Source: Bugula neritina (taxonomy: Eukaryota > Animalia > Bryozoa). Taken from it: 64,000 nucleotides of DNA. Below are positions 1 through 64,000 of this stretch, piece after piece (the stretch's first letter is position 1; every line of letters begins with the position of its first letter). The stretch spans positions 26,924,628 to 26,988,627 of the forward strand of contig OZ037767.1 in NCBI GenBank assembly GCA_964035545.1, written 5' to 3'. The position numbers and the translations under genes were made by a program. The notes beneath the pieces were generated by a model. The model searched no databases. It was not told the origin of the DNA and saw only the letters and a list, made by a program, of their open reading frames with translations.

Positions 1-2557
1 TGAAACTTAAAAATTAATCAATGAATCAATCAATATGCATTGTGGTGTGCATGGCGTCCCTTTAATATGGTATTTTATATATTTACAGACTACAACTTGC
101 ATTACCAAGTAAATTTTGTCAAATAGAAAAACTAGTTTTTACTAATCAGACGCAACAAAAACTTCTATCAAAAGTATGCATGCCGTATATTTACCACATT
201 ATTGTAAATTTGCAAGAATTTAATTACATGACTTTCTCAGTCTATCAACTCATAGTCAATTTACTATTACAGAATTTGCATAGACTTTGACTCTATAAAT
301 ATAAAACCTCAACTTAAATGAGTTGTTTATAAATTTGGGGAGTATTTCACACAATGTTGTAGTAATATTGAGAAAAGTTATAGTTTTCATGAGATGCCCA
401 AAGCTGAACTATAGAATCACTTAGGAATAATATAATTATTCCCTGTCTGAACTATACAAGCTCTCTTGAGTTACTCTATAATAATAATAATTGTACTCTG
501 ATTTATTAATTATTATTTTCAATAATGAGTTTTACTTTGCAGTGAAACATGAGAGGAACCATGTCTTTTAACACTCAATGAGCTCTGTAAGAGTTTTAAT
601 TGCGAAATAAATTGATACTAGGTGAGAGAGCATTTGATTTATAAAGATCTATTAGTTGTTGCCAGCTCAACGCAAACAGTTTACAAGTTGCTATGTACTT
701 CATGTTCTTTACTCAATTTGCAATTTAATGATATTAATTTGTAATGAAATATAATGTACATTTTATGTAGATAACGAGTGCATATAAATACTCACAGCCT
801 AAAGATTAAATTAGTTCGGGCAAGAGCTATTCAATAAATTAGTAAATGTATTGCATTTTATCTTGAGACATTTCAACAATTCTTCAACTTCAAATAATTC
901 TAATTGCTATACTAATATCAATGTACTACACAAAGTTGAAGTAAATGCTATTGTGTTTGGAGAACTGCTGTATATGACTACATGCATATTGTTACATCAG
1001 CTATAAGAGAGGAGTGTAGCCGAAAACATTTTAGAGTTGTATTACCTTTTTGCTATATCTAAAAAACAGCTTCAACTGTATAACATCAAGCGCATACCTT
1101 TTGTTCAAATAAGAAATTTAAAATGCTGTGCAGAAAAATCATGAAAAATTTAAATTGCTCAACGTATATTAATGAAAACTCAAAGAAAAATTAATTGATT
1201 GCCAAAACAAAATAATATTCAGCATATTTTTACAATATCTAGTTGTTTATAATTTAACATTATTGATGAAAAATAAACCCTATTGCTAAAAAATAATGAT
1301 TTACTAGTATAGAAAACCCAATAACTATTTAGGGCTATTTTGCTAAAGATTCTGCATGGGTGCAGGAATACCTAAACTTAAGCTGGTGTTTCATAACCCT
1401 TACATTCACTCTTCACGAATATGACCACGATTAGCTAGAGTGGTAGGGGTGTGGGCCTATTGAAGTGTATATAACTAGTGTACGTAATGTCATATATAAA
1501 AGTATAAACAACATTGCTAAGCTACCAAAAACACTACTCAGATGGCATTTTAAGGACCCTTTCTGAAATACAATTCCCAATAGCTTGATGTGAAACTGTT
1601 TTCTCTCATTGTTTTCATTTGTTAATATACTGCCAGGGTTAACAATTGATATCCCAAGCAGCCTTCTCCGCTGCTGTTGTTTTATCATTAACTAAATAGT
1701 TATTTTAGGATTAAACCGGCTGATCGGTTTCTTTCAACACGGCAGCATAATGTAAGACTTGGCAGTTATAAAGATTGCTGCTGCCTCTATGACCTATATA
1801 GCTGATGTAATGTATTGCTTCACCATATTCTTTCTTGTGCTATATTTCTATTACAGTAGTCATGGAAATAACAAGTTTTATCCATAACTTGCTGCCAAAT
1901 TTTTAGTTTTCTGTCAGCAATGCTTTATCCAATTAGTATATAAAAAAAGTTACCATTAAATTGACATAAACTGCTTGTATTTGTTATAAACATTATCGTA
2001 ACACTTTTAAACTCTCTAACATAGAAGTTCCCCCCCCCAGACAAATCACACGAGTTAACCGTGAAGTTTAACCACAGACTCAGGATCCTTTAAAAGAAGG
2101 GTACACATTGCTTTTTGATATGTCATAGTATTAATGTACAAGCTAATACTTTAATGCAAATGGTGTAAATTACTGTGCCAAATTGTGCCTTTTTTTAATT
2201 CACACTATTTTATCAATATTTTGTGCAGTCATCGATAAAAAATGAATTATTTACTCTCATGATAAATGTTTCTAAACTCCAACAAAATTTTTAAAGCAAA
2301 AAATCCGTCTATATTGACATTTCACATATATGTAAGTAAAGTATGTTGGTGCACTGTAGCTTATTGCATGCAATCTCATGGCTGAAAATTTCTTTACCTT
2401 AATGATCATATTTTTATTAAAGAGGTAGACATATTCTAACTTTAGCACATAGCGGTTTAAACATTAGTAATTCTAAAACTTGAAGCACTCATTTCTTACT
2501 AATCTCATGCAAACTAGTAACTTTTACTGTCAGTATTAAACCAATACCAATACTTAC

Positions 2558-5500
2558 TCTCTCACTGACAGCATTATACTTGATGCCGATCTCATCTCTT
2601 TCAGCTCTGGACTGACTCAGAAGGTCTTCTAGACGGTTGAGCTCAGCCTGTAACATTCGATTCTCCTCAGCCAGGGTGTTGTTGCTAGGGGACGACATGG
2701 CTGCCTGTAATGATAGGTACACAGTCTACTGCTTACTGCTTGAGATAAATTGTTCTATAAGCAGCGCTGAATTGGGGGTGATTGAGTGAAGTAGGTTGAG
2801 TTCTTGAGCTTAGAGCGGGTTCTAACCGAGACCCCCAACTCAAAGCTCAAGAACCCCAAACTATCGCACTCAATCACTCCCAACTCTAAGCTGCTTATAG
2901 AATAACTCGACTGAGATATTGACCAGCACAAAGTATATATATAATATAATTAGTAAAAGAGATCTAAAAAACAGTACTTTGGTTTAACATTGTAAAATAC
3001 AAAAATGATCTACATAATTATAGGGTTATTGAAGTAACTAAGAATAGTCATGAAAAGTATTAACATATTGACACATAATGAGATTATTTGTAAATGGAGG
3101 TAATAAAACGTGACACAAATGTGACCGATTGCAGCTCAGTGGGAGAGCGAACACGCACTAACTTCACGCACCATATATTTCCCAATTGTAGAGCACTACA
3201 ATACACTCTGCACATTAAACAAAATTGATTATGGCATATAATCTACCAAATAACTAAACAATATGCTTTATTTACTTAAAAAACATTGAAGTTAACATGT
3301 TCTATATAACACTGAGATAGGTTTGTTTGCAAACAAATTCAAAATATAAACATATCACTCAGCTACACACACATAGCGATTATACAAACGCACGCTTCAC
3401 CACTCAACCATAAACATGAACTGTAAGTGTTCTACTCAGGGCAACTACAGCTAAATGTGTACTTGGCTATATTTATTACACTTTATAACAGTATATTATT
3501 TACACTGTGTGCTCCCATGAACTGCGTTATCAGTGTAACATAATATATAACATAATATATGTATATGATAATGTGAGTCACAGGCTATATGAGATATTAT
3601 GTGTACTAATAATATTATATAATATATTTTTTATAGTATACATAATGTAAGTGGCTCACAAGCTATAAGTGTATTATGTACGTTATCATCCTACATTATA
3701 TACTACATATACCATATAGTATACATAATATAAAGTATATATTTTTAAAAAAAGGGTGTTAGGATTCTAGCTTATTTTAAAAACATATAAAAGCCGATGA
3801 AAATATTATCAATTAAAATAAATTGAGTTATATATATTTATTACACTCTTTTTCTCCAATATAATTCAGCTCCAAACTTGTTGAAAAATCTTCACCCTTC
3901 AGTTATAGCATTAAAGTGCTTTAGTGTGTCTATTTCATCAATGTCCACAATAGCAATATATGTGTATTGGAGTACCAGTAGACAGTTATAACGGATAATC
4001 TAACACTATAGAGCAAGACATTTCTGCTAGCATACAGACATTTCACAAAGACAAACCATTAGTACCAGAGGAGCTATACTGACCTCAGCAGGGTTGTCAG
4101 TCAAGCTCTTTGTGACAATGTCCCTGACCCTAGCTGCAACCTTCTCACTTCCTTTACCGTCCTCTGATTGAACAGTTAATTCTTCGTCACCTTTTAAAAC
4201 GTTGTCTTCGAGTTTCTAAACAAAAAATAAATGAACATATAGGTACAAACACAGTCTATTACTGCATACAATAATGGCCAATCAATTAAAGAGTATAACA
4301 AGCTGGGTACCGTAAACGCTAACTAAAGAAGTTTTTAATTTGACATGATATCAATGAAGTAATGCTTAGTGATTGAATGTAAAGTCTAGTTTTGTGAACA
4401 AATACATGACATACATTTCCTGTGCTAAATGCTGTGAAACAACTTCCAAGATATAGCATACACATGTACTCACATATATGCTATATATTATATATATTAT
4501 AGCCTACATATATTATATATAATATATATAGAATTGGCATTTTAAGAGCTTGAACTGCAAATGACATTATTCATACAAGATCAAATAAATAATTTTATAA
4601 ATGAGATTTAGCAGTTTTATAGAGAAAACGGGCTCAAGCAATCGACCTACTTGCAGCCTGTTAATATTATTTCATACTGTTTTCACAATGAACGTAATGC
4701 TTCATTGGTGAGTAATAGCATTGATACACACCCTGAGTGAAGATAAAAGAGGAACGGCTGTCTTAAAATAACTATGCTGCCGAGAAAGAAAATAGTTTTA
4801 TTCAAAAACTCAAATTGAGCTTCTAGTTCTTGCATATAACCCATTAAACAAATTACATAGCCAATGCTTGCACTTGCCCAATAACAAATGGTTGGGATAT
4901 TTTGATAAAAAATATTATAAACTAAAAAGCTGTTTGGTTAGTACAAATAATTGAAGCGTAATAAGCAGGCAGCAGTTGTAGGTATGTAAAATATTGTTAT
5001 TCTTTTAAGGGCATTCACTGGAAAGGGCCCATAAATTTTCTAGCTGAAAGAACCTTACAGACACCCTCATTGTCAAAAAGATTAATTTAGTGGCAAAAAT
5101 TTATTTTAAAATAAATAAAAACTTGTTTATTCTTTAAAATCAAACGTAATTTAACTTAATGGTTGCAAATCTACATAATAGCATGTGCTGCCTATAATGC
5201 TGCCTACTCAAATACTGAGAACTTTTCAGACTAAACCAATTTGGGTTCTCCAAAATTTAGGTTCTCCAAAACAAACATTTAGGTAAATTTAATCAACAGT
5301 ATTAATTGATCTACTAGACTAAGTCTACTTTGCCTGATAGAGATTAAATTGTAGGTATTCAAAAACTGCTCCCCATTTAAACATAAAATTTGCTAATGAA
5401 ATATTTTGTAAGAATGTAAGCTGTAGCAAAATAATTCATTGACATTAAATTAAAAGCAGGTGACTGTTGGTTCATTCTTGCAAGATAAATATTTAGAATA

Positions 5501-6734
5501 AAATGAATTTCAGTTGCTCAAAACTTTTCTATAGAGACTTCTTATCAACTTCTTAACCTGCCTTCTGCTTATTTGGTTAGTATTACATTATACTAATAAC
5601 TATTGTATTGATTAAAATATATAATTGTCTGCAAATATTTGTTATAAATCAATGAGAGCGTACTACAAAAGCTGAGCAGCTGTGAAAGTCATAGAAATAT
5701 ATAATAAAAGCAATTATTTAACAGGAAACTCAATCATTTGTGATATGATTCCAAACAATAGGATGTATATTATATAACATTATCTATCTGCATGGGGCCA
5801 GCATTGCAGCTGCAGTTTAAGTGTAATTGTCTATACTTCAGACTTGGCACTATACAAAAGGGGTAGTAAAATCAATATACCTATATATCATTTGCACAAA
5901 AACAAAAGGTTACACAATGCAATAGATTATTATATTATTACTAGATTGCTGCAGAACCGGTTTTTTATATCGTTTAAAACAATTTGAGTAAAAGATGTCT
6001 GAGTTATTAGACAATTAAATTATAGTCTTTTAATAACAGTTTCCTGGTTATTAAGTTTTTTGTAGTAAAGCAATTAAGTGAGTGGCTAAAATATAGAAAT
6101 ACAATAAAAGTAATTATATAAGGTGAAAGAATAATCATTCAGTGCATCCTGAACTATGCTAATAGATTATAGTATAAGGGAAATTCTACAAGACCCAAGT
6201 TATTATAAAATGAACCAGGCTAATGGGTATCATACAATGCTTACTTTAAAATGTGTTAGTTTCTTTTGTTATCAAATCGTTGGATAACTCAATAGTTTCA
6301 TGTGAAAATCAATAAACTTTAATTTTTTGCCTTATTTCAAGACAGTATTCAATGCTTACATACGTTTAGCAAAATTATTAATCTTGTTGAGTTAATGAGG
6401 TATTGAAGAAAAATTTGAAGTTCAATACAATAATTGAGAAATTAAAATAATAATAAGAAATTTACAGATTTTTTACCATCACCCCCCCTGTACCCTAAAT
6501 TGATAAAACTCAGATTTATTCTACTTTTTTTAGTTTTTAGTGTATAGCTTCACAAATATTACATATATAACAATGAAAATAGTAGCATATTAATAGATTA
6601 ATTATATTCTTTTTAAACTATAGCAATATAAATATTTACTTCCATTTTTTCATCACCTCTATAGCTGATAGTATTATCTATGGACAATGGCTTACTTGAA
6701 TAGCTTTTTCCAGAAGTTGCTCTTCTCCACTCAT
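2558..6734 (-). CDS. CROCC: Rootletin (ciliary rootlet coiled-coil protein), first three coding exons; gene continues beyond the window start
   Basis: Exons 6734-6696 (MSGEEQLLEKAIQ), 4215-4084 (KLEDNVL...ARVRDIVTKSLTDNPAE) and 2704-2558 (AAMSSPSNNTLAEENRMLQAELNRLEDLLSQSRAERDEIGIKYNAVSER), all GT-AG and phase 0. The third exon closely matches the rootletin N-terminal motif EENxxLQxELxRxEDLLxQSRAERDExxIKYNAVSER. Confidence 0.92.
2750..2905. mobile_element. MITE-like foldback/hairpin element (~155 bp imperfect palindrome) in rootletin intron 2
   Basis: Nested inverted repeats TTCTATAAGCAGC/GCTGCTTATAGAA, TTGGGGGTGATTGAGTG/CACTCAATCACTCCCAA and GTTCTTGAGCT/AGCTCAAGAAC around a short loop. GC-richer than the flanks and non-coding. 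Confidence 0.6.
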
Positions 6735-6859
6735 GAGTGCAACTCAGCAATCACCAGATTCTTCTACTATTCTTTTCAGAATAGTCGAGTTTGCTTCTGT
6801 TGCTAGCTGAATGCCTCCTGCAAGTATTTGCAGACTAACCAGTAGCTTCTCCCCTGCTG

Positions 6860-7230
6860 CTTAGCTTAAAAACCGGAAACTCACTGTTTACTGGGCGTGG
6901 GCAAAAGGTGTATCAGTAAAAACGAGAAAGTTGACTAAAATGCATAATTTACATTTAGGAAATAATAAATACAATATTTATCAATAAAATATTAACGCAA
7001 ATAAAACACATTTGCGCATGTTTTATTGCATTTATTTTAAAATTATAATAGTACTAGTTTTTTAATCGGAGTAATTATGTGCGAAGCGCCTACACGCAAA
7101 TGCACCGTATCTAGGCAATATATACACACATTTCCACGTGGGTTAGCAAAATGTGGGCGTGTTTTCTAATGTAGTTGGTGTTCTAAAGTGACATACTATT
7201 TGATTTTCAAGCATGTCACCCGACGTAAGC
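6860..7230. promoter_or_regulatory. Probable bidirectional promoter between rootletin (-) and PEX2 (+)
   Basis: The genes are head-to-head (ATGs at 6734 and 7985). A local CpG-containing patch has ACCGGAAA (ETS-like, ~6872), GGGCGTGGG (Sp/KLF-like, ~6893), TGCGCATG (NRF1-like, ~7013), CCACGTGG (E-box, ~7134) and a plus-strand donor C|GTAAGC at 7225 that could end a PEX2 5' UTR exon. Confidence 0.55.
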
Positions 7231-7335
7231 GTGTAAAACGATCACCGCTACTCTTTTAACTTCAAGGACACTACTGCAACAAAGTTCAACATCAATATGC
7301 ACTGCTCTGTACTCACTGCTCACTACTGACTAAAC

Positions 7336-7357
7336 TGCTGCTGCTGCTGCTGCTGCA
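7336..7357. repeat. (CTG)n microsatellite
   Basis: About 7 CTG units visible directly. Confidence 0.85.
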
Positions 7358-7984
7358 GTAAAAATAAATTTAATGGGTTAAGGATATAGCTGTGAAACCA
7401 CTTTGATCATAACTTGTTGATAAAATAATCCTAATATTTTTGTAAATTTTCTTTGTCAACTCTCACCCTGAGATCAAATTTAAGTTTAACATGTCGCTAT
7501 GAGTATGACTAAGTTTTTGCTTTTTGTTTAAGTTTATCATCGTGATCATTATGATTAACTATTAACTTTAAGTGATTATCATTATGATTATGGTTGTCTT
7601 ACAATTATACTAAAACTAGCAGAAGTAGTAGGTTATAAATTTCAAGTTTTATTATCACCATTACTATTAGTATTACTATTAGTATTAGAGTTGGTAGTTA
7701 CTGTTACTGTTAGTGTTAGTATCAACTATCACTATCAGCATCAGCCTAGCAACCATTACTGGTTACGGCAATTACCATTAGTATAACTATTACTATTACT
7801 ATTAGGCTGAGCCGTAGATATAATCTTAATAATGATCATAATTGCTTTTAACTTCAAGTTCAACTACAAGTCTAATACTTATGCTTACAGTTTAAGTTAT
7901 ATTTTTACAGATATTAAACCTGAAAGCATCATATAAAATATGTGCATCTACATATTTTACCATTATTATGATTTAGATTAGCAT

Positions 7985-10900
7985 ATGGATGAACCGAAAA
8001 TACCTAATGGAAATTTACCTCTCAGAGTCAATCAGGTTAGATTTTATTTTGCGGCAATGTTACATATTTTTCAAGGTTTACCGTACAAAGTATTTCTGAA
8101 AAACATTGGTTTCTTTAAAACTGGCATCTGTTGCATTTTTGACTTTTTTTTATATAAGCATTTGCTTATTTAGAGAAATTGAAAACTTATGTAGTTCAGG
8201 CTAAATTTAGATAAATAGTGATTGGATTTTTTGTAATGTCATCAAATTCTTGCATAGTTTGATGATAATTAAGATGGCTTTGGTATATGAGAACAGTTTT
8301 CTAGAATTTTATGTTACAGTCTGTAAGACAGATTGTTGAGATCAAAAATTTATGTAATATGTGATTTTAATGAATCATGTCTAGTGAATAACCACCTTAA
8401 AATCTGTTAATGCTCAGGGTATTCTAATTAAGGACAAGCAACTTTGGAGAACAAAAGCCTGATAATCATATTAATATAATTTAGAAGACGAAACTTCAAG
8501 ATCTTTAACTTGAAAAGCCAGGTTTTAGCATTATATTCTCAAAAATGAGTGTATTTTACAGTTTGAGTTGGTGATAGATACATTTTATGAAATGCTTAGC
8601 AGACGATTGCGTGATGATTGATTTTCTAATTAAAGATTAAAGCGTAGATTTTCTTTAAAGTTTGAAAACCGTTAAAATGAAAACTTCTTGTCTATTGTTT
8701 AATGTGTTGTCCCGCTCATGTAAAAATAAATACGTTTCTAATGTATTCAATGTATTTTTAGTTAGACGCTGAAGCTTCAGATGAGTTTATTCATGAAATA
8801 ATACTAGAAAAGCTGAGAGATGTCTTAAAATATCTGCAGGTAAAATGAGCTGTTGAAGTGATTGTATGGTATTGGTGCTACAGAAACCTTCCTTGTCTCA
8901 TATTGTTAGGCTTTTGTTGCAGAACTAAATATGTTTAGAATCTAGTAGAATTAGTAAAAATAAATAAAAAAAAAGTACTTAATATTTTGTTTATGATAAA
9001 ACAGTATTCAATAATAATTTTTTACTAATGAATTTTGTTATTAACTACAGATTTGTTTAGTGTGGCAGATGTTACGCATCTATATAATTTATATATATAT
9101 ATATATTGCAGTTGTGTCATAATTTTAGCTATCTAATATCTTCACCTCGTATCGACTAGAAGTAGACGCAGCTATTAAATTTGGCTTATGGTGGGTAGGT
9201 TATTACAATTTGTTGTATTTATGAAGCTTTATACAAGGTGAGAGCTACACAACTTTGTTATCTCTATGCCAGTTTATCCCTGAATAATTACTTTATAATA
9301 ATGCTACCTATTATTTATCAGGCAGCTTTACTATTTGTAGCAACTCGCTATTTAAACATATCAAATTTCAATATTTTTGTGTTAAAACTTTCATCAATTG
9401 TTTACTTTCAAATTGTCAAGTCTATTTTTTTGTGTGAAGTTCAAGATAAATGTAAGGTCATATTTATCAGTTGCAAGGGCTCAAGTATTTAACTTTTTGA
9501 TAAAAAAAAACTTAACTAAACCCGCCAACTGGAAAGAATGATGATGATGATAAGTTTATCTACACTGTCTACTATTAGAGAATTTGGTGTGTCTATTGTT
9601 GTAATCAAATGTTCTTACTATATCTCATGCTATTTTCTGTACTTGAGTTATATTTAAATCTTTGAATAGACTAAAAATTAAAAAAAGTGTCAAAATATTT
9701 TTTCACTTTGATGACAGAAATTGACTTTAAAACACAAGATATAATTGCATCTTTTGTTTTCATTTGCTTCATGTATTCTATAAACACTTTAAGACAAAAT
9801 ATTGACTCATGAGAGTGTTTTTTCTGCTCCAGAATTTTTTTATTCAATGCAAGCAGTTTTGAGTTTTACCCAAATATAAGCTTATGTAATCTTTTAATAT
9901 TTATATTATATTGATGTTACAATGTCGTTGTCTTGAAGGTTGTATTCAGAAAGCAACGCTCTACTTTGGGGCAGCAGCTGTTAGACTTGGAGTACACATC
10001 TGTTAGACCTGGTGCTAAGACACTCTCTGCCATTACCAGAGTGCAGTCGTTAGTCTATTTAATATGTAATGTCATCACACCATACTTGTGGGCTAGACTC
10101 AGGGAGCTACAAGCTATTCGCAGCTTTCCTGACTCCAATCCCCATGTGAGTATGACACTAGCTGATTGAAATATATGTCATACTTCTCTAAAATCTACTT
10201 TAAGAAAGATTAACAGTTTTGGTGTTTTTGAGCTGTAAATTATGTTCATTTTAACTTTTAAAATACAATAAACAAAATTGAAATTTTGGTTCTGTTGAAA
10301 TTAAAACCGTTTTCAATCTCAGTATCAAAAAATAATAAAGAAGCAGTTGGGTCAGCTGGATAGTTCAAAGTTCGAATTTTAAGGGGGAGGTGGCTGTAAT
10401 CCCCACTGTTTTTTTTTTGCTTTTTTGTACAAACTCTGCATTTGCTACATTTTGAAATTGTTGCAAAATAAAATAATATTTTTTGTCCGACTTTTATCCC
10501 ATTAATGATTTAAGCAGACAGCTTGGTGTACAGAAGTGGTGTGAAAATAGTAATTTTTCTTTTACTCAATTTACAAACTGCCACCCGATCAGATAATGGC
10601 GGAGAAAAGTGAGAAAATCTACCATTAGACTTGGCTTACAGGAATATTGCTATTTACTAAAGTATTCCCAGACTGTTGTTAACCAATTTATTAATTTAAT
10701 CTTGGAGTTATCTTCTCTAAGGTATAAGTCATTCTACCTGATCTATACTAAACTTGTCAGCAGATGCTTGGCACTCCTGGCAGCAGAGAGAGATATTTGC
10801 TAGCATTCTTCATTCAAAATTCAAAAAAAAAAAAAAATCTTATTTAACTGTCAACCATTCATGGCTCGGTGCCTCGACTAGCTACAGTGCTATTGCGCCG

Positions 10901-13538
10901 TAGGCCCTGTCATTTTGTTTATTTTTTTCTCAATTAATTTTTTCCCCGACTACGACAAAATAAAAACAAACAAACAAACAAACAAAATTGCAATATTTTG
11001 TGTAAAGCTAAATATACTTGTAGAGTAGAGTTTGGCAGTTGTGTGCTCTTGCTAACATGTACCCGATCATATCTGTAGCAATTTGCTGTTGGATTTTCAC
11101 ACAGAAATCTTTATACAAATAACTTTAGATTTTCTAGATGATTTGCACTATAGTTTCTACTAAATTTATATAATACCAATTAATACTATATACATATGAT
11201 GCATGTACTGTGTCATACAACTACAATTTTAGTTTTGTTATAATCTATGCTAATTATATGATTGTAGTTGGACAAGCTGCTCACTATCCTACAAACCACA
11301 TGGCAATATGTTAATCTACTCAATTTTGTTACATTTCTATATAATGGGCAATTTCTTCATGTCTATGAAAGAATATGCGGGATGAGGTCGTTTCATCCCA
11401 AGGGGAAGCAACTACGGGAGGTAAGGGAAAATCAATTAAACAGGCATTGCCTTATATAGTGAGCTTGTTTATTTAAGTGTTCAGGTAATTAGCTCTAAAT
11501 AGTATTAATAGATTGTTAAGTGAGTTCCACATAATTATCTACTTTTGCATGTCACAAATAAACATATCACCAATAAATAAATTTGACAAATAGACTGGTT
11601 TCTAAATGCCAGGAGATGATAACACCTTAATGTGTGCTGTATTTAGTGTATCTTGATTGTTGAAGAAGTTAGTTTTTGTAAGTTCAAAAGCCGCAAGCAG
11701 TTGTTACAATTTGTAGGTGCTGTACTTTTATATTGTAGGTAGGGTTTGAGTTCTCCAATAGAGAAATCTTGTGGCACGGGTTTACTGTAAGTATAAACTT
11801 TATTTACTATTAATTTACTTAATGGCATTTATGCAGCATTTTTGTGCAAAGATAAAGCTCGTGCTATGTATAATCTATGATGCTATAATATGAATAATAT
11901 ACAATGACGTATGTACAGTGATGTATGTACAGTGATGTATGTACAATGGTGTATATACAATGATGTATGTACAGTGGTGTATGTACAGTGGTGTATGTAC
12001 AATGGTGTATATACAATGATGTATGTACAATGATGTATGTACAATGATGTATATACATCACTGTATGTACAATGACGTATATACAATGATGTATGTACAG
12101 TGATGTGCCAGCAACCTACAGCTGGTTAAAAATAGCTCATTGGTGAAATTAGAAATGATGTGCTAATTGTTTAGCTGTAAGGAAATATATCAACAGTTTA
12201 TGCTTTTTTTATTGCTTATAACATAAAAATACTTTCTTTTTGTTGAGCCATTAAAATAAGTAAGATATAATGTTGATTAGACGTACATGTTGTTCATAGC
12301 TCAGTGCCACATCTGTAGAATCTGAAGACATAATTTACATTTGTAGGAGTTTATGACATTCCTCCTTCCTTATATAAACATGAGGAAAGTGAAGTCTATG
12401 TTTACTTTCTCCTCTACCAAGTCATCAGATGGATCCAAGTTCTGCAAGGAATGTGATTCGTATCCGACTAATCCGACTAGGGTCGCTGACTGCTCTCACA
12501 TCTACTGCTATCACTGCGCTGCCGTAAGTTGGACTGTGTCAGCAAACAGTAACTTTCTGCCAGCACACAGGAACTGCTCTATGTGAATGAGTCCCAACAA
12601 TTCACTAAGCTTTTCTATGGCACAGCTAGATGCTATATTAGAATGATCAGAGTTAAAATTTATAATTTTCAAGATGCTTAGTTTTATTTGTAAAAGAGAA
12701 AATATTGTAAAACAAGTTATTTTGTAAATTATATGGTGGCTTTGAATCATATTGCCACTTTTTCCTTGACTTGTTTGGTGTTTTTCGTAATAAATCACCA
12801 TAAAGAATTTGAAGCTTTGTACGTCGCATATACGAACTTGGTGAGCTAATATTTACAATCTACTGGCATAACTGCATTTGATTGGAGTAATTGATAGTAT
12901 GCTTGATAACAGGTCATGTGTGCAAATGGCAGCCGAAAGAAAATTGGTAGAGTTATAGTTCAGCATTTTTGGTGATGTTTCCAACTGTTAAAGTTGTAAC
13001 TGTTGAAAAAGTTTCCGTGTATATAAGCAAGATTTTAACTTACTCTTCAGATTAACATGAAATAATCGGTCATCGTGTAATGATTTTGTTGCGTGAACGA
13101 CAGCGGTTTTAAAATGCAAGTTAAAACTACCGAAAATTGTTTTAAAGTTTAGATTGTGATTAGTGGAGTATGAGCGGACAAATCTGCTGTTCAACTTCTA
13201 AAATGTGACCATGTAGTTTATCTTAGACAACATTTCTATTCAGTTAATCGGCAAACCAATTGATTGGGTAATTTCAATGTAGGCTCGGTTACACATCATG
13301 TACTTGACTTGGTGTATCACATAAGTTTGCAGACTACTGTCAAGGTCACCTTCTGCATACGACTGATCATGTAAAAGATAATAAGCATGTTATTGAGATT
13401 ACAACTCGTACTTAATGTTTTTTTTAGAGTTTAGTGACCACAGATGGTGCTCTAGAATGCAAGGCATGTAATGTGAAGATAACTTCACTTGGCAACTTGG
13501 AACGAGCTCAACATTTGATAAGTCTAGTTGATACGTGA
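7985..13538 (+). CDS. PEX2: Peroxisome biogenesis factor 2 (RING peroxin), ~296 aa, 8 coding exons
   Basis: Exons 7985-8035, 8762-8839, 9129-9194, 9939-10145, 11268-11420, 11739-11786, 12347-12523, 13428-13538 splice GT-AG into one ORF. It carries PEX2 motifs [58 protein letters not shown] and a C-terminal C3HC4 RING (CKEC...CSHIYCYHC...CKAC). AATAAA at 13612. Confidence 0.95.
11900..12105. repeat. 15-bp minisatellite (TGATGTATGTACAG/A-type) in PEX2 intron 6
   Basis: About 13 degenerate tandem units. It produces the spurious YIHHCTY-repeat ORFs at 11864-12086. Confidence 0.9.
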
Positions 13539-13662
13539 GATTACATTGACTGGTGACTCCTTCATTCTTTCTATTTGCTGCTGAGAAATGCTCAGTTAGA
13601 GATAATTTTTTAATAAAATAATCGAAAATATGATTTGTTCTCTAGTAATGCTTTAGAATTTC

Positions 13663-13927
13663 TATGACTTGTATCTAGTATGACTTGTATTTAGTAGGAC
13701 TTGTATTTAGTAAGACTTGCTTCTAGTATGACTTGTTTCTAGTATGACTTGTATCTCGTAAGACTTGTATTTAGTAAGGCTTGTTTTTAGTATGACTTAT
13801 ATTTAGTAAGACTTGTATTTAGTAAGACTTGTATCTATAAAGACTTGTATCTATTAAGACTTGTATCTATAAAGACTTGTATCTATTAAGACTTGTATTT
13901 AATATGACTTGTTTCTAGTAAGACTTG
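13663..13927. repeat. 16-bp minisatellite (ATGACTTGTATCTAGT-type) just downstream of the PEX2 polyA signal
   Basis: About 16 tandem units with a GACTTGT core. Confidence 0.9.
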
Positions 13928-15731
13928 AGTCTTCCTGACTTTCATACAATCTACAACCTCACCCGCTACTAATCTATGATATGTTATTTTATAGTTTACT
14001 TTAAATGTGTTGCAATCAGCACGATCTTTGCTGTAATTCGTTATTTTACTTACAATTTAACTTTTTACATATACTGACCTCGCAACTAACTAGGTGCATC
14101 TACATTGTCAAAGTTCTAGGACCCAAGTTCTGTTAATTTAGTAATTTATTACTACTTTAAATGTAACCTGACTAATTCATTAGTTACAACAAGCATCATG
14201 CCCTCAGTAATTAGTAATGGCAGCTTTCTATGGTTTAATTAATAATCAATAATTCACCATGTAAAGGTAATTAGATATAACATGTGATTTGGGAGTTATC
14301 TTATTTAATCTAGTTTCAAGGTCAACTGTGCTTTTGTATATTTATTGCTGCCGTACAACATACTACTGATAGTAAGCAAGGTGCGACAGCTGATTTCAAG
14401 TTGCTATTTTAAACTCGATAGTATTACATTCTGGTCAACGAGATCTCTTGAACTATCATTGTGAACCTTCGATTGAATTCAATTATTATAATAGCAGCAT
14501 GGGAGGTTAGCTAGAGTCAGTGCCAGCTGGTAAGTGTTGCCGCAAACATAATCTCATTAATAACTGGCACTAGCTGTTATATACACGTGTAAATGTTTAT
14601 AGTTGTGAATGTTATGTTTACTAGCAGTAGCTCGGTATAGGAGCATATCTCAGTTCTGCTGTAGTCATTATCAATGGGGATAATTAGAGGTACGGTTTGG
14701 TTATTTACATGTTCTTTGACTGCTTAAGGTAATTTATGTAATATTTTAACTCACAGCTAAAGCTATATGTTTTATTCTAATATAAATGCTGTAAGGGATA
14801 AATAATCCAGAAATACTCACAATTGTATTAATGCATTATATAATTAATGATTTATAAAAATAGCATGAATGACTTAATATATTATGTAATAATTATATAT
14901 TGATAAGAAAAGCATTAGTTAAAAGGTGTTATATGCTGAATCTGATAAGATATGTTGATTTAATAAAATATTATCACTAACATTTCAAATCTGCCCATTC
15001 CATGAGTTAAACTGAAATTTGGCCTTAGTGACGGTTAAATATTTTATTTCTTTTGGTGCATTTTAATAACTCCAACGTATGCAATATTTCAAATACAAGA
15101 ACGAAGCCACCAGTTTGCTATGTATTATTAATATCATGGTACTATAATATTTTTGGTATTAATTACGAAGAGTTGAATATGTGTGCATGATAGAAAAATT
15201 CCACCACACTGTATGTAGCACAGGGTTCTAGTAACACCTGCACATGGCTTTTCTTTTATTATATTGCAATAGTCAATAATCTTTTTAAACTTGTTTATAA
15301 ATTGATATTGTGAATTAAATTTCAACCATCTAGTATTAGTAGAGCTGCTGCTGGTTTTTTAGATACGGAGTATGAGTATCTACTCCTTCATTAATAATTC
15401 AGTTGTTTAGTGAAATTTACTTGTAAGCTTAAGCGCATACACAGTTGCTGTTTGTAATATCTTGCTTTAAAAAGAAGGAAGATTTCATGTCGAATAACAG
15501 ATGTGAGTATTCTAAACTAAACTAATGGAGGATGTAATTTATGGAGTAAATACTAAATACATAATATAGTATGTATCGTAATTAGTTGAATATCCCACGA
15601 GGGTTCAGTCCATCATTATTATTTAATTAACTCAATACTTTATGCTTTCCCATTCAACTGCCATGTTTCATTCTATGTATTTGCATATTTTACCAATATT
15701 TTCCTTGGATCATAGCTTCATCTGTTTGTAG

Positions 15732-15771
15732 GCCGACGATAGTAGACTCATTTAGTTGCATTTCTCCTCAC
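15732..15771 (+). other. Candidate 5' UTR exon of the NMDA receptor gene
   Basis: Bounded by TTTGTAG and GTATGT. The GluN1 ATG exon has an acceptor (TTTGTAG ending at 16455) 5 nt before the ATG, which implies upstream non-coding exons. Confidence 0.35.
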
Positions 15772-15987
15772 GTATGTAGATTTGTATACTGTCAACAGTC
15801 TATACCAATTATATACACTTGGAGATTAAATCTGCTTTCAGTTCAGCTATAAACTGTAGATTTTAAAAATCACCACTTCTACACATTCATGTGATGCTAT
15901 ATCGTTCGCCCAGATGTTGGAACCAAATGGTTACTACAAGTAACTGTGGTGTACTTAGTGAAACATTGACTCAATCGGCTGGAAACT

Positions 15988-16274
15988 TATCTGTGGTAAT
16001 GTAATACTATATACTATTCACTATACTCGTACAGCTATATATACTATTCACTATACTCGTACAACTATATCTGTGGTAATGTAATACTATATACTATTCA
16101 CTATACTCGTACAGCTATATTAGTAATGTAATACTATATACTATTCACTATACTCGTACAACTATATATACTATTCACTATACTCGTACAAATATATCTG
16201 TAATGTAATACTATATACTATTCACTATACTCGTACAACTATATATACTATTCACTATACTCGTACAAATATAT
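15988..16274. repeat. ~30-bp minisatellite (TATACTATTCACTATACTCGTACAAC) with a higher-order structure
   Basis: About 7 copies of the core interspersed with GTAATGTAATACTA blocks. Confidence 0.9.
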
Positions 16275-16460
16275 CGGTTTTGCAATCATTTTACTGTTTT
16301 AAAACCTGAAATAGATTTAAGACTTTTTTCTAGTGCCTTAGGAAATAATATGAGGTGTGCAGTAAATTCATGCCAAGTCTTTCCTTTACACCTTCAATAA
16401 AATAATAGCATGATTCTTTATAGCCTTTTAAAGTATGTGCATGAATGTTTTGTAGAAGCC

Positions 16461-19400
16461 ATGTTTAGCCTATTACTGGTGGCTTCACTCCTTACAATGC
16501 CCCGTGAATGCCAATTCCAGGGAGATAAGATTCTCACCATTGCTGGCGTACTGTCCTCAGAAAACCACATAGCCATGTTTACCAATATTATTGGTAATCT
16601 CACAGCTCCAACAGGATATAAATATAGGAGTTATGCCATCTCACCAAAAACCAATCCTGTGGCTACGGCCAATGAAATCTGTGACACTGTTATTCCTGAG
16701 AAGGTTTGTATGCATTGCCATAACTGATTGCAATTTGTTGGGATAATTCAAACTGTTTGTTAAATTGCTGCAGATATGCTTTAGCATTTAATTTCTTGTC
16801 ACTTTAAGAAATGAACCGCTTCATTAGTCTATTGACGAAGAAGAAATCAATAAGTATTTATTTTGAGGGTAACTTCAGGAAAATGTGCAACTCAAGTGCA
16901 TCATAGTATATGTAGCCTATTATAATGATATTCATACCATATCTACTTATTAGCAACATGCATTCAAGTTCTGTTGAATCAGATACATATTATAGCTTGT
17001 GCAATAAGTGTGTTCCAGCTAGCCTATTGTGAATGTCGCACAGTAATGAAACCGTGCGAAGAGTACACATTTATGCTAAAGTCATCTCTATTTGAAATAA
17101 TGAAACAATTTCAATAGTCTAAATTCACTTCTATTAGGAATTTAATTTAAGATCTTCCAGTCATATTTTTATGAAAATGTACTGGTGGCTTATGTTGTTA
17201 AAGCTTGTCACTTAAAGAAAAGCTTTTTTAAGTGTCAGTATAAACCTACTTCTTAGTTGCCATCACAGTTGATGCACCCACTCCAGAATAAAACTCACGT
17301 AATTTTATAGTCACCATCCCTGTGAGAAAACCCCGATGGAAAGGGTTTTTGTTAAATCAGGCTAAGGACTTATTCAGATGAGGCCCATGAACAATTATGA
17401 CTGGATTCGCTTTCTAACATCACCAATGTTCTTTGTCGGGGTTCGAACCCATGACTTCGTGCTTACTAGGAAAACGTTCTAAGCCCTAGACCACGGCTGC
17501 TCCCTGCACCCATTCCAGAATGATAACATATAATACAGGCTTATAACATAGGCTACATTCTAAAAACTATTTTTTAAGAAATTTTTTGAGCAAACTAACT
17601 TATATCACAACTTGGTATATGAGCTCAAAGTACATTAATATAAATATATTTAGCATAGACTTCAGTTTTTGCAATTATTGCCTCCTGTATAAAAAATTGA
17701 TTGCATGTCTAATGGCCTCTCATAATATCTAAAAACTCTTGTTAGATGCAAGCAGCTGAACATGTCAAGTGCTTTGAGTTCCTTTTGTTTCTTTAAATTG
17801 TTTCCTTGTAACAAGTGGCCCAACTAACCTTTGATTTGTCTATTACTTCATTAGGCTACTAGGTTTTCCCAGTGCATTGATCCGAGGGTCCACTTCATAG
17901 TAGTATTTGTAATTTACTAAATGGAAGCTAATGCATTGTCATCAGATATTACCAAGTCTTAGTAGTTGAACTTATGTACAATAACCTACAGATCTTTGCT
18001 TTTACTCTTGATGAAAGTGCATGAGTTGAATTATTAAAATGGGGTACAAAGTTAGAATGGAATCTTGTAGCAAATTAAAAATTGTTTTAAAATAGAGACA
18101 GCATAATAATCATAATGATGATGTGTCAGATGGTCTGTAGGCTTTATTAGTGTAACATTTTAGTTATAATATCAATACTAAGTAATATGTTTTCCAGATT
18201 AGATATAAATAATTTAGTCATAAGCTCTAGCATCGGTTAATGAGGACACTGTTTCATTTTCTATTATTACTTACTGTTTATCCAACATTTGTTATTTTTT
18301 TAATTTATGTTGATGGTATAAATGTTATCCATTTGTATTTTGGTGAGTTTGTACTGTTGTAGGTAGTGACTGTGATATACGAAGTCGAACCGGCCAGAGA
18401 TAAGCTCATGTCTTCAGTACCATATATATTTGAGTTCTATAGAATACCTGTAATAGGTGTGTCTTCTAGGAGCAGCATATTCTCTAGCAATGTAAGTTTT
18501 ATAATACTGTGATATGCAATCACCCACCCAATCTCTTTATATATATGCTAAGGCTAGATAGACAAATGTTCAGACTTGCAGTTCTTTGTAATATAGTTAT
18601 GGAGTTACACAAGTGAAGTAACGCAATGGCATGGCTAAAAACAAATTTACATAATTTCTGTGTCTTTAGTATTGCTTAGGTGTGGATATACCAACTTTGA
18701 TAAGGGAAAAAATAAAGATTAATAAAATGGGTATTTTTAAAGGCCAAAACTACAAATAAATCGCTTACTGAATAGGTGACTCAATCAGTGTGTGAATCAA
18801 CTCACTCTCGGTGAGTCTTAGTCACTTTGAGAGTCAATCAGTCTCAGTGAGTGAGTGAATGAGTCAATTTGGGAGTCAGTGAGTCTTTTTCAGTCAGTTT
18901 ATGGGCTAGTGAGTTTTTTGTGTCAGTCATTCAATAGACTTGGGGCTCAGTGATTAGATTAGTTGGTCATGAAAGTCAAATAGTTAGATTTCATAAGTTT
19001 TATGTTAGGATCAAGTTAGTCATGATATAATACTTAGTTCATAGTACTAAAACCTAGTATATTCAAAGTATTTTTAGGTAAAAATAGATTAAGACAGGAC
19101 CTTCGTAAGATTTATACTTGTTAAATGATTTAGCCGTCATAGCCTGGGATAAGTTTGGTAAAAAAAATAAGTTTCTTTTTTAAATTTAAAAACTTTTTTA
19201 CACTTGAGCATGTACAAATATGGGTTCGTTCCAAACTAATTTTTGCTCAGCTTTCTGCTAAATTTGTGAGCAGGGCATGCATGAGAGCCAAGTTGCAGTT
19301 CTCGAATGCTACTAAGTTTTCTCCCCTTGTATCCAGCTTTGTATAAATAAGCAGCCTATACACGGTCTAATTATAATATGGAAAACCATTTGATTACAAT

Positions 19401-22400
19401 GATAGCAGAATATCATTCCGCGTATTCCAACTACAGCGAATAATGAGAAGACGACTCTTCATTGCAAATATTGGTTTTCCTTCCTTTCATTGGATATAAG
19501 ATTTTTTGCTTTGAATGTAGATGCCAGTCATGATAACTTTGAAAGAGTTCGTTTTGAAGTTTATAGTTGATGTTGCTGGATTTTGCTAGCATCGGACTTT
19601 AATTTTATCTGCATCTCCACTTTTCAGTACCAATGAGCTATGTCTATGATTTTTAGATACAGTTTATTCTGTTATTATCAACTGTTATAGGTTTACAATT
19701 ATTCGTGAACTTGTGATGGTTTTTTCATTTAGAAACCAAAGCAGCATTTAATTTTGAAAAAAAACAAGCTGCTAGAATTACTCTACCACGTAGAATTTGA
19801 ATAGAGGAGATGACTTATGCAATTTGTTTTATCTTAGAAATTCCTGTAAATAGTTGTTTAGTTTCCTTAGCCTCATACTTTTACAGTAAGTAAAGGCTAA
19901 AAATTTAAAAAGGTCTTAATGGCTTTGGTTTATGTTACTATATATATTGAAGTTTGAAACTATATAAGTCAACAAATTAAATAAATTGTAATGCTGAACT
20001 TTTTATATTAACTTGACTTCTATAATTAAATATGATGCAGTATACATAATATAACCATGCACATTATACATAAAACATACATTTTCATAGTATATGCAGA
20101 AAGTTATAGTATGACATCCAAATATGGTTTCGGCTGAAAAACTTACATGATTTGAAATTACATATGCATTTTATTAAAAATCATTTTGATAGTTTAGCCA
20201 TCGTTGAAGATCTGAAATATCTAATTGATAATGATCAATGATTATTTGGGGTTGAAACTCGGACAACTTTTTAAAAAAATATTTTCTGACAACACTTTTA
20301 GCAAAAATGTTCTAATATAAATTATATAATATAATATTATGAATATCATGTCAAAAATTATAACTGTTGCATGTATATGGGGTTTGAGGTTCAATGTTCT
20401 GCGTGCATGTGTAATTGAGTCAGGTAGTGTTGGATTTTTTATGCAATAATAAAGAATATACCTAAACCTTGTCCTCCATGATGGTAAGTTAAAGTAAGTC
20501 AAGGTACGTTGTGTATAGGCATCTTCCTCGAAGCCAAGCTTTTTGTGGACTGGTTTAATAGATATTTACGTCTTCCGCTATCAACTAATGAGTTCTTTAC
20601 CTGTAGAATGTTCGTAAAAGTTTACTAAAATTACCAGAACTTGTTGAAAATTAAGTGAAGCTTAGAATTAATTAGTTGAGCATTTTAGATCAGATCTGTG
20701 GTTTTAGCAAATTAGTTGGATTCAGGTATCCGTGTTATATTTAGTATTTTTTTCATTTTTAAAATTGATATAAAGCCCCATAAAGTTTCTTTAATGCTGT
20801 AGTAATTGCATAAATTTTAAATTTTTTTCATCACTCTGATTATGATAGATTTCCTCAAGGAATGGCAGGTACTAACAAATAGTTTTAGTGTGATCACACG
20901 TTCAATGTTATGCTATGTACTAAACCTGTCTCTAGTGTAGTTGTGCTTCATGCATATATTGCACAATACAAGGTATTTTTCCCACTACATTGTAGGTATA
21001 GTTGCATAATACAAGCACTCCACTGACTTTATTTGTACATTTTATCATTAAAAGATTTCTTACCATAGAGTCTTGTATCAGACATCTCATAGTGATCAGC
21101 AACACCTACAATAATATACACCACAGCCTGTAATACAGCTTACAATTATATACAATATATAATAGTATAATATAATTTGAAAATGAATGCTTGTATAACA
21201 CAGTTAGGCCTATTGCTCTAGATAAATCATAAAGTTTATACATATTAGCAGTTCAGGTATAAACCAGGAATTTCAAGAAGTAAACATTTAGCCTTACCTG
21301 TAAACTAATCGCACCAATTACAACGTATTCATACAGCAAATCATATCTGTGGAACAGCAAACCAACATAAACAAGAACAGCATATCCCGGGAATATTAGC
21401 AGATAGCTATCCAGACTGCTATATCTGAAATCGACCAGAAGATGTTTATGTTGTAGTGACCCATCTTTTGTTTGAAAGTAGAATGTGCTTATTCAAAATC
21501 ATCATCTTCTATATTATATCTTTTAAAATACCCTAAACTTGACTCTTGTGCAACACTAACTATATTTACAAGTGTAGGTATTGTAGCAATTGGAATTATA
21601 TTGCTCTATTCTCAGTAAACTTCTCAATTGCTAAAACTAATTGAAAAGTCTAGAATTCTGCCCTTACATTGAAGATTTAGCTTTGGATTGCAAATATTTT
21701 TTTAAAAATTTATTTTTTATAATTGGCTTATCTCCTAAGGTAGTTATAAAAACATGAATGTAGTATAAAATTAAATTCTTGTAGAATATATTATAACAAT
21801 AATATATAACTTTATTATATTAATGTTATATATTATAATTCTATTCTGTAAGCATAGGATTTGCACCATAAGTTGACTATAGCCTGCCTCAATGGTTGCT
21901 CTACTTACTTTATGTAGTCTTTCTGTGTATCTGTCAGTTTGTTAGATTTCCATATAGCACCAATGTTTGTACACACTAGGACTGTCACATGTACCTATCA
22001 TCAACACCATAATAGTATTTATATTATAAATAATAAGTGCTACAAATAGTCCCATTACAGGTAATAATTAATGTGTATTACATGTATCACATGCATGTAG
22101 TTGTTATAAGGTAAATATAGGCCATGACCGATGATGATTTGTATTTAGATTTGTCTACTCATGTAATAGTAGCAATAACATCTGGCAAGCAGCCTATTCA
22201 ATAATTACATCATTACTAAACACTAAAAACAGTGCCATGCAAAAAGTAATAGTTCTAACACTTATAATAATGTATTGCATGCTGTCAGTTTGTAAAACAG
22301 CTAGATGATGAGAAGACAACTGACAAAACACAATGCCTTATTATGACCTCACTTCAAGGTCATTTACTGTAACTGTTCAGGTTTTTTAATAAAATCTAGA

Positions 22401-25400
22401 TCCTACTAACCAGTACACTCTGTTTTATGCCTGCCATATACAATATAGCTAATCTTCCAACAACAGTATTTATTTAAAAAATGAAACCAAGTAAAATACT
22501 AGTAGAGAAAACAAAACAGTTGCAGTATTTTAAACTTATTTTCATTTGGTTTAGTTCACATTTATAATGTAGTTGCTTTGCGTCCTGAATATTAGTGTGA
22601 TTATGATGATTTATTGTACTCACTACGAATATAGAAGAAACTGGTAACAGCTGGAGAAGGAATCCCAATTGTGTGTCGCTTTTAAACCAGCACCTACATT
22701 ACATATATCAACAATTAAACTGTATTTTAATTTGGTATATGCTGTGACATTAGGCTTACATATACTGTTTGTTTCATTTCAATCATCTTTTGTGACAGTT
22801 ATGGTATGGGAGATTCATTCATATTATTATGAACTTTGTTCAGTATCAGTATTAAGATAATGGTGTATCATACAGGTATGCATTATAATTATTTAAGATA
22901 CATCATGACTCATATCTGTTTAATTTTAAATGCTAGAAAATAATTTGTAATGTAATTTAAGCTGTACATTGTTCAACTCACTCTTCAACATCAAGGATGA
23001 CTTCATGATCTGTAATATAATCACTGGAGATGAAAATTGAAACCAGTGTTAGTGGCAAACCTAAAACAGAATTTAAGTAGGTGAGATTTTTCATTAACGT
23101 ATAACTCATTATGTTTTAGTAAAGCCAGTTCTACTGCAAATGAAAATTATGCTACAACCAGAAATCAAATAAATTGCACAAAAAGCTTTACTAAAAACAT
23201 TTTAGTTACTTTTATTTTGTTATTTTATGTCATTTTTAGTTACAGAAATTTAAAGTCTCATCAAACCACAGATTCTCAATAAACTAAATAGTTTTGAATA
23301 GCAAATTTCGAGTCATCTATCACTACAAATTGCTAAGCAATTACAGCTCTTGTTCTTACTTATAATATAGTGTATAGTTTTCTATTTTATTATGACATGG
23401 GCTCTGCATTTTTAATATGAAAACTTATTTTAAGTGTTAGTCTCAGTCTTCAGCTGTTTCAAACTGAGATTTGTTGCTTACAGATTACATATTGAACGAA
23501 ACTTTAGCTGACATAATCACGTTGTACATACCCCATGCTGTAGTATAGTAAATGCATCTTTTGAAGTCCTTCTGGTATAAAACTTGAATGCTGAGAGAAA
23601 CCGTACTGGTTGCCAACCATGTGACTGTAACAATCAGGGCAAACAGTAGGAAGCCCACGTTAACCACACATTCCTGTGAAAATTATATATATACTTCTAT
23701 AGCTGTTATTACCTTTGTTTGGCATTATATCCAACCAATGGTCAAATGATCTAAGTTGTAGATAGATGGTAAATGTCAGAAATAAGTTTACTTGTTAGCT
23801 AAAAAATTATGACTATTCAAGTAGAAAATAGATATTAAGCTCTAAATTTTATCAATAGTAGTTATCATTTTTGTTGTCATAATACATTTGAGATCCTTAA
23901 ATTTGTAATACTATAAGTAATTTCAAGGCTATTATTTTTAATTTTAGACTATGAAGGGGAAGGAATTAATACTTTAAAAGTGTTCAGTGCTAAATTTATT
24001 TATAATATTTAATTTTAATTTAATTGTGGCTCTTTTAGCTTATACCTACAGCTTTGATTTTATTAAATATTCAACACTACACTCTTTGTAATAAATTTTA
24101 CTGCAGAACTTTTAGTCCTATTAGCCATTTTCAAACTGACAAATATGCTTTTGTAGTATGTACACAAATATTATGTTGGAATCAACACATCTCAAAGTTT
24201 AAAATATAAATTGTCAGATTATTTACTAAATTGTTGTAATATACAAACTACAGCTCGTCCAAAAGCTACTATATATTGATGATGCTGAGAATTTTTAACA
24301 TCCAAGGATATTGAAAATGAATAAGATTTGTTTATAATGAAATATCTAATTTGTATATATAATTTATATAGTAATATTGTACATCTAGTTTGTGTAGTAA
24401 TATTGTACATCTAGTTTGTGTAGTAATATTGTACACCTAGTTTGTGTAGTAATATTGTAATGCCAACCTGTATGTTGAGATATTGTTCTTTCATAGTGAT
24501 GAGAGTAACACATAGTAGAATATATGACAGAGTAGTTTGCATGGATATTTCTATTCGAACTTTCAAATATTCTTCTATCGATTTTTCTTTTCTGACGTTA
24601 ACACTAAAACAACATGCATATCTTACTTTAACGTAGCTATACTACACTGCATGTATAACTGTTCCCTATATAAAATTGAGAGTTATGGACACCTAGTTAT
24701 ATGGAGCATTTATTTAATTTATGTTGTAATTAAATATAACTTTCGCACCCTCTGATTTTTAAATTTTTCACAGTATTTGTGCAAAATTATATATTCCTAT
24801 TCGAATCTTAGACAAATTAGCTGCCTATATTTTAAATGCATTAGTTAATGGCAAAGGCAATAATGAGGGATCAAAGAGCTAAATATAGTCCATTTAATCA
24901 TCATTATAATTTTTTGTTTGCTTATTATTGGAATGAAAGTTCAATGCTGAACAAACAACACCAACTTTTAACATATGTACAAATTTTAGCTCAATCAATA
25001 TATTGATATAATTTTCCTTTTTTGACAAATGTTGGTTCTTTAGTTTTTTGCTTGATGTATTTATAGTTGCATTTTTCATCGATTCCCTGCGGTATGTGCA
25101 CTTCAGCCTAATTTTATTAGCATTTAAGTGACATTTTATTTAGGATAATTGATGGAATGGCTGTGCATGGTTTTTTAGTCTTCATATAATAAATTAATCC
25201 ATTATTATAACATAAGTATTTTAAAAGGGGCATAATAAAATTATCAAGTCAAAAAGTTAATATTGATTTGGTGGTTCTATTAGATGTTTGTAGCTTTAAG
25301 ATTTTTTTTCCAAGTAAAGCATTAAACCAAACAATAGAAAAACAAGATATATATAAAGCTTCACATTTCAATGCCTGCTATACACGATATATTTTCTAGT

Positions 25401-28400
25401 CATACGATATATTTTCTAGTCATACGATATATTTTCTAGTCATATACGATATATTATTTTCTAGTCACACGACTTTACATTCTTTAGTTTATTTGATACA
25501 CAAAACCCGCTAATACATCGTTAGTTTTATTATATAATTTTTTGTAAAGTTTTTTTTTATGTATCTGTGTATAAAGAAATCAGTAGCAATAGCCAGCATT
25601 ATTTTGGTAATATTGAGGCAAAGTTGTTATATTTGGTAGCTAAACTTACTTACAGATACTAAAGGTCTATAGAAGTATATACTGTACTATAAGCACTTAC
25701 TATGCATATATCAGTAGCACTAGTAGTATAACAAGCAGAGCAGCACATGTAGCTAGCAGTGTTAAACTCATGTCATCTATTGGTCCTCTCCTTGTCCATG
25801 TGTGCTAAATGACAAATTACAATGCGGACAGTATAGTAAAGTTTGAACAAGCAACATTACATAAATGCAGTGATAACTCAAATATAGTATTCTGTCAAAA
25901 TGTCAGTAAAATGAGTTAAGTCACTTCAATGTATAAATACAACCAAAAAACAATTGTTCTTTAGTGCCGATCAGAGTTTGGGTTTTGATGTGTAGTTTTG
26001 TCTTGAATACGACCTACCATAAACTAAGAATTGCTCTATGTACTATATAGATATTAGCGAAAGTCTCATTAGTTCCTATTGAACTAGGCTCATTGTAATT
26101 TTTTTTAACCTATTTACTTTCACTGCATTAGCCCAATATCCCATTTCAATTAACATTGTAGAAATTTTGATTTATCAAGTTTTTTAATAAAGGTTACTAA
26201 TTTAAAAAGTTTTTGCTTACCACATAATCGGCAGTGTAGTAGTAGTTTCCCATAAGCTCAGACATATTGGTCACATTGGTAACCCCTTCAGCTAGCCTAC
26301 CTCTCCAACATGGCTTATACCTGCCTTATTGATCACCTCTTCTTAATGACTTTGCATTTAGCTGCTGACAATCTATGTTTGAACGCGTTAAACACACATT
26401 TAATAGCTTTGATCTCAGCTTATTTGCTACGTTGATTTTATTGATTTTTATTAAATTTTATTTATTCTGTTTCAATATAAAATACTGTTTCAAATACTAT
26501 AAAAAGTGATACAGGTGCTCATTGAAGTCAACCACACGTTTTTGTGATGTATTCTTGTTTACATAACATATTGGAAATTATTAGAAATTTAGCAGAGCTG
26601 TGATAAATATTTTATAGAACTTTATATCGTATTTAAAGAGATTAGAAGCTACTCTAAAAAAAGTGTTCTCCCCTATTACGTGCCAGCTAACATGTAGGCC
26701 GTAGCTTTAACAATAACTATAACAAATGTTGCTCTTTTTTCACTAAAGTAATAAGTTTTTGCTTGAAGTAGCTTTGACTATTGGTCGTAATGTAAAAAAA
26801 TAATTTTTGAGATCAAGGTAAAACATGGGGTTTAAAATTAGAGAATGATTTTGTGATTTAGTTAGTGTAGGCTACAATCATCTTCAGTCACCAATCAAAT
26901 TACCTATTGTAAACTTGGTGATGTTGAGAAAACTTTTTCTTAATCTTTCAAAATTATGATTAATTTAATATTAATAGTAAATGCTTTTTGTTGCAAATGC
27001 TGAATATTTTAGTTTGAGAAAGTAGTGAGGACAATAAAAGCTCTTTCTGTTCTAGGTATTAGTCATATTGTACACTGAAACAAACCTAAAGCATTACCAG
27101 AAACGGGCAATAATTTGGGAGCAAATATATTTTTTAGGTTTGATATTCAATAATTTTTTAGAAGCATGTTATTTGCAGTTCATTTACACTATTGGTGAAT
27201 TGTAAACTGCATTTTTCTTAGATGCTAGTTTAGCTTTAGCCTAGCTTTGTTATAAGCCTACAAATAAGCAATACTTTTGAATTGTACAAGCTGATATAAT
27301 CTATTCGTTGATATTTTAGTATTCACATCCGTTTTTGCTGCGGACCTTGCCACCCTATTCTTTCGAGTCCATTCTATGGTTCAGAACATTGCAAGACTTT
27401 CAGTATAGAAGTGTAATATTCATCTACACTAATAACATCGAAGGGGAGACAACTTTAAACAACTTTAGGAGTGCTATATTTCAGAGTCATAAAGCGTATG
27501 GACAAAAAAGCTTAGAGGTGAAAACAATATATCATGTCGTACTACTTTGTACGTGATTAAATGTAAGTGGCATAGTGGTGGATGTATGTTTGATATATGT
27601 GCTATTGGGGGGGGGGGGGGGGGGCAAGTAAGACTTGCCTTGGCTAAGTAACACATATTTTTGTAGATTACTGAGTTGATTTTGCTGCAGCCTTATAAGA
27701 AAAACTTCACAGATGAACTACAATCTATACTTGGTAAAGACACAAGAGTTATCCTATTATCTGCCAGGTTCGCAATCTTGTCTTATACACAGTACTTGCA
27801 GACATTGAAATGGTTACTTTTGTCAGTGTACTTTATAGTACGGTCTATAATCTATATTTATAGTCAATGTTTTTGTTTTAATAATAGATAGTTTTGTATC
27901 TTTTATGTATTTTCAAACCCTGTTTTGTATTCATACTTAATTGAACTGTTTGGGGCACAGAAGTTGTGCCATTAGTTTGACTCAATAAATATTCGGATAG
28001 CTTGCTCTGGGGGGGGGGGGATTTTCATCTTGCATTTTTTCTGTATTATAATTGGCCTACCCCATCTAGCAAAACACTATCTATCAAATTCTGATTAATT
28101 GTTGTGATAACATCACAATTTTGACCATCTTTAGCCACTTTAGGTTTTTGTATATTCAAAGCCTTATAAATTCTAATCAATGTTAGGTTCTGTTGGCTAT
28201 AAAATTATTGTCCAAAAACATCATTTGTTGTTCCCTAGTACATTAACAACAACACTGTTGATCATGGAAATAATCTTCTAGCACTTTCACTTTAGGGCAA
28301 TACCTTTACCTTGAGGCAATTTAATGAGTCTCAAAATATAAAGAGTTTTACATAGTAATTAATGGACCTTTCAAACCCACAACATCTAACTTTATGTTGT

Positions 28401-31400
28401 GTGCTCACCACAGGCTCATATGACTGACTGCATAAATGCTAGGAACTAATTATTATATATTCTACTTCAGTTCAGACATAGCGAGTCGTGTGTATAGAGC
28501 TGCACAGCACTTGGGACTGTTTGATGACAGTTGGGTGTGGCTAGTAAGCGAGGAAGCCCTGGTTGCCGGGCAAACACCTCAAGGTAACCTGAACAACAAA
28601 AACAATAGTCATGTTTGCTTCATGGCAACCTGTAATATGCACCAAAGAATATTATTACACTGATTGCCATAAAAAACGTCCGTAAAGGTAATTTATTGAA
28701 TATTTTTCTTATCACCAAAAAAGCATAATTTGCAAAAGTCAACAATATGTTTCCTACCATCAAATTTTAAAAAACCAGTATTTTTTAAGAAAGTGAAGTT
28801 TCTTTAAAATAATTTTGTTATTTCATAGACAATTAGCGTTGAAAAAACAAAAGTAACTTTCTGATACAAAGTGAAAACTGTTTTATAAAAATGGGTTAAG
28901 TTGCTGTTTTAGCCAAAATTATTATAGCTACTCTTGGTGTTCACATTATACATTGCATTTTTTATATTTCTATTGTATATATATGTTGCTTTTTTAGGAA
29001 CTCTAAGCTGGAAAATTTCTAAGCTCGCAAGTGACACACAGTCGAATCTCAAAGATGCCATTGCTGTAGTTGACAAGGGTCTGCACAACTATTTATCTTC
29101 CGGCAATTCTTTAGATTTTAAGAATTTGCCGTCTTTCTGCAGCGCCACTATTCCGGAACATCCCGACATCTTCTGGTCATCTGGTGTGTCACAATGGCTT
29201 CCCGGTGAAGACCTTTATGGGTATGATATATTTTATATATTATATTATATTATATTATATTATATTATGTTTTATATAATATATATTATATTTTATATAC
29301 TACATCAGATTATGTTTGATATGTTATATTTTTTGTAATATAATATCCTGTATTATACTATATATCTCATTTTATTAATTATATGTTATATCAATTTATA
29401 TTATATAGCATTATATTTTATATTATATTATATTTTATTATGATATATTTTATATATGATATTATATTTTATTGTGTGATATATTATATAGTACATATTT
29501 GATATATTATATTATGTATATTTTATATTATATACATTTTATATTTAAACTCATTATAATAGCATACTCATTAATACATTATATCTAGATAACATAATGT
29601 TGTGCATTTCTGACTAATGAATACTTGTAGATTATATAAAGACACGGAAATAACTGGTGACACGGGTTATGTCAGCTTCAATAAAGAAGGCAGCAGGCTA
29701 TGTGTTAACTATGACCTAGTAAACATTGCCACAAACGCTTCAGAGGTGGTGGTTGGCAGCTATACCTGCTCTTACAATGCGAGTGCAAGTGACGTAGAGC
29801 GGAATTTATCCATAGCTGATAGTGAGATAGTTTGGCCTGGAAAGTCAACAATTAAACCTGCCGGAGTAAAATTCTCCAAACACCTCCGAGTGGTTACGAT
29901 ACAAGAGACTCCTTTTGTCTATGCGGAGAAGCTGAAGCCAGGCGACGAATGCAACTCTACTCAGTTGAATGATATGACGAATAATGCCAGTATGAAGTGT
30001 CCTAAATATGTAGACAATGGTGAGCTTTTGCATCTCTGCAAATATGCATTTTAGCCTTTTAGTTTCCCTTATTTAGCTACTAAATACGATGTCCCATAAA
30101 GAGTAGTTTCACACTACAGTAACCTTAACTCTACTTTGACAATATAATATTACATTTTTATTGAATATATTATATTGTATGTATTATTTTAGATTTATTA
30201 TACATATTATTATATATTATTATATGTATTATTTGACATATTACATATTCATTATGCATATTATTATACATATTATATGTTTATTATTATAGATATTATT
30301 ATATATCTTATTATATATTTACAAATAAAATACATCAATATCGTTTTATTGAACACAAGATACTAAAAGTGTTGAATAGACTATTAAATTCTTTTTTCTT
30401 ACAATCCTTCATGCATAATTCAATGCAATATAGTTCTAGTGTTTATCTCTCTATTTGATTTCTCATATGTATCTTAAACCTCATTCTACAAGAGTTTGTC
30501 TATATCATGTTTTCTCATTCAACAGGTACAGTGTTAGAATTCTGTTGCCATGGTTACTTGATTGACATGTTAGATATGCTTAGAATAAACATGTCAGTGA
30601 CTTTCTCACTTCATCTGGTGGCTGACGGCAGTTATGGTGCACTACTGCAGGTATATTCTTACTTTAGTTACATAAGGCTATACTGTCGCATACTGTACAA
30701 CTTTGTGATCTTACATAGAGTTATTTTTATTACAATATGTAGATGAGTTACATAAATGTTATAGATATATAAGCATATAATATAGATAATATAGATATAT
30801 AATATAGATATATAAGTGTATAATGTGCTCACAGCATTGTAAAATATTATACGCATGTTCTCTAGCCTAGTATGCTTGTCATACGTTACTAAACTGTTTG
30901 ACTATATGTCGAGTGCAGTGTGTGTTTATTTAACTATCACGCATTACACTGCATATTGCATGCCATTTATTACATTGTAACACCTTTTTAATCAATACTG
31001 AGTATACGATGCTTGGTACAATAATTCACCCGTATGTGTACACGCGCGCATGTGTTTACAGCTCTATACATGTATATACACAGTATAATACAGTTCTATG
31101 AATATATATACACAGTATAATACAGATCTATACATGTATATACACAGTATAATACAATTCTACAGATGTATATACACAGTATAATACAGTTCTATACATA
31201 AACGCAGGTATCCAACTCATCCTCCAAGTCCGAATGGAATGGTATGATGGGGGAACTGCTCTCTGGAAAGGCTGACATGATTGTTGCACCACTGACTATC
31301 GACCCGGAGAGGGCAGAATATGTTGACTTCACAAAACCTTTCAAATTTCTTGGCACAACTATCCTCATAAAAGAAGTACAAGTTTACTATTTTAAATCAT

Positions 31401-34400
31401 TTCGGCTTAGTTTGTGTATGAAGATATCACTGAAGCTTGCGTGGAACTGATTCTGTTTTGTAAATTATTCCAGAACACTAAAGTCTCCAGCTTGGGCTCC
31501 TTCCTTCAACCTTTCCAGAGTACGCTGTGGTTCTTAGTGGTTGTCTCTGTTCATGTCATAGCCTTAGTTCTCTACTTACTTGACAGGTAAGTTTTTTCAG
31601 ATAAGAGTGAGAGCCCATAAAGTGTTTCCTGCTCACTTTTGATTATATATTTGCCACCCAGGCTTGTAGTTCTTCAAATGCAGAGTTATCCAGACTATAT
31701 GTTGATACTGTAGGATTGTTTTTAGGTCATAATTCAAGGATTGCAAGTTTTTGTTTATACTGTCTGTAATATTTCAGTCTAAATTAACCAAAATGATGTG
31801 TGTGAGACTTCATGTGGTAGTTATGTATTGATATCTATCCATAATATATACTTATCATATGTAATTTTCTAATTAACAAATTGTAATTTTGAATTTAATT
31901 TGCCATATTTTTGTTAGAAGTTTTTCAATAACGTGAATTTAGTTTAGATAATGTTATTCCTAATTTCAAAATGCTTTCTTGTTTAAACTTTTTTTATATT
32001 TTATAAGCCTGGATCAAGCAATAGGGAGCATTGATCTGGTAGTTTGGGTTAACTTCTAAGATTTAATGAAACTTTTGTAGCCTCAGATCTATAGTATTTT
32101 GTGATAACATTTTATACTTTTTGGTTTGCTTTACTAAGTAGTACTTGCATATAAGATGCGAAAACTTTAGTTCTTATAAATTACTTTTCAGTAGGTAGTT
32201 AGTGTAGCCGAGAGCAGTTATATTAGGATTCCATTGTAGGTTTAGTCCTTTCGGACAGTTGCAATTAGCCCGAGTTACAGACTCTGAAGACTCTCTCAGT
32301 CTATCTACAGCTGTCTGGTTTGCATGGGGAGTTTTGCTCAACAGTGGAATTGGTGAAGGCATGTATTCTATACTTTATTGTGGAGAAGCACACCAAGTTG
32401 TCAATGAGAAAATCTACTTTAATCCATCTGCTGCACCATAACATAGTTTGTCATCTTTTTAAGGAACTCCAAAGAGTTTTAGCGCTCGAGTCCTCGGGAT
32501 GGTATGGGCTGGCTTTGCAATGATCATAGTGGCGTCATATACTGCTAATTTAGCTGCTTTCCTTGTGCTCGATAAACCTGAGGCTACGATATCTGGCATT
32601 GATGACCCAAGGGTTAGTCTGGCTTATGAATAGAACACTGTAGAAACTCTAGAATTCTTCATTTGTGGTTTGAACTTTTATAACCTGGAAAGATTTACTC
32701 GCATTATGTTGTTATAGTTTTATGTACTTTAGCTGAGAAATCCAACAGAGAATTTCAAGTTTGCGACAGTGAAACACAGTGCCATTGAGCTCTATTTTAA
32801 ACGACAGGTAGAATTCACCACTATGTATAGGACAATGCAGAATGATAACAAAGACACTGTAGAAGAAGCTATAGCTGCTGTTGAGAATGGGTAAACACAA
32901 TGTATACAACAGATGTTCATGTGTATAATACTGTCTGAATATAAGAATATCTAAAGATTGATTGTACCCACAATAACTAGTGTGGGTAAATCACTACAGT
33001 AAAGAATCCAAAGTTTATCATACAGCATAAAGTAAAATTTTACTAACTTGAATATTGTAACTGACTATTGGTTTAAATGCTCAATTCACAATTTTCAGGT
33101 CAAAATTAGATTCAGGTTAGTAGTTGAGAAAGCAACTCCTACTTGAAATATGAATACTTCTTCCTGTTACATATGTCTTGAAACAATATTCTCACACTGT
33201 TAACCTGTTGTCTAGCTGTTGTGTTGATTATTATTGTTTAATAGAGACCTGCATGCGTTCATCTGGGACTCCCCACGTCTGCGATATGAAGCTACAAAGA
33301 GTTGTGACCTCGTAACTGCCGGAGATTTGTTTGGTAGGTCAAGCTATGGCATTGCCTTCAAGAAGAACAGTCACTGGACTGAGAGGTTTTCACATAAGAT
33401 ATTGTCTTACCATGAAGGTATGCTGTTACTTCATAACACTTACTCTACTCGTGTTAGTAAATCTGTGTAACAATTGTCTGTACAGTTTTCTCATCCACTA
33501 GCAGTGGATATAAATTATTGTTGTTTGGAGTTGTCTATACCCACAACAGATTGTATTATGTAGTTTCCCTTTGTAAGTTTTTAAAAATACTGCTCATGTG
33601 ATAAACTAATTTTATTTTTAATTTGTATAAATAATGGAATAGAAATTGTTGTTAAAAATCATGAAGACTGGTTTATTTTGGAGTTGTCTTTCATATATTA
33701 AGTCCATTGCTAATATGAAAACATCTTTGCCCGGTTTGGTGTAAAACAGGGATATTTAGCATTTAGAATCTCTTTCAGATTCTGTATATTCTGAAAGACA
33801 GCTTGGCAAGTATTAAGTGAGATATATATGAAATGCAGCACACTGTATGCCATAGCTTATACATTGTATATTAGCTAACATTTTTCATATATACTTTAAA
33901 ATCAACTGACACAATTTCCAAATTTGTTTGTATGATCTAGACTGTAAAGATAAAGTTCCAATGACTATAACACAAATATTTACCAGGTTTTATCATTACA
34001 ATAAACAATAATTCGTTTGCGTTCCTAATTTCCGTGGTCATGCTTTTTCATTGTGTAAGCAGACAACTCTTAAAAATTGTTTTGCTTTGTAGTTATATGG
34101 TTATAGTCGTTGTAGCTTAACTATGATGAGCACTACTTTGTTTTACTATCCATCTCACACATACTGACCATGATAACACATTAATACATACTCAATTCTG
34201 CCTGCTAGTACAAAGTAGATAGTAATTGAATGAGTGCAGTGAAGTCACTGCGATTAGTATATAGTCAAGACTATACAGAATACAGCTGAATGCAAAAGTA
34301 AACTGCATTTAGATTATATTCAACATTTTTGAAGTTAGTTTAACTTTTTTCTACTTCACCTGACCTATTTTGGACAAAATTAGTGTTGGCTAAAGCATAT

Positions 34401-37400
34401 TGTAGATAAATTCCCTTTCCTCCACTATTCTCACTTTTAACTTTTGGACTGGGGTGTGGATTTGAAGTGTGCTTGTCTTAATTAAAAAATACAATTTTTT
34501 AGTTTATAAATTTTATAAATTACGCACACTTTTGGTATTAGCAAGTCTTTATCTAGTCACCTTTTGCTATAAGCTGCCAAAGGCAAGGAAATGTGATGTT
34601 ATGAGTTTAATTTTATTTTACAACACTTTTTAGTCGGTAAAATGGAAAGGTATGACACAAAGTGGATACTAAACTCATCTGCAGCTGCTAACTGTGATGA
34701 TGGAAGTACATCTCCAGCTACCTTAGGTCTAAAGAACATGGCCGGTACCTTGACGTTATTTCAACAACTATATTGAAAACTTGGAATCTAATATCTAATT
34801 AATATATTGGTTGGATTGCATAGTAAATGTAGCTGTTCTAAATCACAGTAGAATAATAATTAGTGATAGTCCTACTTAACTGGAGATCATTCTTGAAAAA
34901 TACAGTTTAATTTTATGATCTTTCAGCTTTATAATTTACATTTGAACACTTGCTGAATGACTGTCATGTAATGAGAGTATTTCTTGTAGTGTCTCCATAT
35001 TGTAGGAGTGTTTATCATGGTGGCTGTGGGCATTGGTGTTGGATTCATTATGCTAATGACTGAAATACTGTACAGTAAATATCAGGGCGAGAAAGAAAAA
35101 CAAAATGATATTGCAAAGAAAGCAGTGGCCAGATGGAAAAGATACGTTCAGGTAGATGCTCGTAATCTATTTTTGGGTGAAGTTATGTTAATAAAATTGT
35201 GTTTATATGGTATGTTTATATGTAAAGAAAAGATGAAAAATATGATACAAGGAATAGTATTGTGAAATAAATCTTTTACATCAGCTTGTAATTATGCGTG
35301 ATAGTTATGAAGTCAAAGGGAATAAAAAATGAAACTAAGGGAATTATTGCTTACTTTCACATGTTACAAGTGTTAAATTGATAGCAGCAGTTCAACTTAA
35401 ACTATTAAATCCTAATAGAAAGCATAAATTGAGAATCATTTTTGTATAATCTATTAAAAGTTGTCTTCTTTTCTTTAGTTGTATTAATCATTTTTAATTT
35501 GCTTATAGAGGAGAAGAGCTTTGCGGAAAACCTGGGCACTGATAAAAGACATAAACGATAGTGAAGTCATCACTGAGAACGAGGTATGCGGTACTCATAT
35601 CACATTGATGCATAATTTATTTATACCATCATATACCCATGTCATTTTTTTAATTAGTTTTATATAATCTGCTTAAGCATTGCTTAAAAGCAATTAGATT
35701 ATAAAATCCTGAACTCTTCAAATGCCAAAATCATTTACAAATTTTATACTTTGTATTATTTCAAAATTGTTTTAAAATATAGAAAATAAAAAAAGGTTGA
35801 ATTTGGATTAGGAATTTTGCTTGTAGTAAAATGGTCTAATTTTTTACATAGAACCTTTGTTGCTGAATATTTTTGACACTGTGAGGATTTTAATGACAGT
35901 AAAAAGCTATGTATCATATCCTTATGTTTAACTTTTTTATTATTTTTTTTCAAGATTTGTATAATTGCTGTACATACTCACTGCTTGCTTTCCATCTAAT
36001 ACTGCTGCATGCATACACTCTAACCTGCTCTAATCTCTGCTTATGCTAACAAATACAATGCATACTGTTGTCATTCTGCACATTAAATACTACATTTAGG
36101 AATACAGCACACAGCATATGGTATGTAGTATATGGGCCTTTGAATTCTAATGTTAACTCACCCAAAGTGTTACTAATAATACACATAACCTGAACTAGAT
36201 GCATGGGCAGGTCTGTTTCCCCCACAAAGGTTACAAACTAAAAGTTCTGCATTTGTAAATTTTATCCAACTAGTTCTGTGCTGGAACTATACTATGTGCC
36301 AATGGAATTATAAATTATTTCAGAATTTTTTTCTTTAACAACCATTCTCCTAAGTGCATGTATGGTGTTGCAACCCAAATACACGGTAAAAGTTTTAGCT
36401 CAACCAAATAATTGCAATGTTGTTGAACAACATTGGTTGTCTATTAAATTTTAGAGTCACCCATTTTACTCCCTCCCCTCCCTTTGTACAGCCTGTGTGA
36501 TGCTTGGTGATATTGTGAAGATAATTCTAAAACTCCTAGACATATATTATAATATGAAATATACTCAGTTAAGAGATGTGTGTGTCAAATTAAACAAATG
36601 TTGTGTTTACATCAAATTCTGGTTTAGATTTGAGTGCAAATTTGAAAAAAAAGATTTTCGTACCCTCTGCATTAACGGAAATTTTATAAAATATTAAATA
36701 TAATTTTTGATACACTGCGTTAAACATACTATACTACACTTTACTGTACTATATATACTCTAATATACTGCACCATATTTCATTGCACTGCACTATATTG
36801 TATTAGGTACTGTATTGTACGACACTGTACTGTACTATATAATACATATACTTTAATTTACTTATGGTATGCTATAATGCTACACTGCACTATCTTATAC
36901 TTCATTGTACTGTACCATATTGTACTATACCATACTGTATGGTATTTCAATTTCAATCACTGTGCTGCACTATGCTATACGTTGTTTACTTATAATATGT
37001 TACACCGCATGCACTATATTATACTTCACTGTACTGTATTGCACCATACATCACTATTCTATACTATACTACATGGTATCTGGATCACATGTTACAGAGA
37101 CAGCGAATAAGAGCATATCTAGAAGGATCGTCTTGCAAGACAAAGTCTATGTCACCATCACAGAGCAGACTCAGCCCGGCAGCTCTCACCCCTTCCAAGC
37201 TGGCATCTATGACTCAGAAAACAAGTAAAAATGGAGATTTGTCTCCCGCCAGTCATGAGTAAGCAATTCCTTGTTAATGTGTTAATCTTGTCTAACTACA
37301 TTATATCAATGTACATACTTTTTACATATAATATATAAATAGCTGATCTTGGTAGAAGAATCATGTTTTTGAAAGGTATGACAACTCCTAAATGCTCTAT

Positions 37401-38201
37401 CTAATTTTATTATCTCTTAGTCCACAATTGCATATAATAATTGACATTCTTCAAATTTAAATATGGGTGACATTGTTGTATTGTTGAGACATAAATACTA
37501 ATAGCAACAGTCCCTGTAGTTTCCTCAACTCTTCAATGCATCATCTCAATATTTTCGTCAATGTAGCACACATAACAAGTATTTTACTTTTAAATGTAGT
37601 TCAATATTTTTATATCCAGTCTTACAATGTATTCAAGCCAAGCTGTTGAACATTCTCTCATGCCATAAAACTATTCCAATTACAGTTTAGATACGAACAA
37701 TAGTTATTTGATACTATGAGTTCTTTTCTTTGAGAATATTTGGGGCTAATTATTCATATTTAATGAATACTTACAGTATGAATAACCTATGTGTGCTAAC
37801 AGATATCCTAAACTACATTTTTATGACTTTGTTGGTCATGCAGCAATCAGTACCAATTAGAAAATATGTTTAAATTATTTTAAATTCCAATACCCACTAT
37901 GCTGCAATTTGTTGGTGACATGCAGGTAAAATGGATAGGGCTCTACTAAATCCATAGAAAAACCTTTCATGAGTCAATATTATCGAAAGAACTGATGATC
38001 ATTACATATATTTTGCTTGAACTGTACCACACATGACAAATGATTTCTTTTTGTACAAACTATGTATTTTACAGAGATCTAAGGGAATTTCCAAGACACG
38101 AAGTCGTGGATATGCCAGCAAGAACTACAAGTGTCTTACCACCGAACTTTTATAATGATGAAACAGTAAAACATAATCCAATATACAGTGAGACTGATTA
38201 G
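16461..38201 (+). CDS. GRIN1: NMDA-type ionotropic glutamate receptor subunit 1 (GluN1/NR1-like), ~1006 aa, 19 coding exons
   Basis: Exons 16461-16703, 18363-18491, 27320-27517, 27667-27767, 28471-28583, 28998-29220, 29631-30019, 30526-30650, 31208-31375, 31474-31586, 32240-32358, 32464-32612, 32733-32890, 33245-33417, 34634-34744, 35006-35151, 35509-35583, 37098-37258, 38075-38201 join in frame (3021 nt). GluN1 signatures: [63 protein letters not shown] (N-site Asn), [61 protein letters not shown]. The last two tail exons are less certain. Confidence 0.95.
17290..17504 (-). mobile_element. tRNA-derived SINE, full length with target-site duplication
   Basis: The minus strand begins GGGAGCAGCCGTGGTCTAGGGC (A-box-like) and has a B box GGTTCGAACCC, then the core CATTGGTGATGTTAGAAAGCGAATCCAGTCATAATTG. 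Flanked by the 17-bp direct repeat TGCACCCA(C/T)TCCAGAAT at 17273-17289 and 17505-17521. Confidence 0.85.
20499..26265 (-). CDS. Divergent class B (adhesion/secretin-type) 7TM receptor, ~310 aa, nested antisense in GluN1 coding intron 2
   Basis: Exons 26265-26221, 25804-25701, 24603-24468, 23673-23532, 23060-22982, 22693-22624, 21994-21909, 21424-21298, 21105-21064, 20600-20499. All are GT-AG and phase-compatible, giving a 933-nt ORF with no internal stop. It has seven hydrophobic segments, a TM3 Cys (EC), a TM3 Trp, TM4 YYTTAWGLP, ECL2 CW, a TM5 Pro and TM7 SLQ. The first and last exons are less certain. Confidence 0.85.
24371..24458. repeat. 26-bp tandem repeat (GTAATATTGTACATCTAGTTTGTGTA x~3.4)
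   Basis: Directly visible, immediately adjacent to the donor of a nested-GPCR exon. Confidence 0.85.
25383..25470. repeat. 20-bp tandem repeat (TACGATATATTTTCTAGTCA x~4)
   Basis: Directly visible. Confidence 0.85.
31065..31199. repeat. 32-bp tandem repeat (TATACACAGTATAATACAGTTCTATACATGTA x~4) abutting a GluN1 acceptor
   Basis: Directly visible and ends just before the CAG at 31205-31207. Confidence 0.85.
36100..36120 (+). other. Candidate 21-nt frame-preserving microexon (EYSTQHM) in the GluN1 cytoplasmic tail
   Basis: TTTAG|GAATACAGCACACAGCATATG|GTATGT in a phase-0 intron. Upstream cluster of CTAAC/CTAAT and TGC motifs, with flanking TGCATG elements. Confidence 0.55.
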
Positions 38202-39110
38202 CCTCGCTGCATGACGATGTTATCAATATTGGTAGCTATACATTACCCTTACATTTGAATAGGCTATAGCTAAAAGATAAGACACGTTTCTGGATTACAT
38301 TCTACATTGCATGGTCTAGCATGATTGAATTTTTTTTTTACACTCATCATCTTATTTTTAAGAAAATATTCGTTTTAATAGAGTTTATTCATTTTATTGC
38401 AAAGTTTATTATAGTAGCTCTATACAATTTTGTACAAAAATGCACAATGTACTGTTAAGAATGGCTTTGCTAAATACAAAGAGACAAAAAAATACAGCAA
38501 TATGAAGAATTCATTGAGCCATGGTACAGCCTAGTGTAGCGTTGGATTCCAGCCTAGTTGCCGTATATGCACAAGTGCTACAGATTGCTTCACACTTGGA
38601 ATAACTACTCAACAAAGAGGACATCTCAGTTGAATGGTTATGTATAACAACACTTGAAATAATAAAAACAACGAGAAATGTAAATTGTGCACTAAAAATA
38701 ATATTTTTAAGTTCTCCAACTACTATCTAACACCATTACTGAAAACAAAAAAGTAGTAGCCAATAGACCACTATATCTTGATAGCAACAGAAACAACTCA
38801 ATTTTAAGAGGAAAAGTGCGAGACCAAGGAATCTGCTGACCCTGAGCCAATTCACTGATATTTCAGAGATTTGAGCACTCAGAGTCGGCAGCATCTAGAA
38901 CCAGTAGCACCTGGCAGCGCCTGGTAGTATTGGCATTTCCTGTTGGCTAGAGCAACAGCCACACAGACTGAAACCATGGCAATGAATCTCATCAATATAT
39001 ACTCTTAAATATAAACAAAGTGGAACCAGTGAACCAGCATCCTGTCTGCGCTAGCATCAGTTCCAAGACAGTATCACCAGCGTGCTAATCACGGTTACTG
39101 TGCCACTGCG

Positions 39111-42100
39111 TTAGTGGTTAGGAGGTAAAGAATGAGTGGCCGGGGCTTGTTGCTGCTGTTGGTTGGGATTAGGCAGCTTTTTTTCTTCTAGCTTACTGTA
39201 TTCCAGATTATGGAGCTCCTTCACCACCTAGGCAATGACATACACTTGAACATAACATAGTATTGCTTATTCATCAACTGCAAGCTTCATTTGTTGGTGC
39301 AAAAGTTGATAGTTGTTGTTTTTAAGATCAAGTAATTAAAATTATTTCCCTATAGGTGGAAAACCAGCTGATAAAAACACTATAAAATAGAAGAGTGTAG
39401 TTATAATTGAGATGAAAGAGTATGTTGCTGCTAAATGCATAAAAAACATATTAAATTTTTATACACGCATAACAACAATATGACAATTCCCCAGCAAGAT
39501 TATGTCTTGTGCATTTCTTTGAACACAGCTGATAATTTAAGTGAGAAAAGAAAGAGTATATTTCACCAAGGAAATAGAGCTACCAAACATGGAGAAGATG
39601 CCATGGCTTTGTGGTAAAGCTTACCTTTCTCCAAGAGAGAGGGTCGAAGATATAGTAGTGACCAGAGGTGTGTGTACTGGACTTCATTTGTTCCTTATCA
39701 GAGCCTGCAGCTGGAATTAGCCACACTTGTTCTTCTTTGTGGTACCTCCAATTTCTGGTATATCTAAAAAGGCACACAGTGCTTAGTACAAACATCTGGA
39801 TGTTTTGATGCTCAGCAATAATACTGCATCACAGTTGAGATTTTAGTTATTTATTTGATAAATATGTTGATAATCTTCATTATGGGACTGGAGCAGCCAT
39901 GTTAACTACGTCATAGGTTTAAACCCGGAAGGACTATTGGTAAAAAAGCATTTAATAGAAATTGCTCATGCGCCACAGTAAAAAGTTCCCGGCATGTTAA
40001 GAGGCATGCCCTTAGCCTGCTCAAAAAACTTTTACCAACAGTGCTTCTCGCAGGGATGAAAACAGTAAACAAAACAAAAATTATAGAGCTGTGCGTAGCA
40101 AGTTAGTATATTATAGTTAGATAATGCTAATAACTATTTAAGAAAGAATACAAAAACATTACATGACTTGCTTGAGCATTACATTATATATATTTTCTAT
40201 ACTAAAGGTACACTCTATATAGCCTGTATAATGCTACTAACGAAACACTTACAGCTCTATTGAAGCTGCCATCTGCAGGCCATCGCCTGGGTTACAATAG
40301 AATAAATAAAACAACAAATCATCTCCAAATTTGTTAAACTTGATATCTGACAGCTTTTCCCTGATATAGGCGTTAGTTAGGTACTCAGCTGGCACGTGGT
40401 AGTCTATGTCTTGTGGCCTACACGGTCCATCAGCCCAGGGGGACTGGAACGTGCTGTAAAGATTTCTACAAGTACCAAAATATCTCATTAATCTCTAAAA
40501 TTTAAATATAAATAACTTCTATGGTGTTTTATAGACATCGTTTGGAGGTAAAAGTAACTTGCTCAAGTTGGATAAAACCATTTGAGAAACTGTATAACAT
40601 AACAAATGAATATACTGAGAATATGTTGCTAGGTAAGAGAAAAGCAGAATACTAACTCGACAGAATTGAGGTTTAGCCCTAGAGTAGTTAAATCAACGCC
40701 AGGAGCTAGGGCTACAAGATTGGCATCAGTCTCAGCTGCTCTTATGAAGGTCAGCAAGCCAATCATACCAAACTGATCGGTGAGCATGCCAGCTGGTATA
40801 TTGGTAATAGTACCTACACGTAATAACAGACATCACCTGTATCAGGGTATGTTGATACAAAATTCAGAGTAGGCTATAAGCAAATGTCTCAACAACTAAC
40901 AAATTTCAAAATCAAAATTATGAAAATATAATTCATTGACAGATAATTTGTTGATTACCTACTAAATAACGTGTATATAAAAACAACATGTTACTTAGGA
41001 ACGCAAATATTTTGAATTCCATAACATTCAATCTTTAACAAAAACACCATAGCTCAAAAACTCAACTGTTTGAAAGCTCAAAAACCCAACTGTTTAAAGG
41101 ATCAAAAACCGGTGCATTTCGCCATGTACAATACATACAATATGGCATACAAAATACCTGTCTAAGCACACACTTACCATCTGGTAACGTCTGAACACCT
41201 TTCATTGTTTTGGGCTCTGATCGACTCAAACTGTCTTTAGAACTCTAAAACACATAATAATCATTTGCATATTGCTTACAGCAGACTGTTGGAAACACTT
41301 CAACATCAAACAAGTGCAAAATTAAAAACAAAAGAGCTGAAGCAAGCAGTACACAAGTAGGGTATGCATCATCCAGAATGTATATGACAAGTGAGTAGTG
41401 TTACTGACTGCTGACAAGCACAAAAAGATTTGAATTACCTCCGAGGGGACTGAAGTTACTGGTGGTTGTTTCAATTGTTCTTGGCCATTACTAGAAGGTA
41501 TGGAGCCTGGCAGGGCAGGGAAATCTTCCTGTACCATGGAGAATTCACCACCACTGTCCATGTTCTTGCTATTACCACCTACCATACCAACTACAAGACA
41601 CACACTACTATTACCACCTACCATACCAACTACAAGACACACACTACTATTACCACCCACCATACCAACTACAAGACACACACACTACTATTACCACCCA
41701 CCATACCAACTACAAGACACACACACACTACTATTACCACTCACTATTCCAACTACAAGACACACACACACTACTATTACCACACACTATTCCAACTACA
41801 AGACACATAACTGATGCAGTTTCTCTCACACTCTCCACATACTATCAGTGAAAAGCAGATGTAAATTGCCGTAGCTTACCATAATTTCTAATATTCGGAA
41901 CAAGATTTGGTTGGGAGGGTATGGACCTGTTCGTAAGGGATGGGAATTCTGCTGCCGATAAATCAATGCCTACTTGACTCGAAGACTGCTGCTGCAAGTC
42001 ACTAGAGGAAGTAGCGTTGATTCCAGACGACCTTGACTGAGATGCTGGCTGCTGAGGGAAACTGAAAGCTTGGGGCTGACCGAAACCGGAATAGCTGAAG

Positions 42101-44054
42101 CATAGAATGCGTGCACATATATATTACACGCAGATATATTACATATAGAGTGCATACAGTGTGATATTATATAATGAAAAGCCAGTACCAGCATGTACTA
42201 TATACAGAGCACCTGTTTAGATGGGTCAAGGGTACTGCAAGCAACACACTTTTGACAAATGTTCAAGATATATGAGTTTGAACAATACACAATGTGTGAA
42301 ACAAGGCTACATGAAATGACAAATTATGACATCTGTCTGATGGTTATATGCTTGCAATTGGCTGGACCGTAGACCTGCCAACCTATCAGAATAGTAATAA
42401 CAAAATGTCTTAGTTGGTAATATTCTAATTTGCTTGTTCACTTACAACTATTATAAATCTCAAATAAATGTTGATCATTTTTCTTTTACTAGCCGACTAA
42501 AATATTCCCTTACTTGGTATTATTTGCTAATCTTTTCTGTATAGATTGTGGCTGGGAGGGCAGAATGTTTGGATGCATCTGATGCGACATGGGAAATGAC
42601 CTCATTGCCATATTGCTCATCGGGTTGCTCCTACAATGTGCTCAGTATATAACTGATGTGTATGAAAAGACTTGACATTAATAATGCATGCAAAGTTCTT
42701 ATTTAAGTCAAACAATTATATAACACAGTTAGTAAACTGTTGTTTCACCTGGAGATTGCGTGATAAATGCAAGAAACTGTTGATAATAAATAGACAAAGT
42801 ATATAGTTGTACGTAAAGACACATTTTCAAGTAGCTTAGTTATTATGCAAGACAAATGCAATAAAGATGTAACTTCATACATGCAGCCCATTCATATTAA
42901 ACTTTTGTTTATGACTTGCTTACGCTCAACCAGAAGCTATGGCTTTGTAAGCTACATATTTTTGTCGGCAACATAGCTCAACTTTTAATGAGGTGCCAGA
43001 GAAAACAAATGTTGATTGCTTTTTATAATATTCCCAGTGTGGTATTTGTCAGTTTAACACCAAACTAAAGCTGCTTTGCAGTGACTAGCCCTACAGAAAC
43101 ACAGTGAGTTGTAGAACAGAGAATGGCTATAGTGACACACCTGTTTGGTGACTGCGGTTGCAACATACTGGTTGGCGTTGATCTTTGGTAACCTATTCCA
43201 GTCATTGTGGGTACAGAATTACCATTGTAACCCCTACTATTCATTGCTACAGTAAACAAACATATTTACATTAATTTACCAGCATTGTACATAGATTATT
43301 TACGGAATTATGATGTTTCAAAAACAAATCAAACTCTTGTATCAATTTACTATGAGAATGGCACAAACTTTGCTGCAATATTTTATTAAAATAAACTTGA
43401 ATATACTTAAAATTGCTTCTAGGACACAGGGAAATACTTTTGCTATTTGGAATTCAATAAAAACCTACATTGCTGTGGGTAGATCATATTTGACGTAGGG
43501 GTAAATGACTGTGAAGGTGACGCACTGGTATTGTACACCTAAAACACATAGCAAAACAGATCTTTTAAGGAACTTCATGAAAAATACAACTAGGGTTATT
43601 TAACTACATTTTAATAGTTAGGAAGCTTTCATAACATAATAAATATAGCTCAGAAACGGTAGCTGGCTGTTACATGTTAAACAGAGTACTAGACAAAACA
43701 ATAGAATAAGAAGTACCACTATAAGCAAGCTCTAAAGCATTACTTAGTTTAAATTAAAACAACTTACGCCAACAGCATCTCTTTGAAACATGTTGGACTG
43801 GGTTTGCCCATTATTGAAGTACATACTAGTTTCAGGGTCATCATCGTCCAAGTAAAATCCCTGGTAAAATATATACTCACCATTTTCACTAAGTCGATAT
43901 ATTATTGAAAATTATAAATCAATTTTCAAGCTTCAACTTTAGAATTGGAACATTTTGTTGCAGATAACAAGACTGAATCATGGATGCAGAATTAGAGAAC
44001 TAAGTTTCTAGATATAGATCAGAATATAATTGAAACCTTTTTCTTTTGTGACAT
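39111..44054 (-). CDS. CNOT2: CCR4-NOT complex subunit 2 (NOT2/Regena), ~487 aa, 12 coding exons
   Basis: Exons 44054-44037, 43860-43768, 43538-43469, 43246-43141, 42630-42514, 42094-41880, 41590-41439, 41244-41178, 40813-40657, 40465-40253, 39763-39625, 39227-39111. Motifs EDFPALPG, NIPAGMLTDQFGMIGLLTFIRAAETD, GVDLTTLGLNLNS, PCRPQDIDYHVPAEYLTN, DLLFYLFY and WRYHKEEQVW (NOT box). The start codon is tentative because the frame stays open to the acceptor at 44112; a likely 5' UTR exon ends at ~45663-45681. Confidence 0.93.
39890..40080 (+). mobile_element. Degenerate copy of the same tRNA-SINE family, in a CNOT2 intron
   Basis: Shares GGAGCAGCC, GTCATAGGTTTAAACCC (B-box-like), AATTGCTCATG.GCC, CCTTAGCCTG...AAAAAC and TTCTC.CAGGGATG with the 17290-17504 copy, and ends in an A-rich tail. 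Confidence 0.7.
41569..41808. repeat. 39-43-bp tandem repeat comprising a CNOT2 3' splice site plus exon start (6 copies)
   Basis: Minus-strand unit (GT)nCTTGTAG|TTGGTATGGTAGGTGGTAATAGTA, with exon starts after AG at 41590, 41629, 41668, 41709, 41752 and 41795. Confidence 0.92.
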
Positions 44055-45659
44055 ATCTGGCGAGTCTCTCCAACTACTGGTGTATTCAAATGTTGAAGCC
44101 ACTTTGCTGTATCTGCAGAGTAAAAATGGCAACTTTAAACAAATTATGACATTGGCTCACGGGTATTCTTTATTCAGTAACATTATTATTAAGCCAACAC
44201 ATAAAAACTATGAGCTAACCACTGTTTTAATAATTTTGTATAACACCCTGTTTTGTACCCATCAACTAAAGATGAAAAGATCAATTAACAATGATTAACT
44301 TAAAAAACTCTTATTATCAAATGAGAAGGCAATCGGGTCTCACCAATAAAACTCTAAACAACACTAGGCTACTATTAGCCAAGTCTTTCACTAGTAGTCA
44401 GAAAGAGGTGGCACAGCAGGAGAAAATGAGATCATTCATGCAGACTCAAATAAATAGATAAAATATCAGTATTAAATAAAGTGAAGGAAAATTTTACAAA
44501 AACACACAATAAACTCATTTTTATTTTACAATTGTGATAATGAGCAACAGCCTGCAGGCCTCATGAAACTTTATATTCCAAGTCCTGCATACTTGAAGTC
44601 ACAGTAATCAATAGTATGAATGCTATTTTTAACTGTCTGCATTTTTCAAATAATTTAGTCAATTTCACAAAGTTTATTATTGCAATAATAATTTTTCATT
44701 TAAAAACTCCCAAATTAGAATTCAACATTCATTGGGTTTTTGATATATTAGTATTACTGCAATGACTACCCAATCACAATGGAGATATCAACATATGTTT
44801 AACCTCAATTATTAATATAAATATAGTCTATGATCACAATGAGTATTAAATTATTAAATATAAGTATAAACTATATATTATAATTTAAAGTTATGTTTAT
44901 GTGTAAAACTAAAAATAACTATAAAACTGAAGTATTATTATTAGTATTACTATTAGTATAAAATTGAACATACTTATACTAATACTGTAGCTACAGGGTA
45001 TAGGCTACAAGTACAACTTGTACTACAAGTGCACAGCTCTTACTATTTCTCTATTATTAATACCAATAGCAGTATAACTATATAAATACCTAATTCTAGC
45101 ATTGCTTAATTTTATATTCTACTCTATAAATTATAGTTATACTTATACAAAACTTATACTTATAGTTATAGTAATACTGTTACTATTAGTTTTTATTTAT
45201 AGTTTTCAATTATTACACTTTGATTTACTTTTACCTACTTACAGTTACTGTAAGTTTAATTATAACTATTAGTATTACTAAAACAATAGTAATAGTATTA
45301 TTAGAGTTAAACTTAGTACTACTACTACTAATAATAATTATAATAGTAGAGTACTAGACCTAGTAGTAGTAGTAGTACTACGTCTACTACTATAGGTTTA
45401 ATCACTAATGACTAATGTGTTACATTACTTACTGCTAGTGCTAGTAGTACTAGCATTACTATTACTAGCAGTACTACAAATGCTGAAATGGCCCAAGACA
45501 AAGAGTAAGTCTAATAGTTACATTCACTATGAGTTTCAGTTTGGCTAGGCCTAGGCTAACTCTAACTCCAAGGCTAGTGCCAGTACTACACTACTAGTTG
45601 AGTACTAGTACTACTAGTAGTAGTACTAGTGCATTTTCATTTTGATTTTGCATCAAACT

Positions 45660-46004
45660 CACATCTGTTGAGCAACTTACATTGAAAACAAAATTAGATT
45701 CAAGACCGAAAAGAGCAGATCGACATAAAATTATTGCTGTGATGAAATGCGAGGTTACTTTCTCAACACATCCATTTTACTCGTTGTAACTATTTTGCTG
45801 TGAGTGTAACTGGTACTGTGGATTACTGAAACTCTGAATTTGGGAATTGACCTTGACCTTGGAAATAATTGTAGTCAACTTAGAGATTCTCGTCTCCAAA
45901 TATCCGTTTCCGCTGACGACTACACAACAGTTGGACAACTGTCAGTGTCATTCATTGCCGACGAAGCACACCGCTCACTAATAAACTCTTGTTATATTAA
46001 AAAT
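45660..46004. promoter_or_regulatory. Probable bidirectional promoter CNOT2 (-) / SSR3 (+)
   Basis: Minus-strand donors GTGAGT (45662) and GTAAGT (45680) mark a first CNOT2 exon about 320 bp from the SSR3 ATG. CpG-containing patch within AT-rich DNA. Confidence 0.55.
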
Positions 46005-48851
46005 ATGTCTGGAAGTGGCAAGCAACTTACTAAAGAAGAAGAACTTCTTTTGCAAGATTTTAGTCGAAATGTTTCTACTAAATCATCTGCACTCTTCTAC
46101 GTCAATGCTCTTATAATATCTGCTGTTCCATTGTGTAAGTAAAACTAAAAGTAAAGGTGAAACTCAAACTAAAAGTAACAGTAGAACTTAGTAGTAAAGT
46201 AGAACTTAGTCCTAATGCTAATGGCATTGCATTTATTATTACTAATATTCGAGCTAGAAAATATAGTGACAAAATAATCTATATTCATATTGATACTAAT
46301 CTAAATTAGTAAGATTAATAGTAAATAGTAATACTAATAGTAATACTATTCACTAATTCAGTAATACTAATACAATAGTAATAGTAATACTAATAGTACT
46401 AGTAATAGTAATTCTTAATCTATGACTATAGTGATTTTGGTTTGCTATCAATTTCAAAGTAAAAGTCAACGTATCATAAACTTTAAATTTAGCTTATAGT
46501 GATCTTAGCCATAACAGCAACTCTGAGACTAAAAGTAAATCAAAAAATGAAATGCTAAATAATTATAATCAAACTGGTTTTACTGTTGGTTTAAGTTGCA
46601 CTTGGCCTATGCTATAGTTATCAGTACTACTAGTAGTACCAGTATAAGTATAGTTTTTAAAGTTAATTGTATGAATATTATTACCACACTTTCTTTTCGT
46701 ATTGCTGTTACTATTAGTATTAGTATCCCTTAGAAATATAAGTAATGAGACTGGTAGCGTTGGTTGTAGTGCTAGTGCTGTAACTAGAATTCTAAGTAAA
46801 GTTGTTCACTGCACAAAATTTATTATAAAACAAAATTGTTTGAGCATGCAGCCCTCCAACAGTCTGTAGATGATAAACTAAAATATAAATTAGCGTAAAT
46901 GTTTTAATCCTGCATAAATCAAGTGTGTCAGGAATTTTTTAATCAATATTTGATTAAATTCACTAGCTATCATATGCTACAAAATCAAAGTGTTTTAAAT
47001 TTAAATATGTTACTAAGAAGAATGATAGCCTGTTTTATAAACTATTATTATTATGGTGAAATTAGCATTGAAATTTTTATCTCTCATACTCACTTTGTGT
47101 AGTCATATAAATTTACTGAAATGCATGAAACACTAAAGGCTCGTTCACGTTGAGAGAAAATTTATTGATGGTGAGAATACAATTCAATGCTGTTCACATT
47201 ATCTGATGAAATCGTTGAAATCATTGTATAGATATTTTTGTTTGAAGTTTGAAAAAGTATAGCCGTAATAGTCACGATATGCTAAATCACTGCTGTTTTG
47301 TATGGAAATTTTATTGCATTTACGTTGTCAATTGAAGGGATATACTGGAGAATTCACCGAATGGACCCCATTCAATCTGCTATCCTGTTTGTGTTGATGA
47401 CCGGAATTAGTACATACCTACTCTCCTTTGCATACAAAAATGTCAAGTTTGTTCTCAAGCACAAGTATGTATACATACAAGTCTATAGGCCTACATACAA
47501 GTATATACTATATTTTATCATACACATTCTAAACATATAGTATGTGTGTGTTGTTTGTTTATGTTTTAATCAAAAATAGTAGTTGATTAAAAATACTAAT
47601 CTGAATAGTTGCTCAGGTTTTGAGAAAGTGGAACTCTCACTCATGTGCAGTATCTCTTTTAAGCACTTTATCTATGATAAAGTTTATAAAGCTTATACTT
47701 TTGTAATATTTCATAAATTTAATTTGAATGTAGTTTGCTGTTATTTGTAGCAGTAGTCTCATTAATAAAATTTAATAAATTTACTTTTTTTTATAAATTA
47801 AAGCTCAGAGCTCTAAAATAGCACAATTTTGATTTTCCTTTACATTTACTTTCTGTTGGGAATAGAAAGTTTTGAATTTGAAGTTTTTCTAGTAGACAAT
47901 TGATTTAATCAACTAGTTGAAAGTCAAGTAAAAAGGTGGTCCAAGTTGGTTTAACAACGACTTGACTAAAAATGTGTTATTTGTACCATAATGTGTTGAC
48001 TCCTTATCAGATGAAACTTTGTATATGTTATGGCTGTGTGTGGCTTAGTACCAAATACGCTAAAAATTGAAATGCCAATGTTTTGTGTAATAACCACGCC
48101 TTTGCACTCACATAACTAAAATTGATTCTAAAAATACCGTAAACGATGCTGATGGAAAATCTAGGCTTAGCACTACTCTGCCTTGCAGATTTTCTTAAGC
48201 AGGTTATTTATAAAATTTTGTACTGATGGAAAATCTATCCTAAATATCAATTTCCGCAGTTTATTTATAAAAAAAATTTATGACACAGAATACAAACTGA
48301 ACTAATATTTATGTAAAACAAAGTAATGTAACTGTATGTCTAGCTGGTTCTATACAAACCTCTGTTACAGAGCTGCCCAGAAAGTGGAGGATGGAGTTAC
48401 TCAAGAGATCATGAAGAAGTTCGCTGACGATAAGAAAGTTTCTAAGAAGGAAAAAGATGAGCGGTTAGTTGTTGAATTTTAACCAATGGCTGCATCTATT
48501 TTATCCTTACTAATACTGCTTGCAGACCACTATTGTGGCTTCACATTTAGTTTTTTATTCATATATTTGAAAGTGAGTATGATAATCACCGGTCGATGGT
48601 ATTCCGGAATATACAGTATAAGTTGTAAATTAAATCATGTTTCTGGTTTTAGAATCTTGTGGAAGAAGAATGAAGTTGCCGATTACCAGTCCACCAACTA
48701 CTCCATATTTTACAACAACGCCATATTCTTTGCGCTAGTGATCCTTTGTTCTTTCTGCTTTTTCAAAAGCTTTTCTCCAAATGTCAACTACATTCTCTCT
48801 ATGGGTGCTGCCTCTGGTCTTGTCGCGTTAGTCAGCACCGGCAGCAAATAA
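46005..48851 (+). CDS. SSR3: Translocon-associated protein subunit gamma (TRAP-gamma), 182 aa, 4 exons
   Basis: Exons 46005-46134, 47338-47464, 48371-48463, 48653-48851. Motifs [104 protein letters not shown] at 49243. Confidence 0.97.
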
Positions 48852-50193
48852 CTTACTAGATTCTTGTAAATATATAATTGATGTAGATTTATGTCCACAG
48901 AAACATTATTTACTGTAGCTGTTGCAAGTAGTGGAATATGTATTGATTTTAAAGCATTTTATGTTATCAGAACAATAAAAATGGATATTCTGTAAATATT
49001 TCTGTTGTGAAAACATGTAGCAGTTCGCTGCTGCCGCAGTCTTATGTTGCTGCTGTATTGAAGTGTGCGTTCCATACACATGCAATATTGCTAAACATTT
49101 CACTGGCTATGTTTGTTTTGTTTTATTGCATGAAGACATGGTGGCTGCTGCATGGCATGTTCAAACTACTCACATGTTATATCTGTCGTTGTATATGAAA
49201 CATAAAACATTAATTTTCACACAACACAAGGTGCCAAATATTAATAAAATGTTTGTCTAGTTTCATTACAAGACATACTAATTAGAATACATTTGTTTAT
49301 GGATAAAAATTCAAATCTTAGGTTGTTAAGATAGCCGAGTAATTATTTTACTTACTTTGCCTTCGAAAACGTAGCTGTTTAGAAACCATATAAAGTAATC
49401 ATAAATCTCAAATATAAAATATTTTATTATTTGAAATTTTTATTACAGATCTGCTGTAAACTATGTATTAATATAGTACGAATACATCACTTTAAAAGCA
49501 ACCACAAAATAAATGCAATCTTATTCACTATTGTAATACTAAGTGCCATGCTTCTTATAATTCGAGTCTGATAAATTACTTATAAAGGAGTTATTTTCTC
49601 CTTACTATACACAAGTTTTTTTATAACCAATCAACACCTCAGATAGATATGCTGCGTTCTTAATTTTTAGTAAATGGGTCAAGCCTTAAAAACAGTCGCA
49701 ATCACTCGGGTCACTGCATTGAAACTACGGGTAAATCTGTGTTGTAGCTCGATTTAAACTTTAAGTTTAAGCTACAAGAACATTCAGAATGCATTTCAAT
49801 TTATATTAATTTTGTTACAAGTCTCTCATTGCTCAATATTTAGTGTTTCTCGGTGATTTGCTGTTACTAATAGTAATACTAATACTAATAGTAATACAGC
49901 TAAAAGTAAAGTAAAGCAAACTGACAAGTCCAACTTATTTTTTACTTTTAAACGTTTTTCACTGAGAGTGACTTACTCATACTGTTACTCAGGCTCTTAT
50001 TTTGGTGAGTTATTCTTTAACTTAATTTACTAAAGCCTGAAAATTACCGGATTACGTGTAGTGAAAGTTTTACACTTGGTCTCGCTCCTACTCCTACTGA
50101 CAGAAGACGAGGTATTGGCAGTGGCAAACTGAAACTTCGAGTTCAACTTGAGGAAATATCTAATATTCTTATTGATATTAAACTGAATTCAAT

Positions 50194-53100
50194 ATGAAAA
50201 TGGCTACTAGTAATTGGGCACTATGTCTACAGATAACTGCTAGTTTACTTTTGATTGGGTACGTATCTGGTTACGGGGTGTATGAATGGATGGTTCATGA
50301 CAATTTTGACGAAATCATCGACAGAATGGACGCTGTTAACGAACTTAATTGTGAAGCAAAAAGCGAAGCTGAGCTCCATTTACCAGAAGATGCTGTTAGT
50401 CAAATGGTGCAAACCAATAAGTTGAGAACATCAGACTTTCAGGGCAATTATTATCGTAACAGGACTGCCCTTCTTCAATTACACACCACAGTGTTAACTA
50501 ATGCTTACAAATATAGTTATTTGTACCAACGTCTCAATCAAACATGGAATGCTGATGATTTGCCAAGTCTTTTTTATTACTACCTTGGCATGACTGCTGA
50601 TGTAACAGCTAATCTGGGTCTTGTGAATGGTAAGTACATAGCACAGCGCTTCAAAGTACCCTCAACCAATAACAGAATTTTTGCTCAAAATTTTTTGGAA
50701 ATGTTGCTTTTTTCACTAAAAACTCAATATTTTTTATCAGGACTTTTTACTGATAGCTAGACTGAATTTTGCTTATTTATCTAATCTTTCTATTTAGCAA
50801 TTTCTTCTCTATATTGCAGCAGTCACAATATACTCTACTTGCTTGTAGGTTCGGCTGTATTCTTTGATAAAGATTTATTTTATCCTAACTTCCTCTCACA
50901 AACTCCTATAAATAAGACAGTTCCATTGTTTGGACCCAGGGCTTGGAGAATAGATGATTATAATGACCCAGCTAATTGGCTGAGAGAACCAACCAATAAT
51001 ACGGTATGCTACATTGTGTTATGACCTGTGGTGCTGGTAAAGTGCAGTATTTATGTGCTTGTAACCACTGAACTGAAACTATAGTTCAATGCTTGTAACT
51101 CACACTATCAAGTTGACCAATTAAATTGTTCTAGAAGAAATTCATGCTATTTTCTTCAGTTTAACATTTTAAAACCAATTACCCAGTATCCTTTACCTTT
51201 AGAGTTTTCACAGAACTTTAGACAAATCCAAGTTATTTTTCTGTTGTGTGTAGTTGGTTGAGATATAAGCATGTTATTGTAATACACTTGGAATTGGTGT
51301 GTTGAATAATTTACCACCTTTTATTAGATCTCTATACAGTAGTTTAGTTCCAGTGACTGCTATTTGACCTAATCAATGTTATATGATGTACATATTAGTT
51401 TGTATGAAATTTGTGGAGCCGCTATTGTATATATTCTGTAAGAACGGCTCAGCCAACACAATAAATATGTTGACTAATCTACGTGAATTTTGTGCTCGTA
51501 GTTCAAGGTGACTGACTATGGCGCAGGACCTTTCAGAAACTACACTCTCGATGCCTACAAAATCAACGACTGGTACAGATCCTGGCTACCGGATATTGAA
51601 GGAGCCGAGGCCGGCTTCGTAACTCTCCCGTAAGTCTTACCTCTCTCTGGTGTGATGTGTGTACATTTGTATATATGAACTTATAGGTGACATGACACGG
51701 CAACGTTGTATTACTAACATTTGGTAGGATATACTTATCAGACAAAATGTTGTTGATTTTATTATATATATAATATTATATAATATATTATGTATATGAT
51801 TTACTTTATTATTTGTCTCTGATAAACATAGTTTTGATATATGCGCTGTTCTACATATAGATTGGTAGCTCCAAATATAACCACAACTCAGCTGCAATAA
51901 TGTGAACTGAATTTGAAAAACAAGTAATTGGTGAGGAGCTTTGTGTGTAAAAATGCATTAGGTGTTCAATGCATAAGATTGGATTTTTTTTCAAATGAAA
52001 ATTTTACTATCTAGTATCTTTATGCAGGGACGAGGTGAACCTAAATCTGAAGTACTCTCCATCAGTTGGAAAGTATTTTCCCGAGGAAGGCTTCAAGTTT
52101 TTTGGTCCTCCATCCCCCTTCCTGTCTGATGCCGTGGACAAGCTGCCTGTGCAGTTCACCAGACCCTACTTTGACTGCAGCCGCTCCAACAAGTGGATAG
52201 TCAGCGCTGTCGCTCCTATATACGACCGACTCCCTAAATATGCTTACGATCCCTCTGTCACGGGTAACGTCAGTGCTGGGTCTTACGACAACATCAGACG
52301 TAACATGTGAGTGCAATGAGGTCTACGTGCGTATCTCTAACTGTGTGCACATGCTGACAATGAGATCTGCGTGCTGCATTTAATTTTAACCGCAGACATT
52401 ATACTTATGTGATATAATCGAATTTTTATATCACACTATGTTTGTAATCTACTCTATAATTATCATGTAATATTGATCTATCATTATAATATACTATCAT
52501 AGAATAATAAATATTCCAATATAATATAATTTAAAGCTATGTTCTGAAATATAAAGTATTATGCAGTTTTTATGACATATATTATGGTTTAAATAAGTTA
52601 ATGTATTATATTATTGCCATACTCCATAGCAATATAATAATAATATAGTATATAATATTATCTCACTGTATGCGGTACTGTTATACAGGAGAGTCGGTGT
52701 TGCTGTCGCTGACGTAGATTTCCTCAACATTGACATTGATCCATGCGGTAGTTATGTCGGTGATGACGGACCAAATTTCTTCAGTGGGATTGACAGGTGT
52801 CACAAAGAGAGCACCATTGTAAGTACCTTGAGGGAACCTGCAGTGCTGGTTGTCTTACACTATGAGTGGCCATAGACGAGTAGATAGTCTGAGTAGATAG
52901 TTTAGTAAGGCTCACCTACTCTATATATAGTATGAGTGTAGCCAAAGTGTAGTAGTGCACTTTGTGTGTATATCTTTGTGTATTGTTTTGTAGTGTAAGC
53001 CTCTGTTTGGTTTTGGCTTCCAAAGGGGTGGATATATGTGCGAGTGCCGACCAGGGTTCAGATATCCCGAGTACATCCAGGGCCCTTATCTGGGCGTGGC

Positions 53101-56100
53101 TATTGAGAGAGCTACGGAAGAGGAGTACAATGCCGGCTTTCACTGCTTACCCAGTGGTGGTGAGTCATACTTTACTCTCTGATTAGATTGTCTTTGGTTG
53201 TGAATGTGTATTGTGGGTTTATATATTGTGGGTGTGTATCGTGGGTTTTTATTTTAGTATTAACTGCAGGCTTGTCTTGTTCCGTTTTGTAGTTGTGTAG
53301 TGTGGATATTTACTGTGGATATATACTGTGGGGGTATACTGTAAATAGATGTAATCGTGAGTATTTGTTGAGGGTGTGTAGGGTTGTGGGGTATTTATTG
53401 TAGTCAGTAAACTAATTCTCTCTACCTGCATATTACTGAATGCTGTAGACTTGTACGTTGTGCCTGAGCTTATTGCTGAGCAAGATGACAATGCTGGAAT
53501 CGGTCGACTCCCGGGTAGTGTTCAGAATCGTAAGAAGCGAGAGGTGAGACAACTTCACTCCTATTTATATGTAGTTTTATTTTTTCTATATTTTATGTCT
53601 ACTTATATGTTATATGTTGTATATATATTATATGTAATTAGATATCTTATATATAATTATATATATTATGTGTTGTTATATGCTATATATATTATATGTA
53701 GTTATATTCTGTATATTATATGTAGTTGTCTATGTATATATTATATGTTGTTATATATATTATATAGCTATATACTGTATGTTATATATTATGCATATTA
53801 TATGTAGATTACTGACTACCTGATTGGTTCATAATCTACTTTGGTATCCAATGATATTCGCAGGTGTCTGCTAGCACCAAACAAGAGCTGATGAAAGAAA
53901 TAGCTGCTGGTGATAGGAAAAGAAGAGACACTAGTGATGCAATTAATGGAATCACTCTCTACGCCAACAGCAAAACACGGTTCATACGTAAAGCTGTTCC
54001 TAAAAATGTAAGTTCTACTAACCGCCACAAGTGTGGTTCTATTGTTCTTGTAGAAAATTGGTACACATCAGTCATATCTTTTTTGTTTTGTAATTTTGCT
54101 TCTTCAACTCAACTGCCACTAATATCTGTATTTGCTGCTTCTATTGTAACTGAGTTCATTATTTCTGTTTCAGATGTCGAGCCTTAGAGAGATCAGAGAG
54201 CAATATCTGGCTAAGCGCCGCGTGACTACATTTCAAGGTATTCCTGAGTACATACAGGAGGAGTTGGCTAAGAACAACGCCGATCTGGGTATGGGAAGTC
54301 AGGGCCGCAGAATAGTGGCCAAGTTCAAGGCCAAAGCTGACAGGAAAGCAAAGGATGAGAGCAAGAAGGAGAAAAAGTTGTCAAGAAAGAAAAGATCTGC
54401 TTTCAATGCTGTCAATCTGGATAGGTGAGAATTACTTGATGTTCTCATGGTTAGTTTTCTCCTCAGTAAGTTTCACGTGGTGCCAATTATAATGGCTCTC
54501 TGGTCCAAGCAATTTGAACTGTTGGGCAATGTTGTAAAACCTGTAATAGTGCAGGCATACTAATTGTTATTTACTACTAAAGTTTCACAAGGGCAGAGGT
54601 TTTAAATGGTCTTATTGTGTTATTTGTTACGTAATATGTGAGTATGAGGAATATCCTGCATGTATTCGGCATTTAAGTTTAAACCTATTGTATGGACTTT
54701 CTCTTTCATCTATCAGAGCGCAAGATGTCTTCAAACGCAAGACTCAACTCACTCCTGACAACTGTCTCTCCTTCTCTGAGGAAGATTGGAAACTGCCTGG
54801 CGACACCAAATATGGTGTGAAAACCAAGTTGGAGAGGTTTGGCAGACTCGGAGTTCGACTTGCCGATTTCCTCTCTAGTTTCCTGCAGAATGTGGATGGA
54901 CAGCAAGATTATGGTGTGTATAGCTACTGTGTGTAAAGTGTTGTATACAGTACAGCTACTGTGTGTAGAGTGTTGTATACAGTATAACTACTGTGTAGAG
55001 TATTGTATACAGTATAGCTACTGTGTAGAGTATTGTATATAGTATAGCTACTGTGTAGAGTATTGTATATAGTATAGCTACTGTGTGTAGAGTATTGTAT
55101 ACAGTACAGCTACTGTGTGTAGAGTGTTGTATACAGTATAACTACTGTGTAGAGTATTGTATACAGTATAGCTACTGTGTAGAGTATTGTATATAGTATA
55201 GCTACTGTGTAGAGTATTGTATATAGTATAGCTACTGTGTGTAGAGTATTGTATACAGTACAGCTACTGTGTGTAGAGTGTTGTATACAGTATAACTACT
55301 GTGTAGAGTATTGTATACAGTATAGCTACTGTGTAGAGTATTGTATACAGTACAGCTACTGTGTGTAGAGTGTTGTATACAGTATAGCTACTGTGTGTAG
55401 AGTGTTGTATACAGTACAGCTACTGTGTGTAGAGTATTGTATACAGTATAGCTACTGTGTGTAGAGTGTTGTATACAGTATAGCTACTGTGTAGAGTGTT
55501 GTATACAGTATAGCTACTGTGTAGAGTATTGTATACAGTATAGCTACTGTGTGTAGAGTGTTGGAATATATATAGTTTATGGTGCTGTATTTAGTCGGTG
55601 TAATGAATAATCAAGTTAGATGTCTCTGTGTCTTACAGGTACTTTAAAAGGAGATAAATTGCTGAAGGAGGAGCAGCTCTTCTCTGAAGTTCTTTCTGTT
55701 ATTTTGGCTGAGCCGGACGTGGAGGGTATCGGACTGTTCTTTGATACGGATCAGTTCCACACTTACTCTACGCTGAGGGCGGGTAGTGCCAACCTGACTG
55801 AAGCCCTCCGCTACCTCCTCGAGCTGCAATATGGGGCTATCAGTGATATACAGCTCAATGAGGAGCTGCAGAAGATTGCTGATGGCTACAAGTTTGTGTT
55901 AGAAACCACAAAGGAGCTTTTTGGACCATACGCTTATACAGTGTGTACGTACAACCTATATTATATACAGTGTGTACGTACAACCTATATTATATACAGT
56001 GTATAATATATTACATTATATACAGTGTATAATATATTACATTACATACAGATTGTAGTATATATTATATACAATGTATAATATATTACATTATATACAG

Positions 56101-58720
56101 TGTGTAGTATATGATAAATACAGTGTGTAGTATATCGTACATACAGAGTGTAATAATATAATTATTATATATAGTGTATAAAGAGTATATTATATACCGA
56201 GTGTAGTATATATTATATGTTCTCAACATGTAGTGGGTGACGGGCAGAAAGACAACTACTTCACAGTAGATAGAGCTGGTGATGCCACTAGGTACACAGA
56301 TTTAGAGTGGTTTAAAGACATCAAACGCAGGTGGTCGTACAACACAGAAGGGCTGGTCAAATACACTCTCAATCCATGGATCAGGTACTTGTGTGTAATA
56401 ATGGTGTTGTATATATTGATGGTGTTGTGTATATTTATGGTGTTGTGCATGGGAAGACGATTAGCACGGCAGCAAGTAAGCTTGTAGCAGTTTGTATATA
56501 TAATGCTCAGTCTAAGGATTCCTGTATATGTTTGTGCAGATCGGATGATGCTGGAAAGAATATTAGGAAGCACGAAGAATACCCATTAGTGTGGTACTCT
56601 GCAGGCTATGAGTCTGGACTGTGGAGTGACCCGTACTTTGATTGCCGGGGATATGTTAAAGATTGGATATTGTCGTACAGAGTTCCATTCTTTGGAAACA
56701 CGGGCTATGGAAGTGCAGTTGAGTTTAGGTGCGTGTGATGATGTCACCACTACTTGTGCTGCATATACACAGTTGTATTAGTCAAGGTCTAATCAAGACA
56801 GCTCTATACAATGAAAGGATAAGGCTTTTCCAAGTAGAGCTTGAAGCATCTCATTTTTATTTTGTTTTGTGCAGCTGAAAATAAACTATATCCCACTGAA
56901 GTATCTAAATATGGCTGTCATATAGTTGTTGCTGTCGTGTTGCATTATGTATTATCTATGTGGTTGTAGAGGAATCGTTACTGTAGACGTTAAACTAGAC
57001 CTCCTGGACATAGAGCAATGTCCCTCCGACTTCTACACTTCCAATGCTTTCATGGGCACAGCCAGATGCGACTATGAGACAACATACGTAAGTGTCTTTG
57101 TATGCTTTAGAAATCATTGTGCCTTTTCTATAGAAATCACCTCGTGTTATCTGTAGAGATCACTGTACATGCATTAGACCTCACTGACAACACTGCTTAC
57201 TAGTTTCGAGCCTCGTTGTGGAGCACAATGCTATTTGACAGTGTGCATTGGCCCAGAAACAATAGATTACACTGTGTATTAGCTCTAGATGTTGTTGGCT
57301 GCTAGCTGTAGACATCACTGGCTGTATGTAGACTTCACTGGCTGTAGAAATGCTGGTGACGGCTGGTGATTGGCACTAGCGGAATTATCACCTGAGTGTC
57401 TGTGTGCTGCTCCCTTTGTGCCAAACATCAACCTCTCACACAGAGTGCACCTGCCTGCTTATCTTAATGGCTGTGTCATACATATTGTAGGCTGTAGAGA
57501 TCAGTGCTTGCTTTCATATAGTTTATATTCATGTTGTATACACCACACTGCTCTACGCACTGTAATACACACTGTTCTACGCAATATTTTACACACTACA
57601 ATACACACTGTTCTACACATTGTGTACAATGTAGTGAGCATATATATTACATATCATGTAGGCTGTTCTGTAATATTTTGTTTATGATTTTCATTCATCG
57701 ATAGTGATAGAATGCATTCACTGAAATTCGCTCTTTAAAAGTGTTCAAACTTTTCTTTAATAGTTAACAAATGAAGGAAGTTTTAAATTACGAATAGTTT
57801 TAGTATAGTAATAGACGATTGAGGTCTTGACACCAACTAAGTCGGAAATACATTAGGTAAAGTAAAAGATCTTTGAGTTCAACTGCGGCAACACTATATG
57901 GCCTAATCAAATGCAGGTTTATCTTCTGCAAATAGTTCTGTCCAATAAAATTGAGTTATAACTGACAGTACTGATGATTTGTATCAATAAAAGTTATTTT
58001 GTCCAGCAAAGTCACTGCTCCTTAATCGTTATGTTTTGGAACAGTCATAAAAAGTTACATAACCAAATTTAGCTCAATTGCTGTGAGTTACTTTTCTCTT
58101 GAAGTGGGATTGGGCCTTTTTATTTGATACAATATACTGCAAGTATTGCACAACCAGTTCACACAAGATTTATGTTGGACAGGTTTTCATGTTTACACTT
58201 CTTCTAAAAGGCAATCTCATTTAATTCTCAAAAAGCTAGTGCCTACAATTTTGGCTGTTGGTTTCTGTATAGATTTGTTATAATTTTGTTATATAATTTA
58301 AGTAATTTTCAGTTGCTTTGTAAATTTTAATTCAATATCTCTTGGTTTTGGAAAGGTTGCTCTTTTGGTTTTTCATAATTTAGGTAGTTGTGTGCTCTCT
58401 GCTGTTTAGCATTGATGGGTGAGCAACTCTCAATTTAATTCATTGGTTTTGTGTTGCAGTGCCAACGAATAGAAAACCAGGGATTTCAGCTGCACCAGGG
58501 CTACAGGTGTGACTGTAAACAAGGATATGAGTATCCATGGAAGGGAGCTAATGAATACTTCTACACAGGTGACTTGATAGAAGATTCGCGGCAGAGATAT
58601 TTACGTAATGATACCAACAGATTCAACCGTTTGGTATGCCGGATGTCAACTGCTACACACCCAAAGCTTACAGTCATCACACTTTTTATCTCTCTTATAT
58701 TTTCTTACTTTATGCATTGA
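50194..58720 (+). CDS. Uncharacterised secreted, probably GPI-anchored protein (~1001 aa, 15 exons) with two GPR158/179-ectodomain-like (Cache plus Cys-rich) repeats and a polybasic linker; no 7TM
   Basis: Exons 50194-50629, 50849-51003, 51502-51629, 52028-52306, 52689-52818, 52994-53159, 53449-53543, 53864-54007, 54174-54424, 54717-54913, 55639-55944, 56234-56384, 56540-56728, 56970-57087, 58460-58720 join in frame (3006 nt). It has a signal peptide and an internal duplication: FFD...LFGP.A...PYFDC....W....P...GV/I...DV.....I..C...F.G...C...C...GF...GY.C.C..G..YP occurs twice. Hydrophobic C-terminus with no cytoplasmic tail. Confidence 0.85.
54918..55562. repeat. 30/32-bp minisatellite (TATAGCTACTGTGT(GT)AGAGTATTGTATACAG x~21)
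   Basis: Highly homogeneous array filling most of intron 10 of the 50194-58720 gene and starting at the donor site. Confidence 0.95.
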
Positions 58721-59357
58721 ATTTGATTATTTTATATTGGCTAGATTATTTCTACAAAGTAACTTGTTTCCATGTGCAACATTCCACTTTACATTCCACT
58801 TATTTTATAATTGCTATTGCCAACGAATTTTATACTTCTCTAGAATCACCTTCAAGCAAATCTACTATTAATATATCTCTAATCTAATACATTCCATTTG
58901 TACATAAACATTTACTGTTTGCTGCCTGCATATATACTATTATGTTGATGGTAAATAACGTTTAATAAAGATTTTGATATCTTATGGAAGATATGCATTT
59001 CTCTTTTTCCCCGGAGTTATTGAATATGTGAAGATTGGTGCATAGAAATCACCTAATACAGCTATTTGAATGTTTATTTTTGATTAATTTGAAAGATTGC
59101 TGAAAAATCGTGAATAAAATATGTAGTATATAGCAAAATAAGAATAAAATAAATGTAGTATAACTGGTGTTGGATGATCATAATATACAAGTTTATGAAT
59201 TTTGGTCATGAAACATTAGCACACTTCCAGGGAACTTTAATTAAAATAGCATGGCTGAGGATGGTGAGTTTAAAGTAGCCACGTCTGCATAGTAAAAGCT
59301 TGTGCAGTTGGCCTCAAAAGGATGTAATCACGTGACAAGTGATGAAAATGTCTTCAT

Positions 59358-62300
59358 TCAAAGGTAATTAATTATTGCTGAAATGGATAAAACAAACATC
59401 GTTATGAAGTTGGAGTTGCCCCCACTACATAAGGTTTGCTGGGCAACAGGAACTGGCTCTGTTCTTGAATACAGCCAATCATATTCAGCTTGCATACCTT
59501 TGTTCTTCAAATACACCCCAGTCTTTTCTCTGCATTCTCTATGGTAGGTATTCAGCCATTTTCGCTGCACAATATATACCAGATGTGTAAATTGATGTGA
59601 TGTGTAAATTGTGTTGTATCTCATGCTCTAGCACCAACTAACAACTGGTTGAGCTCAAGGTGGATATTATAACAAATAACACAGTTTGCCATTATCTATG
59701 TGAGATGATTAACAGGAAAAACAACTTATTTACATCAGTTTATAGGCACCTCAGACGCTACTGTGTATGCATAGAGACATCCCTTTGAGCTACTAATGCT
59801 TGATAACTAATTAGTAAATCAACACAACTGATCACAGTTATGGAGCAAAGTTCGAACAACCAAGATAATGTTATTAGTTATCAAGTTTTTACCTGTGATT
59901 CACTCAAAAGTTCAAGCTTGATAAGTTTCTTCTCAAATGGTACAAAGGCTATAGCCTCAAATCCAAGAGTGTTATCTGACTGCCCATACTGTGAAACATA
60001 AACGGGTTGTAAAACTAATTTAGCTTATGGTATCAGTAAGTATAAGAAGATTGCATTCTAATGTTTAAAATTAGTTGCAGTTCATGATAACTCAGTTATA
60101 TTATAAGAGTTTCCTAAACCATGTATATGTGGAGTTGAGTATCTAAATAGTTGTCTCTAAATAAATTATATGCTCTTATACACCTGCCCTTTGCATTAAG
60201 ATAAAGATACTGAAAGCAGTTCATGATCAAACAAATGTTTCAGCTGATTAGATTAATTTAATTGGAGTACTTTACACCCTCCCTTTGAAAAAAGATAAAG
60301 GCATTAAAAAGGAGGAGATTAAGGAGTGAATTTTCACATTGCCATTTCACACTGTGTGTCTTAGTTTTAAATTTGCAGTATCAAAATAGAAGCTTTTAAA
60401 ATGAGTAAAAAGTGCAAGGCAACCATATCGATATATGACAACTCCTAATTTGTTATGAGATTGCTTCGAGGGTAGCATGTACTGCTCTGTATCTGAACAT
60501 TTACAACTGAGACTATATAATATATAGTAGAAGTAAAACAAAACAACAATCCATCTGATCTCACCTCGGTGCTCATGTACTTGGCCATCACAATTGTTTC
60601 TAAGCGCACTCCAAACCCTCGATTTTCATCATAGTAGCCTGGTTCTAAGCAAAATAGTTGAGTTTCATACACATTAGACTAAATGGCACACAATGATATA
60701 CCTATATAATTATTCCTGGTGGTTAGAAAATGTTATTTTAATATATCAGTAAATGCAAACAGCTTACCATCAGAGAAAAACATGCCATCATAAATCGGCC
60801 TTTCGTTTGATACGGAGGAAGATGCACGACGGCCCGCAATTCTTGCAGGACCTACATGTGCAGAAATAATGGTTATACACGACTGTGAATTTTTACAGAA
60901 GTACTATTGACATTATAAATTGTATGCCAACTACTGATTGGTTGAAACTAACCTTCATGCACGTTGAGAAACATGCCAATACCATGTCCAGTACCGTGCC
61001 CGTAGTCCAAACCATATTGCCACAAAGGTCTTCGGGCTAGCGTGTCCAATGAAGAACCTATATACATGTAGTAATAGTTCATAAAATATCTGTTGCTATA
61101 CAGTTCATACTGAAAATCAGTGTGTTACAAAATTTGAAATGGATGAGCCAAAACTCGTTTCCCGTGAACATTAAATTGAAAAATTTTTACAGAAAAGTTA
61201 ACAAGTAAATTATTACAAAGCTACGTTTATTGAAAGTACTCGGTACTTAGTTAAACACTATCAAGGAGAGCAGGTGTTGTGTTGCTTAAAGTATTTAATT
61301 TCCTTAACATTTTCACGGTCATACTGTGAGGTAAATCTTCTGAAAAAGTCAAAAGTTCTCGATATCTTTAAGCTTACATAAAGTGCATACAAAGGTTTTG
61401 TTTTAAAAGCATTTACCAACCCAGAACTTATAAATTAATTTAAACACATGACTCGATTCCTATAGCATGACTATATAATAATAGTAATATGAATACGTCA
61501 CTGCACTATGTAAAAGTTATGTATAAATGCACCTTTACACTTTCACTGCTTGAAGAAGTATACACAAATGATATATTATATTAAGATACTAGAAAATTTA
61601 ATAAGCTTACCCAGTGTTTTGTTAGCAGGAAATTTAACCATAGCAAGATCAATAACTCCAAGTAGTACAAGTGTATAAGCCAGCTAAATAGAAGAACAAG
61701 AATATATTATAACGCTATTGCACAGTATGAAACTGCTACAGGTTTGTTATATTAATTTTAAGTGTTTTGAGCTTCAAATTAGCAAATTATGGATTTTCCA
61801 CACAAATTCATATGTAAGATTTGTAAAGGTTTTGTGATTGTTAAAACAGTTATTTCTCTCTGATAATACAATTTATATATATATATATTCTATAGCCTAC
61901 CAATAACACAATACCTATCTATGTAACACTTATGTAATACCTATGAATTACCTATGCAATATACTCATGTAATGCTTACATAATATCTATTGGCAACTTG
62001 CAAAATTCCTTTTAAACAGTAAACTTTTATAGCTATGAAATGTTCACCTTCTGAAAATCAGTGGGCTCTCCAAAGTGAAATGTTCTTGTGATATCTGTAG
62101 TACCATTTCTGAAATAGTGCAATACTCTACAGTAATTCAACAATCTGTTTGTAATACACAGACATAGCATAGTACAGCATGTAGATTATATAAACCATAA
62201 TACATGTGTGTAAGTTTTGAACTTGATCTACAAGTTACATGCGACAGGTGCATAGCAACTATGAGCTCAAATAGACTATTAATGCCTGCACGCTTTTAGT

Positions 62301-62703
62301 AGACGAAATAATAACTTGACTAAAATTGAAATCAAAATTCTAAATACAAAATTTACACCATTATCACAGGAAAAACTATGTTAAAAATACCAGAGAAGGC
62401 TACAATCAACTTGAGCGAATAGCAAACACTCACAAGTACTGGCCACCTGAGTCAAGGAGTAACATGTTGTTCTTATTCACTGCATTGTTGGTGGCCTCCG
62501 TGGCAGAATAATGTATGTATGCACCGTTCTTACCAGACCCTGCTATGGTATTGAAACTCAGCCCTCTATTTCCAACCTGTTCCCTGCAATTCATATAATA
62601 ATATGCTTCTTGTATGTGCATCTTTAATGGTTTCAGCTTAAATGCTGCATTGCTTTTTAAGTCAGTTAGATATATTAGTTGACCACTATAATTTTAAAAG
62701 CTG

Positions 62704-62759
<56 letters not shown>

Positions 62760-63863
62760 GTGTCACATGGGTGTCACATAGGTGTCACAAAGTTGTCACA
62801 TGGGTGTCAAATAGGTGTCAAGCAAGTGTCACACAGGTTTTATTCTTACATTCTTAATTTATCAATCTCTTCTCCTACTTTTATCTCATTCCATTCAATG
62901 CCTTCATTCAGTTCTTTCTCCAGTCTAGTTATGAGTTGAATAATGACTGCAGAATCTACAATCTAACGTGTAGCAGGTTCGATCAATTGTCTATAATCTA
63001 TATGATTTATTATATAATCTAACTCCCAATTGTCTATAAATCACTGCATGTATGATGCAATTACCACAAGTGTCTATAATTTGTTGCATAATAAAACTCA
63101 CAGTTGTTTGCAATAGCCAATAGCTATTACTATCAAAAACGTAACATCATAATTATTATATGATAATAGCTACACACCATTAACAGACTAAAGTAAGGAA
63201 ATGGCTAATGTAGTGACTAGAACGCTGGCCTAGTAGAGGCTATGCTGTGGGTTTGAATCCCGGCATGGCCATTGGTGATGTCAGGGAGAACCATAATTGG
63301 TCATGTGCCACAGCATGGTAAAGGCACAAGTCTCCCTCCGCTTGGAGGATAAACACTGAAAAAAATGCGAGTTTCTTGAAGACTTGGAGATTTCTGTGCA
63401 TGTCTATACATGTCTATACATGCAAGCAATGTACATGAATCACATTAGCTACTGTATAACATAAAAGTGACTTACATGGGCATGTCTCATACCATCTCTC
63501 TCAACCGAGTTTTTGACTGCTTTCATGAGTAACAGAGGTGAAGGGTCAGACTTAATTTGATTCTACAAAATAAAGTTCATACTCCACTTAGTATGACAAA
63601 TGAAAAACTACATACGATAAATATATAATATATTATATTTAAAAGTTACAATAGTTGGGTAACAAATAAAATAGGAGATGCACAAGGTTGAAGATTTGTT
63701 TTAAAGAAACCAGTAAAAATATTTATGTTCATATGGAAAGCACCTTGTTTGTGATGAGTGCTGAAATGTAGTAGTTGGTGCTGTCACTAATCCATACAGT
63801 CTTGTTTTCCTGAACATCATTAAAAGCCTGGATTCCACTATCTATAGCTGCATAGTCAAGAAC
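59358..63863 (-). CDS. Xaa-Pro aminopeptidase (aminopeptidase P, M24B), probably the GPI-anchored XPNPEP2-like type; 3' 11 exons, 5' part outside the window
   Basis: Exons 63863-63744, 63562-63476, 62962-62850, 62583-62434, 62108-62048, 61683-61611, 61057-60953, 60851-60768, 60644-60565, 59988-59893, 59564-59358. Motifs [73 protein letters not shown] and WLNTYH. C-terminus [22 protein letters not shown]. Confidence 0.93.
62706..62757. repeat. (TA)n microsatellite followed by GGTGTCACA-type short repeats
   Basis: About 25 TA units directly visible. Confidence 0.95.
63203..63365 (+). mobile_element. tRNA-derived SINE copy (related core, different 3' tail) in an aminopeptidase intron
   Basis: tRNA-like head (TAGAACGCTGGCCTAGTAG...GGGTTTGAATCCC) followed by CATTGGTGATGTCAG...CATAATTGGTCATGTGCC, which matches the core of the 17290-17504 copy. 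Ends in an A run. Confidence 0.7.
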
Positions 63864-64000
63864 CTGCAGCATATGATGAATAATGCGGTATTATGCATAG
63901 TGCTTTGCTTTTACCATAAAAATGAAATACTTAATTATTAAACCAACTCCTTCATAAAGAGTGATAAGTAATTAGTCATATTGTGTACAAAATAACATGC

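What the first reader, a model, noticed from the sequence alone, without database searches (positions are those of the whole stretch)
20499..26265. Hidden ectodomain-less adhesion/secretin-type GPCR nested antisense inside the NMDA receptor gene
Seen: the 8.8-kb GluN1 intron (18492-27319), by far its largest, contains ten minus-strand exons that splice with consistent phases into ~310 aa: [310 protein letters not shown]. Established: the TM3-Cys/ECL2-CW disulfide pair, TM4 WG-x-P and TM7 SLQ(G) are class B 7TM hallmarks, and introns within WG, before CW, in mid-TM5 and after LQ recall adhesion-GPCR gene structure. Seen: no signal peptide, GAIN/GPS motif or hormone-binding domain, and several class B residues (TM2 His, TM5 Asn, TM7 Gly) are replaced. 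Inference: a truncated, fast-evolving orphan receptor, possibly part of a lineage-specific (e.g. chemosensory) expansion, whose transcription may be coupled to or interfere with NMDA receptor expression.
Basis: partly seen in the sequence, partly recalled or inferred. Interest (0 to 1): 0.9.

Follow-up and report, generated by a model that had tools for sequence, protein, structure and literature searches.

The report
Headless GPCR inside NMDA-receptor intron
A bryozoan carries an intact, unannotated seven-helix receptor gene of the adhesion/secretin class backwards inside an intron of its NMDA-receptor gene; it seems to have lost the large outer domain that such receptors use to catch ligands, a state known from vertebrate ADGRA1, and nothing here shows a functional link to the host gene.

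Summary
Ten minus-strand exons (26265-20499) with nine GT-AG introns give 310 aa with seven hydrophobic segments, inside GluN1 intron 2 (18492-27319) of Bugula neritina chromosome 3. A sister lineage keeps all 18 splice sites, has no indel in exons 1-9, and gives dN/dS 0.22 (p 4e-7), so this is a constrained gene. It is a very divergent class B receptor: its exons match class B paralogues in order (rank 3 of 40320) and it keeps all nine class B intron sites seen in this genome. Adhesion or secretin origin is unresolved; TM3-TM5 sequence leans adhesion, gene structure leans secretin, and neither family's defining ectodomain was found. No upstream HRM, GPS or signal-peptide exon was found, but a moderate acceptor lies 31 nt before the ATG, so 'headless' is about 75% likely. 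The activation-lock residues are replaced. The gene is single-copy (no expansion found). Two gastropod GluN1 genes show no such nested gene. I obtained no RNA evidence, and coupling to GluN1 is unsupported. The scan had not noted this gene before; it noted other nested 7TM genes in this genome.

The parts
26221..26265 (-). Exon 1: start codon and 15 aa; codons 3-5 vary between lineages, codons 6-15 invariant; phase-0 donor
25701..25804 (-). Exon 2 (104 nt, phase 0 to 2): short stalk and TM1
24468..24603 (-). Exon 3 (136 nt, 2 to 0): ICL1, TM2 with H2.50 replaced by E68, ECL1
23532..23673 (-). Exon 4 (142 nt, 0 to 1): C97, TM3 with W114 kept and E3.50 replaced by S118, ICL2, W142; best class B match (z 6-6.7 to ADGRD-like paralogues)
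22982..23060 (-). Exon 5 (79 nt, 1 to 2): TM4 with G143 and P145, acidic ECL2
22624..22693 (-). Exon 6 (70 nt, 2 to 0): C170-W171 and first half of TM5, intron six residues after P186
21909..21994 (-). Exon 7 (86 nt, 0 to 2): second half of TM5 (N5.50 replaced by H194) and ICL3
21298..21424 (-). Exon 8 (127 nt, 2 to 0): TM6 without PxxG, ECL3, TM7 up to Q263
21064..21105 (-). Exon 9 (42 nt, 0 to 0): the 14-aa TM7 exon; G7.50 replaced by V264
   Evidence: PMC3659299
20499..20600 (-). Exon 10: 33-aa basic tail and stop; no PDZ-type end; last residues differ between lineages
20170..20175 (-). Candidate poly(A) signal about 320 nt after the stop; a matching signal lies at the same distance in L002
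26266..26311 (-). 5' region: conserved 4-codon upstream ORF (26311-26297), a moderate splice acceptor (first base 26296, score 4.6-4.9) and a donor-like site after 26301
18492..27319 (+). Host intron: GluN1 intron 2, phase 0, 8828 nt; the same site has an intron in Aplysia (2.8 kb) and Bulinus (about 90 nt)
16461..38198 (+). Host gene GluN1 (GRIN1); the end coordinate is the last aligned residue of the NCBI protein

Best explanation
A single-copy, constrained, very divergent class B GPCR gene that lost its ectodomain and now starts about 28 residues before TM1. It reached GluN1 intron 2 by a DNA-level move, not by retrotransposition, since it keeps nine ancestral introns (inferred). The protein probably inserts with TM1 as signal anchor and keeps the TM3-ECL2 disulfide (inferred from sequence). 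Without GAIN/Stachel or a hormone-binding domain it cannot use tethered-agonist or two-domain peptide activation. It most likely works like ADGRA1: basal G-protein signalling, helped by loss of the HETx ground-state lock, tuned by a small or short cationic ligand at an open, acidic outer pocket (inferred). The nesting is most likely incidental. Shown: gene, constraint, class B architecture, residue losses. Not shown: expression, 5' end, signalling, ligand.
For: Gene and constraint; a third haplotype has exons 1-7 open. Class B: collinear exon order rank 3 of 40320; profiles built without the gene give combined z 5.4 (adhesion) and 3.0 (secretin-type); nine intron sites and phases. Headless: no HRM or GPS hit near the locus; no constrained upstream minus-strand exon with ectodomain features in 26266-39700; the frame upstream of the ATG is broken in L002 and has stops beyond 14 codons in L043. 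Lock: H2.50, E3.50 and the aromatic 7.57 are replaced; HETx mutations cause constitutive activity in class B1 (PMC10166269). ADGRA1 lacks GAIN and activates G proteins without known ligand (PMC13178472). ECL2 has 7 acidic residues against 1 basic.
Against: No Pfam 7tm_2, PDB or Atlas hit for single exons. Exons 7-9, the G-protein-coupling half, score near zero against class B profiles, and PxxG, N5.50 and G7.50 are gone, so coupling may be lost. A moderate acceptor 31 nt upstream of the ATG is frame-compatible in two of three haplotypes. The HETx rule comes from vertebrate B1 receptors and may not transfer.
Confidence: 0.45

Rival explanations
1. Exon 1 is an internal exon: an unrecognised, degenerate ectodomain is encoded upstream and splices in at 26296 (or directly to exon 2), making this an ordinary though divergent adhesion or secretin-type receptor.
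For: Acceptor at 26296 scores 4.6-4.9, inside the lower range of 47 paralogue and GluN1 acceptors; window and L043 are frame-compatible there and both carry an N-x-S/T sequon. In the secretin-type paralogues the exon before TM1 is the last ectodomain exon.
Against: L002 has a 1-nt deletion in that stretch with the rest of the gene intact; the stretch changes like unconstrained sequence (5 replacements and an indel in 16 codons, none in the next 20); no HRM, GPS, signal-peptide or constrained exon was found up to 39700.
Confidence: 0.2
2. A non-signalling (atypical) 7TM protein kept as a dimer partner, chaperone, ligand scavenger or scaffold for another receptor.
For: TM5b-TM7 motifs needed for class B activation are replaced and these exons are the least recognisable, while the disulfide and TM3-TM4 core are kept and the gene is under purifying selection.
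Against: The tail and inner loops are basic and constrained (tail dN/dS 0.09 on few sites); the ADGRA-like paralogue here also lacks E3.50, and vertebrate ADGRA1 signals (PMC13178472).
Confidence: 0.2
3. A chemosensory receptor from a lineage-specific expansion (for example for larval settlement cues).
For: Short N-terminus, no ectodomain, extreme divergence, no relative among 1.84 billion representative proteins other than the sister-lineage exon.
Against: Exon searches of the own genome found no paralogue and a mixed TM3 profile found only recognisable class B genes; dN/dS 0.22 shows no sign of diversification. Very distant paralogues could be missed.
Confidence: 0.07
4. The main role is regulatory: convergent transcription of the nested gene tunes GluN1 expression, or both are co-expressed as a neuronal module.
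For: Antisense nesting can affect host genes in other animals (abstract of PMC12274878); the 5' flank is well conserved (96% at 26500-26401 against 91% in introns).
Against: No expression data. Two gastropod GluN1 loci show no such gene. Nested GPCRs were noted in unrelated host genes of this genome (unchecked notes s1-457255, s1-447168), so nesting alone is ordinary.
Confidence: 0.05
5. A pseudogene or a chance chain of exon-like pieces.
For: Not annotated in NCBI GCA_010799875.2; no transcript shown; the exon 2 acceptor scores low.
Against: dN/dS 0.22 (p 4e-7), no indel in exons 1-9, all splice sites kept, open in three haplotypes as far as covered.
Confidence: 0.03

Closest known systems
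ADGRA1 (GPR123), the one vertebrate adhesion GPCR without GAIN (PMC13178472)
   Same: Class B 7TM with a very short N-terminus, no adhesion domains, no GAIN or tethered agonist; ligand unknown.
   Different: Not an orthologue: the ADGRA-like gene of this genome (C1:4.92 Mb) shares only two intron sites and scores combined z 1.0. ADGRA1 has a 268-aa tail with a PDZ motif; this protein has about 40 aa and none.
ADGRD/latrophilin-like adhesion GPCRs (paralogues at C2:20.5 Mb, C1:20.1 Mb, C1:9.9 Mb)
   Same: Best sequence matches for TM3-TM4 (z 5.5-6.7) and, for one, TM6-TM7 (z 4.6); share five or six intron sites including the last one.
   Different: They have GPS and Stachel and keep H2.50, E3.50, N5.50, G7.50; this gene has none of these.
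Class B1 secretin-family receptors (five paralogues with HRM; vertebrate CRF1, PTH1R, calcitonin receptors)
   Same: Four of five paralogues share eight of nine intron sites with identical phases; the 14-aa TM7 exon matches the conserved secretin-family exon (PMC3659299); TM2 best matches the C4:6.84 Mb paralogue (z 5.5); exon 2 is 104 nt like the TM1 exon of the C1:10.2 Mb paralogue.
   Different: No hormone-binding domain, no HETx, no PxxG, no TM4 tryptophan seven residues after the proline; weaker total similarity than to adhesion receptors.
GHRH receptor splice variant SV1 (PMC8501799)
   Same: A class B1 receptor with an altered N-terminus whose signalling shifts as a result.
   Different: SV1 is a splice form of a normal gene with an intact 7TM; here the change is fixed in the gene and the 7TM motifs are eroded.
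Methuselah-like receptors (many in this genome; a Ciona member lacks the ectodomain, PMC2396169)
   Same: Divergent class B-like 7TM, often with H2.50 or E3.50 replaced; some single-exon similarity (exon 6, z up to 7).
   Different: Their 7TM is intronless or nearly so here, most have long Cys-rich ectodomains, and the group profile scores only z 1.4.

Membership tests
Class B 7TM (adhesion + secretin) | Seven TM segments with GPCR topology | tested here: met
   Seven KD19 peaks 1.5-3.1, positive-inside loops
Class B 7TM (adhesion + secretin) | TM3-ECL2 cysteine pair, TM3 Trp and TM4 Pro (over 95% conserved, PMC8584163) | tested here: met
   C97, C170-W171, W114, P145
Class B 7TM (adhesion + secretin) | G7.50 (96% conserved) | tested here: not met
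   V264 after Q263
Class B 7TM (adhesion + secretin) | Pfam 7tm_2 match | tested here: inconclusive
   No hit exon by exon; exons are 23-47 aa; the joined model was not searched
Class B 7TM (adhesion + secretin) | Collinear similarity and shared intron sites with class B genes | tested here: met
   Rank 3 of 40320; all nine sites occur in paralogues
Class B 7TM (adhesion + secretin) | Class B fold of the whole protein | not tested
   Needs the joined model, which was left out
Adhesion GPCR | GAIN domain with GPS | tested here: not met
   No PF01825 hit near the locus, no GPS-like upstream exon
Adhesion GPCR | Stachel consensus (T/S-x-F-x-x-L-M, from memory and paralogues) before TM1 | tested here: not met
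   N-terminal length fits a cleaved fragment, the residues do not
Adhesion GPCR | TM3, TM4 and TM7 signature motifs of PMC8584163 | tested here: inconclusive
   TM3 2 of 5, TM4 2 of 3, TM7 1 of 3 positions kept; profile z 5.4
Class B1 (secretin family) | Signal peptide and hormone-binding ectodomain | tested here: not met
   No PF02793 hit near the locus; N-terminus not hydrophobic
Class B1 (secretin family) | HETx motif and TM6 PxxG (PMC10166269) | tested here: not met
   E68, S118, no aromatic at 7.57, P233-G234 adjacent
Class B1 (secretin family) | Gene structure including the 14-aa TM7 exon | tested here: met
   these sites also occur piecemeal in adhesion genes, so they do not prove membership
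Class B1 (secretin family) | Placement inside the B1 clade on a tree | not tested
   Needs the joined model
Class B1 (secretin family) | Activation by a peptide hormone | not testable with these tools
   Bench assay
ADGRA (GPR123/124/125) | Similarity and gene structure of the ADGRA-like paralogue; long PDZ tail | tested here: not met
Methuselah-like | Cys-rich ectodomain and intron-poor 7TM | tested here: not met
Opposite-strand nested gene | Whole gene inside one host intron | tested here: met
   20499-26265 within 18492-27319
Opposite-strand nested gene | Nesting conserved in distant animals | tested here: not met
   Aplysia and Bulinus only; other bryozoan genera not available

The most novel reading that the evidence does not exclude
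A secretin-family (B1) receptor that lost its hormone-binding domain at gene level, keeping only a nine-residue trace of the domain's last strand in exon 1, shed the activation lock to become a ligand-independent signaller, and is co-expressed with GluN1 from inside its intron. The trace has the spacing seen in the C1:10.2 Mb paralogue (0.5% of shuffles, chosen after the fact).
Probability: 0.12. Interest if true: 0.75.

Novelty: new variant of a known kind. Interest (0 to 1): 0.45.

Why it matters
Class B receptors are defined by their ectodomains; among the 33 mammalian adhesion GPCRs only ADGRA1 lacks one, and how it is activated is open (PMC13178472). An independent, constrained, natural loss in a bryozoan, with the lock residues also gone, would give a second test case for how a class B 7TM works alone. 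It also shows that such genes escape Pfam-based and NCBI annotation, so receptor counts in bryozoans are low estimates. The nesting in GluN1 adds little until expression data link the two genes.

Tried and rejected
The run finder listed no run on record as RNA. Joined model: joined only inside scripts for translation, hydropathy and dN/dS; it was not searched, folded or put on a tree, and all searches went exon by exon by reference. Blank or uninformative: Pfam by exon (6), PDB by exon (27, 28), ESM Atlas (26, 89; scores 0.82, noise level), two metagenome scans, the bacterial promoter scan (95, not applicable), contig look-ups for Lineus, Pomacea, Mercenaria, Littorina and Potamilus GluN1 (78, 81-83, 85). 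The A4 profile hits in PDB (94) are circular because A4 holds class B paralogues; not used as evidence. Rejected: the divergent adhesion paralogue at C3:31.86 Mb as parent (similar TM4 start, different introns, combined z 2.1); ADGRA orthology; exon 1 as a Stachel; weak HRM hits on C7, C1, C3, C4 as relatives (several are sushi-like exons); a candidate upstream exon 28196-28061 (many replacements between haplotypes, wrong phase for the 26296 acceptor). My first claim that the upstream frame is broken was weakened by the third haplotype. The GluN1 dN/dS included intron bases and was corrected to 0.17. Exon 8-10 rows for L043 are forced placements outside the fetched flank and were ignored. No human contig was fetched.
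Full report
Setting. The window is C3:26924628-26988627 of a 216.0-Mb assembly in 321 contigs. The host intron 18492-27319 is real: phase 0, GT-AG, 8828 nt, the next largest being 1659 nt.

Observation. The ten exons splice as described into 310 aa; all nine introns are GT-AG. Donor scores are 3.4-9.8 and eight of nine acceptors score 5.5-9.1 on a matrix trained on 47 paralogue and GluN1 exons; the exon 2 acceptor scores -1.0. A JGI contig (L002, about 87% identical overall) holds the orthologue with all 18 splice dinucleotides, no indel in exons 1-9 against 62 gap openings in 4518 intron bases, and dN/dS 0.225 (dN 0.031, dS 0.138, Fisher p 4e-7). Substitutions fall 11/10/30 on codon positions 1/2/3. 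GluN1 exons 1-3 give 0.17. A third haplotype (NCBI GCA_010799875.2, L043) has exons 1-7 open; exons 8-10 lie outside the fetched flank. NCBI calls no gene there and starts its GRIN1 model at exon 3. A poly(A) signal about 320 nt after the stop has a counterpart in L002.

What it is. The protein has seven hydrophobic segments, basic inner loops and acidic outer ones, and no signal peptide. Single exons hit nothing in Pfam, PDB or the ESM Atlas, and an exhaustive HMMER search with exon 4 found only the sister-lineage fragment. I therefore compared each exon alone with class B paralogues fetched from the same genome. Against seven paralogues cut into eight matching pieces, the collinear order ranks 3 of 40320. 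Profiles built without the gene give combined z 5.4 for adhesion receptors (ten random sets of five: 2.6-6.1), 3.0 for five secretin-type receptors and 1.4 for Methuselah-like ones; the signal comes from exons 2-6, while exons 7-9 score near zero. These z values come from shuffles of short hydrophobic peptides and are rough.

Gene structure. The nine introns sit before TM1 (phase 0), after TM1 (2), before the TM3 cysteine (0), inside the TM4 Trp-Gly pair (1), before the ECL2 cysteine (2), six residues after the TM5 proline (0), at the end of ICL3 (2), after the TM7 glutamine (0) and 14 codons later (0). Four of five secretin-type paralogues have the first eight. Adhesion paralogues have subsets: CELSR-like seven, latrophilin six, two ADGRD-like five, ADGRA-like two; the BAI-like gene has at least five. 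The 14-aa TM7 exon is a conserved feature of vertebrate secretin-family genes (PMC3659299). Because secretin receptors probably descend from adhesion receptors (PMC8584163) and every site also occurs in some adhesion gene, the pattern proves class B ancestry and a DNA-level origin of this copy, but not the subfamily. Sequence leans adhesion, structure leans secretin; I leave it open and file it in neither family, since GAIN and HRM were both tested and not found.

Is it headless? Genome-wide HRM and GPS scans give no hit near the locus. No constrained minus-strand exon with cysteine/tryptophan motifs or a signal peptide was found between 26266 and 39700 in window-versus-L043 and window-versus-L002 alignments. 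The ATG at 26265 is the only in-frame start shared by three haplotypes; codons 3-5 vary and codons 6-25 have no replacement (few sites). The caveat is an acceptor 31 nt upstream (score 4.6-4.9) that is frame-compatible in the window and L043 but not in L002. It could serve a 5' UTR intron or an unrecognised upstream exon. I put headless at about 0.75.

How it most likely works. Kept: C97, C170-W171, W114, W142, G143, P145, Q263. Replaced: H2.50 (E68), E3.50 (S118), N5.50 (H194), PxxG, G7.50 (V264) and the aromatic 7.57 (numbering by intron-anchored alignment). In class B1 the HETx motif holds the inactive state and its mutation gives constitutive activity (PMC10166269). ADGRA1 lacks GAIN and activates G proteins without a known ligand (PMC13178472). 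The best inference is a basally active receptor tuned by a small or short cationic ligand, given the acidic ECL2 (0.45 overall). Main rivals: a hidden ectodomain (0.2) and a non-signalling partner protein (0.2), the latter because the coupling half is the most eroded.

Expansion and nesting. Exon searches of the genome return only this locus (one E 2.3 hit), and a mixed TM3 profile returns mainly loci already seen as class B or GPS hits. These searches can miss distant copies, but no expansion is visible. The host intron site is old: Aplysia has 2.8 kb there and Bulinus about 90 nt, neither with a called gene or with exons of the class B pattern, whereas the same scanner finds exons 4 and 6 in the window. 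So nesting is absent in two gastropods; other bryozoan genera could not be checked. Unchecked scan notes report other nested GPCRs in this genome. Nothing here links the gene's transcription to GluN1.

Limits. The joined model was not searched, folded or placed on a tree; searches went exon by exon by reference. No RNA, 5' end or function was observed.

Verdict. A real, unannotated, single-copy, probably headless and very divergent class B receptor gene: a new variant of a known kind, interest 0.45.

Noticed in passing
L043:1407-6336 (NCBI GCA_010799875.2, VXIV02002113.1): Intron 5 of the nested gene is 4930 nt in this haplotype against 288 and 275 nt in the others: a 4.65-kb insertion with inverted repeats and no long ORF.
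   Followed up: partly
window 16461-18491; protein P0004 (KAF6027281.1): The NCBI GRIN1 model lacks exons 1-2 (signal peptide and start of the amino-terminal domain), probably because the long intron split the prediction.
   Followed up: yes
window 26311-26297 (minus): A four-codon upstream ORF in good start context, 46 nt before the main ATG, kept in all three haplotypes; could damp translation.
   Followed up: partly
window 26500-26330 (minus): Well-conserved, indel-poor block with a repeated 9-mer upstream of exon 1; candidate promoter or 5' UTR.
   Followed up: no
L022 (C3:31.86 Mb) beside L007 (C3:31.88 Mb): Tandem adhesion GPCR pair; the L022 copy keeps GPS but has lost H2.50 and E3.50 and has a degenerate TM7, a parallel case of lock erosion.
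   Followed up: partly
C2:6.30-6.39 Mb, C5:8.78-8.83 Mb, C7:8.5-8.7 Mb; L014-L020: Clusters of Methuselah-like class B genes with intronless 7TM and long Cys-rich ectodomains, about seven copies on C2; this is the real class B expansion in the genome.
   Followed up: partly
window 17287-17504 and L043/L041 near GluN1 3' introns: A 218-nt repeat in GluN1 intron 1 of the window matches an element inserted in a later GluN1 intron of the NCBI haplotype (84%); probably a mobile element.
   Followed up: no
window about 9900-12600 (+), 39500-42200 (-), 46000-48500 (+), 59300-64000 (-): Neighbours read as PEX2-like, NOT2/3/5-family, TRAP-gamma and Xaa-Pro aminopeptidase genes; NOT2/3/5 and TRAP-gamma are confirmed by Pfam labels, the others are from recall.
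   Followed up: partly
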